Shown here in pieces: positions 1-64,000 of a DNA stretch of 64,000 nucleotides. This DNA comes from Leptonemataceae bacterium (GTDB lineage: Bacteria; Spirochaetota; Leptospiria; Leptospirales; Leptonemataceae): assembly GCA_965227295.1 (NCBI GenBank), contig OZ245742.1, forward strand, positions 3,264,001-3,328,000. The letters run 5' to 3'. The position numbers were made by a program, and so were the translations under genes. The number at the start of each line of letters is the position of its first letter. The first letter of the stretch is position 1. The notes below the pieces were generated by a model, which saw only the letters and a program-made list of their open reading frames with translations, was not told where the DNA came from and searched no databases.

Positions 1-2335
1 GTTGTCCGTCGTCGTAGCTGAAGTAGGCCGGCAGTGCCAGGGTGAATTCGCTTTCGGGGTAGTCCCAGGAATAATAGAGCGGGGCGAGCAGTGACGTATG
101 CGTGTCCGCCGCGCGATCGTAGCTGCGGTAGTACGGGCCGGCCCAGAGCGTGGATGATTCCTGCGCCGTGCCGCCGTGGGTCGTGCGAGCATAGTGCAGG
201 GGGCTGAAGCTCAGATGTTCGCCGCCGGACTCCGTTTCTTTGTGCGTCGACTGAAAGTAAAACGGCGGCGCATAGACGGCCGTGTTACCGCCGGCGCCGT
301 TGGGATAATAAAAGAACAGCGGAAACGCGACGAAGCGTTCCAGCTCGCCGTTTGGATTGCGCGCGGTACTTACGTTGCCGTACAACCGGGCGCTGCCGTC
401 CCGGGAAGAATCCCGCGCGTAGTAGAGCGGGATGAGCGGTGCCCAGAAGGACGTGGCGTACTCCACGTCCGTGCCGTCGCGTTCCACCCGGTCGCTGTAA
501 TAGTAGAACGGCGAGATGTGGTTCTCGGATTGTGTCGTTCTGCCGGACGGCGACGCGGTAGCTGCATCACTGTAGTAGGCCAGGGGAGAATAGAACGATT
601 GTGACTCGCCGCGCTCATTGTGACGCGTCGTCCAGAGGTACGGGGCGCCGAAAGTGTAGGAACGATCGGTGCCGGCCGCGTCGCGATGGCGGGTGTGAAA
701 GTAGAACGGGACGATCGCGAGCATGCCGTCCGCGCCGGCACTATAATAGAAGAACGGCAGTACCCCGAGGCGCCGCAGTTCGTCTTCGGGGTCCTGCTGC
801 GTGAAGACGGGGCCGTAGACGCGCGTGCTGCCGGTCTCCGTTGAATCCGAGGCGTAGTAGATCGGAACGAACGGTGCCCGGAACGCCGACGTAACGCCCG
901 ACTGCGTTTCCCGGTAACTGTACGCGTGCAACGGTGAGGCATGAGCAACGTGTTGACTGCGAGTTTCGCCGCGTCGATCGTCCCGGGCATCGTAGAAACC
1001 CAGCGGTGTGTAGATTGACGACGACTCGTACCGCGTTCCGTTCGAGGCCTGCGCAAAGTACGGTACGCCGAACGTATAGGTCGTATCAATGCCCGCGTGA
1101 TCGCGTACCCGCAGGCGATGGTAGAACGGTACGACGGCCAGGACGCCGGTATCACCGGCGTTCCGTTCGGCCTCATCGGCGGAAGCATAAAAGAAGAACG
1201 GGTAGACGTTCCAGGTATCCACAGCCCCGCCTGCATCGCGACGAATGTGGACGTTGGCGTAAAGACGCGTGGAACCGGCGGCGTCGTCCGAGGCGTAGTA
1301 GACGGGCAGGATCGGAACCGACACGGTCCGCTCGTTGCCGGTGCTGCTGTAATAAAAGAGCGGGGACATGTGCGTCGCGCCGCGGTCCTCGTCCTGGACG
1401 TAGGCGTACAACGGCGGAATCACCAACAGGTCCAGCTCGCCGCTCTCCGTGGTTTCGTAGTATACGTTGCCGACCAGGCGCTGGATTTCTCCGGACTCCT
1501 CGCGGTTCGAAAAGTACAGCGGCATGAGCGGCGACCAGAATGAACTGCGGTAGCTTTCGTTTCCATCGTAGGTGCGGCGGTCGGCGCTGTAAAAATAAAG
1601 CGGGCCCGCGTGAAAGCTCGAATCGAGCGTGGTATCGCCGGATCGCGTGCTGGTTTCGTCGAAGTAGCCGAGCACGCTGATCAAACGAAAGGCGTCCTCG
1701 TTTTCGTTGTCGATGCTGCGTCCGTAGAAGAGCGGGGCCACGGCCAACGACGTGAGATTGCGGCGTTCGTCCCGGCTGTGAAAGAGAATCGGCAGCAGGG
1801 CCCGGCTGCGTTCGCCGCCGCCGGGTTCCACGGAACCCGAGCGGGAATCGACGTAGAGATACGCGATGAGATCAAAACCGCCGCGCTCACCGCCGGCCGT
1901 CGGAAGATCCTCGCGCGTATGCAGGCTGAGCGGCGTGAGCAACACCGAGGCGCCGCCGTGCTCGGTGAACGTGTAAAAAAACGGAAAGACCCAGCCGGAA
2001 CTGCGGCCGTCGGTTTTGCTTTCGAGGCCGGAATAGAACGGATAGATGCTCAGTCGGGAGAAGGCGGGGTAGTCGGTGTAGCGGAAGAGGCCGAAGGCGT
2101 TCAGGGCGTAGTGGCCGTCCCAGTGCTCTTCTTCGACGACCAGGGCATTGATGCGCAGTTTCTGTTCTTTCTCGCTGCCGTAGATGGGACGGCGTTCCAG
2201 GTCCGACCAGTCCGATGGATACGTGACCGGCGTCTGTGCCGCCAGGGAGCCGGCGAGTACCAGGAAGATCACGGCGCCGGGGCAGATCTGCCGGAAAGTC
2301 TTCTGAGAGAGCGATCGGAACAGCTGCGCGTGCAT
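1..2335 (-). CDS. Large exported aromatic-rich repeat protein (P-x-F/Y-Y repeats); 3' end runs off the window
   Basis: Absent from the ORF track because it is open at the edge. Hand translation from ATG 2335 gives MHAQLFRSLSQKTFRQICPGAVIFLVLAGSLAAQ (signal-peptide-like), then repeats such as PLFYG, PLYFY, PFFFY, PIYYA, PLYYA, and stays in frame to position 1. The + strand ORFs here are its antisense shadows. Confidence 0.8.
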   Translation of the reverse strand, partial: MHAQLFRSLSQKTFRQICPGAVIFLVLAGSLAAQTPVTYPSDWSDLERRPIYGSEKEQKLRINALVVEEEHWDGHYALNAFGLFRYTDYPAFSRLSIYPFYSGLESKTDGRSSGWVFPFFYTFTEHGGASVLLTPLSLHTREDLPTAGGERGGFDLIAYLYVDSRSGSVEPGGGERSRALLPILFHSRDERRNLTSLAVAPLFYGRSIDNENEDAFRLISVLGYFDETSTRSGDTTLDSSFHAGPLYFYSADRRTYDGNESYRSSFWSPLMPLYFSNREESGEIQRLVGNVYYETTESGELDLLVIPPLYAYVQDEDRGATHMSPLFYYSSTGNERTVSVPILPVYYASDDAAGSTRLYANVHIRRDAGGAVDTWNVYPFFFYASADEAERNAGDTGVLAVVPFYHRLRVRDHAGIDTTYTFGVPYFAQASNGTRYESSSIYTPLGFYDARDDRRGETRSQHVAHASPLHAYSYRETQSGVTSAFRAPFVPIYYASDSTETGSTRVYGPVFTQQDPEDELRRLGVLPFFYYSAGADGMLAIVPFYFHTRHRDAAGTDRSYTFGAPYLWTTRHNERGESQSFYSPLAYYSDAATASPSGRTTQSENHISPFYYYSDRVERDGTDVEYATSFWAPLIPLYYARDSSRDGSARLYGNVSTARNPNGELERFVAFPLFFYYPNGAGGNTAVYAPPFYFQSTHKETESGGEHLSFSPLHYARTTHGGTAQESSTLWAGPYYRSYDRAADTHTSLLAPLYYSWDYPESEFTLALPAYFSYDDGQ

Positions 2336-2422
2336 GGGCTCATTGGACCGGGAGGATGCCGACACCGTTCGAAAAAAATGTACTTGTGCGGCGCATAATC
2401 CGATGGAATGATGTAGCGAGCA

Positions 2423-2986
2423 ATGGCCCGGACCAAGCTGATCAAACGTTACGCCAACCGGCGACTCTACGACGCCGAGACGAGCAAGACTATCACCCTC
2501 GACGATGTAGCAGAGCTCATCAAGAAAGGCGACGAAGTTCGTGTGGTGGACAACATCACCGGCGAGGACATCACCGCGCGGGTCCTGGGCCAGACGTTTC
2601 TCAAAATCAGCATGGAGCAGCAGAATCTGGAGTTCAGCACCTTCCTGCTGACCTCGCTCATTCGCGAGGTTTCCAACAACGTCTCCAGTCTCTTCAGCCA
2701 GCTCGTGGACGGCGGCATCGGCATCGGTCAGTTGACCCTGGATCGCCTGGAAAAGATCGTCGAGGGCATGGTGGACCAGGGCGATCTGAAAATGTCCGAG
2801 AAGACGGACTACGTGGAGCACATACTGGAACAGCTCGGCAGTGACCGTATCCACGATCGCGCGAAAGAGGGTCTCGGCGTGTTGCGCAGCGAGTTTCTTA
2901 TGTCGTCCAGCGACAAGAAGGTCGAGGAGCTCTCCTCGAAACTGGACGAGATGGCCCGCATCATCCAGGACATGCAAAAAAAGTAG
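2423..2986 (+). CDS. PhaR-type (polyhydroxyalkanoate synthesis regulator) DNA-binding domain protein
   Basis: N-terminal IKRYANRRLYDAETSKTITLDDVAELIKKGDEVRVVDNITGEDIT matches the PHB_acc_N motif; helical C-terminus. Confidence 0.8.
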   Translation: MARTKLIKRYANRRLYDAETSKTITLDDVAELIKKGDEVRVVDNITGEDITARVLGQTFLKISMEQQNLEFSTFLLTSLIREVSNNVSSLFSQLVDGGIGIGQLTLDRLEKIVEGMVDQGDLKMSEKTDYVEHILEQLGSDRIHDRAKEGLGVLRSEFLMSSSDKKVEELSSKLDEMARIIQDMQKK

Positions 2987-3081
2987 CTCCGGGAAATCTT
3001 GTTTTTGCATTTCCGTCGCCGGCCGTTAAAGTCGACCCCCGGCAGGTCCGAATAGGTACCACAAAAACGGGGTCAACTCTC

Positions 3082-4263
3082 ATGCAGTCTTTACATTCTC
3101 AAGGCGGGTTCGCCGGCATTTCTAAACGGGCCGTGAAGCTTGCCTGCGTGGCGCTTACGATTCTCGGTATCGCCGGTTCTCCCGTGCTGGGCGGAACCCA
3201 GGACGATGCCATCGCCATGTGGCAGGAGATCTACCGCCAGGCGTACCAGGATCTCCGGTACGGCAGCACGTTTGAGAAAATCGAAGCGGCCCGGCTCTTT
3301 GGCCGGCACGGTAAGTCGCGTTACGTGCGTCCGCTGGTTGCCGAGTTGAACTCCCAACTGGACGAGCCGGCGTATCGCAAGACGCCCATCAACGATCCCT
3401 TCGTGAAATCCGAAATCGCCTGGGCCCTCGGCGAGATCGGTCACCCCCACGCTGTCCCCGGTCTGCTGCAGGCCCTGGCCTCGACCCTGGCCATCCTCGA
3501 CTCACAGATTCAGGCGAACGTTGAACGCCGCGAAGCAGAGTACGCCACCGCCGCGGAACTGGAGCAGCAACGCCAGGCCGACGCTCCGGAAGGCGACACA
3601 CCGCCGAAGGTGCGCGTCATCATCCTCGATCCGGATCAGCCCGGTCCTTTTGAACTGGAAGAACTGCGCTATCAATTTCCGTACAGCCCGGACCAATTCT
3701 GGAACGTATCGAACCGTTTTAAGGACATCCCCGCCGTGGATGTTACGGCGGAAGACCATCGCATTCTCCTCGAAGGCGCCACGTACATGAACCTGGTGCG
3801 CGCGCTGCTCACCGCCCTCGGGGAAATCGGTGACGAAGAAGCCATCGAAGGCGCGGACCCGCATCCGGGCGTCAAAGAGTATCTGAACAATCGTTATCCC
3901 TTCGTGCGCTCCATGGCGGCGAAGTCTCTGGGCATGATCGGCACGAAGGCCGCCATGGATTTGCTGGACCAGCGTTACGCTGAAGAACCGGACGAGCGCG
4001 TCAAGGTTCGCATTGCTCTCGCGGTGCTGCGCAACGACAAAACGCGCACGAACTATTACAACGAGTTGGTTCAGTTCCTCGAAAGCGACGTTCACGAGGT
4101 GCGCTTCCAGGCCGCGGTGGCCATGCGCACGGTGGCGATGTACGAAGCCATCGAAAGCCTGCGGGCCGCCCTGGCCATCGAAGCCGATCCGACGATCCGT
4201 ACGATCTTGCAAGAGGCGATCCACCAGTCCACGCTGGACGGAATCATTCCGGTGAATTATTGA
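3082..4263 (+). CDS. HEAT-repeat protein, probably exported
   Basis: Hydrophobic N-terminus; HEAT-like motifs VKSEIAWALGEIG, VRSMAAKSLGMIG, VRFQAAVAM. Confidence 0.75.
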   Translation: MQSLHSQGGFAGISKRAVKLACVALTILGIAGSPVLGGTQDDAIAMWQEIYRQAYQDLRYGSTFEKIEAARLFGRHGKSRYVRPLVAELNSQLDEPAYRKTPINDPFVKSEIAWALGEIGHPHAVPGLLQALASTLAILDSQIQANVERREAEYATAAELEQQRQADAPEGDTPPKVRVIILDPDQPGPFELEELRYQFPYSPDQFWNVSNRFKDIPAVDVTAEDHRILLEGATYMNLVRALLTALGEIGDEEAIEGADPHPGVKEYLNNRYPFVRSMAAKSLGMIGTKAAMDLLDQRYAEEPDERVKVRIALAVLRNDKTRTNYYNELVQFLESDVHEVRFQAAVAMRTVAMYEAIESLRAALAIEADPTIRTILQEAIHQSTLDGIIPVNY

Positions 4264-4380
4264 GAGAGACGTGCGGCTTCTTCCGATCAGGGAGAAGCCC
4301 GCTCTGAGTCCCGGTACTAACGGGGCGAGGTCTTCCCGGATTCCCCTTGCCCCGCCGCATCTTCCAACCAACGTGGCCGT

Positions 4381-5079
4381 ATGCAGCGCTCTTCCGTTGT
4401 TCTTGCAATCATTCTGGGCCTGGCCGTCGCCTGCGGTGACGCGAAGCCCACGGAATCCTCGTACCGCGTCGCCGACGTTCTCAACGACGGCGTGAGCATG
4501 CGCATTGATCCGCTGAGCTCGGCCTCCGAGGTGGACTTTCTCGATCGCGGGGTGAGTGTGAAAGTCGTCGGCCGCACCGATGAAAAGGTGTCCATCGGCC
4601 GCTTCAAAGAGTACTGGTATCGTGTGCGATTGGAGTCCGGCCTGGAAGGATGGGTCTACGGATCGAACCTGTCCATCGGCGATAGCGCCGCGGCCGGTCC
4701 GGTGCGCCGGGGCATGACGGAGCAGCAGTTCCGCGAGGCCGTGGTCGGACAATGGTGGGAAATTCGCACGGACGGCACCAGCGGGTATCGCCGCGTCTAT
4801 CTCTGGCCCGACGGTACTTACAAGTACGCCTTCGGCGATAATCCCTGGCAGGAAGGCAAGTATGCCATGGCGCCCGAGGATCAGCGGCTCACATTCGATC
4901 CGCCGAATGCCATGAGCGATTGGGCCAGCATGAAAAAGATCGGCACGGAGTTCCGATTGTTTTCCGAAAGCGAGGGCAAGAAGATCTCGTTTCGCCGCCT
5001 GCATCTGGACCCCGACGCCCCGGAACCCGGGGAAGAGCCGGAGGTCGTCGAACAACCGGGCGAAGCGAGCGCGCCTTAG
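4381..5079 (+). CDS. Lipoprotein with bacterial SH3 domain
   Basis: Lipobox LAVAC; SH3b motif WYRVRLESGLEGWVYG. Confidence 0.75.
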   Translation: MQRSSVVLAIILGLAVACGDAKPTESSYRVADVLNDGVSMRIDPLSSASEVDFLDRGVSVKVVGRTDEKVSIGRFKEYWYRVRLESGLEGWVYGSNLSIGDSAAAGPVRRGMTEQQFREAVVGQWWEIRTDGTSGYRRVYLWPDGTYKYAFGDNPWQEGKYAMAPEDQRLTFDPPNAMSDWASMKKIGTEFRLFSESEGKKISFRRLHLDPDAPEPGEEPEVVEQPGEASAP

Positions 5080-5089
5080 GATTTATTGA

Positions 5090-5200
5090 ACTCCGAGGTC
5101 CGAGGTACCGAGTGTTCAGAACGGAGAGCGATCATGCGCCGCTCGCTGTCAGGATACGATAAGCCTCACCCAAAGACCTCGGTCTCTCGGCCCTCGGAGT
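5090..5200. repeat. REP/REPIN-like inverted-repeat element, copy 1
   Basis: ACTCCGAGGTCCGAGGTACCGAG (5090-5112) ... CTCGGTCTCTCGGCCCTCGGAGT (5178-5200). Confidence 0.85.
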
Positions 5201-5220
5201 CGATGGTCCTCTCTTTAAAA

Positions 5221-5949
5221 ATGCAAGCACGTATTAACAAATACTTAGCCAGTGCAGGTTACGGTTCGCGGCGGGAGTGTGAGTCCCTGGTGACCGCCGG
5301 TCGGGTCGAAGTGAACGGGGCGATCGTCCGGGAGTTGCACACCCGGGTCGGTGACGATGACCTGGTTCGCGTGGACGGCAAGGCCGTTCGGCCCGCAGCG
5401 CATCTGCTCTACTACGTGCTCCATAAACCCGCGGGGTACGTGACTTCGCGGCGGGGCGGAAAGAACGAGCGCACCATCTACGATCTTTTGCCGGCGAACC
5501 TGCAGGCGTTGAAGTACGCCGGCCGCCTGGACAAAGAGAGCCGCGGCCTGCTCATCCTTTCGAACGACGGGGACTTCCTCAATGACGTCAGCCATCCGTC
5601 CCGGGCTGGTAAGCTGCTCAAACGCTATCGCATTACCGTGGAAGTGCCGGAGCGACTGCCGCCGGAATCGGAACTGCGCGATCGTTTTCTGCGCGGCATC
5701 GCCGAGGGCGGGGAGTTGTTGCGGGCCCGGGAGGTCGTGGTGGCGGACCGCGAGCGGGGGGTGATCGAAGTGGCTCTGGGCGAGGGGCGCAATCGTCAGT
5801 TGCGGCGCATGTTCCGGGCTCTGAACCTGCGGATTCGTGATCTCTATCGCTACGCCGTGGGGCCGCTGCACCTGGAGCGGAACTGTCGGGCGGACGAGGG
5901 CCGGGTGGTCGAGTTTGATCCGGAACCCCTCCGCCGCGATTCGGCTTGA
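5221..5949 (+). CDS. rRNA pseudouridine synthase, RsuA/RluB family
   Basis: S4 domain RINKYLASAGYGSRRECE; HKPAGYVT; catalytic GRLDKESRGLL; EGRNRQLRRM. Start moved to ATG 5221 because the track extension runs through the repeat. Confidence 0.9.
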   Translation: MQARINKYLASAGYGSRRECESLVTAGRVEVNGAIVRELHTRVGDDDLVRVDGKAVRPAAHLLYYVLHKPAGYVTSRRGGKNERTIYDLLPANLQALKYAGRLDKESRGLLILSNDGDFLNDVSHPSRAGKLLKRYRITVEVPERLPPESELRDRFLRGIAEGGELLRAREVVVADRERGVIEVALGEGRNRQLRRMFRALNLRIRDLYRYAVGPLHLERNCRADEGRVVEFDPEPLRRDSA

Positions 5950-5985
5950 CGCCGCCCCGGGAAACTTCAGCCTGCCAGCGATCCT

Positions 5986-7434
5986 ATGCTTTTCGTCACC
6001 GACGAATTTCTGCTCTTCTTCTGCGTCGTTTACCTGCTTTTCTGGACGCTCCCCGATCGCTTTCGCATTCCGCTGCTGATTGTTTCGTCGCTGTTCTTCT
6101 ACGCCACCTGGTCGTTTCTGTTCACCTTTCACCTCCTGCTCGTGGTCACGGTGAACTACCTGGTGATGGAGCTGTGGCGCATTCATCGCAAGACCTGGAT
6201 CTTCGTCGGCCTGCAAATTCTTAACGTCGCGAACATCGGCGTCTTTAAGTACTACTACTTCTTCGCGGACATCATCGGACGGATCATCGGCGACCCGGCG
6301 CTCCACGAGTCCGCCCTGCGCGAGGCCCATCGACTGGAAGGGCACGAGATCTTTCTGCCCCTGGCGATCAGCTTTTACACGTTCCAGATCATGGCCTACG
6401 GCATCGACATCTACCGGGGCGTGTACACGGAGCGGCACCCGTTCTCCCAGGTGCTGTTGTTCAAGTCGTTCTTTCCGCAGTTGATCGCCGGGCCCATCAT
6501 GCGCTCGAACGAACTTCTGCCGCAACTGCGCGATGTGTCCCAGGGCAACGGGCCGCGGCCGGATCTCGATAAACACAAGCGCGGCCTGTGGCTCATTCTC
6601 GCCGGCGTTTTCAAGAAAGTCCTGATCGCGAATCAAATGATCGCTTACGCCGCGCCGCTCTTCAGTCCCGGGAGCGATCCGGACGCCTTTCATCCCGGCT
6701 CCGTATGGCTGGGCACCATCGCCTGTATGATGATGTTGTACGCGGACTTCTCCGCTTATACGGATCTCGCCCGCGGCTTCGGTTTGCTGCTCGGTTTCGA
6801 GATTCCCATTAACTTCAAGGCGCCGTTTTTTATGACGAGCATCGCCGATTTCTGGCGACGCTGGCATCTCACGTTCTCGCGCTGGATTCGGGATTACATT
6901 TTTATTCCGCTGGGCGGCAGTCGCGTAAGTGAAACTCGCGTGTACTTAAACTATCTCGTAACGTTCACCATCGGCGGGCTCTGGCACGGCGCGGCGTATC
7001 CGTTTTTGATCTGGGGCGCGGGCAACGGTCTGTTCCTGGCCGTCGAGGGCGCGCTGGAGAAGCGCGGCATCTCCATGTGGCCGGACAACTGGATCCTGCG
7101 CATCTTTCGTCTGAGCATCGCCTGGTTGTTTTTGATCGTGTCGTCGATGTACTTCTTCGCGCCGAGCGGGGCTTTCGGACTCGCGGCGACGCTGCAAATG
7201 TTCGACTTCACGGCCATGGCCGATTACGAGCTCGCCGTGCTGCCGGGGGCGGAACAGGTTTATTACGCGCTCCTCGCGGTGTTCGTGTTTCATTTATTCG
7301 AAGAAAAGCCGGAGTACTTCACCTGGCTCCGGCGCTACGAAATCTGGCTTCTGCCGCTGGCGGCCCTGGCGTTGATCCTGGCGCTCACGCAGTTTGCCGG
7401 TCAGAACAAGGACTTCTTTTATTTTCAGTTCTGA
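5986..7434 (+). CDS. MBOAT family O-acyltransferase (AlgI/PatA-like)
   Basis: LPLAISFYTFQ, FFPQLIAGPI, FWRRWHLTFSRWIRDY, GLWHGA; C-terminal FFYFQF. Confidence 0.92.
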   Translation: MLFVTDEFLLFFCVVYLLFWTLPDRFRIPLLIVSSLFFYATWSFLFTFHLLLVVTVNYLVMELWRIHRKTWIFVGLQILNVANIGVFKYYYFFADIIGRIIGDPALHESALREAHRLEGHEIFLPLAISFYTFQIMAYGIDIYRGVYTERHPFSQVLLFKSFFPQLIAGPIMRSNELLPQLRDVSQGNGPRPDLDKHKRGLWLILAGVFKKVLIANQMIAYAAPLFSPGSDPDAFHPGSVWLGTIACMMMLYADFSAYTDLARGFGLLLGFEIPINFKAPFFMTSIADFWRRWHLTFSRWIRDYIFIPLGGSRVSETRVYLNYLVTFTIGGLWHGAAYPFLIWGAGNGLFLAVEGALEKRGISMWPDNWILRIFRLSIAWLFLIVSSMYFFAPSGAFGLAATLQMFDFTAMADYELAVLPGAEQVYYALLAVFVFHLFEEKPEYFTWLRRYEIWLLPLAALALILALTQFAGQNKDFFYFQF

Positions 7435-7452
7435 GGTTTCCAGGGAAGGATT

Positions 7453-7632
7453 ACTCCGAGGACCGAGGGACCGAGGAAGAACAGGGAGGGTTGTAGATCA
7501 GGGTAAGACGGTTGGTGAATCACGTTGTGGTTGTTTTCTGGTTTCAGCATCCAGGAACCGAGCATAACCTGTCATCATTCAAGCGTCGAAAAAGCCTCCC
7601 TCAAAAAAACTCGAACCCTCGGTCCTCGGAGT
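7453..7632. repeat. REP/REPIN-like inverted-repeat element, copy 2
   Basis: ACTCCGAGGACCGAGGGACCGAG (7453-7475) ... CTCGAACCCTCGGTCCTCGGAGT (7610-7632). Confidence 0.85.
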
Positions 7633-7644
7633 TCAAAAAGTCTT

Positions 7645-8865
7645 ATGTACTTCATTCGCGCTAAATACTTACTCTATCCCCTCTTTTTCCTGATCGCCCT
7701 TTTCGTGGTGGATAAAATCTTCCTCCTCCCCGAGGTCCGGAAGGCCTTCGTGCAGCCGGGCGGGGCGATGTACTACTATCAACGCGAGGCCCAGATCGAC
7801 AGCCTCAAAGAAAAGCTACCGTCGCTAAATGAAACTCATCGAACTTTAGTGGTTTTCGGCGACTCGCGTTCGTTCTCCATCGGCAACCTGGCCGCCGCCG
7901 TCGGGGAGACCATGATGGGCTACGACACCCGCGGCTGGCGCCTCTACAACTTTGCGGCCCCCCAGGCGGTGCCGGCGTACCACGCCTATCTCGCGGAGCA
8001 GCTCTTCCAGGGACCGCCGGAGCGCCGCCCGGAGTATTTGATCCTGGGCGTGGCGCCGGACGTCTTTAATCGCGAGTCGTTCCAGTTCGCGGACCCGGTG
8101 CTGAAGTTCGGTGTACCGCACGAATTCGTGCGGCGCCATCATACGCACATCCCGGAAAAAGACTACGACGCCTACGTAACTTCCAGGCGTTATGCCTTAG
8201 TGGGCATGAACTTCTCGTTCAAGACGATGTATCAGCGGACCCTGGCCGAGTTTCAGGAGCCGCAGCCCCTGCCGGACACCGAACGTTTCGCCATGATGGG
8301 CATGATGATGTCCCTGCAATCCGGCGATCAGACCCCCGAGGCCATTCGGGATATTATGGAAAACGTGGGACCGTATCTTACGGCCATGAACGACACCCAG
8401 GAAGAGGACTGGACCCTCTACAGCTTCGAAGCTTCTCCTCAGCGTAAGTTACTGGATCTCGCCCAGGGCGCCCAGTACGTCTGGAGCGGCGCCGCGGGCA
8501 ACCGTGAACTCCGCAACGAAACGAACCGCCTGGTGAATCTCTATTTTCAGAACTACACCGTCAGCGAAGAGCAGGTCTATTACTTCACGGAGACGCTCCG
8601 CCTCGCCGAACTGGCCGGCGTGAAGACGGTCGTCTTCTGGCCTAAAGTGAATCCGTTTCTCCGCGAGGCTTACGCAAAAGACCCGCGCTTCCGCGCGCTC
8701 TGGTCGCGCCTCAAACGCATTACCGAACAACACGGCGGCCTGGCCTTCGATCTCAACCACGACGCCGCCGTAAACTGCGACAGCTACTACGACGCCTCGC
8801 ACATGTCGGCGACGTGTTACCCGCAGGTAACGAGCGTGTTGTTGCAGAGACTCAAAGAGATGTGA
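7645..8865 (+). CDS. SGNH-like membrane-anchored protein (DUF1574-like), probable MBOAT partner
   Basis: N-terminal TM helix; GDSRS nucleophile motif; C-terminal DASH (DxxH); directly downstream of the MBOAT gene. Confidence 0.75.
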   Translation: MYFIRAKYLLYPLFFLIALFVVDKIFLLPEVRKAFVQPGGAMYYYQREAQIDSLKEKLPSLNETHRTLVVFGDSRSFSIGNLAAAVGETMMGYDTRGWRLYNFAAPQAVPAYHAYLAEQLFQGPPERRPEYLILGVAPDVFNRESFQFADPVLKFGVPHEFVRRHHTHIPEKDYDAYVTSRRYALVGMNFSFKTMYQRTLAEFQEPQPLPDTERFAMMGMMMSLQSGDQTPEAIRDIMENVGPYLTAMNDTQEEDWTLYSFEASPQRKLLDLAQGAQYVWSGAAGNRELRNETNRLVNLYFQNYTVSEEQVYYFTETLRLAELAGVKTVVFWPKVNPFLREAYAKDPRFRALWSRLKRITEQHGGLAFDLNHDAAVNCDSYYDASHMSATCYPQVTSVLLQRLKEM

Positions 8866-8883
8866 TTTGCCACGGCGCACCCC

Positions 8884-9891
8884 ATGAAACCATACGCGCA
8901 CGGAATTCTCGCTATTGCATTGTTGTCGGTAACTGTTCTCGCAGAACCGGTACCTCCATCGCCGCCGATAGTCCACGAGCTACCGGCATTGAAGAAGATC
9001 GTGGCACGCTATCCTCTGGCACCGAAGCGTACGGAAGTGGACTTCTGGTTCGGCCCCGGGTATCAACCTGCGCGGGGGCAAATCTTTTTGAAAGTAAAGC
9101 TTCCGGCTGGTGTCTTTAAGAGCGGTTATGAGCACGATCCGAGCGCGTGGGTGGATCGACGTACGGAAACCCATCTCAATGGAAAAGAATGGGAGTTCAA
9201 AGAAACCGGAGATAGTTTCGAACGACTGACAGTCGCGACCCTGGATCCTGCTCGAAAACAACTGGATCTGAACGTCCATGTTCGCTTACGCCCGAAGGGC
9301 CGAGAAGCGGATCAGAACGAAGTTTTGGAAATCAAGGGCACGGCCCGCGTGCGAGGCCGGCAGTTTCAAGAACTCATGCGGATCCTCGAAGCATCGCCCG
9401 AGTATCAAGCCCTGCGACAGAGTGGCGAAGTTGCGCCGGAATTCAGGGGCATTGACCTGGAAGAAACTACCAGCATCGATATGCCGGGATTCATGGGGGT
9501 CGCTCGCGGCCTGGACCTGAAGACCTTTAAGGGTGACGCGCTTTCGTTTTTCTTTCGGGACGAACGTGGTTCATTGACCCTGAGCATTCCTGTAGATCGA
9601 TTTGCAGAAGGCTACCTCCACGAGGCGGGATCGTTCGGACGCGTGACGGCAATCTATTTGCGAAGGAGCTGGGGATTCGTGCCTGACAACAATCGCTGTC
9701 GGGAAAAAGTACAGGTACTACAGTACCGTCCCGAAGAAAAGCGCCTTGTCCTGCATGTCGACGCGATGATGCGCAAGGTTCCGGCTTCTACAACGCGGGC
9801 CAGGTACCTTCACGTCAAGGGCAGGGTGGTGTTGGAAGGGCCGAATTTCGATAAGTTCGCGCAGGCCCTGGCCGGCGAACGTCCGGACTGA
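8884..9891 (+). CDS. Hypothetical secreted protein with an apparent internal duplication
   Basis: Signal peptide; TVATLDPARKQLDLNVHVRLR...LEIKGTARVRG resembles QVLQYRPEEKRLVLHVDAMMR...LHVKGRVVLEG. Confidence 0.6.
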   Translation: MKPYAHGILAIALLSVTVLAEPVPPSPPIVHELPALKKIVARYPLAPKRTEVDFWFGPGYQPARGQIFLKVKLPAGVFKSGYEHDPSAWVDRRTETHLNGKEWEFKETGDSFERLTVATLDPARKQLDLNVHVRLRPKGREADQNEVLEIKGTARVRGRQFQELMRILEASPEYQALRQSGEVAPEFRGIDLEETTSIDMPGFMGVARGLDLKTFKGDALSFFFRDERGSLTLSIPVDRFAEGYLHEAGSFGRVTAIYLRRSWGFVPDNNRCREKVQVLQYRPEEKRLVLHVDAMMRKVPASTTRARYLHVKGRVVLEGPNFDKFAQALAGERPD

Positions 9892-9974
9892 GATCCCTTC
9901 TATGTGAAGGATCAGACCACGACGTCCTTCTTCTTTCCGACTGCATACAGAGCCACGATTCCCCAAAAACCCCC

Positions 9975-10003
9975 TTGCGCACTTCTTAAATCCAGGCGAT
10001 AAT
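9975..10003 (+). promoter_or_regulatory. Possible sigma70-type promoter with a very short leader
   Basis: TTGCGC-N17-GATAAT ending 8 nt before ATG 10012. Confidence 0.35.
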
Positions 10004-10011
10004 AGCGATAC

Positions 10012-10665
10012 ATGGACGCCCTGTACAAGATGTTCGATCGCATCACCGAGATGATTCCGGGGCAACTGCTGCCGGTCATTCGTTTCGGGGCCATCGGTCT
10101 GTGGGCCATCATGGCCATTGTGGTGGTGATCATTTCGTGGAGCCAGGGGACGGAGTCGGCGCCTCAGATCGGCCAGGAGTTGTCGATCGCGGAGATGAAA
10201 GAACGGCAGAAGCGCGAGGAGAATCTCAAGGATCGCGGCGAAGTGAGCATCCCCGGCCTGGATGAGATCCTGCCGGAACGCAGCGAGCGGAGTGAGACGC
10301 CGTTCCAGTACGAGTACGAAGGCGAACGCGAGCCGACCGTCATGCAAGAAGACGATGCACTTCGCGAACCCTCCGATACCCGCGAGCCCACGTACCAGGG
10401 CGACAATCCGGCGCCGCTGCAGGAAGGCGGATCCTACGTGCCCAATCGCGATGCCGGCGTCGGCGGAGTGCGCGAACGATTCGATACACAACCGGGCGAG
10501 GGCGGATTGCTCCCGCTGCCCGGCGAAGACGAGCGTGCCCGCCGCAGCGATCAACAAACGCAGACCCCGCCGACCCGGTCCGAACAGTCTCAACCCGCGC
10601 GCGAACCAACCGGTTCGCGGAACGAGCCTACAAACTCCGATGATGAACTTCCCATGCTGCAATAA
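10012..10665 (+). CDS. Hypothetical single-pass membrane protein with acidic/Pro-rich tail
   Basis: One hydrophobic helix followed by E/P/R-rich low-complexity sequence. Confidence 0.7.
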   Translation: MDALYKMFDRITEMIPGQLLPVIRFGAIGLWAIMAIVVVIISWSQGTESAPQIGQELSIAEMKERQKREENLKDRGEVSIPGLDEILPERSERSETPFQYEYEGEREPTVMQEDDALREPSDTREPTYQGDNPAPLQEGGSYVPNRDAGVGGVRERFDTQPGEGGLLPLPGEDERARRSDQQTQTPPTRSEQSQPAREPTGSRNEPTNSDDELPMLQ

Positions 10666-11365
10666 TCACACGGTCTTCGCGGCCGTGCTCTTTCTCGGGC
10701 TCACCGGCCTGGTCTTTGCCCAGAACGAGGACCTGCCCGGAGAGGCCGGCCAGGTGAACTATGAGATGGCCTTCGCCTATCTCCTCAAGGGCGATCGTGA
10801 GCAGGCCCGCGCGTTTCTCGATCAGGCTGTGGCTGCAGGCGGGACCTATGCGGACCTGGCACGCCTGGAGCTCATTCGCCTGATTGCCGTGCAAAACCAG
10901 GACGATGCGGCGAATGCCGACGTGGTCCCGCAGATTCGCACCGTGTTGCTGGCCTTCGAAGATCGTACGCTGATTCCCCGTGCCTGGTTCGCAGCCGTGC
11001 AGGCCCTGGAACAGGCGGAGCGTCGTCCCGAGGCCCTGGCCCTGGCTCTGGAACTTGCACTGCGCTATCCGCAGAGTAATGAAGCCGCTCCGGCCTTGCT
11101 TTCCGCCGCCCATTTGCATTTGCACGACGACGATACGGACGCCGCCATCGACGCCCTCTACCGAATTCTCGCGGATTATGAAACATCTACACAGGCACGG
11201 GAAGCCCTGTATCTGCTCGCGAAAATCTACAGCGTGCCCGGCCCTCACTACGATCCGGATCTCGCCTGCCTGGCCCTGCAGCACTTTCACGATCACTCCG
11301 GCGCGACTTTATGGAAGGATTCGGCCGGATACATGTTCCTGGGCTCCTGTCCTGGCCGAATATAG
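10640..11365 (+). CDS. Exported TPR protein
   Basis: Signal-like segment ending VFAQ; TPR-like helices RYPQSNEAAPALL, REALYLLAKIY. Start moved from 10262. Confidence 0.65.
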   Translation: MMNFPCCNNHTVFAAVLFLGLTGLVFAQNEDLPGEAGQVNYEMAFAYLLKGDREQARAFLDQAVAAGGTYADLARLELIRLIAVQNQDDAANADVVPQIRTVLLAFEDRTLIPRAWFAAVQALEQAERRPEALALALELALRYPQSNEAAPALLSAAHLHLHDDDTDAAIDALYRILADYETSTQAREALYLLAKIYSVPGPHYDPDLACLALQHFHDHSGATLWKDSAGYMFLGSCPGRI

Positions 11366-11443
11366 TGATTGAACATATGACCGGGTTCTGCTATCCGGTA
11401 TTGACTGCGGCGCCGGGTGCGGTGGCCGCCGAACGGGCGTTCC

Positions 11444-13048
11444 ATGAACTTCAGGCTTCTTCTCGAATACCCCGAACTCTCCAATCGCGATCCTTCGCTT
11501 GCCCATCTTCTCGTCCAGATCGAGACTCCGCCGGTTTCTGAAAGTTCCCAGCGCCAGCCCCTCGTTGTCGGTCTCGCCATCGACAAGAGCAAGTCCATGT
11601 ACGGGGAGAAGATCTCGTCGACGCTCGAAGCGGCGGCATCGCTGGTCAACTGGCTCACCCGCCACGATCATCTCGCCATCATCGCCTACGACTCCCAGGT
11701 GGAAGTCGTGCAACCCCTGATCCCCTTGACGGATAAATTCTCCGTCGTAAAGAAACTCGACAACATTCACGTAGGAACTTCGACCAACCTCAGCGGCGGC
11801 TGGCTCCAGGCCCTGCGCTCCGTGGAAGATGCGGACGTGCCCAACGCCTATCGTCGGGTCATCCTGCTGACCGACGGCATGGCGAATACCGGCGTCGTCA
11901 GCACCAGCGAACTTGTTAAGATTGCCGCGGATCACTACCAGCGCGGCATCAGCACCACCACCATCGGCTTCGGCCGCGACTTTTCCGAAAACCTGCTGCG
12001 CGAAATCGCAATCGCCGGCGGGGGGAACTTCTACTTCATCGAAGGACCGGAGCAGGCCCACGAGGTTTTCTTCAAAGAATTCGGCGACATTGCCGCGTTG
12101 TTCGGTCAGGGCCTGGAGGTTCGCATGAAGACGGCCCCGGGTGTGGCCGTGAAAGAACTGCTCAACGACGTGCCGCACACCTTTGAAGAAAGCGGCGAGC
12201 TCATTCTACGTCCCGGTGATCTGCGTTCCGACGACCTGCGCAACATCGTGCTGGTGCTGGAAGTCAACGGCGAGTTGGCCGCGGCGCATCCCGGCCCCTT
12301 TCTCACGGCCGAGCTTTCGTTCTACAACATGCTGGAAGGTTCGCGCATGGAGAAGTACGATGCGAACGTCTCCGTGGAATTCAAGCCGAAGACCTCCGAG
12401 AACTTTCACAAGCAGGTGCGCCTGGAATCTTTGCTCGCCGCTTCCGGCCGCGCCATGATCGAGGCCTCGCGCATCGCGTCGGAGAAGGATCTCTCCGCGG
12501 CCCGGGATATCCTGGCGCGGACCATCCGTCGCCTGGAACAAAACGTGGACATCGAACCGGCGACGCTCAAGCGCATGATGCGCCGGCTCGAGGACATGGA
12601 ACGCAACCTCGAAGAAAACCTGAACCTCACCCGCAAACATCTCATGGCCGGCGGCGCCGAACTATCCGGGCGTTCGTACTCTCAAGACGTACACTTTGCC
12701 GGCCAGGTCCACGACCGCATTCTCGAAATGCCGCTCACGGGCCAGCTGGATCTCTACCGCTGTCCGGACCTCAAGAGCGAGATCAAACGCCACATCGACA
12801 ACGGTTATCGTTACCTCGTCTTCGATCTCACGGACCTGGGCTACATCGATTCGTCCGGCATCGGCACGTTGATCCAGATCTCGAACTGGATGAAGAAACG
12901 CGGCGGCATCATGATCCTGGTGAACACCCAGGGCAGTGTTGAAAAGATCTTCCAGATGTCCAAGCTGGACGAGTTCTTCGTCTTCAAGGACTCGGGCACC
13001 GAAGCCCGGGCCTTCCTGGAAGAGCTGATCAAAGCGAATAAGCAGTAA
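11444..13048 (+). CDS. VWA-domain protein fused to a C-terminal STAS (anti-sigma-factor antagonist) domain
   Basis: MIDAS DKSKSM, TNLSGG, LLTDGMAN; C-terminal LTGQLDLY...DLTDLGYIDSSGIGTL. Confidence 0.85.
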   Translation: MNFRLLLEYPELSNRDPSLAHLLVQIETPPVSESSQRQPLVVGLAIDKSKSMYGEKISSTLEAAASLVNWLTRHDHLAIIAYDSQVEVVQPLIPLTDKFSVVKKLDNIHVGTSTNLSGGWLQALRSVEDADVPNAYRRVILLTDGMANTGVVSTSELVKIAADHYQRGISTTTIGFGRDFSENLLREIAIAGGGNFYFIEGPEQAHEVFFKEFGDIAALFGQGLEVRMKTAPGVAVKELLNDVPHTFEESGELILRPGDLRSDDLRNIVLVLEVNGELAAAHPGPFLTAELSFYNMLEGSRMEKYDANVSVEFKPKTSENFHKQVRLESLLAASGRAMIEASRIASEKDLSAARDILARTIRRLEQNVDIEPATLKRMMRRLEDMERNLEENLNLTRKHLMAGGAELSGRSYSQDVHFAGQVHDRILEMPLTGQLDLYRCPDLKSEIKRHIDNGYRYLVFDLTDLGYIDSSGIGTLIQISNWMKKRGGIMILVNTQGSVEKIFQMSKLDEFFVFKDSGTEARAFLEELIKANKQ

Positions 13049-13058
13049 GGCAGGGTTG

Positions 13059-13180
13059 ACTCCGAGGACCGAGGTACCGAGGGGACACGGAAATTCACTT
13101 CAATCCGCCGTTCATCGCCTGCTTGCAATCATTCGACGCAACCTCTCCCCATCTTCCCCCGGTACCTCGGCCCTCGGAGT
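13059..13180. repeat. REP/REPIN-like inverted-repeat element, copy 3
   Basis: ACTCCGAGGACCGAGGTACCGAG (13059-13081) ... CCCGGTACCTCGGCCCTCGGAGT (13158-13180); lies between convergent genes. Confidence 0.85.
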
Positions 13181-13200
13181 AAAAAACGACTACCCGTTCC

Positions 13201-14697
13201 TCACCGCATCGGCGTCGGGGATAGCTTGCCGTCCTTCCCACGGTAGCGCGCATCGAAGCTTCGTGCTTCGTCGGGCATGGACGCCCGGTGTTTCGCACGT
13301 TGCTGGTCGGCTTCTTGCTTCGCCTTCATGGAACGATGTTTGACCTGGGCCGGCGCCGCGGAACGGATGCGCAGTTGAAAGATGTCCTCGGGGATGTCCG
13401 GCATTACGTCGGTGATGTCGGCGACGTCCTCGCTGTCCTCGTTGTCTACAACCGGCGCCGGTTTGTTTAAGGCATCTTCGTACAGCGCTACGAGCTTTGC
13501 ATTGTGGCCGGCCTGGCGAATCCAGTCGTTGTTCGCGGCGATTTTCTTGAGTCGGTCGATGTCGTTCGTGTCCGGGCGGCCGCCCTTATTGATCAGCAGT
13601 TGCGCCACGGGGATGTCGGCTTCGGAGCGCCCGTACATTTCCTGAAAGGCCATACCAGGATTGCGCGGACTCACGGCGCCCTTTTCGATCATGTACTTCG
13701 CAAGATCGTGCTGCCCGTATTCGATGGCCCAGCCGAACTCGGTGAGCCCGCCACCGCAGCCCTGAGTCTGAGCATGACCGGCCTTTGCGCCGTTGTCGAT
13801 CAAGAGCTTCGCGATGTCGCGTTTGTAATAGACTACGGCTTCACGCAGCGGCGTGGTGCCGGAGTAACTGATCGCGTTCATGTCCGCCCCGGCGGCGGCC
13901 AGCGCGCGGATCACGTCCGCATGGTCGTTGACCACGGCGTAGTAGAGCGGCGTGTACTTTGAGAGTTGTTCCTGTTCGTTGACGTCCTGGCCCGCGGCGA
14001 TCAAAGCCTTGAGCTTCGATACGTTGCCGGTTTTCGCGGCATGGTGCAGCGTCTGTTTGTACGCTGCGCTCGACTTGCCTTCGATGCTCAGCGCCAGTTC
14101 CACATGCCCGCCCAGGCGCGCGTAGTCCGAGGCGGTGCACTGGATCTTGTAGTTCCCGGACACGCACCAATCGCCTTTGGTCTTCGGCTTGTTCGTGGCC
14201 CCTTTGCGCATCAGCGTGCGCACAATCTCTTCGTCGCCGTTGGAGGCGGCCATCATGAGCGGCGTGCGCCCGTGGGTCGGATCGTGGTAATCCGCCTGCG
14301 CGCCTTTCTGGATCATGCGCTTCACGACCTTGCGCATGGGATCACCATCGCTGTTAGTGTTCACACTGCGCAGGGCCCACATGAGCGGGCTGTAATGATT
14401 CTTGTTGTGCAGATTCACATTTGCCCCGCGGCCGATGAGATAATCCGCAATCTCCGGCGCGCCGCCGTAGCAGTAAGCCGCGAGTTCGAGGGGATAGGAA
14501 CCGTTCTCGCCCATGCGTTGATTCACCCCGTGGCCGGCGGCCAGGATGCGTTTCACTTTCGACAGATCTCTGTCGCAGATGGCCTCGCTGAGTTCGGCAC
14601 CGCGATCGGCGAAGAGAGCGGCCGGTATGAGCGCGGCGGCCAGTGCGGCGGAGATCGCGACAGCGGGCATTATTTTAGAGGAAAGGCGAATTAGCAT
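13201..14697 (-). CDS. Secreted ankyrin-repeat protein
   Basis: Signal peptide (alternative start 14670); multiple ankyrin motifs SPLMWA, GRTPLMMAASNG, TPLYYAV, GTTPLREAV. Confidence 0.85.
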   Translation of the reverse strand: MLIRLSSKIMPAVAISAALAAALIPAALFADRGAELSEAICDRDLSKVKRILAAGHGVNQRMGENGSYPLELAAYCYGGAPEIADYLIGRGANVNLHNKNHYSPLMWALRSVNTNSDGDPMRKVVKRMIQKGAQADYHDPTHGRTPLMMAASNGDEEIVRTLMRKGATNKPKTKGDWCVSGNYKIQCTASDYARLGGHVELALSIEGKSSAAYKQTLHHAAKTGNVSKLKALIAAGQDVNEQEQLSKYTPLYYAVVNDHADVIRALAAAGADMNAISYSGTTPLREAVVYYKRDIAKLLIDNGAKAGHAQTQGCGGGLTEFGWAIEYGQHDLAKYMIEKGAVSPRNPGMAFQEMYGRSEADIPVAQLLINKGGRPDTNDIDRLKKIAANNDWIRQAGHNAKLVALYEDALNKPAPVVDNEDSEDVADITDVMPDIPEDIFQLRIRSAAPAQVKHRSMKAKQEADQQRAKHRASMPDEARSFDARYRGKDGKLSPTPMR

Positions 14698-14765
14698 GAT
14701 GATACTCCTGATGCAAGCGTCCTGGAATAGACGAGTTGCGCGTTCGAACCGTAAACTTTTTTCTG

Positions 14766-15581
14766 TTATGTGGTGCCGGCGCCCCGGTCGTCGAGGGTCA
14801 GGGCGTAGGTCTGAGGGCGACGCAGGGCATCGCCAGGACGCATGCCCCCGAAACGCTGGAAGTCGCGAATGAAATGGGCCTGGTCGGCATAACCCGCGGC
14901 ATAGGCGATGTCCGTCAAACGGAGCCGGCCGTCATGCTGCTCGCCACGGCGCAGCAAGCGGTACGCGGAGAAGAACCGGGCAACGGAGCGCAGATCACTC
15001 GGACTGAGGCCGCAGGCGGACCGGCAGCGGCGTTCCAGGGTGCGCAGACTGCTACCACATTCGCCGGCCAGGTCCGTCAGGGAGCCGGAGTCGCCGATGC
15101 GGCTGACGAAGTAGCGCAGCAAGCGTTGGTGTTCCCATTGCGGCGACGAAGAGAGCCGGGGCAAGAGCGAGCGGAGCGCCAGGTCCGGGATCCTGCCATT
15201 GTCCCCGTGCGAATCCAGGCGCCGGATCATCCCGACCGTGGTCTTCGACAGGTTCAGGTCCGTGACGTGCACCGGTGTTCCCGCCGGCAGATCCCGCGCG
15301 TCGAGGCCGAAGAGGGCGGCCGCGGATCCCGGATACAGTTTGTAACCGTGCACTTCGCCGGCCGGTAGTTCCATTTCCTGAAATGCCCGGCGATTCCCGC
15401 CCAGCAGAGTTAACGTGCCGTCGCTATCGCTGAACAGATAGTCACAGGCATCCGGCAGGATGCGGACGCGACGCGCCTGGGAACCTCGCCAGCGAAAGCC
15501 GGCGATGGCCAGGTCCGCGACGATCGTGTCGGGGGAGAACTCTGTGAATTCGGCATCGTACACGGCCGGTACCACTGCCAC
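14766..15581 (-). CDS. AraC family transcriptional regulator
   Basis: ILPDAC N-terminal motif; SLRTLERRC...GLSP; LTDIAYAAGYADQAHFIRDFQRFGGMRP. Confidence 0.88.
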   Translation of the reverse strand: MAVVPAVYDAEFTEFSPDTIVADLAIAGFRWRGSQARRVRILPDACDYLFSDSDGTLTLLGGNRRAFQEMELPAGEVHGYKLYPGSAAALFGLDARDLPAGTPVHVTDLNLSKTTVGMIRRLDSHGDNGRIPDLALRSLLPRLSSSPQWEHQRLLRYFVSRIGDSGSLTDLAGECGSSLRTLERRCRSACGLSPSDLRSVARFFSAYRLLRRGEQHDGRLRLTDIAYAAGYADQAHFIRDFQRFGGMRPGDALRRPQTYALTLDDRGAGTT

Positions 15582-15708
15582 TCTGCATGCCTTCGATCAT
15601 CTCGCAAGGATTTCCGTTTATGCGGACGGGGAACATAAGCGCAGATTTTTTTGCGAGCGTGTCGCCCTGGTTCAATTTTATGCGGCCCAGGCGATGTAGG
15701 CTGGGCGC

Positions 15709-16662
15709 ATGAAATCCAACCGACTCTTTCGATTCTTCGCAGTCGCAGTGCCCGTATTGGTACTGCTCGCTCTCATCCTGCCTCACGCATACGCCGGTGT
15801 GGAACCGGCGCGGCTCGAAGCCGTCTACGGCGGAAGTAGTGCGCGTTTTACGGCGACGCCGACGCACGGGCGCCTCCATTACCGCGACGAAGGTCCTACC
15901 GGCGGCCAGCCGATCTTACTGCTTCATGGCACCGCATCGTCGTTGCATACCTTCGATGACGTCGCCGCGGGATTACGTGAGCGGCACCGTGTGCTCCGTT
16001 TTGATTTGCCCGGCTTCGGCCTCAGCGGTCCGTGCAAGGATTGCAGTTACAGCCCCGCCGAGGATGCCCGCGTTGTCGCGGAATTTCTTGCAGCCGTCGG
16101 CGAGGAACGTGCGGTCATTGTTGCGGGCAATTCTCTGGGAGGGCGCATCGCCTGGGAGTTCGCGCTGCAACGTCCGGAGAGTGTGCGCGGTTTGGTACTG
16201 ATCGATTCGCTGGGATACCCCTGGCCGGAAAAACCCGCGGGCATCGCCCTTGCGCGGGTGCCGTTGTTGGGGGCCGTGCAGCAATGGATTACACCGCGCT
16301 TCTTGATCCGGCAGAGCCTGCTGGAAGTCTACGGCGACGATACGAAAGTCGATGCGGCCCTGGTCGAACGCCATCATCAGTTGTTGCTTCGCCGGGGCAA
16401 TCGGCGGGCCTTTGTGGCACGCGTGAATCATGAGCTGGATGCGGAGGCCCCGCGCATTCGTCGGCTGGACGCCCTGGGTGTGCCGGTGCTGGTGCTCTGG
16501 GGCGAGGCCGACGCCTGGATTCCCGTGGCCCACGCGTCGCACTTCGCGGAGGATTTGCCCGGGGCGACCGTGATCACGTATCCGGGCATTGGTCACGTAC
16601 CGCAGGAGGAAGCGCCGCGGCGGGTAACTTCAGATGTTCAGAAGTTTGTGAGCCGTTTGTGA
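15709..16662 (+). CDS. Alpha/beta-fold hydrolase
   Basis: LLHG, DLPGFGLS, nucleophile GNSLGG, WGEAD, GHVPQEE. Confidence 0.9.
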   Translation: MKSNRLFRFFAVAVPVLVLLALILPHAYAGVEPARLEAVYGGSSARFTATPTHGRLHYRDEGPTGGQPILLLHGTASSLHTFDDVAAGLRERHRVLRFDLPGFGLSGPCKDCSYSPAEDARVVAEFLAAVGEERAVIVAGNSLGGRIAWEFALQRPESVRGLVLIDSLGYPWPEKPAGIALARVPLLGAVQQWITPRFLIRQSLLEVYGDDTKVDAALVERHHQLLLRRGNRRAFVARVNHELDAEAPRIRRLDALGVPVLVLWGEADAWIPVAHASHFAEDLPGATVITYPGIGHVPQEEAPRRVTSDVQKFVSRL

Positions 16663-16689
16663 ACAGTTGACCCCGCTGCGGCGCTTCGG

Positions 16690-17190
16690 GCGATGTACAC
16701 CACATAGTCGGAGTGGCCGTTCAGCGGACTCAGCTTCTGATTTTTTGCTCAGCGAGAATCGCTCCAGGCCGTTGGTCGCAAAACCGCCGGCGCCGAGTGT
16801 ATCGTTTTTCAGGAAACGTGCCTCGTAGATGAGCTGGTACGGCATCTGGAACGAGCGTTGTTCCCGCCCGCTGCGATCATATACGCGGATGGTCCGGCGC
16901 GGTGCCGCCGCTCGTGACGATGTAACGCCCGTTCGGCGAATACTCAAGGCCGAGGACCCAGGCGCCGTGGCGGAACTGCGGCACCAGTTCCCCGCCGGCG
17001 GCCTCGTCCGGCACGTCCACGTCGTCCCAGGGAATGTCCGGATCGATGGTCATGCGCCGGCTCTTCGGCGGGGGAACGATGCCGTGCCGTTCCTGAACCG
17101 CGCGCTGTCATGGTGCTGTTTATAGACGACCGTCCGGCTCATATGATCAATGATTTTCACGCCCTCACCGCGCGGGCTGTGCCCGGAAAT
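16690..17190 (-). pseudogene. Frameshifted remnant of a WD40-like beta-propeller gene
   Basis: Propeller-like fragments in different frames: GVKIIDHMSRTVVYK; QFRHGAWVLGLEYSPNGRYIVTSGG; RTIRVYDRSGREQRSF. Confidence 0.45.
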
Positions 17191-17284
17191 TCGAATCCTG
17201 CGCCGAAATCCGGCCGATAATCCGCACAGAACCTTTGTTGTTTTCGTCGTCTAAGTTGGATCAGGTCCACGGGGACCAGGAATC

Positions 17285-19021
17285 ATGAGATTTCTCAGGA
17301 GATATTGTACCGCCGCGGCGCTGCTCGCGGCGGCAGGCTGCGCCGTGTTGTGGCCGGCCGGCCTTGCGGCCCAGGTCTACCAGCCGCCCGGCTACGGCTC
17401 CGGGGAAAACATCGAGGGCTCCGGTTTCGGCCTTGGCACGGGCTATCAAGAAATAAACGACGATATTTATATTACGATTACCCCGCTGATCGAGTTCCCC
17501 CTGGGCAAGTTCCGCGTGGGTTTGCAGATTCCCCTGGAGGTCCTCGTCCTCGACCGCGATCCCACGGGCGAAGAGGAGCCGCCGGTCCTGCGCGCCGGGA
17601 CCTACGACGAGCTGGAAGATTATCTTAAGATCATCGCTTACGTGCGCTACGGAACGCACCTTTACTTCGATCCGGACGACGCGTTCAACTGGTCCTTCTA
17701 CTACGGCAAACTTTTCGACGGCTGGATGGGCCACAAGACGATCATCTTTCGTTATCAGAACAACTTCGATCCCGCGTTCTATCGCGCCGGTGTGATGGCG
17801 GACATCAACAACCGCTGGGGCGGTGTCGAACACTTCTCGTCGGACATCTGGCGGAAAGAAGTCGTCGGCTGGCGCGGGTACGTCCGCCCGTTCGGTATTT
17901 TCAACTCGGTTCACGACATGATCGTGTACGGCGGCGGCCTGCCCACGCGGCGCCAGGTGGCCATGTCCTTGCTGGAATCTCGCGATCCCGACACGAACCG
18001 CGGTGTGTTTTACCAGGAGAAGATTCCCGATCAAAAAAAAGAGGGCGGTCGTCTCGAACAGTACTTCTACGGGACCATCGGCGAAGATCTCGGTAAGTCC
18101 GACCTCGACTTCGAAACCGTGCGCGATCCGGTGACCGGCGAAGAGAAGGTCATCGCAAAAAAGAAAGAAGAATCCGAGAAACGCGGTACTTCGTTCTGGG
18201 AACGCTGGGCCATTGGTTCGTCGGTGGTTCGTGATCTGGATGCGCCGCTGGTGTTGGAGTACGACGGTTCGAGCAACCTCGTGATCGACCCGGAGATCGG
18301 CCAGCCGCGGGGTCTCGAGACCGAGGATCTCACCGTGGTCGGTTACGACACCGAGTTGCGCATGTCGCCGTTCGAGTTCATGGATCTTACGCCGTACGTC
18401 GACTTCAACACGTTCGAAGACATCGACGGCGCCGAGGGCCGGCACTACGGCGTCGACATGGGCTTTCGCTTTAACGTACTTAAGATTACGTTTCGTCCGG
18501 AGTACCGGGACATGGCTTCGAACTACATTCCCACGTACTTCGATCAGTACCACGCCATCGAACGCACCATCTACGATCCCGGCGGGGACGGCACCGGCTC
18601 CGGTTCCGCCACCGGGGTCACCAAGCTCGCGTACTTAAAGACGCTTCCCGTCGACGGCGATCGCGTGCGCGGTTACTTTGTGCTGTTGATCTTCGAATGG
18701 TTGCAGACCGTCGTCATCGAAGCGAACTACGCCGACTACGAGGGCCCCGAGAACTCGACGATCTTCGTGGGCGTGTATATCCCCGCCGCGATGAACTTTT
18801 TCGCGAACGCCTACTATACCAAGAAAGATTACGACGACATCCGCAAATCGTTCGTGTACGACGATCGCTCGCTGGCCGCGGCGGAGTTCGGCTACACGTT
18901 CTTCGGCGGCCTCTCCGCGAAGGTCACCTACACCCGGACCTGGGTCTACGACGACACCCAGTCCGCCTACGTCGCGCAGGATGAGGTGAGTTACGGTGTC
19001 GGGTTTAATGTGAGCTTTTGA
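17285..19021 (+). CDS. Probable outer-membrane beta-barrel protein of unknown function
   Basis: Signal peptide, alternating aromatic beta-strands, C-terminal beta-signal YGVGFNVSF. Confidence 0.7.
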   Translation: MRFLRRYCTAAALLAAAGCAVLWPAGLAAQVYQPPGYGSGENIEGSGFGLGTGYQEINDDIYITITPLIEFPLGKFRVGLQIPLEVLVLDRDPTGEEEPPVLRAGTYDELEDYLKIIAYVRYGTHLYFDPDDAFNWSFYYGKLFDGWMGHKTIIFRYQNNFDPAFYRAGVMADINNRWGGVEHFSSDIWRKEVVGWRGYVRPFGIFNSVHDMIVYGGGLPTRRQVAMSLLESRDPDTNRGVFYQEKIPDQKKEGGRLEQYFYGTIGEDLGKSDLDFETVRDPVTGEEKVIAKKKEESEKRGTSFWERWAIGSSVVRDLDAPLVLEYDGSSNLVIDPEIGQPRGLETEDLTVVGYDTELRMSPFEFMDLTPYVDFNTFEDIDGAEGRHYGVDMGFRFNVLKITFRPEYRDMASNYIPTYFDQYHAIERTIYDPGGDGTGSGSATGVTKLAYLKTLPVDGDRVRGYFVLLIFEWLQTVVIEANYADYEGPENSTIFVGVYIPAAMNFFANAYYTKKDYDDIRKSFVYDDRSLAAAEFGYTFFGGLSAKVTYTRTWVYDDTQSAYVAQDEVSYGVGFNVSF

Positions 19022-19176
19022 TCGTTTCGATCGAGCAGGCTGCTCTCCTGATCTACAGGAAGATGAGACGGGCCCGGTCCGTACCACACATCCGCTTATA
19101 TCTTCCGGCTCCACGATCTGATCGCGCGACATAAAAAACGGTACCGAATTTCCAGGCGCCCGCCGATAGTAGCATC

Positions 19177-19707
19177 ATGGAGATAAACGGCCTCAACCCC
19201 GAACTGAATGACATGCTGCTGCGCGGACAACTGTCCGGCCGCAAGATCGCCGAGCTGATTCGCCTCAAAGAGACGGTGGATCGCTTCGCCACGAAAAACT
19301 ACGTCTCTGAAGAAGAGTACCAGGTCCTCGTCGACAAGTACGGGACCGGCCCGGACATCGTCACCTGGGGCGACTACTTTCAAACCGAAACGGCCAGCGA
19401 ATATTTCGACACCGCCGACGCCGACTTCTCGACGATCATCGATACCATCCGCTTCGATCTGATCTCGGCCGTTAAGATCTTTCAGGGAAAATCCGAAGCG
19501 TTCTTCGAGGGCGTTAAGGCCAGCGGCCTGGAAGTCTACGGCATACCCCGCAACGAATGGTCGGAGGCCGAAGAAGAAAAGGCCCATCTCTACATTCTGA
19601 TCAACTACTACTATGAACTCGGGCTCGAACGCACTGAACTCAGCGCTGAAGACGAAGCCTGGTTCGAAGGATTTCTCGGCTCCGAAAAACATGCGGTCGG
19701 CCAATAG
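19177..19707 (+). CDS. Hypothetical acidic cytoplasmic protein
   Basis: 176-aa ORF with genome-typical codon usage; no motif recognised. Confidence 0.7.
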   Translation: MEINGLNPELNDMLLRGQLSGRKIAELIRLKETVDRFATKNYVSEEEYQVLVDKYGTGPDIVTWGDYFQTETASEYFDTADADFSTIIDTIRFDLISAVKIFQGKSEAFFEGVKASGLEVYGIPRNEWSEAEEEKAHLYILINYYYELGLERTELSAEDEAWFEGFLGSEKHAVGQ

Positions 19708-20671
19708 CATCAGCTTTCATTGCTTCCAGATCCACGTCGTAGCCTGCGCCGCGTCCGCCCTCCCGGTGGTCGCGGCGTTTTTTCTGTCCGTCGTGGTACT
19801 GAGCACTCCGCTTCGCGCGCAGGATGATCCGGCGCAGCAAGATGCGGCGGATGCCGCCGATCCCGCCGGCGACACCGCGTCCGATCGGGTCGTGCCCGGC
19901 GGGCCGCTGCCGCCGACCCAGGCGTCGGTCACCGCCGGCAAGTTCCGCGAAGAGTTCCAGATCGACGGCGAGAACCGATTCCGCTACGGCCGCGAACTGC
20001 ACGCCGACGGTTTTCGGGATCGCTCCGCGCAGATCCTCCGTGATTTTCTCGTACTCTTTCCCCGGCATCCCCGCCGCTTCGAGGCCCTGCGCATCCTGGC
20101 CGAGATCGAGGTGGAAAAAGACCGGCCGGTGCCGGCCATCGATTACTATCGCCGGGCCTTCCGCGAGGTCCCGGGACAGGACCGCGGTCTTGAGGCCTAT
20201 CTCCAGGCCGGCCGTCTGCTGGCCGGACTGGGGGAAACCGAGACCGCGCGTGAGGTCTTCGAAGACATCCGTCGGCGCAAACCGGACTCCCGTGTGGCCC
20301 GCCAGGCCGGAAACGAACTCCAGGCCCTGGGCCTCCGCAGATTTGACAACGCGGCCACGGACCCGGCCGGCGACGGAACGAGCGGCGGAGATGCGACGTC
20401 CACCGGCGACGACGACCGTACGGCCAGGCCGGACAGCGGTGACGCCGGGCCGGATGCTTCCGGCGTAGCCGACACCGACGGCGCGAGCACCGGTGAAGCG
20501 GGCATGCTGGACGGAGCCGGAACTGCGGAACAGACGAAGCCGGAGCCGTCCGGGAACCGGCAAAACCAGGGAGACACGACCGGCAGTCCCGGCGAAGAAG
20601 GTCCTGGTAATCGGCAGGGCAGTGAATCCTTGCTGGACCGGGTCGGCGAGGGCGTGGAAATATCTGAATAA
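19691..20671 (+). CDS. Exported TPR protein with D/G/T-rich disordered tail
   Basis: Signal-like segment ending PLRAQ; TPR motifs FLVLFPRHPRRFEAL, AYLQAGRLL...AREVFE. Start is uncertain. Confidence 0.65.
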   Translation: MRSANSISFHCFQIHVVACAASALPVVAAFFLSVVVLSTPLRAQDDPAQQDAADAADPAGDTASDRVVPGGPLPPTQASVTAGKFREEFQIDGENRFRYGRELHADGFRDRSAQILRDFLVLFPRHPRRFEALRILAEIEVEKDRPVPAIDYYRRAFREVPGQDRGLEAYLQAGRLLAGLGETETAREVFEDIRRRKPDSRVARQAGNELQALGLRRFDNAATDPAGDGTSGGDATSTGDDDRTARPDSGDAGPDASGVADTDGASTGEAGMLDGAGTAEQTKPEPSGNRQNQGDTTGSPGEEGPGNRQGSESLLDRVGEGVEISE

Positions 20672-20821
20672 GCGCAGGCGGATTTACTGCGCTTTTTCAT
20701 TTGATATTACGGGACGGGGGACATTTTATAGTTTTCAGGAGTCCTGAGTGTCCTACGGCTATTGGGGGGCCGATAATTCAGGTATCGGGGCGCGAGCGCC
20801 GAACCGCGACAGGCTGTATTT

Positions 20822-22036
20822 ATGGCGTTTCAGATGATCCAATACAAGGCGGGCTCGTATGTCATCATCGAGGGCAAGCGGGACGTCAATAAGTTCTACA
20901 TCATCATCCAGGGCAAGGTACGCACTCAGAAGACGACTCCCGTGGTCGGGGAAGATTCTTCCATTACGCTGGGACCCGGCGACTTCTTCGGCGTGGAAAG
21001 CGCCATGTCCAATCACAGCCGCATTGAAACGGTCATCTGCGTCAGCGACTGCAACCTCATTGAGGTTCCCAACGATCAGTTCGGTCTCTTAATTCAAAAA
21101 AACGCGCCGGTGGCCATGAAGATCATCCGCTCGTTCTCCATGAAGCTGCGCAGCTTCGATAACACCATTGCCCGGTTGTCGTTTCGCAACGCCGTCGAAG
21201 AGGACCCGTCGCATCTTTTCGATCTGGGCGAGTTCTGGTTTAAGGAGCAGCGCTTTCATCATGCCGCGTACGCCTACCAGCGATACATGCAGTGGGTGCC
21301 GAAGGGCGACAAAATCTCTCAGGCGAAGATGCGCTTGCAGGCCATGAACAAACCGCTGAAGGCCCCGCCGGTGGCCGAGGCGAACATCAACCGTCATCAT
21401 AAAACCGACGACATGGTCTTCTGTGAAAACGAGCCCGGCTACGAACTCTACATCATCCAGGGCGGTCGGGTTAAGATCACCAAGATGCTCGACGGCCAGG
21501 AAGTGATGCTCGCGGTCCTGCAACCGGGAGACATCTTCGGCGAAATGGCCATCCTCGACAACAAGCCGCGGTCCGCCACGGCCATCGTTGCGGAGGATGC
21601 TTCGCTGCTTGCCATCAACAAGGCGAACTTCGAGTCCATGGTAAAGGCCCAGCCCCAGCTCGCCACGAAATTGATTACCCTGTTATCCGAACGCATCTGG
21701 ATGGCCTATCGTCAGCTCGCGAACCTCATGATCTCCGATCCCGTGGGCCGGCTCTACGATACGCTGCTCACCCTGGCGGAGAAGAACCACGTGCGCATCG
21801 CGGCGCGGGCCTCGTACAACTTCGACATCGGCGGCAAAGATCTTTTGAAGATGGTCGGCTTCGATCCGCAGAAGGACGAGAACCTCCTTATGGATCTGCT
21901 CAAGAACCGCTGGCTCAAACTGGACGAGGGCAAAATGATTTGCCTCGACTTGCAAGAGCTGGAAAAACAGGTTGCTTTTTTCAAGAAAAAGGCGGCCATG
22001 GAAAGGAAGCGGGAGAAAGCGGCCGCCGTCAAATAA
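20822..22036 (+). CDS. Crp/Fnr-family protein with two cNMP-binding domains
   Basis: LGPGDFFGVESAM...RIET and LQPGDIFGEMAILDNKPRSATA, separated by a TPR-like helix pair. Confidence 0.88.
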   Translation: MAFQMIQYKAGSYVIIEGKRDVNKFYIIIQGKVRTQKTTPVVGEDSSITLGPGDFFGVESAMSNHSRIETVICVSDCNLIEVPNDQFGLLIQKNAPVAMKIIRSFSMKLRSFDNTIARLSFRNAVEEDPSHLFDLGEFWFKEQRFHHAAYAYQRYMQWVPKGDKISQAKMRLQAMNKPLKAPPVAEANINRHHKTDDMVFCENEPGYELYIIQGGRVKITKMLDGQEVMLAVLQPGDIFGEMAILDNKPRSATAIVAEDASLLAINKANFESMVKAQPQLATKLITLLSERIWMAYRQLANLMISDPVGRLYDTLLTLAEKNHVRIAARASYNFDIGGKDLLKMVGFDPQKDENLLMDLLKNRWLKLDEGKMICLDLQELEKQVAFFKKKAAMERKREKAAAVK

Positions 22037-22106
22037 GCCGGTTCACATCGCACTTTCATCACACTGCGCAGCGTTTACCGGCGGCACCCTCCCGTCGGAT
22101 TAACGC

Positions 22107-24113
22107 ATGACTCAAAACTCTCCGTCAGATCATCCCGCCAACTCCGCGCCGGATGACTCTTCCATCGACGTCTCCTCTCTCTTCGAGGACTTCGCCCCGG
22201 TCTCTTCCGCCGATTGGGAGGCGAAGATCCGCAAGGACATGAAGTTCGACGACGCGGCCTACCAGAAGAAGATGTTCTGGTCCACCGCCGAGGGCGTTAC
22301 GGTGCAGCCTTTTTATCGTAAGGAAGATCTGCAACGGGTTGCCCATCCCCTGGACGCCCGGCCCGGGGCCCTGCCGTTTCTGCGCGGCGCGAAACCGGCC
22401 GGGAACGATTGGAACGTCCGCCACGACGTGGACGACCGCGATCCGAAGGCCGCCAATCGGCGTGCATTGCAATCGCTGGAAAACTCCGTCGACGAGGTCG
22501 CCTTTGTAGTACAACCGCGCGGCAATGCCCTCTACGGTGTGGACCTGCGGGACGGTGCCTCCGCCATGCAAACCCTGCTCGATGGTGTCTGGCTCGACGC
22601 GGTGCCGGTGCATTTTTATGCGGGGGCCGCAGCGCCGGCTGTGCTGGAACTCTACGCGGAAGAAATACAGCGCCGGGGTCTCGATCGAGCCCGGGCCGCG
22701 GGTTCGGTGGACTTCGATCCCGTTGGTGATTTCGCGCGCGAAGGCCGACTCGATCAAGAGCAAACCTTCGCCGCGGCGAGTGAGCTGCTGAAAACCACGG
22801 CGCAACAGTTGCCGGGCTTTCGTTGTCTCGGCGTGAGTGATGCTGTGTATCACAACGCCGGCGCGGGCATCGCCCTGTCCAGCGCCTGCGCCCTGGCTGC
22901 CGGCAGTGAGATGCTCACGCAACTCCGGGATACCGGTCACTCCACCGATGAGATCTGTGCGCGTTTGCACTTTGATCTGTCTGTCGGCGCGAACTACTTT
23001 TTCGAGATAGCGCGACTGCGCATGTTTCGTTTTCTCTGGGCCCGCATTGTCCGTGAGTATGCTCCGGCGGATGCGGATCACGCGGCCCGGGCCCACGTGC
23101 ATGCCCGGACCTCGCGGTGGAATCTTACGCTCTACGATCCCTACGTCAACATGCTGCGCTCCACTACGGAAGCGATGTCGGCCGTCCTCGGTTCGTGCGA
23201 TAGTTTCAGCGGCCTGCCGTTCGACGAGGCCTACGAGGCGGGCACGGAGTTTGCCGAACGCGTGGCCCGCAACACCCAGCACCTACTGAAACACGAAGCT
23301 CACCTGGACAAGGTCGCGGACCCCGCCGCCGGTTCGTACTATATCGAATCGCTGACGGACTCCCTGGCCCGGGAGACCTGGGCCATCTTTCAGAAGATCG
23401 AAGCAGAGGGCGGCATGCTCGCGGCTTTGACGAACGGCCATGTGCAACAGCAGATCGAGGCGGCGGCCGGAGCCAAACACGCGGCCGCCGCGGCCCGCAA
23501 ACTCATCCTGCTCGGAACGAACCAGTATCCGAATCGCGAAGAGGCCATGAGCAAAAAACTCGCGCGACCGGAGCCGATGCCCCTGGAGGCCGGGCGTGAC
23601 CTCGGCGTTACGAAGGTGCGCGGAAACGCTAATATTCAGTGTACCAAACTTAATGAATTTCGCGGGGCGGAACCGTTCGAGGAGTTGCGTCTCGCGACGG
23701 AGAGCTACACGGCCAGCGGCGGTACCGTGCCGAAGGTCTACCTGTTGCAGTTCGGGGATCTTGCCATGCGTAAGGCCCGGGCAAACTTTGCGGCGAACTT
23801 CTTCGGCTGTGCCGGGTACGAAGTCATCGATGAAAAGGGCGTGGACGATGCCGAAGAGGGCGGGCGCGCCGCCGCCCGCAGCGGGGCCCACATCGTCGTT
23901 CTGTGCTCGTCGGATGAGGAATACGCAAGCCTGGGCAAGGCGGTCATTGGGGCGATCGAATCCACCGGCCTCAAGCAGCATGTCGTGGTGGCCGGGTTTC
24001 CGAAAGACGTCGTCGACGAACTGAAAGCCGCCGGCGCGCAGGACTTCATTCACATGAAGGCGAACGTGCTGGAAGTATTGACGAACTTTCAGAAGGCGTT
24101 TGGGATCATGTGA
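22107..24113 (+). CDS. mutA: Methylmalonyl-CoA mutase small subunit
   Basis: YFFEIARLR, DPYVNMLRSTTEAMSA, ARNTQHLLKHE, DPAAGSYYIESLT, LCSSDEEY; no DxHxxG motif. Confidence 0.9.
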   Translation: MTQNSPSDHPANSAPDDSSIDVSSLFEDFAPVSSADWEAKIRKDMKFDDAAYQKKMFWSTAEGVTVQPFYRKEDLQRVAHPLDARPGALPFLRGAKPAGNDWNVRHDVDDRDPKAANRRALQSLENSVDEVAFVVQPRGNALYGVDLRDGASAMQTLLDGVWLDAVPVHFYAGAAAPAVLELYAEEIQRRGLDRARAAGSVDFDPVGDFAREGRLDQEQTFAAASELLKTTAQQLPGFRCLGVSDAVYHNAGAGIALSSACALAAGSEMLTQLRDTGHSTDEICARLHFDLSVGANYFFEIARLRMFRFLWARIVREYAPADADHAARAHVHARTSRWNLTLYDPYVNMLRSTTEAMSAVLGSCDSFSGLPFDEAYEAGTEFAERVARNTQHLLKHEAHLDKVADPAAGSYYIESLTDSLARETWAIFQKIEAEGGMLAALTNGHVQQQIEAAAGAKHAAAAARKLILLGTNQYPNREEAMSKKLARPEPMPLEAGRDLGVTKVRGNANIQCTKLNEFRGAEPFEELRLATESYTASGGTVPKVYLLQFGDLAMRKARANFAANFFGCAGYEVIDEKGVDDAEEGGRAAARSGAHIVVLCSSDEEYASLGKAVIGAIESTGLKQHVVVAGFPKDVVDELKAAGAQDFIHMKANVLEVLTNFQKAFGIM

Positions 24114-24136
24114 ACTCCGAGGACCGAGGGGCGGAG
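24114..24136. repeat. Single unpaired REP-like arm
   Basis: ACTCCGAGGACCGAGGGGCGGAG immediately after the mutA stop. Confidence 0.7.
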
Positions 24137-24170
24137 CCCTTGCAAATCTTACAATACACGACTGGAATTT

Positions 24171-26335
<2,165 letters not shown>

Positions 26336-26339
<4 letters not shown>

Positions 26340-27355
26340 GCGCGCCGTTGCAGGGAGAGCGCAGATTGAGCCGCAGGTCGTTCACCGCCGACGAGTACTG
26401 CGAGGCGTTGCGCGCGGGAGATCGCGTGATGCTCAGCCGTGCCATCACCCTGGCCGAAAGTTCCCGGGACGACCATCGACTGCTGGCCGAAGAAATCATC
26501 GAACGTCTGTTGCCGCATACCGGCAACTCGCTGCGCGTGGGCATTACCGGCGTTCCCGGCGTCGGTAAATCCACGTTCATCGAAAGTTTCGGTAAGTTTG
26601 TATTAGAGCAGGGCCGGCGTCTGGCCGTGCTCGCCGTGGACCCGTCGTCCTCGCGGACCCACGGCAGTATTCTGGGTGATAAGACGCGCATGGTCGAACT
26701 TTCCCGCGACGAGCGCGCGTTCATTCGACCGTCGCCCTCCGCCGGCAGCCTCGGCGGCGTGGCGCGCAAGACTCGCGAAAGTATTCTCTTGTGCGAGGCG
26801 GCGGGATTTGATACGATCTTCGTGGAAACCGTCGGCGTCGGCCAGTCCGAGATTGCGGTCCGCCGCATGGTGGATTTCTTTTTGCTGTTGATGCTGGCGG
26901 GAGCCGGGGACGAACTCCAGGGAATCAAGCGCGGCATTATGGAAATGGCCGATCTCATCGCCATCAACAAGGCCGACGGCGACAACGAAAAGGCGGCGAA
27001 GCGCGCTCGGGGCGAGTACCGCTCGGCGTTGCATTTGTTTCCGCTCGCCGCGGACGGCTGGTCTCCGAAAGTGCTGACGTGTTCCGCACAGGAACGCACC
27101 GGCCTGGACGACATCTGGGCGACGATCGAGAAACACCACGAGCACATGTCGGCCGGCGGCCACTTTACCGAACGACGCCGGGAGCAGGCGCAGTACTGGA
27201 TGTACGAGTCCATCGACGAGACGATTCGCCGTAAGTTTTACGAAAGTGATGTTATCAAACAGGCGCTGCCGGGCATGGAACGGGAGGTTCTCGAGGGAAA
27301 GCAGAACTCCTTCACGGCCGCGCGCCGGTTGATTGAAATGTATGAGGAAAGATAG
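26336..27355 (+). CDS. meaB: Methylmalonyl-CoA mutase-associated GTPase MeaB
   Basis: [37 protein letters not shown]; 4-nt overlap with the mutase gene. Confidence 0.95.
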
Positions 27356-27378
27356 ACTCCGAGGACCGAGGGGCCGAG
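27356..27378. repeat. Single unpaired REP-like arm
   Basis: ACTCCGAGGACCGAGGGGCCGAG immediately after the meaB stop, followed by a T run. Confidence 0.75.
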
Positions 27379-27455
27379 TTTTTTTTGTGGAGGCGGCCGT
27401 ACGTGGAACACGCTCAAGCTATGATTGCTTCGAGCCGTAGCACGTGCGCAACTAT

Positions 27456-28169
27456 ATGAAAGACGTAAGTGCGAACACAGAAGCCAAACGTGCCGCGGGC
27501 ATTGCTGCCGCGGGCCTTGTCGACGATATGCAAACCGTCGGCCTCGGCACCGGTTCCACGGCGGCCTTTGCCATCGCCGAACTGGGTCGCCGCGTGCGTG
27601 AGGACAACCTGCGCATTGAATGCGTGGCCACCTCGTTTTCTTCCCAGCGCCTCGCCATCGAAGCCGGCCTGTCGATCGTGCCCATCGACGCCTGCTCGAA
27701 GCTGAACCTGTCGATCGACGGCGCCGACGAGATCGATCCCGGCCTGCACCTGATCAAAGGCGGTGGGGCCGCGCATACGCTGGAAAAACTCGTGCACGCC
27801 ATGTCGGACCGTTTCGTTTGCGTGGCCGACCCGTCCAAGATCGTGGACGTCCTGGGTGCGAAATTCGCGGTGCCGGTGGAGATCCTGCCGCAGTCCCTGG
27901 GTTTCGTTGAGCGTAAGTTAAACGAACTGGGCGCCGTCGAGGTGAGCCTGCGCATGGCCATGCGTAAGGACGGTCCCGTCATCACGGACAGCGGGAACCT
28001 GGTGCTCGACGCGCGTTTCCCGAAGATCGATCAGCCCATCGCCCTCGAAGACGCCATCACGACGATCCCCGGAGTTCTGGAAAACGGCATCTTCGGCCAC
28101 GTCCGGCCGCGACCGGGGGACTGCATCATCGGCGACCCCGACGCCCCGGGCGGCCTGCGGAAGTTGTAG
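27456..28169 (+). CDS. rpiA: Ribose-5-phosphate isomerase A
   Basis: GLGTGSTA, DGADE, IKGGGAA, GPVITDSGN. Confidence 0.95.
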   Translation: MKDVSANTEAKRAAGIAAAGLVDDMQTVGLGTGSTAAFAIAELGRRVREDNLRIECVATSFSSQRLAIEAGLSIVPIDACSKLNLSIDGADEIDPGLHLIKGGGAAHTLEKLVHAMSDRFVCVADPSKIVDVLGAKFAVPVEILPQSLGFVERKLNELGAVEVSLRMAMRKDGPVITDSGNLVLDARFPKIDQPIALEDAITTIPGVLENGIFGHVRPRPGDCIIGDPDAPGGLRKL

Positions 28170-28180
28170 GATCATTTCCA

Positions 28181-28298
28181 ACTCCGAGGTCCGAGGTCCG
28201 AGGTACCGAGATCAAAGAATCGCGATTTGGCTTAGCCTGCGAATCTTCGGGTTATGATCGCCCTTGATTCATCGCCTCGGTAACTCGGTCCTCGGAGT
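28181..28298. repeat. REP/REPIN-like inverted-repeat element, copy 4 (left arm has an extra CCGAG unit)
   Basis: ACTCCGAGGTCCGAGGTCCGAGGTACCGAG (28181-28210) ... CTCGGTAACTCGGTCCTCGGAGT (28276-28298). Confidence 0.85.
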
Positions 28299-28337
28299 TA
28301 GAAACTGTTGACATGAAGCGCGCGGCATAGAACCACC

Positions 28338-28838
28338 ATGCTCATGCATCGCTATCGCACGTTGCTGGACTGGAAACGCGAAGAAGCGCCGCCTCCGGAC
28401 TTTGAGCATTTCGTTCGTTTCTCCGGCGGGGACCGCATCGGCGTGACGGCCCCCCACGACGGTTCGCCTGTCTCCGGAGACGAAGAGCACGACTTTTCCA
28501 CCGGCCACGTGTCGCCCGTGGAGCTGCTGGTGTCGTCCATTGCGTCGGCGCAGATGCTCGCTTACCTGCGGCTGTGCGAGCGAAATCATATGAACGTTCT
28601 CGCATACCGCGACGACGCCGTGGCCGAGATGCCGGACGGAAACGGCAGGCCGTTCGCGGGGATCGAGCGCCTGCACGTGATTCTGCGCCCGCGCATCGTC
28701 TTCGAGGCCGCCGAATCCCAGGTGCGCCGGGCCATGGCCATCCGGCTCTTAAACGAAGCTCTGGTGAAGTTAGCGATCTACGACGCCTCGCGGATCAGCA
28801 TCGAACTGAAACCCGTCTTTGAATTCGCGGGAGACTGA
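28338..28838 (+). CDS. OsmC-like protein, apparently lacking the canonical cysteines
   Basis: SPVELLVSSIASAQMLAYL (family motif PEELLxAALxSCH, with Cys replaced) ... YRDDA ... ILRPRIVF. Confidence 0.65.
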   Translation: MLMHRYRTLLDWKREEAPPPDFEHFVRFSGGDRIGVTAPHDGSPVSGDEEHDFSTGHVSPVELLVSSIASAQMLAYLRLCERNHMNVLAYRDDAVAEMPDGNGRPFAGIERLHVILRPRIVFEAAESQVRRAMAIRLLNEALVKLAIYDASRISIELKPVFEFAGD

Positions 28839-28846
28839 GCAGTTAC

Positions 28847-29416
28847 TCACTGCGTCGGATCGAGGCGCAATAACTCCGTTTCCAGAAAATCGATGTAGCG
28901 TTCCTCGCCGGTCATGACGTAAATCTGTACCGCGCCTTCGAACATCACGATCATTCGTTCCGCGGTGCGTCGCGGATCGCGGTCTCCCAGGCCGCGGACG
29001 TAGCGTGCCAGGAGTCGCCGCCACATGTGAATCGATCGAGCGACGTCCGGTAGAAAGTCCGCGCGTTGGACGTGCGTCTGATTCACGAAGTTGGCGAATG
29101 GACAGCCCCGGTAGATCCGGGCCCGGACCTGGCGCCGCACGAGTTTGATCCAGCCGGTTACGAAGTCCGGGTAGCGCGGATACTTTTTGATGAGCCCCAG
29201 ATACAGCAGGAGCGCGCCCCGCCGCCGGCTGCGTACGTAGTCGAGGCCGAGGTCCGTCTTGCTTTCGAAGTGTGTGTAGAAGGTCTTCTTATACGTGTTC
29301 GACTCTTCTAATATTTGATTGATGCCGGTAGAGGCGTAGCCCTGGCGATAGAAGAGCAGGGCCGCCGCCTCCGTCAGGCGCTCCCGGGCTGTGATGTTGT
29401 CCTCGTTTTTTCCCAC
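28847..29416 (-). CDS. TetR/AcrR family regulator (NemR-like)
   Basis: ARERLTEAAALLFYRQGYASTGINQILEESNTYKKTFYTHFESK; GCPFAN. Confidence 0.88.
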   Translation of the reverse strand: MGKNEDNITARERLTEAAALLFYRQGYASTGINQILEESNTYKKTFYTHFESKTDLGLDYVRSRRRGALLLYLGLIKKYPRYPDFVTGWIKLVRRQVRARIYRGCPFANFVNQTHVQRADFLPDVARSIHMWRRLLARYVRGLGDRDPRRTAERMIVMFEGAVQIYVMTGEERYIDFLETELLRLDPTQ

Positions 29417-29433
29417 AGAGACAGAAAATGCAG

Positions 29434-29494
29434 GTGGACAGGTTTGTCTACTCCTGATTGCATCGCCAACAGCCGGGTAGACAAATCGGTTCAC
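29434..29494. promoter_or_regulatory. Two inverted 18-bp TetR-type operator sites in the divergent promoter
   Basis: GTGGACAGGTTTGTCTAC (29434-29451) and GTAGACAAATCGGTTCAC (29477-29494); the reverse complement of the second matches the first at 15/18 positions. Confidence 0.6.
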
Positions 29495-29511
29495 CCGCGT
29501 GGAGGCTCGTG

Positions 29512-30546
29512 ATGCAGCAATTATATCTCACCGGAAAACGGCGCATGGAGTGGCGGGAGATTCCCGATGCCGCCCTTGAGGCGAGTACGGACGCGGTGGT
29601 CCGTCCGCTGGCCATTGCTCGTTGTGACCTGGAGCCCACGATGATTGAGCGCGGCTTCATGATCTCGCGCCCGCCGATTCCGCTCGGTCACGAGTTCACC
29701 GGGGTCGTCGTCGAGGTGGGGCCGGACGTGCAATCGTTTCGCCCTGGCGACCGGATTGTCGCGCCGTTCGAGATTTCGTGCGGCGACTGCCGGCCGTGTC
29801 GCAAGGGTCGTTCCGCCGGATGTGAGAGCCTGGGCAAACACGCGGTGTACGGTCTCGGCCGGGGCCAACACTTCGCCGCCGGTGCTCTGGCGAATCGCAT
29901 TCGCGTGCCCTTCGCGGATCACATGTTGCTCGCGTTGCCGGATAGCGTCGACCCGGTGCATGCCGCTTCGCTTTCGGATAACGTCGTCGAGGGCTGGCGC
30001 GCCGTGGGCCCGGAGCTCTCCGCGGATCGGGATCAGTCCGTGCTGATCATCGGCGGCGGGGCACGCAGCGTCGGCCTGTACACGGCGGCGACTGCCGTAG
30101 CTCTCGGCGCCGCGGAGGTCGTCTACGTTGACCATGATCGCAGCCGCCTGGAGATCGGCGAACGCCTGGGTGTCAGCGTGCGCGAGGGCGGGCCGGATTG
30201 GCCGGAGAGCCTGGGCAGCTTCGATCTTGTTTCGGATTCCGGCGGAACTCCGGAGAGTCTGGACTGTGCCGTGCACTCCACGGCCTCCGGCGGCACGCTG
30301 ACTTCGCCGACGGTGTTCATGAGCAATAACGCTAAGTTCCCCCTGGCGTCGGTTTACGATCGCTCGTTGACGTTTCGCACGGGTTTCGTGCAATCCCGGG
30401 ACATGTTGCCGCCGGCCCTGGAGTTGATCGCGTCGGGGAAATACGATCCGGCGTTGATTACTACGCTCGTCGTGGACTTCGACGATGCGAAAGAGGCCTG
30501 GGCCGAGGATACGACGAAGGTCATTGCGCGCGGGCCGGCGGGGTGA
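29512..30546 (+). CDS. Zinc-dependent medium-chain alcohol dehydrogenase
   Basis: LGHEFTG, CGDCRPC...C structural zinc site, GGAGG RBS at 29501. Confidence 0.88.
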   Translation: MQQLYLTGKRRMEWREIPDAALEASTDAVVRPLAIARCDLEPTMIERGFMISRPPIPLGHEFTGVVVEVGPDVQSFRPGDRIVAPFEISCGDCRPCRKGRSAGCESLGKHAVYGLGRGQHFAAGALANRIRVPFADHMLLALPDSVDPVHAASLSDNVVEGWRAVGPELSADRDQSVLIIGGGARSVGLYTAATAVALGAAEVVYVDHDRSRLEIGERLGVSVREGGPDWPESLGSFDLVSDSGGTPESLDCAVHSTASGGTLTSPTVFMSNNAKFPLASVYDRSLTFRTGFVQSRDMLPPALELIASGKYDPALITTLVVDFDDAKEAWAEDTTKVIARGPAG

Positions 30547-30604
30547 TTCGAAGCAGTTTTCCGTTTGACGCCGCGGTTCGCGGCACAATCGTTACTGGAT
30601 TGCC

Positions 30605-31741
30605 ATGCAGTCCTTCGACTCGCTCAAAACCATCTACATCGACCGCGGGCTGACCGCCGCCGGCGAAAATCCCATCGTGCGCAACATCACCGAGCGCGCG
30701 CCGGCCCACGTGCGCCTGGAGTTCGTGGACGAGCCGCGAGAAATTCTCGATCGTTACGTCCACGGTGGCGGGGATATGAGCACGAAAGAAGACCTGCTCG
30801 TGTATCGATTCCCCGGCAAGTTCCTGTCGACGTGCCCCGGTTCCGACGGCATGGTCTGCTGCGCCTACTACGTCATCAACTTCGGCCTGGGCTGCCTCTA
30901 CGACTGCCACTACTGCTATCTGCAAAGTTTCCTGAATAATCCCTTAATGACACTTTTCGGAAACTTAGACGATCTCTTTGCCGAACTGGACCAGCGGACC
31001 CGGGGCAAGAACTTCCAGTTTCGCATCGGCACCGGCGAGTACACGGACTCCCTGGCGCTGGAACCGCTCACGGGCCTGTCCTCGGAACTGGTGCAATACT
31101 TTGCGCGGCATCCCAACGCCGTGCTCGAACTCAAGACGAAGTCGAGTAACGTGGACGATCTTTTGGGCCTGGATCATCGCGGGCGCACGGTGGTGTCCTG
31201 GTCGCTGAACCCGCCGCCGGTCATCGAGGCCATCGAGCCCGGGACGGCCACGCTCGACGAGCGCCTGGCCGCGGCACGCAAGGTCCAGGAGGCGGGCTAT
31301 CGTCTCGCCTTTCATCTGGACCCGCTCATCTACTTCGAAAACTGGGAGCGCGAGTACCACGATCTCATCGATCGTGTCTTCGACACCGTCGACCCGGACC
31401 ACGTCGCCTGGATTTCCACCGGCAGCTTTCGTTATACGAACGATCTGCGCGAAACGATTCAGGCCCGCTTTCCGGAGGACCGGTTGACCCGCGAGGGCGA
31501 GATGATCGCCGGGCCGGACGGCAAGCATCGTTACTTCAAGACCATCCGCGAGGACATGTTTCGTTCCATCAAAGCGAAGATCGAGTCCGTGGATCCGAAG
31601 TTGTTTTTGTACCTGTGCATGGAGACACAGCGCATGTGGCGCAAGGTCTACGGCACGGTTCCGGAATCCGGGAAGAACCTGGACGCGCAGTTCGAAGCGC
31701 GACGGCGATTCATTGATGAGGCGATTGCCGCGAAGGTTTGA
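30605..31741 (+). CDS. Spore-photoproduct-lyase-family radical SAM protein
   Basis: GCLYDCHYCYLQ (CxxxCxxC), RIGTGEYTDSL, LELKTKS, SWSLNP, LYLCME. Confidence 0.85.
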   Translation: MQSFDSLKTIYIDRGLTAAGENPIVRNITERAPAHVRLEFVDEPREILDRYVHGGGDMSTKEDLLVYRFPGKFLSTCPGSDGMVCCAYYVINFGLGCLYDCHYCYLQSFLNNPLMTLFGNLDDLFAELDQRTRGKNFQFRIGTGEYTDSLALEPLTGLSSELVQYFARHPNAVLELKTKSSNVDDLLGLDHRGRTVVSWSLNPPPVIEAIEPGTATLDERLAAARKVQEAGYRLAFHLDPLIYFENWEREYHDLIDRVFDTVDPDHVAWISTGSFRYTNDLRETIQARFPEDRLTREGEMIAGPDGKHRYFKTIREDMFRSIKAKIESVDPKLFLYLCMETQRMWRKVYGTVPESGKNLDAQFEARRRFIDEAIAAKV

Positions 31742-31750
31742 AGAAGACAA

Positions 31751-31862
31751 ACTCCGAGGAGCGAGGGGCCGAGTTTTTTTGGGGAGAGTGGCTGTGGGCG
31801 GAGCGCGGTCGGGCATAAGCTTGCCCTCAATTCTTTATTCTCGGTACCTCGGTCCTCGGAGT
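31751..31862. repeat. REP/REPIN-like inverted-repeat element, copy 5
   Basis: ACTCCGAGGAGCGAGGGGCCGAG (31751-31773) ... CTCGGTACCTCGGTCCTCGGAGT (31840-31862); lies between convergent genes. Confidence 0.85.
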
Positions 31863-31868
31863 CAATCC

Positions 31869-33293
31869 TTAAGGTTTCACCGGCCCCATGCTGCGTTCTT
31901 TCGAATTCGTCGTCGCCGGAACGAGCGCCTTCGACTTCGGTTTCGTTGCGATCATCCGCACGATTTTCTCGTGACCGCGGTGTTTCGCAAAGCCGGCCGC
32001 GTTCCAGCCGTCCAGCTCCAGCTCCGGATCGGCGCCGGCCTTGAGGAGGGCCTCCACCACGTCCGCGTGACCGAACCAGGCGGCATACATCAGCGCGGTC
32101 CAGCGGCCGTTGTTGCGAGCGTTCGGATCGGCGCCGCGAGCGAGCAGGTCCTGCGCTCTTTTTCCGTCGCCGTCATAGGCGCTGCGCAGAAGCGGCACGT
32201 TCAACGAAGGATCGATGGTGACGTTCGTGTCGTCGTCCGCATCGTCGGCATCATCATTCGAATCTTCGTCGCTCACCGCCGCGTCCGGATCGATGAACGT
32301 GACGGTGTATTCGAAACTCTCGGCCTTGCCGGCGACCATTACGTTGCCGATCTTAACATCAATTGAGATATCTTTAGTGGGACGGTTGTAATCGTTCTGA
32401 TGCGTGGCCCGGGGCAGGCCCGTCGGATACCAGACCAGGATGTGTCCGTTCGTTTCTTTGCGCACGGATACGTTGCGGCCGTTCATGGTCAGGCGAACCG
32501 TGGCGCGTTTGTGATCGGCGTTCTCGCCGAAGTGCTGGAAGGACCAGGGATGGCCGGAGTCGTAGCCGTGGCGGTAGGGCATGTAACCCGCGGCCGGCCA
32601 GGCCACGGATTCGATGCCGGCCACTTCTTCTTCGGAGCGCCAGTCGCCGAACACGTAGAGGGCGTGCGCGCGTTTGCTCGAACCGCTGCCGAGGACCTTC
32701 TGCCGCGGATGCAACGCCCACACGCGATGGCCGACGGCACCCACGCCCGCGTCCTGAATGTAGGCGTCGATGGCGCTCGGGCCGACGCAGCCCAGGCACA
32801 GATTCGAAGAGCCGGCGCCTTTTTTACCGGCCGCGCTGTAGCACGGCCAGTTCGGCCCCGGGCCGTGGCTCAGGTCGTTCTTCGCTTCCATCATCAACGC
32901 CGCGGCGCGGGCGGGGGCGTTGTATTTTTCGTCGAAGCTGACATCGGCCGGCACGCCGGCCATGGCGCGATAGTAGCGCAGGTTCTGGAGCGTCGCCGCA
33001 TCGTAGGCCGCGCTGTTGTTGCCGACTTTACACGAACTCGTGCTGCCGGTCCAGGCGTTGGGCACGCCATCATGGGGAACGTAATTCTTCTTATAAAAAG
33101 CCGCCACGGCACTGCGATTGCTGACGTCGACGCTGAGCGCACGGCCGGTGCTGCGTGCGCGAACACGTTGCACTCCGTCCGGCGCGCGGAAGTCCGGGGC
33201 TTCGCCGGTTTTCGTGGAATCAGCGGGTTGGGCGATGAGCGCGGCGGTGGTGAGGGTGAGGATGACGGTGGTGCGAACGACGGGAAAGCGCAT
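31869..33293 (-). CDS. Secreted CAP (SCP)-domain protein with C-terminal ankyrin repeats
   Basis: Signal peptide; YYRAMAGV, AALMM...LSH, SSNL, GHRVWAL; acidic linker; WTALMYAAWFGHADVVEALLKAGADP. Confidence 0.8.
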   Translation of the reverse strand: MRFPVVRTTVILTLTTAALIAQPADSTKTGEAPDFRAPDGVQRVRARSTGRALSVDVSNRSAVAAFYKKNYVPHDGVPNAWTGSTSSCKVGNNSAAYDAATLQNLRYYRAMAGVPADVSFDEKYNAPARAAALMMEAKNDLSHGPGPNWPCYSAAGKKGAGSSNLCLGCVGPSAIDAYIQDAGVGAVGHRVWALHPRQKVLGSGSSKRAHALYVFGDWRSEEEVAGIESVAWPAAGYMPYRHGYDSGHPWSFQHFGENADHKRATVRLTMNGRNVSVRKETNGHILVWYPTGLPRATHQNDYNRPTKDISIDVKIGNVMVAGKAESFEYTVTFIDPDAAVSDEDSNDDADDADDDTNVTIDPSLNVPLLRSAYDGDGKRAQDLLARGADPNARNNGRWTALMYAAWFGHADVVEALLKAGADPELELDGWNAAGFAKHRGHEKIVRMIATKPKSKALVPATTNSKERSMGPVKP

Positions 33294-33519
33294 GATGGGA
33301 TGTTGGACGAATCGGCGCACGGCCGCGAGCGATTTTTTCTGGGGAGAGGTGGCTCCGACGACGACAATAATTCCGGTGCCTCCTCCAGGATGCATCGCAA
33401 GAGCCTATGGGGGCGACGACTTGAGGAAAGTCTCGCGAGGCGGCTCTCTGCCACAACCGCTTTAAATTTGAGTGACCGGGGCAACTTGCCAGGTATGATT
33501 TCCGTTCGCATCTTTGCGT

Positions 33520-33632
33520 TAGCGATGTGCAGGGTCGCGCGTAGCGCGAGTCCGAAGGACCGAAGCCGAAGGCGGAGCCCGGAGCAGCGCGACGGCCCGC
33601 CGCTTTCGCGGCGCGGCGGGCCGGAACGCCCC
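33520..33632. repeat. GNA-triloop hairpin cluster (second REP-like family), copy 1
   Basis: TCGCGC-GTA-GCGCGA, GTCC-GAA-GGAC, GCC-GAA-GGC, then GGCCCGCCGC...GCGGCGGGCC. Confidence 0.6.
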
Positions 33633-33773
33633 AAAAAACAATGCGAGGAAGCCCCTGTGTTTCGTCCTCTATCCGTAGGACTTGAATCATGTAGAAGCCT
33701 GCTCAAGAACGTGTAAGATCAAAACAACTGATTTACAGTCTCCACCGTCTGATCCATGTCATGTCGAACTGAT

Positions 33774-33983
33774 ATGGATCTTGACGATGAATTCTACAGG
33801 AAAGTTCGCGATCTCACCGCCGCCGACTTCGACGGTCACACCGAGTTTCACCGGCTCACTCCGGCCCAGCGCCTCGCGTGGCTCTCCGCGGCCGTGAAGT
33901 TTTATTACGAGAACACGAAAGAATTGCCGCCGCGCCTCCGGCCGCCCGGCCAGGCAGAGATCGATTTCTGGACGCGGGAGTGA
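33774..33983 (+). CDS. Small hypothetical protein, antitoxin-like
   Basis: 69-aa ORF with FDGHTEFHRLTPAQRLAWL; codon usage looks coding. Confidence 0.5.
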   Translation: MDLDDEFYRKVRDLTAADFDGHTEFHRLTPAQRLAWLSAAVKFYYENTKELPPRLRPPGQAEIDFWTRE

Positions 33984-34004
33984 GCAATAAGGGAAGAGTC
34001 TTTC

Positions 34005-34171
34005 ACAACGAGGACCGAGGTACCGAGGAGAAGAGGTGGCGGTTTTTCGGTGAAAGGACATCGGGTTGCTATTTCTTTCGTCTTGTTTTTTATCATTCCG
34101 CGATCCTTGCCGCACGATGTCCCTTCATGACCACCTCCGTTTCTTTCCCTCGGTACCTCGGTCCTCGGAGT
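34005..34171. repeat. REP/REPIN-like inverted-repeat element, copy 6
   Basis: ACAACGAGGACCGAGGTACCGAG (34005-34027) ... CTCGGTACCTCGGTCCTCGGAGT (34149-34171); inner pairing GAGGTGG/CCACCTC and GGACATCG/CGATGTCC. Confidence 0.85.
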
Positions 34172-34184
34172 ATGAATATTTCAT

Positions 34185-34211
34185 TAAATCCCGCGCAAAC
34201 CCCGCCGATAT
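34185..34211 (+). promoter_or_regulatory. Sigma28 (FliA)-like promoter
   Basis: TAAA-N15-GCCGATAT ending 30 nt before ATG 34242. Confidence 0.55.
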
Positions 34212-34241
34212 TAAGAAACGGCCCCTCGTGTCCGAACGCCA

Positions 34242-36260
34242 ATGAAGCAGATGATCCGCCACAGCCACGCCGTTCTATTCGCCGCGCTGCTTGCAGGCTT
34301 TGCCGGGGCCGTGCATGCGCAGAGCGATCCGGCGGAAGCCGTCTCCGGCGCGCACATCCTGGAAAACCTCGGACTCCCGAACTGGCAGGGCCACGACTAC
34401 GCGCCGCAGATTTCGCCGAACGGGGAGTTCTTGATCTTCCAGTCCGATCGCCCCGGCCGCTACGAAGGACACAATCTCTGGTATACGCGCAACGCGAACT
34501 ATAGCGATCGTTTCGGCAAGCCGGACTGGGCCGTGCCGATTCCGTTGTCCTTGCCCCCGGGCAAGCCGGCGACGCCGACGATGAAGATCGTGCGACCGGT
34601 GGGAACCCTGGAGGATCCGGACGGCGGCTTCACTGTAAACAGCGACGGCTTCGAGGGCATGGCCTCGGTAGTTTACCGGAACGGACAGCCGGTGGAGCTC
34701 TACTTCACTTCGCCGCGTCGTAATGATGCCGGCGGTTATGCCGGCTTGAACATCTACTACACGCGCTTTCGCGATCAACGCTGGTCCGCGCCCATCCATC
34801 TCAACGAAATCAACACGAACTTCGACGATCGCATGCCCGTGGTCTCCCACGACGGCAAACACATGTACTTCGTTTCGAACCGTCCGGGCGGCTTCGGCGG
34901 CAACGACATCTGGTACAGTTATCGCGAGTTGCATACGAAGAACGCGAAGGATCCGGACTTCGGTTCGTGGACGAAACCGGTCAACGCGGGCGAGGCCTGG
35001 AACACGCGCTTTCACGAAAACGCGCCGTCGCTTTCGCCGGACGGTGAGATCTTTTTCTTTTCCTCGGATCGGCCCGGCGGTTTCGGTCACTACGATCTCT
35101 ACTTCAGTCGACGCAACGGAAACATCTGGGAACAACCGAAGAACCTGGGCGCCGACTTCAACAGCAGCCGCGACGACGAATTCTTCTCCATGACTCACGA
35201 CGGCCTGTGGGCTTACTTCGCTTCGGATCGTCGACAGGATGATGCGCGGGGTGAGTTTGATCTGTATCGTCGTAGTCTGCCCGAGTGGCTGCGCATGAAC
35301 GTTAAGGTCCTGTTCACCGGCCAGGTTCTCGACGGTTCCACGCGCCGGCCCCTGGGTGTGTCCGCGACGATCAAAATCTACTACGAACGTGAAACGATGG
35401 TCCTGCGTTCGTCGGTGTTTCGCAAAGATCCCGCGTTGAACGAAAGCGAGTACGAAAACAATTTTCACACGACGCTGGATGCCGGCCGGCGCTATCGCGT
35501 TGTAATCTCCGCGCCCGGTTTTTATCCCGAAGAACTGAGCCTCGATTACACCGGCGCAAATCCGCCGAAGAAACTCGACCGGCGCGTGATCGTCCTGCAA
35601 CCCATTAAGATCGAACCGGTGGAGCCCGAGAAACGCCTGCGCTCCGAGGAGGGCGTCGTGGTGGATGCGGAGAGCGGTCTGCGCATTCCCGGCCCGGCGG
35701 CGCGTCTCAACCTCAGCGTGGAAGGCGAGGATCCGGTACCGGTGGAAGTGGATGAGAACGGCCGCTTCCGGATTTTCGTTCCCGAAGATACCGTCTTCAA
35801 CCTGCGGGCCGAAGCCCAACAGTACGAAAGCAAGACCGAAACGTTAAGCTATGATCCCGATCGCGAGCAAATTGTGATGGCGCTCAAACCGCTCAAGGAT
35901 GTGCCGCCGTGTCCGGACAATCAAAAGGTCGAATGCATTTACTCGCTGCGCATCTTCTTCGAATTTCGTGAGTCGGAACTTCGTAATACCGAGGCGGAGA
36001 AGATTAACGCCGTCGCCCGCATTATGAAAGCGAATCCCACCGTGAGCATTCGTCTGATCGGCCACACCGATCGCATCGGCGGTGATCAGTACAACCTGCG
36101 GTTGTCCGAGTCCCGCGCAAGAAGCGTACGGGACGCCTTAATCGCACGGGGTATCGCAGCCGATAGATTAAAGATAGAAGGGCGGGGAAAACTCGAACCT
36201 TACGATCCGAACGATCGTGCCCTGAACAGGCGCGTGGAGTTTCGTGAGGTCAAAGAGTGA
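34242..36260 (+). CDS. PD40 (TolB-like) repeat protein with C-terminal OmpA peptidoglycan-binding domain
   Basis: APQISPNGEFLIFQSDRPG, YFVSNRPGGFGGNDIW; GHTDRIGGDQYNLRLSESRA...NRRVEF. Confidence 0.9.
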   Translation: MKQMIRHSHAVLFAALLAGFAGAVHAQSDPAEAVSGAHILENLGLPNWQGHDYAPQISPNGEFLIFQSDRPGRYEGHNLWYTRNANYSDRFGKPDWAVPIPLSLPPGKPATPTMKIVRPVGTLEDPDGGFTVNSDGFEGMASVVYRNGQPVELYFTSPRRNDAGGYAGLNIYYTRFRDQRWSAPIHLNEINTNFDDRMPVVSHDGKHMYFVSNRPGGFGGNDIWYSYRELHTKNAKDPDFGSWTKPVNAGEAWNTRFHENAPSLSPDGEIFFFSSDRPGGFGHYDLYFSRRNGNIWEQPKNLGADFNSSRDDEFFSMTHDGLWAYFASDRRQDDARGEFDLYRRSLPEWLRMNVKVLFTGQVLDGSTRRPLGVSATIKIYYERETMVLRSSVFRKDPALNESEYENNFHTTLDAGRRYRVVISAPGFYPEELSLDYTGANPPKKLDRRVIVLQPIKIEPVEPEKRLRSEEGVVVDAESGLRIPGPAARLNLSVEGEDPVPVEVDENGRFRIFVPEDTVFNLRAEAQQYESKTETLSYDPDREQIVMALKPLKDVPPCPDNQKVECIYSLRIFFEFRESELRNTEAEKINAVARIMKANPTVSIRLIGHTDRIGGDQYNLRLSESRARSVRDALIARGIAADRLKIEGRGKLEPYDPNDRALNRRVEFREVKE

Positions 36261-36443
36261 ACGCTTGTTCCGGTTATTGGAAGCTAACAGTTCTTTAACA
36301 ATCAAGAAACAGGTCTGTTTCAGTTTATAAAAAGATTCGTTAAATTTTTGCTTTTGTTTCGTCCAACGGAACAGTAATCTGCTCTGACGATTAAATTTTC
36401 TAAAAGAAACCGGGCTCAGGCCGGGGTTAAGCTGTTACACGTT

Positions 36444-37694
36444 ATGTCACAACAATCTATGGCTATGCAATCAGCCGGGCGGAGCGCTTCCGCGGGCACC
36501 GTGGACAAACCAGGAGCAGGCCGGGGACGCACCGTGGAACCGACAACGATTACCAGACAGGGACGGGATTGGGATTTCATTCGCGAACGCGAAAAACTCG
36601 ACTACCTGATCCTCGAAAAGCTTAAGACTGTACGATTTTATCTTAAGAACACCGATCCGCCCGCGGAGTTTTACGTCGGCGAACAAAAAGAAGGAAACAT
36701 CCTCTTTCACTGCCCGCCGGACGCGGTTCTGCAGGACGAGGGCAAACTCACGCTCTATTCCACGCTCAAACGCCAGGTCGAACTGGACTTCGAAATCAAG
36801 GGCCGCCCCGATCCTGGCGCCGTCTTTCTGACGCCGGTGGAAGGTCGCATCTCCAGGGCCGATCGCGAGTTCCCGCGCATCAACAACGATCGCCACGCCA
36901 TTCATGCGGCGAATTTCCAGGTGTCGACTTCGGAGATCGCCGTGGACAATACGCGCGCCCACGTTGCAAACAAAGTCATCTACACCGAATTCGAAAAACG
37001 CCTGGCCCAGGAATTCCCGGGCATGAAGATTTACGACTACGCCACGCGCGAGCGTCCCCAGGCCACGAAGTACCTGAACAAACGCAACGAGGCGATTCTG
37101 GTCGAGAACGTCGCCGACTTCTCCACGTACGGTTCCAGCGGTCCCGGCATCGCGGACTACTACGAGATCCTCGTGGACGAAGACGAGATGCTGCCGGAGA
37201 AGGTCCGCCGCGCGTACCTCGAACGTCAGTTGCAATCGTTGCTCGTGCAGCCGATCCTCTACGAAATGACGAACGGTTCGAAGTTGCCCATCGCGTTCTT
37301 CTACGCGGAGATTCCTCACGGACATGAGCCCCTGGATCTCTCGGCGGTGGAGCGTCTTAAGGACATCGGCGAGGAAATCATCCATCGCATCGAGGACGCG
37401 TCGCTCGTGACCGTGAAGGAAAAGCAGAACGTGGTCAACGTTTCCGAGGGCGGGGTGGCACTTGAGTTGACCCACCCGGACCTTGTGAAATACGTGCCCT
37501 TACGCAGGCAGGTTACGTTCGACCTCGTCTTTCGCATGCAGGCTCCGCTGCGTTTCCGCGGCCGGGTGCAGCACGTGCAGAAGAACGGAACCGGCGGAGT
37601 CGTCGTGGGCGTAAGCCTCGAGGGCACGGGTCACAGCGATCACCGTACCGGAGCGCGCGAACGTCTGCGTAGCCTGATCAACTCGGTCAAGTAG
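36444..37694 (+). CDS. DUF1577-like / PilZ-type protein
   Basis: RADREFPR (RxxxR-like) and C-terminal NVSEGG PilZ motif; AT-rich upstream region. Confidence 0.65.
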   Translation: MSQQSMAMQSAGRSASAGTVDKPGAGRGRTVEPTTITRQGRDWDFIREREKLDYLILEKLKTVRFYLKNTDPPAEFYVGEQKEGNILFHCPPDAVLQDEGKLTLYSTLKRQVELDFEIKGRPDPGAVFLTPVEGRISRADREFPRINNDRHAIHAANFQVSTSEIAVDNTRAHVANKVIYTEFEKRLAQEFPGMKIYDYATRERPQATKYLNKRNEAILVENVADFSTYGSSGPGIADYYEILVDEDEMLPEKVRRAYLERQLQSLLVQPILYEMTNGSKLPIAFFYAEIPHGHEPLDLSAVERLKDIGEEIIHRIEDASLVTVKEKQNVVNVSEGGVALELTHPDLVKYVPLRRQVTFDLVFRMQAPLRFRGRVQHVQKNGTGGVVVGVSLEGTGHSDHRTGARERLRSLINSVK

Positions 37695-37715
37695 TACCGG
37701 TCATGAGACCGGTAC
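37694..37715. terminator. Short perfect hairpin between the PilZ-type gene and hisS
   Basis: GTACCGGTC-ATGA-GACCGGTAC; no U tract. Confidence 0.3.
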
Positions 37716-37733
37716 CGGCCTGCGCATTTGCTC

Positions 37734-39071
37734 GTGGCAGTCTCCGTTAAACCGTACATTGGATCCCGGGACTTTTATCCCGACAGCATAACGTTCCGCA
37801 ACTGGATGTTCGGAGTGCAGGCCGAGGTCTGCCGTCGTTACGGTTACGAGGAGTACGCCGCTCCGTTGCTTGAGCCGCTCGACCTGTACCGCGCGAAGTC
37901 TTCCGAAGAAATCGTTTCCGATCAGCTCTATCGTTTCACCGATCGCGGTGAGCGCGAGGTGGCCATTCGCCCCGAGCTCACGCCGACCCTGGCGCGCATG
38001 GTGGCGGCGCGTTTGCAAGAGCTGCCGCGCCCCATCCGCTGGTTCAACATCGGCAACTTCATGCGTTACGAGCGCCCCGGTCGCGGGCGCCTGCGCGAGT
38101 TCTTTCAGTTGAACGTGGACATGCTGGGCCCGGACAACGCGGCCGCGGACGCCGAAATCTTAATGCTCGCTCTGGATATCTTAAGCGGATACCGCGCCGA
38201 TGCCTCCATGTTCGAGGTGCGCTACAGCGACCGACGTTTGCTGGAGGCCTTCTTCGAAGGTTACGATTCCGAAAAGGTCCGCGCGATTTCGCGCATCATC
38301 GACAAACGGGACAAAATCAAGGCCGAAGAGTTCCAGGGACTCCTCGCCAACGAGTTTCAGGGCACGCCGGACGATGCGTCCGCCGGCATTGCAAAAGTAG
38401 AGGAACTGCTCGCGCTTACGAACGACGAACTCGCGCAGCGGGCCGGGGACTCCGGCGGATTCGGCGAAGTCGCCGCTCGTCTCGCGGACTTCCGTGCTTT
38501 CATGGACGGCCAGGGCTACGGCGATGCGCTGCGTTTCGATCCTTCGATCGTGCGCGGCTTTGACTATTATACCGGCTTCATTTTTGAAATCTACGATCGT
38601 GATCCGGAGAACAACCGCGCGTTGTTCGGCGGCGGTCGTTACAACAAACTCGTGGGCCTCTTCGGGAAAAACGAAATCCCCGCCGTGGGTTTCGGCATGG
38701 GCGACGTCACCCTTGAGAACTTCATCCGCTCGCACGATCTTACGCCGGCTGCGCTGGGTGAGCCCGCCGGCGTTTTCGTCGCCCTCATGGCGGACGAACT
38801 GCTTCCGGAAACCGCGAAGCTCGCCGGGGAATTGCGGAAGGCCGGCGTGGACGTCGAGCTCAGCCTGGAGGTCACGAAGAAGTTCGGCAAGCAATTCGAG
38901 CTGGCTGAAAAAAAGAGCCGCCGCTTCGTGTTAATCCTCGGTGAGAGTGAGTTAGCGAACGGGTTGGTGCGTGTGAAGGATCTGAAGAGCGGCGAGCAGG
39001 ATGATGTGCCGCGCGCCGATGTCGCCGCGAAGTTGTTGGGATCGATTCCGAAAAAATTCGAGGCCGATTAA
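37734..39071 (+). CDS. hisS: Histidine--tRNA ligase
   Basis: GSRDFYP, IRPELTP, RYERPGRGRLREFFQLNVD, VRGFDYYTG, GGGRY, AVGFGMG. Confidence 0.96.
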   Translation: MAVSVKPYIGSRDFYPDSITFRNWMFGVQAEVCRRYGYEEYAAPLLEPLDLYRAKSSEEIVSDQLYRFTDRGEREVAIRPELTPTLARMVAARLQELPRPIRWFNIGNFMRYERPGRGRLREFFQLNVDMLGPDNAAADAEILMLALDILSGYRADASMFEVRYSDRRLLEAFFEGYDSEKVRAISRIIDKRDKIKAEEFQGLLANEFQGTPDDASAGIAKVEELLALTNDELAQRAGDSGGFGEVAARLADFRAFMDGQGYGDALRFDPSIVRGFDYYTGFIFEIYDRDPENNRALFGGGRYNKLVGLFGKNEIPAVGFGMGDVTLENFIRSHDLTPAALGEPAGVFVALMADELLPETAKLAGELRKAGVDVELSLEVTKKFGKQFELAEKKSRRFVLILGESELANGLVRVKDLKSGEQDDVPRADVAAKLLGSIPKKFEAD

Positions 39072-39125
39072 AAAAATCCCGCGGAGCATCCGGAATCTGT
39101 CACACCCCGATGCTATCATGGCGGG

Positions 39126-39381
39126 ATGCCGTACGACGCCGCCTCAAAATACTTGATGCAACTCTCCGGCCGGCTCATTCTCCGGCGATTTCTGAAGTTG
39201 GATGTCACCCGCCTTGAGGCCGTCCAGGTCGAAGATGCGGCGGGAGGCCGAACAGAAGATCTGGAAAGCCGGGAATCTTTCGGATTACGAAAAAACGAGT
39301 TTACTGACGCTTTTTAGCATTTATACTGGATTGCACTATCCGAACCAGGCTGCGGAGTTCTTCCGGCGCAGGAGGCGATTT
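39126..39381 (+). pseudogene. Internally deleted, frameshifted Rpn-family (PD-(D/E)XK) nuclease gene
   Basis: Rpn-like N-terminus MPYDAASKYL in one frame joins C-terminal helices ([14 protein letters not shown]) in another frame; no nuclease core. Confidence 0.6.
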
Positions 39382-39615
39382 ATGATTGAATCACCGATCT
39401 ATGAATTGATCAAGCGCGAGGGACTGCAAGAGGGCAAGCGCAAAGGATTGCAAGAGGGCAAGCGCAAAGGATTGCAAGAGGGCAAGCGCAAAGGATTGCA
39501 AGAGGGCAAACTGGAGACAGCGCGCCGCATGCTCGCGCGAGGCCTGGATCTCCCCACGGTCCTTGAGTGCACGGGCCTTACCGAAGATGACCTTCGGGCG
39601 CACGAAATCGTCTGA
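39382..39615 (+). CDS. RpnS-like small protein (Rpn C-terminal tail)
   Basis: AGGAGG at 39370-39375, ATG 39382; [14 protein letters not shown](LQEGKRKG)n...[23 protein letters not shown]. Confidence 0.65.
39421..39509 (+). repeat. 24-bp coding tandem repeat, about 3.7 copies
   Basis: GGA(C/T)TGCAAGAGGGCAAGCGCAAA encoding GLQEGKRK. Confidence 0.9.
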
Positions 39616-39630
39616 CTATCCTGATCGATC

Positions 39631-39834
39631 ATGAAGCGCCTCGTGGTTCCTGTGTTGCTCTGTTGTACGCTGGGCCTGGCCCCGTTATTACCGGAGCCGC
39701 ATCTCTGGAAACAGTTTCTGAATCTGAGTCAGGGCCGCCCGATGGCCGTGTTGGACTGGGTTGATGTCGTAATGCACGGCGCGCCGTTTGTTTGGTTGGT
39801 GGTGGAGATTGTGCGGTGGCGTTCCCCTGCGTGA
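39631..39834 (+). CDS. Small membrane protein
   Basis: TLGLAP..PEPHLW.....DWVDVVMHGAP pattern; two hydrophobic segments. Confidence 0.65.
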   Translation: MKRLVVPVLLCCTLGLAPLLPEPHLWKQFLNLSQGRPMAVLDWVDVVMHGAPFVWLVVEIVRWRSPA

Positions 39835-39870
39835 AGTGCCTGTGTGCGGCCTATCATTGTTCGCCCGCCG

Positions 39871-40503
39871 CTACCACGGGGATCTGCTCGTCTGGGCCTT
39901 TATTTTATGGGCAAGATGGGCATCAAACTTAACTCCAAAAGTTGCCCATGTCTCGTAGAATCCCTGCAACTGAGACTTATGAACGGTTGTGCTTTTCCCA
40001 TGCACGATTTCATTTCTGAGTTTCGTAAAATCATTAAGTTTGGCGCGTAAATTCTTATTGTTTAGCTTCTGCCAGGACAATCCATCGAGAATATCTGTGA
40101 AGCCCAATGATTTAAATAATGTGATGATGTTCTGGGCATTCGGATTCGCTCGCGTACGAGCTATATCTAGAATTGCCTGAATGTCTTCAATTTGACCAGA
40201 AAAGATCGATGCCGCAGATTCCGCATAAACATCCGTGATGTAACCCTGTAGGTGGGCCGATAGTAGAGCTATGCCGGCAGCGTTCAGTGCTTGAACTTCT
40301 TTTGGGCGACCTCTGCCTGTTTCTTGTACAAGAACTTTTACAGCCTCTGCCACTGTGTTCAGATCTTTATTGCCGCCAGCAATTAGGCTTTCTGCCTTTT
40401 TGAGGCGTGTCAGCGCAGAATGAGCATCAAGCAATTGCTGGATTTCAGTCAGGCGATTCTCGAAATTGCTGAGTGCTTGCGATTTTCCCATACGTGCAGT
40501 CAT
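39871..40503 (-). CDS. HEPN-domain protein (RiboL-PSP/MAE_28990-like), putative RNase
   Basis: AGIALLSAHLQGYITDV helix and Rx4H motif RNEIVH; visibly more AT-rich than its flanks; start 40503 or 40491. Confidence 0.7.
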   Translation of the reverse strand: MTARMGKSQALSNFENRLTEIQQLLDAHSALTRLKKAESLIAGGNKDLNTVAEAVKVLVQETGRGRPKEVQALNAAGIALLSAHLQGYITDVYAESAASIFSGQIEDIQAILDIARTRANPNAQNIITLFKSLGFTDILDGLSWQKLNNKNLRAKLNDFTKLRNEIVHGKSTTVHKSQLQGFYETWATFGVKFDAHLAHKIKAQTSRSPW

Positions 40504-40562
40504 ATTCTGAGTGAGTCGCCAATTCACACAAGGAATAAATCCGTATGATATATAAATCTTGC

Positions 40563-41273
40563 CTATTTCCGCTCGGTTAAAATCTCCATCCGCCGCTGCA
40601 CCGTCTCCAGGAACTCCGCCGGTTTCCGCCCTGCGATCTTCCATACCCGCTCCGGCACCTCACGCAAGACCTGCGCAAACAGCCGCTCGTCTAATATCTT
40701 CTCAACAAACGTTAACAACTTCCATCGATCGTTCTTGCACAGGAAGTGATTCGAGTACAATTGAGCCCGAAGCACGGCCATGGGCACCTGGAATAACGCG
40801 AGGCTGCCGTGGTCGAGGATCACGTAGTTGCCATCCTGGTCCTGCGCAATGTTCCGCGAAATCGTCCCGCGATCCGTGTTCAGAAAAAACAGGTCCAGCG
40901 TGAAGATGGCGTGCAGCACGTCTTGCGGGATCTTCACGTATTCCGCCGCGTCCAGTGTCCGCAGCTCCGGAACATATTCGAGGCCCAGGTTCATTCCAAA
41001 AGATTTCGTGAGGATGTCGTCGAACTCGTCGGTGCCGAAATTCCAGGGGAAACCGTCTTCGATTTCGATCCAGGCACAATCGGGCACGGGCCAACCAAAG
41101 AACTGCGCGATGCGATTCGCGACGAACTCCGAGATCAACGACAGCATGCCGTTGCCGGTCCCGTGCATTTTTACGACGAACTCGCGGTCGTCTTCGGTGC
41201 GCGCGAGCGTGGGAGAGGAACTGCCGGGAAACTGGTGAACGAATTCAGCGAGGCGCGGGTATGACTCTGGCAT
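40563..41273 (-). CDS. HipA-family kinase
   Basis: GSSSP, FVVKMHG, LISEFVA, catalytic NTDR...NI...LDHG. Confidence 0.8.
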   Translation of the reverse strand: MPESYPRLAEFVHQFPGSSSPTLARTEDDREFVVKMHGTGNGMLSLISEFVANRIAQFFGWPVPDCAWIEIEDGFPWNFGTDEFDDILTKSFGMNLGLEYVPELRTLDAAEYVKIPQDVLHAIFTLDLFFLNTDRGTISRNIAQDQDGNYVILDHGSLALFQVPMAVLRAQLYSNHFLCKNDRWKLLTFVEKILDERLFAQVLREVPERVWKIAGRKPAEFLETVQRRMEILTERK

Positions 41274-41292
41274 TGCTATGAATTGAGTGACT

Positions 41293-41673
41293 TCAATCTC
41301 GCGTATACCACCAGGCCCACAGGATCAACGGCAGTTGCAGAATCATGCGCACGATCAACGCCGTTGTGGAAATCTCCATGCCCGCGCCGCCGCTGGTGTA
41401 ATGATAGAGGTTCGCCGGAAACACCGCGATCAAGAGGGCCACGACGCCCCAGGCGGCGAGCTTGCGCGTCGCCGTCGGAATCAGGAGCACTCCGAGCGCA
41501 ATCTCAATCGCGCCGCTCAAATAGACCAACTCCAGGTGCCACGGCAGATACGGCGGCATAATCTTCATGTAAAAGTCGGGATTTACGAAGTGATTTACGC
41601 CGGCCGCCACGTAGAGCAGGGCCATGAGATACAGGAGCACGGTTTTGATCATGACGGCAGAAGACCCGGCCAC
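41293..41673 (-). CDS. DoxX-like membrane protein
   Basis: AGVNHF..PDFY..IMPPYLP...SGAIE...AVFPAN. Confidence 0.8.
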   Translation of the reverse strand: MAGSSAVMIKTVLLYLMALLYVAAGVNHFVNPDFYMKIMPPYLPWHLELVYLSGAIEIALGVLLIPTATRKLAAWGVVALLIAVFPANLYHYTSGGAGMEISTTALIVRMILQLPLILWAWWYTRD

Positions 41674-41826
41674 GATAACTTCGTCAAGTCGCCTGACTTT
41701 TTTGTAGTTTATGGTGCGCTGCTGTTGTGCGACGCAGGAGACATGTAGAGTCCTGTTCTTGCACGATTCTTACAAATCGTACGCATTTGATTGACATTAA
41801 GGATCAGGCGGGCCGAATACCTTTCT

Positions 41827-44800
41827 ATGAGTCTGAGCGGCTTCGAGTATCTCCAGCATCCGTATCTGAACTTCTTTTCTCTGGGAGCCCTGATCCCGGC
41901 CGTCTTTGTGGGGCTGCTTTCGCTCTTCCTGTTCACCATTCACAAAAAATCCAGCGCCACCTTCTGGCTGGCCCTGTCTTTTCTGTGGATGTTCATCTTC
42001 TACTTCCCGTATTTTCCGGCCGCCACGTTCTTCGATCCGTTCATGGCCTACCACCGCTGGTTCACGGTGCCGTTCGTGCTCATGGCCGGCCTGTCGTTTT
42101 CCCAGTTCTTCCTGCACTTTCCCGAGCGCTCGCACCCGCGCTTCGCCACGACGCTGCTCATCGTGGAACTCATCATCAGCGTAATCATTACGGCGTTCTT
42201 CTATATGAAGACGCTCACCGTGGATCGCATCTTTAAGTTCGACGGTCACTACTGGGACTTCGCCGCCGACGATATCTCCCGTACCACGGGCATCGTCATT
42301 CTGCTTTTGGTAGTACTTACCATCGGCCTGGGCGTGTGGCGCGGCATTACGCGCAAAGATGTGCGCTGGTCCGCGCTCGGTATGGCCCTGGCATTCACCG
42401 TGACCACCATCGTGCCGACGTTTACAAACATCCTCAGTCGGGACGGGGCGGTGGCCCGCGGCACGCACCAGGCCGTCATCAACTATTGCGTCATCCTGGG
42501 GTTCTTCGCTCTTGCGATCATCTATATCAACTCCACCCGGGATCGCACCACGTTCATGGCGAAGATCGTGGGGATCTCCCTGGCCGTCTTCCTGCTGGTC
42601 CTGCAGTCCGTGGGCTACCTCGTGCTGAACGATCGGGACTATGCCTACGACGAGGTGCAGCACCGCGAGGCGGAGCTGGTCGTTACGAAACCAAACTATC
42701 ATCCGGAGCATTTGCGCTACGTCGTCGCCTATGATTCCGAAAGCGCCGTCGAGGCCCGTAAACTGGACGCGGTCGGCAAACAGAGCGAGCAGGTCGGCGC
42801 GGGCACCGGGTTCCGCATGGTCTATGCGCGCGAGGGCGAAACGTTCTCCAACAAAGACTTCGAACACCTGCGCACGGAGTTCCGCAACGCGGCTATGCGC
42901 GGCAGAATCGCTAATATCCAGGCGACAGATCTTAATGAATTTCGCGGGAAGCTCGAAACCGTCCTGGCCACGGCACATCCGCAGTTTGCCGGTTACGCGG
43001 CCCTGCTGCGTTCCCTGGCCGAGGTCGAAGCCACGGAGGACACCGGGCTGAGTCCGGCTCGCGACGTCCTCGCCCGCGCCGACGCTCTGCACCGCCGGGT
43101 GCTGTGGACTTCGAACAAGATCCGCGGCATCGACGCCGGTCCGGAATTTGCGGACGCCGCGCGTGAGCGTCTGGCCGGCCTGTCCGGAGAGATGCAACCC
43201 TTCGCCGCGGCCCTGGATGCCGCCCTCACGAATCTCGTCGCCCGCGGCGCGGACGATGCGAGCATCAAGGCGAACCTTCTGGAGTATCTGCGGCCGTTCA
43301 AGCCCCTGGGCTCCCGGCACTTTCGCGGGATGGGGGCCGAGCGCGTTGCCGTCGGTGCCGCGGATGCATCGGGGGAGCGGGATTTCTTCGTCGGTTTTCA
43401 GATCGTCCGCGCCGGCACGGTCTACGAGATCGGCTTCTCGTACCTGGACTATCGGACCTTCGCCCATGAGGCCTCGGTGCGCATCTTCTGGCTGTTGCTC
43501 GGCGTGATTGTGATTGTACTGATCGGCTTTCGCATCTTCTTTCACGGCGCGTTGCTGTCCCCGCTGGACAACCTGCTCAAGGGCGTGCGTCGCGTAAACA
43601 GCGGCGACCTGGACGTGGAGCTGCCCATTAAGGTCGAGGACGAGATCGGTTTCATCTCGCACTCGTTTAACAGCATGGTCTCCTCCATTCGCGCGGCCAA
43701 GGCGCGACTCCAGGACTATGCCGATCACCTCGAAGAAAAAGTAAAGGAACGCACGGCGGAACTTAAGAATACCCTGGAAGAAGTACAACTCCTCAAGAAA
43801 CAACAGGACGGGGACTACTTTCTCACGTCGCTGCTCATCAAACCGCTGAACGCGAATCGTTCGGTCTCCCGGGCCGTGGCCACGGACTTTCTCGTGGAAC
43901 AAAAAAAGAAGTTCGAGTTTCGCGAACGCAAGTCGGAGATCGGCGGCGACATCTGCATGGTCGATCAGATCTCCCTCAAAGATAAAGAGTTCACCGTCTT
44001 CATGAACGCCGACGCCATGGGCAAATCCATGCAGGGTGCCGGCGGAGCGCTGGTTCTGGGTTCGGTCTTCGAATCCATTGTTACGCGGACGCAGTTGTCG
44101 CCGGACGCGCGCAGCATCTATCCGGAGCGCTGGTTGAAGAACGCCTTCGTGGAACTGCACAAAATCTTCGAGTCCTTTGACGGCAGCATGCTCATCTCGC
44201 TGGTCATGGGCCTGGTGGACGAACACACGGGTTTCCTGTACTACATCAACGCCGAGCATCCGTTCACCGTCGTCTATCGAGACGGCCAGGCGGAGTTCAT
44301 CGAACGCGAGCTGTTGTTCCGTAAGCTCGGTACCTGCGGCATGGAGGGCATGGTCCACATCCCCACGTTCCGCCTGAATCCCGGCGACCTGCTCATTGCC
44401 GGCTCCGACGGTCGGGACGACATCGTCCTCGGCGTGGACGAGGTAAGCGGCGAACGCATCATCAACGAAGACGAAGAGAAGTTCCTGACGATCGTGCAGG
44501 AGGCCAACGGCGGACTGGAACGCATGCGAGAACTCTTGTTGTCCGAGGGCCAACTGAGCGACGACCTGTCGCTGTTGTCCGTGCGTTTCCTGGGTTCCAG
44601 GGATCCGGTGCCGGAGGACGACGAGGACACACTTCGCCTGGTGGAAACCGCGCGCGAGGCCTCGCAGATTCCCGCCTGGAAGGACGCGGTGATGTACCTG
44701 CGTCAGGCCCGCCTGCGCAATCCGCGTTCGCCCCTGGTGCTGCGCGAACTGGTCCAGGCCTCGTATCACCTGCACGATTTCAAGAGCGCCGGGGACCTGG

Positions 44801-45102
44801 GCCGCGAGTACCTGGAGCTGGCCCCCTGGGATGTGGAGGCCCTGTTCCTGGCGTCCCTGGCCTACAAACAAAACCGCGACTTCATCAACTCCGCCGATCT
44901 TTCCGAACGCCTGCGTTTGCGCGAACCCTGGAACGTGAAGAACCTGCTGCACCTGGCCGAGGTCTACATGCACGCCGGGAACCTCGATCGGGCCGGGTAC
45001 ATTCTCGGTCAGGCGCTTGAGCGCGAACCCTCCAACGAAACCGCGGCCAAGCTGCGGGAGCGCCTGGAAGCCCGCGGCAAGAAGTTAGCGGAAGTCGGTT
45101 AG
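41827..45102 (+). CDS. Membrane sensor with HAMP, SpoIIE/PP2C phosphatase and C-terminal TPR domains
   Basis: Multiple N-terminal TM helices; HAMP DEIGFISHSFNSMV; IGGD, DAMGKS, GSDG, DDLSL; TPR-like tail. Confidence 0.9.
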   Translation: MSLSGFEYLQHPYLNFFSLGALIPAVFVGLLSLFLFTIHKKSSATFWLALSFLWMFIFYFPYFPAATFFDPFMAYHRWFTVPFVLMAGLSFSQFFLHFPERSHPRFATTLLIVELIISVIITAFFYMKTLTVDRIFKFDGHYWDFAADDISRTTGIVILLLVVLTIGLGVWRGITRKDVRWSALGMALAFTVTTIVPTFTNILSRDGAVARGTHQAVINYCVILGFFALAIIYINSTRDRTTFMAKIVGISLAVFLLVLQSVGYLVLNDRDYAYDEVQHREAELVVTKPNYHPEHLRYVVAYDSESAVEARKLDAVGKQSEQVGAGTGFRMVYAREGETFSNKDFEHLRTEFRNAAMRGRIANIQATDLNEFRGKLETVLATAHPQFAGYAALLRSLAEVEATEDTGLSPARDVLARADALHRRVLWTSNKIRGIDAGPEFADAARERLAGLSGEMQPFAAALDAALTNLVARGADDASIKANLLEYLRPFKPLGSRHFRGMGAERVAVGAADASGERDFFVGFQIVRAGTVYEIGFSYLDYRTFAHEASVRIFWLLLGVIVIVLIGFRIFFHGALLSPLDNLLKGVRRVNSGDLDVELPIKVEDEIGFISHSFNSMVSSIRAAKARLQDYADHLEEKVKERTAELKNTLEEVQLLKKQQDGDYFLTSLLIKPLNANRSVSRAVATDFLVEQKKKFEFRERKSEIGGDICMVDQISLKDKEFTVFMNADAMGKSMQGAGGALVLGSVFESIVTRTQLSPDARSIYPERWLKNAFVELHKIFESFDGSMLISLVMGLVDEHTGFLYYINAEHPFTVVYRDGQAEFIERELLFRKLGTCGMEGMVHIPTFRLNPGDLLIAGSDGRDDIVLGVDEVSGERIINEDEEKFLTIVQEANGGLERMRELLLSEGQLSDDLSLLSVRFLGSRDPVPEDDEDTLRLVETAREASQIPAWKDAVMYLRQARLRNPRSPLVLRELVQASYHLHDFKSAGDLGREYLELAPWDVEALFLASLAYKQNRDFINSADLSERLRLREPWNVKNLLHLAEVYMHAGNLDRAGYILGQALEREPSNETAAKLRERLEARGKKLAEVG

Positions 45103-45222
45103 TGTGATGCGGCGCGGTTGGATCTGCGCTTGCATGAGCCGACGTCTCGACGCTTTCTTCTGTGCCGTCCCTCGTTGATTTCGATTCCTAAATCAGCGGG
45201 CACGGAAGGTGCGTCGACGTAC

Positions 45223-45969
45223 TCATTCCGGGAACAGCAAGTCGCCCTGGGCCTGGATTTCGAAGTCCTCGCCCTCGCGAATCGTCCACGTGTCCTCCGC
45301 GTTTAAGATACGTTTATTGACAGCTAAGCCGTCGGCGGGCAGTCCATGAAAGCGTTTCGCGTACTTCACCGCCGCGTCCAGGGCCGTGCCGCTCCGGCGG
45401 GGCACCACCCGATTCAGAAAGCCCCACTCGTAGAGTTGCGCCGCGGTGAACCATTCGCCGGTCAGCATCATTTCTTTCGTGCGCGTAAGGCCGATCAAGC
45501 GCGTGATGCGCTTCGAACCCATGATCACGCCGATGGAAGCCTTCACCTCCGGCAGGCTGAACAGGGCCTTTTCGCCGGCGAAGCGCAGGTCGCAGCACGC
45601 CGTCATCACCATGCCGCCGCCGATGCAAAAGCCGCCGTCCACCGCGGCGATGATCGGTTTCTCGACGGCCTCCAGTTCGTCGAGGCACTCCTGCATACCG
45701 CGCAGTTCGTTTTCGTAGGTGGCTCGGTCGATGCTGCCGTCTTTCATGGATTCGATGATTCGCAGATCCATGCCGATGGAAAAGTGTTTGCCCGCGGCCC
45801 CGAGGACCACGGCGCGCACGTTTGTTTCGCCGGCCAGTTCGCGGCTCAGGTGACGCAGTTCATGGAGGACCTCGCGGTTCAGCATGTTTTGTGTATCGGG
45901 ACGGTTGAGTTGAACGAGGGCGGTGTGCTCGTCGCGCATTTCCAGGGACCAGTTGGTGGCGTAGGGCAT
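45223..45969 (-). CDS. Enoyl-CoA hydratase/isomerase family protein
   Basis: [34 protein letters not shown]. Confidence 0.88.
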
Positions 45970-46104
45970 GATGAAACGAACCGCATGCGACAGTGCGGGC
46001 AAGGAGAAAACGCCGGGGTATGCAGCGCTTTCGAGACGCCCGCAAGGAAAGGAAAGGCCCGGATAATTCCTTTTCACCCGCACGGTTTTTGGTACGCTGG
46101 CCTC

Positions 46105-46896
46105 GTGCTCGCGACTCGCATCATTCCGTGCCTCGACATCAAAGACGGGCGTGTGGTCAAAGGCGTAAACTTCGTCGACCTGCGCGACGCCGGGGACCCG
46201 GTGGACAACGCGCGTTTTTACGCCGAAGGCGGCGCCGATGAACTGTGCTTCCTGGACATAACGGCGAGTTCGGACAAACGTGAAATCGTGGCGAAGCTCG
46301 TCGAGCGCGTGGCGGACGAGATCTTCATTCCCTTCACCGTGGGCGGGGGCATTCGTACTGTGGACGACGTCAGTCGCATCTTACACGCCGGGGCCGATAA
46401 GGTGTCCATCAACACGGCAGCCTTCGAGAATCCGGAAGTGCTCTCGGACTCGGCGCGGCTCTTCGGTTCGCAGTGCATCGTTTGCGCCATCGACGCGCGG
46501 CGGGTGAAGCCGGGGGAAACCGGGCCGGACGGCAAAGCCCTGGACTTCGAGTTCGAGGTGTATCTCCACGGCGGGCGGACGCCCACCGGCCGCGATGCCG
46601 TGGCCTGGGCCCGGGAGGCGACGGAGCGCGGCGCCGGGGAGATTCTATTGACCAGTATGGACCGGGACGGTACGAACGCGGGCTACGATCTGGAGTTGAC
46701 GCGGGCGGTGCGTGGTGCCGTAACTGTGCCGGTGATTGCCAGCGGCGGGGCCGGGGGGCCGGAGCATTTGATCGAGGCCATCGAGAAATCCGGGGCGGAT
46801 GCCGTGCTCGCCGCATCGATCTTTCACTTTCGGGAATTCTCGATCGCCGGCGTGAAAGAGGCCCTGCGCGAGCGGGGCGTGCCGGTGCGGCTGTAA
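46105..46896 (+). CDS. hisF: Imidazole glycerol phosphate synthase cyclase subunit
   Basis: [44 protein letters not shown]. Confidence 0.96.
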
Positions 46897-46907
46897 TTGT
46901 AAACGTT

Positions 46908-47186
46908 ATGAACTTCTTAACTCAACTCGAACGACTGTTAAACGATCGCCGGGATCGCCTCCCGGAACAAAGCTATACCGCGAACCTCTTTCGCGACGGC
47001 GTCGACCGCATCCTGAAAAAGATCGGTGAGGAGGCCGGCGAGGTCATCATCGCCGCGAAGAACCGGGATCGGGCGGAGCTGGTCCACGAAGCGGCGGATC
47101 TGTTGTTTCACTTACAGGTCTTGCTGGTGAACGAGGATCTTTCGATCGATGACGTCGTCAAAGAATTGGAACAGCGTCATCGTTGA
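46908..47186 (+). CDS. hisE: Phosphoribosyl-ATP diphosphatase
   Basis: [23 protein letters not shown]. Confidence 0.92.
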
Positions 47187-47223
47187 TTCGTACTCAAGTT
47201 CCTGTGAACCAAAAGGATTATAT

Positions 47224-48168
47224 ATGAAAACTAAGGTCGTAATCATTTCACTTGTGGCAGCCCTCGCGCACTGCGTCAGCGCTTCGAAGTACGAGGAGCT
47301 GGAGAAACAATACCAGGCATCCCAGGAGACCGTCGCCGAGAAAGATCAAGAGATCACCTCGTTGAACGAGTCGCTCGTCACCACGCAAAAAGAACGGGAC
47401 ACGCTCAGCGAAGAAAAGGCCGCGCTGGAGAAACGGCTCCAGGAACTGGAAGCGCAGCTCAAGAAAACCGAGGGCGAACTGGCCGGCGTAAAACAGGAGC
47501 GCTCGAAACTCTCGTCGGAAAATCAATCGTTGTCGACGAAGCTTTCGGACCGGGAAAAACAACTCAAGTCGGAGCTGGACTCGCTTAAGAAAGAAATCGC
47601 CGCGCTGCAATCGAAGCAGGCCGTAAGCCGCGATGCCGGCACGAACCAGAAGGAAGTCGCAGCGGCCGAGGAATCCTACAAAGCCCTGGTCGATTCCCTG
47701 GCAAAAGAATTGAAACAGGGCGACATCAGCATCGCCCGCGTGGAGAATCAGATCCACGTTACCGTGGACGAGCGCGTCTTTTTTGATTCGGGCAGTGCGC
47801 TGTTGCGTGTCGACGCCCGGGACGTCCTGCGGCGCATTGCCGGGGTCCTCGGCAAGCTCGAGAACAAAGTCGTCTTCGTCGAAGGACACACCGACGATCG
47901 GGAGATCGGCCGGAACCTGCGTTCGCGCTATCCGACCAACTGGGAACTGGGCTCGGCCCGCGCCGTGACCGTGGTGCGTTTCCTGGTGGAAGAGGGCAGC
48001 ATGGATCCGTCGCGCCTGGCGGCGGTTTCGCTGTCGCGCTGGCACCCCGTGGCCTCCAACGAAACCGCCGAGGGACGGCAGAAGAACCGGCGCATTGAAA
48101 TTATGATCGTCGAAAAACGCGACGAAGCCGAGGCCGGCCCGTCAGGCGAACCGGCGGCGGGCCAGTAG
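47224..48168 (+). CDS. Coiled-coil lipoprotein with OmpA/MotB peptidoglycan-binding domain
   Basis: Lipobox-like ALAHC-VS; long heptad region; VEGHTD, NWELGSARA, NRRIEI. Confidence 0.85.
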   Translation: MKTKVVIISLVAALAHCVSASKYEELEKQYQASQETVAEKDQEITSLNESLVTTQKERDTLSEEKAALEKRLQELEAQLKKTEGELAGVKQERSKLSSENQSLSTKLSDREKQLKSELDSLKKEIAALQSKQAVSRDAGTNQKEVAAAEESYKALVDSLAKELKQGDISIARVENQIHVTVDERVFFDSGSALLRVDARDVLRRIAGVLGKLENKVVFVEGHTDDREIGRNLRSRYPTNWELGSARAVTVVRFLVEEGSMDPSRLAAVSLSRWHPVASNETAEGRQKNRRIEIMIVEKRDEAEAGPSGEPAAGQ

Positions 48169-48169
48169 A

Positions 48170-48544
48170 ATGTGTAAGTTGCAAAAAAAGTATGTTAGCG
48201 TGTTTGTGCTCGGCTGCCTTTTGAGCAGCAGCGCTGTCTTCAGTGCCTCGGCGGTGGCCTGGAGCGAGGAGGCCTACGGCTTCGCGTTCAATCTGAAGAC
48301 CGTCGAAGAAGCCGAGGCCCTGGCGAAAGAACGCGCGAAAAAGAACGGCGGTGAGAACATCGAGATCCTTGCGTCCTCGGACATCGTCGGCTACGGTGCC
48401 ATCGCCGTGGACGGCAACATCATCGGCGTGACGTTGGGTTATCCGGATCTGCGCACGGCCATGACCCGCGCGAAACAGGAATGCGTGAAAAAAGGCGGCC
48501 GCTTCCCGCGCGTCGTCGCCACCTGGCACGATCGGGGTTACTGA
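48170..48544 (+). CDS. Small secreted protein, DUF4189-like
   Basis: Signal peptide; AVAWS...EAEALA; YGAIAV...A...AKQEC. Confidence 0.55.
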   Translation: MCKLQKKYVSVFVLGCLLSSSAVFSASAVAWSEEAYGFAFNLKTVEEAEALAKERAKKNGGENIEILASSDIVGYGAIAVDGNIIGVTLGYPDLRTAMTRAKQECVKKGGRFPRVVATWHDRGY

Positions 48545-48553
48545 GGGGTGTCT

Positions 48554-48727
48554 ACTCCGAGGACCGAGGTGCCGAGGGAAGAGGTGGAGGGTTGGGGTTG
48601 GGGTTTGGGTTCGTTGGTTTGCTCCGGTTTGGTTTTTCTTAAAGTCAAATAAACCCAACACGCATAACAAACAACCAGTCATCCGATGTCCCCTCCCAGA
48701 ATAACTCGGTCCCTCGATCCTCGGAGT
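48554..48727. repeat. REP/REPIN-like inverted-repeat element, copy 7
   Basis: ACTCCGAGGACCGAGGTGCCGAG (48554-48576) ... CTCGGTCCCTCGATCCTCGGAGT (48705-48727); lies between convergent genes. Confidence 0.85.
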
Positions 48728-48736
48728 CAAACCTCT

Positions 48737-50917
48737 TCAGGGCAGCAAATAATCCGTCCGCCTGCGTTCGCCGGGGTTCGGCTTTTCGTATACTTTCCGC
48801 GCATCGTCCGCGCCGGCTTTTTTCACGGCCGTTTCCAGGTCCTTGCGTTTTTCCGCCGGTAGACATCGAAGCGGTGCCTCCAGCTCTTCCAGATCGTCGC
48901 AGTCGAAGACGAACGGCGCGCCGCCGCCGGTGAACGTGGAGCCGAAGGCCATGGGCCCCGCCGGATCGATCCAGGGACCGGTGCGATCCCCCGCCGCCAC
49001 GGCCAGCCCGCCGGCTTTGCCGTAGTCCAGGTCCATGAGCGTGCGGGCGAAGGACAGGGCGTAACCCTGATCGATGTCGTCGCCCTCCTGGTAGTTTTCG
49101 AAGTCGCGATACGTTTCTTCGACTTTGTCGTTCAGATCGAGTTTGTAGATTTCCCCGTCGACGCTGTTGTAGATCCACTTCGTCTCGCCGGTGATGTAGC
49201 CGCGAAAGTCGTCCAGGCGCCAGACCCACAAAGGTGTGTTCAGTTGATATTTGGGGTCGAACAACGAACGCCCGTGCAGCGGAGAGCGGTAGCGGTAGCC
49301 GAGCATGTCGAAGACCGTGGGAAAGATGTCCAGCACCGTGCCGTACTTTAAGAACGCCGGATCGTTTTCCTGCTCTCGCCGCAGCCGGGAAAACGACGGA
49401 TGTCGGAAGACGATGGGTACTTTGACTTCTTCGTTGTAGATGCTGAACGAGTGCCGGAAAAAACCGCGCTCGCCGAAGCTCTCGCCGTGATCGGACATGA
49501 GAACAAACAGCGTGTTCCGGTCCAGGGCGCGCTTGCGGAACTCGTCCACCACGCGATCGGCGACGTGCAGGCCGTAGTCCACGCCGTTGCGATGCCGGCC
49601 CACGGCGAAACGATTTTCGTGGCGGTTGAATTTCTCGGGATGGGGATTGAAGTACGGATAGTGCGAGTTGGTCATCACCACCGTCAGCGAAAAGGGTTGT
49701 TTGCCGTCGCGGTGGCGATCGGCAATCTCCGCGGCCTCGTGGGCGAGGGCGATGTCGTCCAGGCCGAAATGAAACGACGCGTAGGGTTTGCCGGTGTCGG
49801 GGTTCTCTCGCGACGCGAAGTCCTTTTTTTCGGTGACGAACATGTTCAGCCGGTCGAGCAGGATGTTCTCGTCCTCGAACTCGGTGTGATCGGTATAAAT
49901 GAAGTAGTTCACGTAACCGCGTTTTTCCAGAAGTTTGGGCAGCGTCGGTTCCGCGTCCATGTTCTTGTACTTTTCTTCGAAGTCACGCTTGCTGTGCAGG
50001 CCGGTGAACAGGGAGAAGTGTGAGTTCGAAGAGTGCGGTACCGGAACGAAGGCGTGTTCGACGACCAGGGTTTCCGGTGCCTCCTCCGGGAAGTACTCGC
50101 TGATCTCCAGGTCGACGAAGGCCGAGCGCGCGCTTTCGAGGATGATGAACACCACGTTGGTATTTTCCGGGAGCGTAAAACCGAAGCGCCGCTCGAAGTA
50201 CGCGGCGGGTTCGTGCAACCGCGGCTGGAGTTCGTCGGCCGGCGGAAACGGTCCCGGTCCGTCCGGTAATTCTATGACCGCTGTTTCGTGGGCCCGCGGG
50301 TTGATGCGGCCGGCTTCGCCGGGCAACGCGGCGGCGATGACGGGGCCGGCGAGGGCGGCACAGGCCACTCCGCCAAGGATAACGGGTTTGCCGGCGATAG
50401 CCGCCGCCTCGTCCAGACCGAGAAAACGTTTCACCAGCCAGGAGGACGCGGCGGCGAAAACGAAGAGCACTGCGAAAAAGGTCGTGATCCACCAGGGAAT
50501 CGCCGCCACGGTTACGCCGAATTCACCGGCGAGCATGTGCGGTAGTTCGGCGACGGCGTAGAGGGCCATGGCGGGATCGATGTCGATGCGCATGTAATGG
50601 AACATGGCCGTGCGCGCGAAGTGCCAGAAGACCAGGACGCTCGTGAGGACGGCGGCGGTGTTCCGGAAGATGCGGGCTTGCCCGGCCAGCAGGGCCGCGG
50701 CGCCACCGGCGTAGAGCAGGCCGGCGTATCCGGCCAGGGCCAGGAGCGGGCGCAGACCGTAAATTGCTTCCCCGCCCAGGCGCCGGGAAAGGCGGTTCCA
50801 GAAGGCGTCGGCGTCGCTTAGGTTGAACGCGGCAATCATTAAGACGTCGCCCAGGTAGGCGACGAAAACCAGGATGGTCCAGAAGAGTACGGCGCGGATC
50901 AGCGGATGCTTAACCAT
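48737..50917 (-). CDS. Membrane-anchored sulfatase/LTA-synthase-family protein
   Basis: About 5 N-terminal TM helices; NVVFIILES, PHSSNSHFSLFTG, SHYPY, SDHGESF, DIFPT. Confidence 0.85.
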   Translation of the reverse strand: MVKHPLIRAVLFWTILVFVAYLGDVLMIAAFNLSDADAFWNRLSRRLGGEAIYGLRPLLALAGYAGLLYAGGAAALLAGQARIFRNTAAVLTSVLVFWHFARTAMFHYMRIDIDPAMALYAVAELPHMLAGEFGVTVAAIPWWITTFFAVLFVFAAASSWLVKRFLGLDEAAAIAGKPVILGGVACAALAGPVIAAALPGEAGRINPRAHETAVIELPDGPGPFPPADELQPRLHEPAAYFERRFGFTLPENTNVVFIILESARSAFVDLEISEYFPEEAPETLVVEHAFVPVPHSSNSHFSLFTGLHSKRDFEEKYKNMDAEPTLPKLLEKRGYVNYFIYTDHTEFEDENILLDRLNMFVTEKKDFASRENPDTGKPYASFHFGLDDIALAHEAAEIADRHRDGKQPFSLTVVMTNSHYPYFNPHPEKFNRHENRFAVGRHRNGVDYGLHVADRVVDEFRKRALDRNTLFVLMSDHGESFGERGFFRHSFSIYNEEVKVPIVFRHPSFSRLRREQENDPAFLKYGTVLDIFPTVFDMLGYRYRSPLHGRSLFDPKYQLNTPLWVWRLDDFRGYITGETKWIYNSVDGEIYKLDLNDKVEETYRDFENYQEGDDIDQGYALSFARTLMDLDYGKAGGLAVAAGDRTGPWIDPAGPMAFGSTFTGGGAPFVFDCDDLEELEAPLRCLPAEKRKDLETAVKKAGADDARKVYEKPNPGERRRTDYLLP

Positions 50918-50969
50918 GGGAAACGATGGCGGGCACGCGGGGCCGTGTCGAGTATTAAAACTCTTGAGG

Positions 50970-51100
50970 GGGTAGCGGAGGACCGAAAGTGACCCGGCAG
51001 CGCTGCCCGGAGGGTGGCGCGGTCGCCGCAGGCGAGCCGGGGCACGGTTTCGCGCGTAGCGCGAAATTCGGGCCGGAGCGAGGGGGAGCGCAGCTCCCCC
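50970..51100. repeat. GNA-triloop hairpin cluster, copy 2
   Basis: TCGCC-GCA-GGCGA, TTTCGCGC-GTA-GCGCGAAA, GGGGGAGC-GCA-GCTCCCCC; shares TCGCGCGTAGCGCGA with 33535-33549. Confidence 0.6.
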
Positions 51101-51180
51101 ATCCAAATGAATTTTTTGTCCGCCTGTTCCTTCCTCTGTTTCGCTTTACAGCTTTTTGGATGCGGAAAATCTTTTGTTTC

Positions 51181-53604
51181 ATGACCGCGCCCGCTTTGAT
51201 CATCACCCAGTGTTTGCAGAACGACTTCGTTGCCCCGCTCAATCGCTACGAGGCGTTGCCGAATCAACTGCACGTCGGCTACGACGAGGCACGGCGTTTG
51301 ATCGGCGAAGATCCCCTGGACGGGCCGGTGCATCGCGTCATGGAATGGGCCTACAACACGTCGGCGGAGCAACTGGGCATCGTGCACATCCGCGACTGGC
51401 ACAACGCCGCCGACGAAAAACAATCGGCGCATTTGAATCAGTTCGGTCATCATTGCATCAAGGATACGCCCGGGGCGGACTTCGTCTTTCGCCAGGTGAT
51501 GCAGGGCGATCGAGAGCATCACGTCGTGGACGCGTCGGGACTCAACGACTTCGTGGATACGAACCTGGCGGCGGTCCTCGAACCCTATCGCGGCAAACGG
51601 GTGCGCGTGGGTTTGCTCGGCGTGTGGACCGAGGCGAAGATAACGTTCCTGGCCTACGATCTGATCACGCGTTACCCGGAGTTCGACGTGGTGGTGTGCA
51701 GCGCGCTTACGGCGAGTTCGTCGCGCCAGGCGCACTTTACGGCCTTAGAACAACTTCAGAATATCTTAGGCGTCCGCTCGTTTCCCTCGGTGGCGGCGTT
51801 TACCGAATACCTCACCGGCGAACAGCCCGCCGGGGCCATCGCGGACCGCATTCGTAATTCCCGCATCGACGCCTCGCACTTGAAGTTCGACCCCCCCGAC
51901 TATTCCTTAGAAGACGTTGATATGCAGTTACTGTTGTATCTGTTCCGCGACGCGAAGTCCGCGAACTTTCGCGTGCTGGACGGCGGTTTCTCCGGCAACG
52001 TCGTGCTCGGCGCACAGTCCCTGGATCGCTACGGACATTCCCAGGTGCCCCACGTTGTGAAGATCGGACCGCGGGACAGCATCGCCCGGGAGCGCATTTC
52101 GTTCGAGCGGGTGCAGGAGGTCCTGGGCAACAGCGCCCCGAACGTCGTGGATTTTGCGGAGGTCGGCGAGCGCGGCGCCATCAAGTACCGGTACGCCGGT
52201 ATGCTCGGCGGCGACGTGAAGACGTTTCAGAAATTGTATCAGTCGAACGACAGCGTTGAGGGCCTGCAGCCGCTCTTTCGCATTCTGGACGTCGTCTTCG
52301 TGAAACAGCTCGGCCGGTTCTACGAGGCCGCGGGGCGGGAACGCCTGAATCTGCTCGAATACTACGACTTCCAGGCGAAGTACGCGCCCGGTGTCCGTAA
52401 ACGCGTGGAAGCGCTGCTCGGCGGTCCGGTCCCGTCCCTGGAGGACCTGGACCCCGCGCAGCCCGAGCAGATCGAAAGCATGGAGCTGGTGCCGGGCGTA
52501 TCGATCCCGAACGTCTGCCTGTTTTACGAGCGGGACCTGCCCGACCTGGTTGAGGCCTACGCCGTGCCCCACTACCTGGCTTACGTGCACGGCGACCTGA
52601 ACGGCGCAAACATCCTGGTGGACGCCTCCGGCAACGTGTGGTTGATCGACTTCTTTCATACGCATCGCGGGCACGTGCTGAAAGATCTGATCAAGCTCGA
52701 AAACGATCTGTTGTTCATTTTTACGAAGATCGAAAACGAAGCGGAACTACGCGAGGCCCTGCGGCTCACGGACGTGCTGCTGGAAGGCGAGGACCTCGGT
52801 CAACCGCCGGTCCCGGCACGCGTCGGCGAATTCAAGAGCACTAAGATTCAGCGGGCGTATCTTACGGCGTGCCGCCTGCGTTCGTACTACCCGGAACTCA
52901 TCGAGCTCGACCGCGATCCGTATCAGCTCTACGCCGGTATCGTGCGTTACGCCATGCATACACTTTCGTTCGAAGAATCCAACGAATGGCAGCGGCGCTG
53001 GGCCCTCTATGCCGGTGCCGTTTGCGCCGATCGGATTCGCTCCGCGCTGCGTTTCACCGCGAAGCTGCGGGTGGATGTGGTCGCAACGCCGTCGCGGGAA
53101 GGTCGAGCGGGCCGGGCGGGTGAACTGGGGCTCACGATTCTTCCGGGTCGCAAGGATCGTTCGCGCAAACTGGACGCGGACCTGGCCGTGCTCGACGAAG
53201 AAGGCTTTCGCACGGTGCTGTGTTTGTTGACCGAGGATGAGTTCGAACGTTACGGCATTCCGGAACTGCGGAAGGCGTATGCCGATCGCGGCTTCAGTGC
53301 TCGCTACTTCGCAATTCCCGACCAGAACCCGCCGTCCTCCCTGGCGGAGGCCGATGAGGTCGTCGAGTGGATGGACGGCGTCTTAGGTTCCGGTGAGAAT
53401 CTCTTAGTCCATTGCGTGGGCGGCCTCGGTCGCTCGGGCACCATGGCGGCGTGTTATCTCTTAAAATTCGGCGGCTTCACGGATCCCGCCGCGGCCATCC
53501 AGGCCGTGCGGGAGGCCCGCTCGCCGCGAGCCATCGAAACGCGGCGGCAGGAAGAGTTCATCGAAGAATATGCGCGGTTTGTCTCCGTAGCGGCAACGCA
53601 GTGA
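51181..53604 (+). CDS. Three-domain fusion: isochorismatase/nicotinamidase fold + protein-kinase-like (APH-type) domain + Cys-dependent protein phosphatase
   Basis: QNDF, RDWH, HC..TPGADF; GGFSG, VVKIG, HGDLNGANIL, IDF; IPD, HCVGGLGRSG, AIETRRQ. Confidence 0.85.
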   Translation: MTAPALIITQCLQNDFVAPLNRYEALPNQLHVGYDEARRLIGEDPLDGPVHRVMEWAYNTSAEQLGIVHIRDWHNAADEKQSAHLNQFGHHCIKDTPGADFVFRQVMQGDREHHVVDASGLNDFVDTNLAAVLEPYRGKRVRVGLLGVWTEAKITFLAYDLITRYPEFDVVVCSALTASSSRQAHFTALEQLQNILGVRSFPSVAAFTEYLTGEQPAGAIADRIRNSRIDASHLKFDPPDYSLEDVDMQLLLYLFRDAKSANFRVLDGGFSGNVVLGAQSLDRYGHSQVPHVVKIGPRDSIARERISFERVQEVLGNSAPNVVDFAEVGERGAIKYRYAGMLGGDVKTFQKLYQSNDSVEGLQPLFRILDVVFVKQLGRFYEAAGRERLNLLEYYDFQAKYAPGVRKRVEALLGGPVPSLEDLDPAQPEQIESMELVPGVSIPNVCLFYERDLPDLVEAYAVPHYLAYVHGDLNGANILVDASGNVWLIDFFHTHRGHVLKDLIKLENDLLFIFTKIENEAELREALRLTDVLLEGEDLGQPPVPARVGEFKSTKIQRAYLTACRLRSYYPELIELDRDPYQLYAGIVRYAMHTLSFEESNEWQRRWALYAGAVCADRIRSALRFTAKLRVDVVATPSREGRAGRAGELGLTILPGRKDRSRKLDADLAVLDEEGFRTVLCLLTEDEFERYGIPELRKAYADRGFSARYFAIPDQNPPSSLAEADEVVEWMDGVLGSGENLLVHCVGGLGRSGTMAACYLLKFGGFTDPAAAIQAVREARSPRAIETRRQEEFIEEYARFVSVAATQ

Positions 53605-53662
53605 CGACGATGAGTGACGGGACGCCGGGAATCGTTTGTGGTCCCGACGCGCCCGGACCGCT

Positions 53663-54172
53663 CTAATCATCATCGTAACGTTCGGATTCACCCCGCTCTT
53701 TGGCGTCGTGATCCGCCGGAGAACCGGTTGTGGAATCCGTCCGCAGGACACCATGGCGAATCTGGCCTCCTGCGTTTGCGGTGAAGACAACCGCGGGCAG
53801 CGCCATGACGTTGATCGCAATCAGTACGGCGGCCCAGGTACGCGAGACGTCGCGCATTCTGGTGTATGCCAGGGCGACCAGGGCTGCGGCACCGGCGATG
53901 CCGAGGCCGACCAGGGCCCACACGGCCGCTTCTTCGTGCGCTTCCAATAAAGCTTCGCTGGTGCCGATGATGTGTTCGGCGGTTTCTTCGGCCGCTTCGC
54001 CCGCGAGGTACGTCGCGCCTCCGGCGACGGCCACCAGGATCGAAGCAAGCAGGCCCGCGATCCAGAGGTCTCGGGAACGTCGCCAGGCGGCCGCGACAAG
54101 CAACGCGAGGACGACGAACGGTCCCACGGCGGGAATGTGGACAAGGATCAAGTGTGCGTGAATCGCATTCAT
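53663..54172 (-). CDS. His-containing membrane protein (DUF2231-like)
   Basis: HAHLILVHIP, GEAAEE, HEEAA, GGQIRH; four TM helices; AAGGAG RBS. Confidence 0.7.
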   Translation of the reverse strand: MNAIHAHLILVHIPAVGPFVVLALLVAAAWRRSRDLWIAGLLASILVAVAGGATYLAGEAAEETAEHIIGTSEALLEAHEEAAVWALVGLGIAGAAALVALAYTRMRDVSRTWAAVLIAINVMALPAVVFTANAGGQIRHGVLRTDSTTGSPADHDAKERGESERYDDD

Positions 54173-54300
54173 AAGTCAGATCTCCTTTTTTGCACCGAAC
54201 GTGTCGGGCAGCAGTTTGATCTGATTATGCGCTGCGCGAGATGGATTTACAATAGGACGGATGTACGTGCGGTGGGGACATTTGTCCCGGGCCGGAAAAC

Positions 54301-54552
54301 TTAATCTTCCAGCTTACTTTTCGAAGACTCTCCCGGATACCACAGGAGTTCGATTTCGATTTCACCCGCGGCGGCGCCGTCGCTGCTTTCGCACTGGAGC
54401 TTGAGTCGCATTTCCTCGGGCGCGTCCACCAGGTGGCCGCCGATGCGGAACTTACCGGCTTCCACGGCGTCCGCCAGGCGCCGCAGGCGTTTTGCGGCGC
54501 GACTCCGATCGGTGACGTACTTCGCCTGAAATAACGTGAGTTCTTTTTTCAT
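54301..54552 (-). CDS. Amphi-Trp domain protein 2
   Basis: RSRAAKRLRRLADAVEAG...EIEIELLW; ATGA overlap with the upstream paralog; GGAGG RBS. Confidence 0.75.
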   Translation of the reverse strand: MKKELTLFQAKYVTDRSRAAKRLRRLADAVEAGKFRIGGHLVDAPEEMRLKLQCESSDGAAAGEIEIELLWYPGESSKSKLED

Positions 54553-54815
54553 GCCGCTCCGTCCTCCTGCCACTCGATCGGCCAGCTGAGTTCCACTTCG
54601 ATTTCAAAATGTTGCGGCGCCCCGAATTCCGCGGGCGGGTCCTCGTGTTTCTCTTCCAGTTCGATCTTCATGTGAAACGTTTCCGGAATGGCCAGGCCGT
54701 CTTCGCCGGGTTGGAACGTGCCGCCTTCGATTTGAGCGGCCAGTTCGCGCAGGCGTGCTGCGATCGCCGACCGGGAGGATTTTTGAAACGAACGGAATTC
54801 CAGATCGCCGACCAT
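54549..54815 (-). CDS. Amphi-Trp domain protein 1
   Basis: RSAIAARLRELAAQIEGG...FEIEVELSW; AGGAG RBS. Confidence 0.75.
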   Translation of the reverse strand: MVGDLEFRSFQKSSRSAIAARLRELAAQIEGGTFQPGEDGLAIPETFHMKIELEEKHEDPPAEFGAPQHFEIEVELSWPIEWQEDGAA

Positions 54816-54868
54816 GCGAGTTAGATCTCCTGAGTGCCTTACCGTGTCAACGTACTCAACAGGTTAAC

Positions 54869-57800
54869 TTAAGAAAGTTTCGCCGTTGTTGCAGGCTTAA
54901 GGTATTCTCGCGCGGCCTTGCTGAAGGCGAGCATCATCTTTCGTAAATCGCCGCCGTAGCGCGCGGGATCGGGGCCGCGATTCTGGGTCCGTGCCCGCTG
55001 CAATTCGTCCCGGCGTTCGTCTTCTTTGAACGGATTCCAGAGACCGAAGCCGATGTTGTTTTCGATGAGTACCGGTTTCCAGTCGGTAATGTCCTCGGGG
55101 CCGGCCCGGCTCGTCGCGCCGTTGTCGGCGAGGACCGTCATGGATGTGAGCCGGTCCGCGATGCTGCCGACGCCGTCCCGCGCATATTCGTAACCCACGA
55201 TTTCCGGCGTCTCGATGAGTTCGTCGTCTCCGCCGATGCGCAGCACCGGCGTGTCCAGAAAATCGTGCATCATGTAGCGCGGCCGGCTGTACGGATGCCC
55301 CGTTCGATCGTGTCGCTCACGCAGACGACGCCCCAGTAATTGCTGATGATCTTCAATTACGCCGGGATCGTCCGGAGATGTCAGGCGCGACCACAGTGCG
55401 TCCGAGCGTAACTCGATGGCGTGCATGCTGGCCAGGGCCGCTTCCCGGCGCCGGCTGGAGATCGTCTCCGCGGTGGCGGCGTCTCGCGCAAAGGCCGGCC
55501 GCCACTTGAACAACACACCGCCCCGACCGACGTTGGAGACCGCGGCCCGGGACGCCACCGTGAGTTCCAGCACGTACTCCGGTGCTTCGTCCACGTAAAC
55601 GACGATCACGCGTGAGTAAGCGAAGAACTCCGCGTCGGCCGGCGCGGCGATGCCGTGTTTGCGAATGAGTTCCTGGCGCAACCGGCGCAGGTACTCCGGC
55701 GACGCCCACGCCGCGGGATTCGCCGGGATGAGTCGTTGCAGTACCTGGTCGTCGATCCAGCCGACGCGCGCCATGTTCCGCGCCTGGGTGAGCACGTTTT
55801 CCTCCAGCACGTTGCCGGCCCCGTCCCGCAGTTGGGCCGGGAAGGCCAGGCGCCCGCCGGACTGTCGCGCTGCTTTCGAAATGCATTTCCAGTGAAAGTG
55901 AGTGAGGCCGCCGGGAAAACGAGCGCTGCCCCGGCTGAGTTCGGCGACGATTTCGTCTTCGTCCCGGGGCGTGCCGTCCGCGTGAAACTGGTATGATTTT
56001 TTCCAGTGCAACTCCTCGGGTACGCTGACGCCGCGGCCGGGGGCGTGGATGCGCGCGTGTTCGAGTTTGTCGTACATTAAAATGTTGTGAATCCAGGCTT
56101 GTACCGACGGCAGCCCGATGCGTTCGTCGAGGCCCTGCAGGTAATAGGGCGCGCCGTGGAACGGAAAGGACAGGCAGTTTCGTAGCGGTCGTTCGAAGCG
56201 TACGCCGATCATCACGCCGCGCGGTTCGTCTCCGGCGTTTGCATGAAGTCCCGGCGGCAGCGTTAAGTGCTTTTGATGTTCACTCAGTCGGCGAAAGACT
56301 TCGGCATCCACGTACATGAATCCGTGGGGGATGCGCAGGCTTTCGTCATTCTCGTCGAAAAGCAGGGCGCGGCCGAGCACCCAGTTGCACGCGTCTCCGG
56401 GATGTTCGCGGTTGTAGAGCGGGTTTTCTTCGAAGAACGTTAAGAGATGCGGTCGACCCGGCGGGCAGACGATGGCCACGGCCGGACGGTTGCCGTCGTC
56501 GAAGAGTTCGGCGGCCTTGCCCGCGCTGACGTCAAAGATCCCCCGGGCCCGGTGGCCCTGCTGATCGACGTGAGCCAGATCACGCTTGTGCGTGTACCAG
56601 AACCATTCGCGCTCGTGTAAGGGATCACTCGCGGCGGGCCCGCCCACCGGCGGTGTCTCCGGAGTGCCGAGCAGGGCATCGACGTAAGCCGGCGGTGCCT
56701 GGCGCAGATACGTGCGCGAACGAAAGAGGCGATCGAAGTAGCGACCGAGCCAGCGATGTTCCTCGACCTGAATTGCGAAGATCTCTTCGCGGGTGAAGGG
56801 CGTCCCCTCGCCGAGCCACGATCCCATGATGTAATCGTAGTCGCTGAAGCCGCTGCCCGCCATCGGCGAGAAGATGCGCCAGGGGTAATCGAAGACGTGG
56901 TCGTAGATCGTCTCCGCGAAGAATTCGGCCACCGCCAGATGCAGGCGGCGAGAGATAGTTTCCTGCTCCGTATTAAGTTCGTCTGAGGTTAAATTAAAAA
57001 GATCCGCGGTCTTGATCAGGGCGAAAAGCACGTCGAAGAGACCGGCTACGCGCGCGACAGGTCGCAGCATATCCTTTTGACCGGCGCAGCGGTAGGCGAG
57101 GCGGCCGAAGTCTCCCGGATCGTCACCGCGGCCGGCGAGTTCCAACCAGGCCTCGGCCTCGGGATTGCGGCCGGCGTCGAAGAGCAACCGACCGCGCGTG
57201 AGCATCGCTCGTTTTTCCGGCGTGTCCTCGCCCTGGTAACATTCTTCGACGATCGCGTGAAAGGCCCGTTCAGTAATCGCCAGAAATTCGCCGCAGCTTT
57301 CCCGGGCGATGCCCTGCGTCTCCGGACCGAGGTCCACGCTGTTCAGTATTTCCGCGGCGCGATCACACAGGGCTTCCACGGTATTCGGCGTTGCGTCGGC
57401 CAGGCCTTTGCGATAGCCGCTCACCTGGCGACGAATGGATCGCGCGCGCCTCTGCAAAAGATGGCGTTCGAGAGCGCTGCCCGCGGATTCGTCGACGGCT
57501 TCTTCGCGTTTCTTAATGGAAGTGCGCTCACCGTAGACTTCCCGCATGGCACCCACCGGCGCCGTGTACTCCGGGCGCACGAAGCATGCTTCGACGCGTT
57601 GAACCGCATCGGGTCCAAAGCCCGCGTGCTCATCTTCTTTGCCGTTCAGCCGCCGCGTCGCCTCTTCGAAGCGTCGCTTTTCCAGGGCGACCTCCGCTGC
57701 CGGGCGGCCGTTGACCAGGAAGAGCCCGCCGGCGACGAGCCACAAACCGTAATCCAGCGTACCTTTGCCGGTGAGCAGATGAAACCAGCCTTCGCGCATT

Positions 57801-60800
57801 AAGGCATGGCGTTCGGACCAGTTGTAGAACCCGCCGCCGCGCCACCATTCCGCGGAGTGGATGGCCAGCTCTTCTTCGTCCCGGGCCTTGCGGTAACGAT
57901 CCCGGGCCAGTTCGCGGATGACGGTCAGGCATTCTGTTAACTTCTCTTTATCGCCGGCTAAGAGGGTGTCCCGGTAGGCGGCCGCGGCCTCGCATTCTTC
58001 GCGGACGTCGCGCTCGTAGTACTGTAGTTCGTCGAAGCCCACTGCCGGTGACAGATAATAACCGCCCAGGGACAGCCAGGTCTTGATCGCGGTGCGGTCG
58101 AGGGCGGTCTTGCGGCCCTGCACCGGGGCGTCGAAGAGAATGAGAGCGCTTTCGGGCCGTCCGTCTCGCATGTCCGCTGCCGCCCGCGGCAGGTCGTCCA
58201 GGATGGTACGCGCGCTATTTCGCCGGGGATGGCGTTCGATCTCCACCCCCTCGTCTTCGCTGCCGGTGAGTTCGTCGTAGTGCACGATGACCGGCAACAC
58301 GTCGGAACCGCGGAAGGCCTCGCGCAGATCGGTGCCCGGCCCGGCACGATACTCGGGATTCTTGAGGCGGACGTCGAAGACGAGGGCGTGCACCAGACCG
58401 CCCAGGGGTCGTGCGAGTTCCGCGTAACTTTCGTCCGGTAGATCTTTGAGGGTGGTCCAGGAGCGGAGGCGAGCGCCGTAGGTCAGGCAGTTCGCGTCGA
58501 TCTCCTCGTCGCTCATGGACCAGGCAGGGTTCGCGCCGCGCCGGCTGTAACGTGCCAGGCAGGCGTGAATGAGCCGCCGCACCCGATCGGCCCAGGTGGA
58601 AAGCGTGCTCCCGGAAACGTAGTTGTAGACGGACTGCGTGGACATGTTGAACGGCGTGAACAGGCGGATGTCCGCCGGGGCCGAGGTCCGCGGGTATTGC
58701 TGCGCCAGATCCCGCAGGTCGTCGTCGCTCAACTCCCGGCCGTCGTCGTAGAGGCGCTCGGCCAGTAGCTTACGCTGAGTTGTATCTTGTGCATCGAAGC
58801 CGTTCAACAGTAATTGCGCCGTCGCTTCACCCTCGCGATCCAGGCTGGAGTAGATGTGTTCGAGCAGGTGCCGGCCGTCGTGCACGCCGGCGGCGGCCAT
58901 CAGCTCAAACATGCGCAGGCCCATGCTGAGTCGCGCATCGGAGACGGGTTTGTATTCGACGGGCAGCGGGATCACGGCGTCGGAGTAGGCGGGGCTTTCC
59001 GGGCGACGCTCGCGAACGATGTCGAAGGCCTGGCGCAAAAGAAAGATGAGGCTGACCGGCACGAAGCGCATGCGCGACTCGAGCACCTGTAAGATCTTAC
59101 CCTGATACACGCCGTGCACGGAACGCAGGAAACCGCGCGGGTCCACGCGCGGGTCGCGCACGCCGATGCGGTCCGCCGCGGTGAAGAAAGCCGCGGAAGG
59201 CAGCATGCCCCGCGGATGAAAGAGCGAGGGTTCACCGCCGGCCTCGAAGTGCTCGGCCGGTTCGAAGCCCGGTCGACGTTCCGCCGCTTCCACGGCGGTG
59301 AACACACTCTCGCAGCGTTGCGCAAAATCGCGGACGGCGGTTTCGTTCATGACGCCGGAGAGACGATCGGTTAACCTGCGGCGCAGAGATGTTAGCGAGG
59401 ACCAGCGATCCACCGGCAGGCCGGCGTAACGATAGACCTCGTCCCGGGTAATGACGTTCACGAAGTACCAGTAATAGATGTCCTTGGGTTGACAGAAACC
59501 CGTGGAACCCGCACCGCCGGGACGGACTTTGATTTCCGGGCGTTCGGTGCTGTCCGCGGCCAGGCGCTGGAAGTGGCCGACACCGATGGACAACTGCAAC
59601 GCCTGGAAGATGTGCGTGAGGGCGAGCTGGGCTTCCATGATGCCGTTCTCAAACGGTTTCGATTCTTCGGCGTGGCGTACGTCTTCGAAAGAACGCACGT
59701 CGTAATTGTAAAGATCGTAAAAGTTCTCCATGGCGATGCGGGCCGCCCGGTCCGCGGGGCCGATCCACTGCGGCCACTCCTGCACGCTGATGCGTTCCCA
59801 GAATCCCAGGTCCACCCGCGACGGGCCGTAGCCGCGATGGTACTTCTTGTTGCCGCCGCGCGCCTCGTACGAAAAGAGCGGATCGTTCTTGAGCACGAAG
59901 AGCGGCAGCGGCTCGTCCTCGATCGTGCCGGGAGTTTCGCGGTACTCGTCCTCGCGGATCAGCGTGCCGTTCGTGCGCAGACGATAGCGCAGCAGCACCT
60001 CGTCGCGATGAGTGCTCATGCCGAGATCCAGCTTCATGCGGATGATGCGCGGCAGGCTGTCCTCGCTCTGGCCGGCCGTGTACCATTCCATGGTGGGTCC
60101 GAGTGCGTGTTCCTGGATTGCACGCTGCCGGGCCAGGATGCGCAGCTCGTTCTGAAATTCCAGCCCGTACACGGGGTGATTCTGAACGTCATTTTCCGAC
60201 AGAACGCCGTCTTCGATGTCCCAGCCCAGTTCCGGGTTGCGCCGGATGATTTGTTCGAGCGCCGTGCCCCGGAGTTCTTCGCCGTGATTTGCCAGCGCCG
60301 CCTGCGCCGCCGGCGGTTCTTCCGCGTAGCGTCGTTCGCGATGCGGCAGGCTCTGCCAGAGAACGAAACGTTTGGCCGTCTCCCGGCTCACGTCCCGGTT
60401 GCGCAGGATGAGCTGCAGCACCGCGCGTTCCACGGCGGCCTCGGAATCGTCGGCACCGCTCTCGCCGATGATCTCGTCGATGCGATAGTCCAGGCGAAAC
60501 TCCTCGATGACCGAGCGGCCGATCTCCGCAAAGTGCCGGCGAGTTTCTCCCAGGTGTTCGCGGGCTTCTTCTTCTAAGGTACGACCGCCGTAAGTGAAGG
60601 CCGTGGTGAGATTCGTGCAGGTCATCTCGTCGTCGAACCAGAAGCCGGCGCAGAGATCCGTAAGGCCGGCGGCCTGAGTCGTCAGCACAATCCAGAGCGG
60701 TACCGAACGACGGCGGCGGAGCGCCAGGTCTTCGCGGAGAACCGCGTCGCGAATGTCCCTTGCACGAAAGGTGTACGCAGTCGAACTTAAGGCCGTATCG

Positions 60801-62791
60801 ATGCCTTCCAGGCGCACGTCCAGTTCTTCGAGCCGGAGGCCGGCGAGGCTCCGATCTTGGTCCAGGTCCGCGAACAAGGCCTCAACGCGCGGCAGCGAGT
60901 CCGCTTCCATGCGTTGGGCGATTTCCCGCCGACGTTCACGCCAGCGCTGATGGACGAGGGCGCTCAGGCCGGCGACGAGTTCCCGCACCCGGGACTGCTC
61001 TTTGGATTCCCGCAGGGCCTGAAGCACGTCTTCTTCGCGTGCCCCGGGATTCGCTGAGTTCATTTCATCGTCGATTAAGCCGAGCAAACGCGCCGCGTAG
61101 TCCCGGGCCACGGCGACATGCTCGCTCAGGATCACGTCGGCGATATTTTTGCGAAAGGACTGGCCGATCAATCGAATGGCCTTCTCGAAGTTTTCCTGTT
61201 CGATGACGATGGGCGCGCCGCCGGCCTCTGCGTCGGTTTCGTGAATGTAAAGGCCGATGGCCTCGAGGATCACGTCCGCCGCTTCGAACCAGGCGTTGTC
61301 GGATTCGCCCAGGACGTTGTGTCCGCCGGCCCGCAGGGATTCTTCAATCAAACCTTCGGTGGTGTCGAAGGGGTCCACACCGAGGGCCGTCGTGGCCAGG
61401 TTCCAGACCCCCGTCGCCGACGCGCGCTGAATGGAAACGCTGAGCGCGGCGTCGCGCCCGCCGCTTCGGTCCAGGCGTTTGTAAACGGCGTCGACGGCCT
61501 CTCGTACGTCCGCGGCAAAACGGTCCGCAAATTCACGGAGGCGTTCCACGCCGTGCTGCTTCGGCTGCGCGGGGGCCCGGCCGCGGCGCTTTTGGTAGTA
61601 AGATCGGACGGCGGCGTGGATACGGCCGTGGTAGTCGTCGATGCGCTGTTCGAAGCGACGCAGATTTCCCAGCAGCCGCGCCTTCGAAACGGAAGGGGCG
61701 CTGAGCACGGCTTCCAGATCGCGAAGACCGGCGCTTAACTTCGAACGCAAAGCAGTTAGATGTTCGCGCAGTTCTTCCGGGCCTGCGTCGTCGCGGCGGG
61801 AATGCAGCAGGCGTTCCATCTTACGGACCTTCTTGCGCAGTTTCTCCACGTCATGGAGGATCTGCGCTTCCGCCGTGAGCAGAGTGATGAAGTACGACGC
61901 GCGGCTGAAGCGGCTGACAAACAGCGTGCGCCCGTCTTCCAGGCAGCGTTCGCGCAGGCGACGGACGTTGGCCCGGCTGAGTTCCGCATCGAAGTCCGCG
62001 GAGGCATAGACCTCGGTAAGCAGGCGGTGGTTGCGTTCGTCGGGATTCTTTTCGAAGAAGACGACGTCGCGCAGGGCTTCGAGGGAGACGGGCCAGTCGA
62101 TGGTGCTCGCGGCGCGCAGCCAGGCGATGCGCTGTTCGCGCCAGGCCGCGCCGCCGGAGTTCAGGCGTTCGTCGAAACAGTCGGCGATGGTGAGGGCGAA
62201 GACGTTGTCGCTGTCGAGCCAGGGGCCCCGTAATACGTGATCGAGAGAAGTTAGCAGCCCCGGTTCCTTTTTTCGGACCGTGTCGAGAAACTCGAAGCAG
62301 CCGAGCAGGGCCGGGACGAACCCCCGGCGCTCTTTCTTTTTGGCCGGCAGCACTCCCGCCGCGAATAACCGGACCACGGCGGCGAGTACGGCGAGTCCGC
62401 GCTCATCGTCGCCGCGCGGTACGTAGCTCTCGCCGTGGAGGCGAACAGTCGTCCCCTGTGAGACGGCGTCCTGCATGCGGGCCAGAACGCCGGCGTCGAT
62501 GACGATGCGGGGATCATCCTGTGTGACTGTGACGAGGTGTTCTGCGCCGTGGACATAGCGCAGAGGAATCTTGCGCAAACGTTTGCGAACTTCTTTCGCG
62601 AGCTTCGAAGAGAGTTCCTCCAGCAACGTTTCGCCGGAAGCGATGAATCGTTTTGCCGCGACGGCGTCTCTGGAGTCGGCGGGTCCCGGGGACGCCGCAC
62701 GCCGGGCCTGCCAGCGATCGGCAGGTTGTCGGGGCGCTTGATCAACGATGGTTAAGAATGCGGTTTCAGTCGATGTTCGATCGGAGGGCAT
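54869..62791 (-). CDS. 2640-aa protein: expanded nucleotide-sugar dehydrogenase-like scaffold + C-terminal ATP-grasp domain
   Basis: GYGPSRVDLG, AEESKPFEN, PGGAGSTGFCQPKDIYY, EYKPVSDARLS, EAFRGSDVL; ATP-grasp MYDK, KAARQSGGR, VLQRLI, SNVGRGG, VLIENN. Confidence 0.75.
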   Translation of the reverse strand: MPSDRTSTETAFLTIVDQAPRQPADRWQARRAASPGPADSRDAVAAKRFIASGETLLEELSSKLAKEVRKRLRKIPLRYVHGAEHLVTVTQDDPRIVIDAGVLARMQDAVSQGTTVRLHGESYVPRGDDERGLAVLAAVVRLFAAGVLPAKKKERRGFVPALLGCFEFLDTVRKKEPGLLTSLDHVLRGPWLDSDNVFALTIADCFDERLNSGGAAWREQRIAWLRAASTIDWPVSLEALRDVVFFEKNPDERNHRLLTEVYASADFDAELSRANVRRLRERCLEDGRTLFVSRFSRASYFITLLTAEAQILHDVEKLRKKVRKMERLLHSRRDDAGPEELREHLTALRSKLSAGLRDLEAVLSAPSVSKARLLGNLRRFEQRIDDYHGRIHAAVRSYYQKRRGRAPAQPKQHGVERLREFADRFAADVREAVDAVYKRLDRSGGRDAALSVSIQRASATGVWNLATTALGVDPFDTTEGLIEESLRAGGHNVLGESDNAWFEAADVILEAIGLYIHETDAEAGGAPIVIEQENFEKAIRLIGQSFRKNIADVILSEHVAVARDYAARLLGLIDDEMNSANPGAREEDVLQALRESKEQSRVRELVAGLSALVHQRWRERRREIAQRMEADSLPRVEALFADLDQDRSLAGLRLEELDVRLEGIDTALSSTAYTFRARDIRDAVLREDLALRRRRSVPLWIVLTTQAAGLTDLCAGFWFDDEMTCTNLTTAFTYGGRTLEEEAREHLGETRRHFAEIGRSVIEEFRLDYRIDEIIGESGADDSEAAVERAVLQLILRNRDVSRETAKRFVLWQSLPHRERRYAEEPPAAQAALANHGEELRGTALEQIIRRNPELGWDIEDGVLSENDVQNHPVYGLEFQNELRILARQRAIQEHALGPTMEWYTAGQSEDSLPRIIRMKLDLGMSTHRDEVLLRYRLRTNGTLIREDEYRETPGTIEDEPLPLFVLKNDPLFSYEARGGNKKYHRGYGPSRVDLGFWERISVQEWPQWIGPADRAARIAMENFYDLYNYDVRSFEDVRHAEESKPFENGIMEAQLALTHIFQALQLSIGVGHFQRLAADSTERPEIKVRPGGAGSTGFCQPKDIYYWYFVNVITRDEVYRYAGLPVDRWSSLTSLRRRLTDRLSGVMNETAVRDFAQRCESVFTAVEAAERRPGFEPAEHFEAGGEPSLFHPRGMLPSAAFFTAADRIGVRDPRVDPRGFLRSVHGVYQGKILQVLESRMRFVPVSLIFLLRQAFDIVRERRPESPAYSDAVIPLPVEYKPVSDARLSMGLRMFELMAAAGVHDGRHLLEHIYSSLDREGEATAQLLLNGFDAQDTTQRKLLAERLYDDGRELSDDDLRDLAQQYPRTSAPADIRLFTPFNMSTQSVYNYVSGSTLSTWADRVRRLIHACLARYSRRGANPAWSMSDEEIDANCLTYGARLRSWTTLKDLPDESYAELARPLGGLVHALVFDVRLKNPEYRAGPGTDLREAFRGSDVLPVIVHYDELTGSEDEGVEIERHPRRNSARTILDDLPRAAADMRDGRPESALILFDAPVQGRKTALDRTAIKTWLSLGGYYLSPAVGFDELQYYERDVREECEAAAAYRDTLLAGDKEKLTECLTVIRELARDRYRKARDEEELAIHSAEWWRGGGFYNWSERHALMREGWFHLLTGKGTLDYGLWLVAGGLFLVNGRPAAEVALEKRRFEEATRRLNGKEDEHAGFGPDAVQRVEACFVRPEYTAPVGAMREVYGERTSIKKREEAVDESAGSALERHLLQRRARSIRRQVSGYRKGLADATPNTVEALCDRAAEILNSVDLGPETQGIARESCGEFLAITERAFHAIVEECYQGEDTPEKRAMLTRGRLLFDAGRNPEAEAWLELAGRGDDPGDFGRLAYRCAGQKDMLRPVARVAGLFDVLFALIKTADLFNLTSDELNTEQETISRRLHLAVAEFFAETIYDHVFDYPWRIFSPMAGSGFSDYDYIMGSWLGEGTPFTREEIFAIQVEEHRWLGRYFDRLFRSRTYLRQAPPAYVDALLGTPETPPVGGPAASDPLHEREWFWYTHKRDLAHVDQQGHRARGIFDVSAGKAAELFDDGNRPAVAIVCPPGRPHLLTFFEENPLYNREHPGDACNWVLGRALLFDENDESLRIPHGFMYVDAEVFRRLSEHQKHLTLPPGLHANAGDEPRGVMIGVRFERPLRNCLSFPFHGAPYYLQGLDERIGLPSVQAWIHNILMYDKLEHARIHAPGRGVSVPEELHWKKSYQFHADGTPRDEDEIVAELSRGSARFPGGLTHFHWKCISKAARQSGGRLAFPAQLRDGAGNVLEENVLTQARNMARVGWIDDQVLQRLIPANPAAWASPEYLRRLRQELIRKHGIAAPADAEFFAYSRVIVVYVDEAPEYVLELTVASRAAVSNVGRGGVLFKWRPAFARDAATAETISSRRREAALASMHAIELRSDALWSRLTSPDDPGVIEDHQQLLGRRLRERHDRTGHPYSRPRYMMHDFLDTPVLRIGGDDELIETPEIVGYEYARDGVGSIADRLTSMTVLADNGATSRAGPEDITDWKPVLIENNIGFGLWNPFKEDERRDELQRARTQNRGPDPARYGGDLRKMMLAFSKAAREYLKPATTAKLS

Positions 62792-64000
62792 ACCAGAGTA
62801 TCTTCAGTTGCAGCGAAAGCGGCACCTTGGGTCCTTTCTTTTCGCTCGAAGGCGGCTGATATGTAAAGACGTATTCCCGGGAGAAGTCGCTTTCCGCGGT
62901 TTTCGCCCCGTTTTTTGTGCCGAGGGATTTCACGGCGGCGTGGTAGGTCTTGCCCGCTTCGAAAGGTTCGCCCGCCGCGATCTCATTCAGAAACAAAGTG
63001 GTATCCGTAGCCTCGTACTCATGATGATATTCGCCCTGCGCCGGCCCCAGGGAAACGCGATAGGCCGTCGGTTCGCCGGCGGCTTGTTCCCAGTGAAAGT
63101 AGACGCCGCTTGCATCGTTGGCGGCGAGGAAACCGCCGGGGGCCGCGAGTTCCTGCGCAAAAGAGACTGTGATGGGAGTCGCCGTGCCGCGGGTGGAGGT
63201 CGCTGTTAAGGGTGGGCGAGCGAAAGTTACAAGATCGTTGCGAACATCTTGCGGGAGGATGACGCGCTCCTGGTTTGCGCCGGGATTCGGTTTGCCGCGG
63301 CCGGGCTCGAAAAAGGCGATCATGAGGGAGAAGGGATGCTGGAATCCGTTCCAGGTCGGCGCCGAACTCGCGTACTGATTTCCGGAGATGAAGGCCGCCT
63401 GAAAGCCCTGACGATTGCCCCAGGTGGGCTGGTAGTACTGATCGCCGAAGTGGGCACCGAAAGGATTGATGCGGATCTTGAGTCGGTCGTCGAAGACCGA
63501 GGGTTTGACCTGTTGCATGGGGGCGAAGGCGAAGTTCGCCTGGACCGTGGTATCCATGGCCACGGCCACTCCGAGTGTTTCGGCGCTGACGGCGGCGTAC
63601 TCGGCCGTGATGTGGTTGTTAATGTTTGCCAGATTTAAGTTAGCGTCCGAATGTTTGAAGTAATCGACCGTGTACGAGGACTCGGTGCCGAGGTAGTTCC
63701 GCTTCAGTACGCGAAAGGGTTTGTCCGTGGAGGCCGGGACCGCGAAGCGCAGCGGCGCCGGCATGACCTCGTCCCACTTGCGATCCAGCTTACGGGTGAG
63801 GGACGCCTGTTCGAGCTTTACGTAATCCTCGCGTACCGTCTCCGGATAGAGGATGCCGCCTTCGACGAAGACGTAGGGCACGTCTTCGACGAGGCTGATG
63901 CGATAGTCGATGCGCCCCGCTTTGCTGCCGTCGATCCCCGGCAGGGGAAACTCGCCGGTGAGTCGCACCGTGGCCACCCCGCGCGTCCCATCCTGCTCCA
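62766..64000 (-). CDS. Hypothetical beta-rich protein with C-terminal fibronectin-III-like domain; 5' end outside the window
   Basis: Frame is open to the window edge; LAAPGGF...VYFHW...AYRV...GKTYHAAVKS...ESDFS is FN3-like; overlaps the start of the giant ORF by 26 nt. Confidence 0.65.
   Translation of the reverse strand, partial: EQDGTRGVATVRLTGEFPLPGIDGSKAGRIDYRISLVEDVPYVFVEGGILYPETVREDYVKLEQASLTRKLDRKWDEVMPAPLRFAVPASTDKPFRVLKRNYLGTESSYTVDYFKHSDANLNLANINNHITAEYAAVSAETLGVAVAMDTTVQANFAFAPMQQVKPSVFDDRLKIRINPFGAHFGDQYYQPTWGNRQGFQAAFISGNQYASSAPTWNGFQHPFSLMIAFFEPGRGKPNPGANQERVILPQDVRNDLVTFARPPLTATSTRGTATPITVSFAQELAAPGGFLAANDASGVYFHWEQAAGEPTAYRVSLGPAQGEYHHEYEATDTTLFLNEIAAGEPFEAGKTYHAAVKSLGTKNGAKTAESDFSREYVFTYQPPSSEKKGPKVPLSLQLKILWYALRSNID

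Follow-up and report, generated by a model that had tools for sequence, protein, structure and literature searches.

A 2,640-residue protein with a predicted nucleotide-sugar-dehydrogenase-like core and ATP-grasp domain, from a rare and uncharacterised family

Members of the UDP-glucose/GDP-mannose dehydrogenase family such as WecC, Cap5O (3ojl/3ojo), the P. horikoshii protein 4r16 and the M. mazei protein 3g79 carry an A-E-x-x-K-x-x-E-N helix and a G-G-x-C-x-P-K-D/E loop. In the UDP-ManNAc/NDP-HexNAc 6-dehydrogenases a Y-K-x3-D-x-R motif follows. ATP-grasp ligases (D-Ala:D-Ala/D-Lac ligases, LysX/ArgX, RimK, GshB) are recognised by a Lys, a Gly-rich loop, an Asp and a Glu-x-Asn. We identified both sets of landmarks in one protein, P0001, encoded in a 64,000-nucleotide stretch of DNA from a Leptonemataceae bacterium (hereafter, the window). 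P0001 shares the helix and loop with the dehydrogenase family, and the subsequent motif and the motif order with the UDP-ManNAc/NDP-HexNAc 6-dehydrogenases. It differs from the latter in its lack of a detectable N-terminal Rossmann domain, the substitution of P-S-R for P-E-R, inserts of hundreds of helical residues, a 2,640-aa chain and matches that stay below curated cut-offs. With the ATP-grasp ligases it shares the whole fold as well as the Lys, Gly-rich loop, Asp and Glu-x-Asn, but it has about 200 residues of insertions (~540–560 alignment columns versus targets of 273–360 aa).

An ATP-grasp domain fused to another carbohydrate enzyme is also described for the capsule protein Cj1438 of Campylobacter jejuni, whose C-terminal TupA-like ATP-grasp (Cj1438C) is reported to amidate the C6 carboxylate of GlcA (PMC11800379). 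Cj1438 is 776 aa long, and the partner is a GT2 glycosyltransferase rather than a dehydrogenase-like module. The amide chemistry on glucuronate given for Cj1438C is the chemistry that an earlier note on this DNA had proposed.

The gene for P0001 is a single uninterrupted open reading frame on the minus strand (54869..62791, stop codon included) with an ATG start and zero internal stops. The protein aligned near its full length with one relative (2,623 columns, 25% identity, E 1e-100) and with P0094 (2,625 columns, 34% identity). Relatives alignable over almost the entire length thus indicate that the frame is a real gene. Neither the whole protein nor five overlapping segments matched any curated Pfam or NCBIfam model at its cut-off. 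The sub-threshold matches were TPR_4 and DUF4630, which are noise, and one dehydrogenase hint (NCBIfam UDPMaNacDH_Arch, 12.5 bits, below its cut-off of 750). With 2,640 residues devoid of curated domain annotation, P0001 and its family mark a gap in the domain databases.

A survey of homologues, which the earlier note had proposed, recovered 89 representatives among 1.84 billion proteins at E≤1e-3, of which 36 also reach E≤1e-30; the longest has 7,944 aa. A k-mer search with the full-length P0001 sequence returned only 2 relatives. The family occurs in Planctomycetota, Sumerlaeota, Aerophobetes, other bacterial MAGs and one Lokiarchaeota MAG. Those relatives that bear a name are all labelled ‘hypothetical protein’ save one ‘predicted kinase’. 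Neither these names nor our literature search yielded a paper or a characterised protein with this architecture, in agreement with the earlier note, which knew of none. The dehydrogenase-like plus ATP-grasp arrangement recurs in 42 of the 43 members of at least 2,000 aa. It is thus a core that an old family has conserved, and the word ‘fusion’ that had been applied to P0001 is misleading insofar as it evokes a recent gene join. Longer members (P0094, 4,406 aa; P0003, 4,332 aa; P0006, 7,944 aa) have the N-terminal helical region, dehydrogenase-like core, middle helical region and first ATP-grasp domain (ATP-grasp 1) in identical order. Unlike P0001, they extend into a second, RimK/YheCD-like ATP-grasp domain (ATP-grasp 2). 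Many also carry a galactokinase-like GHMP kinase; among 13 relatives scanned, 8 have a fused GHMP kinase. P0001 ends within the linker, and neither ATP-grasp 2 nor the GHMP kinase was found in the window by tblastn or by HMMs run on its six-frame translation. By these alignments P0001 is the ‘core-only’ form of a rare, uncharacterised giant-protein family and not a one-off fusion (Table 1).

Table 1. Regions of P0001 and neighbouring genes, with their positions in the window.
Feature	Residues	Coordinates	Strand	Basis or remark
N-terminal region	1–700	60692..62791	−	No recognised domain; residues 1–639 outside models
IVLTTQAAGLTD motif	701–712	60656..60691	−	T704 and T705 invariant
All-helical insert	~710–970	59882..60664	−	Confident model
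Nucleotide-sugar-dehydrogenase-like catalytic core (predicted)	~977–1110	59462..59863	−	PDB profiles, hhalign, PF00984 in relatives, residue tallies
Match to dehydrogenase C-terminal (NDP-sugar-binding) domain	~1240–1510	58262..59074	−	Motif invariance, HMM stretches, Foldseek
Middle all-alpha region	1560–2079	56555..58114	−	Structure model, conservation
ATP-grasp domain (predicted)	~2084–2600	54992..56542	−	Structure model, Foldseek, residue tallies
Upstream gene (P0091)		62766..64000, runs off window	−	Stop overlaps start codon region of the giant gene by 26 nt
Multi-enzyme neighbour		50989..53604		TCAD9, isochorismatase and DSP-PTPase (PTP-SAK) domains

Family profiles connected the core to solved dehydrogenases. 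In searches of the PDB, profiles of 3, 7 and 22 members matched 4r16 (E 4e-8), 3g79 (E 4e-7) and 4r16 (E 3.3e-11, two stretches), respectively, and the matches for the core included 3ojl and UGDHs. Using hhalign, residues 977–1109 aligned with residues 145–275 of E. coli WecC at 90% probability (E 1.5e-6). The alignment to WecC plus Ugd reached 97.4% (E 1.2e-11) and was confident only over residues ~977–1110. Furthermore, of 20 relatives 7 matched PF00984, with E values down to 6.7e-7, and an ESM Atlas search with residues 640–1330 led to clusters of the UDPG_MGDP_dh central domain (0.86–0.87), which we treat as a lead only. In Foldseek searches the 11 top ranks of the dehydrogenase model were all nucleotide-sugar dehydrogenases (probability 0.75–1.00), with weak E values (0.016–0.08, none ≤0.001). 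The model is poor near C1100 (pLDDT 42–59). The landmarks of the core are PSR (990–992), in which Ser stands family-wide where the dehydrogenase P-E-R/F strand has Glu, K1045/E1048/N1049, and G1098-x-C1100-x-x-K1103-D1104. Among non-gap rows, C1100, K1103 and D/E1104 were kept in 69/69 each, K1045 in 72/72, and E1048 and N1049 in 71/72 each. For the catalytic roles of these C/K/N-type residues we assume those given in the UGDH literature. The profile alignments identify this region as a homologue of the central catalytic domain found in UDP-sugar 6-dehydrogenases, nearest to the UDP-ManNAc/UDP-HexNAc group (WecC, Cap5O, 4r16).

The match to the dehydrogenase C-terminal domain has G1495 and D1497 as landmarks, together with Y1280, K1281, D1285 and R1287, and these last four are each kept in 65/65 non-gap rows. 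This stretch contains large helical inserts and yielded collinear HMM stretches that are individually insignificant; Foldseek alignments to Cap5O and 4r16 spanned 311–330 columns (E 0.016–0.05). T704 and T705 of the IVLTTQAAGLTD motif, which the earlier note had likened to the ESTxxPGTT strand of dehydrogenases and which may be its counterpart, are kept in 32/32 members; the region is of low model confidence, and hhalign places the STSPVGST motif of WecC elsewhere, also at low confidence. The all-helical insert was assigned by DSSP in model blocks 80–330, where pLDDT is mostly 84–95. No known fold was assigned from the model of the middle all-alpha region, in which H1965..P1970 and R2070 are invariant. 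Long helical regions make up the remainder of the chain, and roughly half of P0001 consists of helices that bear no catalytic signature.

Residues 1–700 gave no Pfam match above cut-off, contain no G-x-G-x-x-G/A motif and have few conserved columns, mostly Arg. The motif was sought everywhere upstream of residue 990 in P0001 and none was found. Of the 32 full-length members, 20 lack it and 12 have a single copy at positions that do not align, such that no copy is conserved. In addition, PF03721 (N-domain) and PF03720 matched no member scanned, and hhalign gave no confident alignment to residues 1–144 of WecC. Dehydrogenase activity of P0001 is not established, and NAD-dependent oxidation as a first step is doubtful because the NAD-binding motif was not detected. 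That the protein oxidises an NDP-sugar, as proposed earlier, thus stays unproven and could be mistaken, for neither a Rossmann motif nor an N-domain Pfam match accompanies the core. An aberrant NAD site could still lie in residues 1–639, which are outside the models.

The structure model of residues 2084–2640 (AlphaFold, pLDDT 83.7, pTM 0.76) recovered Ddl, LysX, RimK, GshB, synapsin and DcsG at Foldseek probability 1.00. There were 10 matches at E≤1e-3, and the target-normalised TM-scores were 0.64 for LysX/ArgX and 0.63 for RimK. The landmarks are DK (2241–2242), K2306 (53/53), S2311-G-G-R2314 (S2311 and G2312, 53/53; R2314, 52/52), Q2352, R2394, N2420/G2422/G2425, D2510 and E2577-x-N2579 (D2510, E2577 and N2579 each 48/48). 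The Lys, Gly-rich loop, Asp and Glu-x-Asn of P0001 we take to have ATP/Mg2+-binding roles. The model thus predicts a complete three-subdomain ATP-grasp fold over residues ~2084–2600, with the predicted ATP/Mg-binding Lys, Asp and Glu-x-Asn intact. Sequence profiles lend this domain weak support. ATP-grasp 1 of P0001 matched no curated Pfam ATP-grasp model (P0002 matches GSH-S_ATP at E 0.11), and no ATP-grasp chain was among the PDB matches of the three family profiles. Using hhalign, ATP-grasp 1 matched DdlB at 30% probability (E 5.5e-4), GshB at 10.5% and RimK at 0.1%. A RimK match at 80.7% was rejected, as it comes from the ATP-grasp 2 columns of the relatives and not from the window protein. 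An ESM Atlas search with the last 561 aa was not informative, its top score of 0.80 going to an unrelated family, and a k-mer search with residues 2080–2640 among shorter proteins found no stand-alone relatives of ATP-grasp 1. The resemblance to both dehydrogenases and ATP-grasp enzymes exceeds chance: family profiles match solved dehydrogenases and a confident model recovers the ATP-grasp fold.

The motifs quoted in the earlier note are present in the translation: IVLTTQAAGLTD (701–712), GYGPSRVDLG (987–996), AEESKPFEN (1041–1049), PGGAGSTGFCQPKD (1091–1104), EYKPVSDARLS (1279–1289), EAFRGSDVL..VHYDEL (1491–1508), DK (2241–2242), KAARQSGGR (2306–2314), VLQRLI (2350–2355), RVIVV (2394–2398), SNVGRGG (2419–2425), DFL (2510–2512) and LIENN (2575–2579). 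The codons of the putative catalytic residues are where that note had put them (K1045, 59657–59659; C1100, 59492–59494), and the modules fall as it predicted (dehydrogenase-like, ~58262–59863; ATP-grasp, ~54992–56542). The Cys/Lys and E-x-N residues, on whose conservation among homologues it had staked its proposal, are invariant. Its expectation about the folds held for the ATP-grasp domain by Foldseek and for the dehydrogenase core by profiles (at weak Foldseek E values).

The product of the gene directly upstream, P0091, represents the last 410 aa of a GH57-like protein that is 1,033 aa long and has an FN3-type region (P0112, 100% identical). Its visible part matched nothing in PDB, Pfam, NCBIfam or PADLOC, and the GH57-like identity comes only via full-length relatives: P0112 matched the GH57 model below cut-off (E 0.0031) and its relative P0115 above it (24.8 bits, cut-off 21.2). 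At loci L001, L002 and L004 the family gene is immediately followed by an ATP-grasp-2 gene. A galactokinase-like gene is present in L001 and L002 and a PGM-like gene in L002; LacI/ROK regulators, GH88 and GFO/IDH/MocA genes occur near the family genes among these three loci, with sugar-responsive regulators upstream in L001 and L004. Relatives, which have the added modules fused or next door, sit among sugar-metabolism genes. The neighbourhood survey suggested earlier thus found sugar-metabolism contexts at other loci, but no neighbour common to the window and L001–L004.

P0001 likely has a role in carboxylate ligation in sugar metabolism. As the best explanation overall, we tentatively favour, at a confidence somewhat short of even, a genuine single-chain multi-domain enzyme of the core-only form that combines a dehydrogenase-like site with ATP-grasp carboxylate ligation. 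The dehydrogenase-like site would bind a nucleotide-sugar or sugar acid, and Cys1100 may do covalent (thiohemiacetal/thioester) chemistry as in its dehydrogenase relatives. The ATP-grasp domain would turn a carboxylate, for which the uronate C6 is the obvious candidate, into an acyl-phosphate and then ligate it to an amine; Cj1438C provides a precedent for amidation at this carboxylate of GlcA by an ATP-grasp domain. If the modules cooperate in this manner, the family would be a natural case of a UDP-sugar dehydrogenase catalytic core operating without an NAD domain. It would also represent a so far unrecognised way to make or modify sugar acids, with uronamides, glyco-amino-acid conjugates or a polymer as candidate products.

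The absence of the Rossmann dinucleotide motif, set against strict conservation of the Cys, Lys, Asn and Asp/Glu, is consistent with a variant in which the dehydrogenase-like module has lost its redox function and still binds a sugar-nucleotide or sugar acid and keeps the Cys nucleophile. The ATP-grasp domain would then pass its acyl-phosphate to Cys1100 as a thioester and on to an acceptor, so that the thioester half-reaction of UDP-sugar dehydrogenases runs as acyl transfer. The joint presence of both modules in nearly all of the large members also points this way. However, we know of no precedent for such chemistry, roughly 1,000 residues separate the modules in sequence, and an NAD site of aberrant form could lie in the unmodelled N-terminus; we regard this variant as rather unlikely.

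Somewhat less probable still is a ‘metabolon’ built on a scaffold and related to sugar salvage or alpha-glucan. The catalytic modules would here serve different steps (e.g., the ATP-grasp domain as kinase or ligase of an unrelated substrate), and the helical regions would organise GHMP kinase, mutase and GH57 partners. The extent of helix without catalytic signature, the change of partner genes from locus to locus, the GH57-like gene overlapping the start of the giant gene and the sugar-responsive regulators of L001 and L004 are consistent with such an arrangement. Yet a very divergent family strictly preserves both the joint presence of the modules and their order, which suggests coupled chemistry, and the window has no conserved partner in common with the other loci. 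Extending the acyl-transfer scheme, one could envisage a new, carrier-free assembly enzyme, in which an acyl-phosphate made by the ATP-grasp domain from a sugar acid or other carboxylate is loaded as a thioester on Cys1100 of the NAD-less module and delivered to an amine or hydroxyl acceptor, the long forms with a second ATP-grasp and a sugar-1-kinase building an as yet undescribed class of glyco-amide metabolite or polymer; we consider this a long shot.

The TCAD9, isochorismatase and DSP-PTPase (PTP-SAK) domains of the neighbour at 50989..53604 and the scatter of the family over distant phyla, including a Lokiarchaeota MAG, could suggest that P0001 belongs to a system of inter-genomic conflict or defence. 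We find this very improbable: no PADLOC model matches P0001 or the neighbour, which is convergent to the giant gene with another gene between and is absent from L001–L004, and the contexts at other loci are those of sugar metabolism. The accessible portion of PMC7159879 contains neither the TCAD9 and ‘Swiss Army Knife’ labels of this neighbour nor the term ‘ATP-grasp’. Finally, although a single sequence reaches no curated family cut-off, a spurious or non-functional long frame with chance motifs has next to no credibility, being refuted by near-full-length homologues (E 1e-100 and better) and invariant catalytic columns, and opposed by confident predicted structure models. The candidate catalytic residues of P0001 are well defined: C1100, K1045, K2306 and E2577.

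The giant gene (54869..62791, minus strand) is a single open frame of 2,640 codons with an ATG start and a GC content of 0.62–0.64, near the value for most of the window. An earlier note had read its product (P0001) as a fusion of a nucleotide-sugar dehydrogenase and an ATP-grasp ligase, and the motifs it quoted are all present in the translation at the positions given, with K1045 as the lysine of AEESKPFEN (codon 59657–59659) and C1100 as the cysteine of PGGAGSTGFCQPKD (codon 59492–59494). Scanned alone, P0001 matched only TPR_4 and DUF4630 in Pfam, both sub-threshold, and scored 12.5 bits against the archaeal UDP-ManNAc dehydrogenase of NCBIfam (cut-off, 750). A phmmer search of the PDB returned 4r16 (E 0.022), and scans of five overlapping P0001 segments at E≤10 gave no further relevant match.

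The giant protein belongs to a rare family that is entirely without annotation. Searching 5.8 billion clusters through a k-mer index retrieved, beyond P0001 itself, two relatives: P0002 (25% identity over 2,623 columns, E 1e-100) and P0003 (23% identity over 1,127 columns, E 6e-35). An exhaustive phmmer search of 1.84 billion representatives with residues 960–2150 identified 89 proteins (E≤1e-3), of which 68 reached ≤1e-10 and 36 reached ≤1e-30, the longest having 7,944 aa; domain scans of these matches revealed no ordinary UDP-sugar dehydrogenase. One GTDB genome scan led to four loci (L001–L004) in MAGs of Sumerlaeota, Planctomycetota, an uncultured bacterium and Aerophobetes, and P0002 and the L002 protein, whose architectures are almost the same, may not be independent. 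Named relatives are designated 'hypothetical protein' except P0094 ('galactokinase/mevalonate kinase-like predicted kinase'). A close relative, P0005 (38% identity), comes from a Lokiarchaeota MAG.

Family members carry two catalytic-type modules with invariant active-site-type residues, always paired and in fixed order. Our own HMMs, run over 94 sequences (43 of at least 2,000 aa), identified the dehydrogenase (DH)-like core and the first ATP-grasp domain (ATP-grasp 1) in the same order in 42 of the 43 long members; the lone exception, P0009, starts in the middle region. A second ATP-grasp domain (ATP-grasp 2) follows in 18/43 members and a GHMP kinase in 10/43. Of 13 long relatives scanned with Pfam, eight matched GHMP_kinases_N and two gave a weak YheCD/ST-type ATP-grasp match; both domains were found in P0094, the full-length member of the P0004 cluster. 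Six relatives (P0006, with 7,944 aa, P0023, P0042, P0058, P0017 and P0025) have 2,000–4,000 extra N-terminal residues before the core, and P0025 has an odd CsrA-like match at residues 1224–1247.

The relationship of the core to nucleotide-sugar dehydrogenases emerged from PDB searches with profiles of 3, 7 and 22 family members. These profiles matched 4r16 (4e-8, 8.4e-6 and 3.3e-11, respectively, the last with two stretches) and 3g79 (4.5e-8, 4e-7 and 9.6e-7); Cap5O (3ojl) was matched with 3 members (4.4e-6), absent with 7 and matched again with 22 (2.6e-5), and the UDP-glucose dehydrogenases 4a7p and 2y0c/d/e were also matched with the deepest profile. The significant stretch was always P0001 ~977–1110 against enzyme residues ~145–300. 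Consistent with this, hhalign aligned the family with E. coli WecC (90% probability, E 1.5e-6, 131 columns; P0001 977–1109 to WecC 145–275) and 32 members with WecC plus Ugd (97.4% probability, E 1.2e-11), and the central domain PF00984 was detected in 3/13 relatives in one scan and 7/20 in another (best E 6.7e-7). AlphaFold2 models were built from alignments of 20–22 rows, with a fragment of P0001 as row 1 and full-length relatives as the others. The model of residues 640–1600 (20 rows; mean pLDDT 73.3, pTM 0.56) was poor around C1100 (pLDDT 42–59) and over its first 77 residues. Its 11 top ranks in the PDB were all nucleotide-sugar dehydrogenases (probability 0.75–1.00), among them Cap5O, 4r16, CalS8 and UGDHs, in matches that were weak (E 0.016–0.24, none ≤0.001; target-normalized TM ~0.3). 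Conservation was counted over non-gap rows of HMM alignments of the 94 sequences, 75 of which matched the core (see table). In UDP-glucose dehydrogenases, the corresponding cysteine is the nucleophile, Lys/Asn/Asp take part in catalysis and the K..D.R motif binds the sugar-nucleotide; the residues of P0001 would have the same roles.

Conserved residues of P0001 and neighbors of the giant gene
Feature	Position	Strand	Conservation or content
P990 / S991 / R992	DH-like module		70–71/71
K1045	DH-like module		72/72
E1048, N1049	DH-like module		71/72 each
G1098	DH-like module		70/70
C1100	DH-like module		69/69
K1103	DH-like module		69/69
Position 1104	DH-like module		Asp 45, Glu 24 (n = 69)
Y1280 / K1281 / D1285 / R1287	DH-like module		65/65
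K2306	ATP-grasp 1		53/53
S2311, G2312	ATP-grasp 1		53/53
R2314	ATP-grasp 1		52/52
Q2352	ATP-grasp 1		50/52
R2394	ATP-grasp 1		52/52
N2420	ATP-grasp 1		51/51
D2510, E2577, N2579	ATP-grasp 1		48/48
Upstream gene	62766–64000, beyond window	−	C-terminus of 1,033-aa P0112
Downstream region	53663–54868	−	696-nt gap and 169-aa predicted membrane protein
Multi-enzyme gene, 871 aa	50989–53604	+	Isochorismatase, TCAD9, C-terminal DSP-PTPase

Bona fide nucleotide-sugar dehydrogenases are defined by an NAD-binding Rossmann domain, whereas none was found N-terminally in P0001 by motif, Pfam or hhalign, the structure models covering residues 640–2640; an aberrant NAD site could lie in residues 1–639. No G-x-G-x-x-G/A motif precedes residue 990 in P0001; 20 of 32 full-length members have none and 12 have one each, at unaligned positions, and glycine columns at least 60% conserved before residue 990 are isolated. 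Neither PF03721 nor PF03720 matched any member scanned, and hhalign gave no confident alignment with WecC 1–144. The VLTT motif, which the earlier note had likened to ESTxxPGTT and which may be the counterpart of a strand in the dehydrogenase N-domain, has invariant threonines (T704/T705, 32/32) in a part of the model that is unconfident; the region from VLTT to the PSR strand is modeled with confidence as a helical insert. With low confidence, hhalign pairs the STSPVGST of WecC with P0001 ~925–935 instead of VLTT. Lacking a detectable NAD domain and scoring under the curated cut-offs, P0001 does not qualify as a bona fide nucleotide-sugar dehydrogenase.

The ATP-grasp assignment of the C-terminal module comes chiefly from structure. 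The model of residues 1560–2640 (22 rows; pLDDT 83.7, pTM 0.76) is all-alpha to ~2079 and alpha/beta thereafter. Foldseek returned 10 PDB matches at E≤1e-3, and its list, made up almost wholly of ATP-grasp enzymes (probability 1.00), includes D-Ala:D-Lac and D-Ala:D-Ala ligases (1ehi, 1.9e-4; 3lwb), LysX/ArgX (5k2m, target-normalized TM 0.64), RimK (4iwx, 0.63), GshB (1gsa), DcsG and synapsin. The alignments span ~540–560 columns for targets of 273–360 residues, and the domain is thus complete but with inserts. The lysine of the 'DK' motif (K2242) is kept in 32/32 full-length members. Sequence-profile support is weak: ATP-grasp 1 of P0001 had no Pfam match, P0002 matched GSH-S_ATP at E 0.11, and hhalign probabilities were 30% for E. 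coli DdlB (E 5.5e-4, 144 columns, in the correct register), 10.5% for GshB and 0.1% for RimK.

Family members recur in sugar-metabolic settings. At L001, L002 and L004, the giant gene is followed immediately by a homolog of ATP-grasp 2, the L004 copy having a weak RimK-family match (E 5.5e-4). Galactokinase-like GHMP genes are present at L001 and L002 and a phosphoglucomutase-like gene at L002; at L001 and L004, the gene immediately upstream encodes a regulator of the LacI or ROK type. The surroundings also include GH88, GFO/IDH/MocA oxidoreductases, glucuronyl-esterase/AXE-type esterases, a C5-epimerase-like protein and an MGH1-like hydrolase. The recurrent theme of these loci is sugar and uronate metabolism.

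The DH-like site would bind a nucleotide-sugar or sugar acid, with C1100 presumably acting covalently, and the ATP-grasp module would convert a carboxylate into an acyl-phosphate and join it to an amine. The C6 carboxylate of a uronate is the obvious candidate substrate. A precedent for such ligation is the TupA-like ATP-grasp domain of Cj1438 from C. jejuni, which is reported to amidate the C6 carboxylate of GlcA (PMC11800379). A non-redox reaction, in which C1100 would take the acyl-phosphate from the ATP-grasp module as a thioester, is given comparable weight because no NAD domain was found. A pseudo-enzyme or scaffold is disfavored by the strict conservation of the residues. P0001 is homologous to parts of the nucleotide-sugar dehydrogenase and ATP-grasp superfamilies, and we found no published description of its architecture: in agreement with the earlier note, which knew of no characterized protein of this design, full-text searching of open-access papers and bioRxiv retrieved nothing relevant.

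The nearest relatives of P0001 (P0005, P0006, P0007 and P0094) all have ATP-grasp 2. P0001 terminates within the linker, and tblastn and HMM searches of the six-frame translation found no trace of ATP-grasp 2 or GHMP in the 64 kb. The upstream gene, whose stop overlaps the start of the giant gene by 26 nt, encodes a GH57-like protein with an FN3-type region (P0112). Named members of its family (~1,000 aa) are all 'hypothetical protein', and one relative comes from a Spirochaetes MAG. Glyco_hydro_57 was detected in 4 and fn3 in 3 of the ~1,000-aa relatives among the 70 listed; the GH57 match of P0112 itself (E 0.0031) is under the cut-off and that of its relative P0115 (24.8 bits) is over it. 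On the 3' side, the gap holds only a 90-codon ORF and is followed by the small membrane-protein gene, which has a sigma-70-like promoter match at 54252–54224, and then by the convergent 871-aa gene; no minus-strand terminator-like site was found after the giant gene. The 871-aa protein combines its isochorismatase domain with a kinase-like TCAD9 ('ternary complex associated domain 9'), for which there are hints of an APH/Kdo kinase, and ends in a 'Swiss Army Knife' (SAK)-type DSP-PTPase. None of these three neighbors occurs at L001–L004, and PADLOC returned no match for P0001 or the SAK-like protein. A sulfatase ORF (48737–51106, minus strand) overlaps the SAK-like ORF by ~118 nt at the mechanical starts; the true start of one or both probably lies further in.

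Elsewhere in the window, an overlapping pair (39871–41273, minus strand) encodes a HEPN_RiboL-PSP protein and a HipA_2-like kinase matching the PADLOC candidate PDC-M66A (E 1.9e-13). The pair lies in the lowest-GC stretch (0.521 at 40001–42000) and may be a toxin-antitoxin or defense island. A gene for a HAMP-SpoIIE(PP2C)-TPR protein of 1,103 aa (41791–45102, plus strand) is almost co-extensive with an antisense ORF of 1,058 aa (41797–44973, minus strand) that has no family match and probably arises as a shadow ORF in this high-GC DNA. An ORF of at least 1,003 aa (2–3010, minus strand) extends past the window and has no Pfam family at E≤1e-5. DUF1574 and DUF1577 proteins, families defined on Leptospira proteins, are encoded at 7525–8865 and 36444–37694 (both plus strand). 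The plus strand also carries a methylmalonyl-CoA mutase operon (22107–27355), which encodes the small-type subunit, the large, B12-binding subunit and then the MeaB GTPase, and a gene for a vWA-STAS fusion protein (11417–13048).
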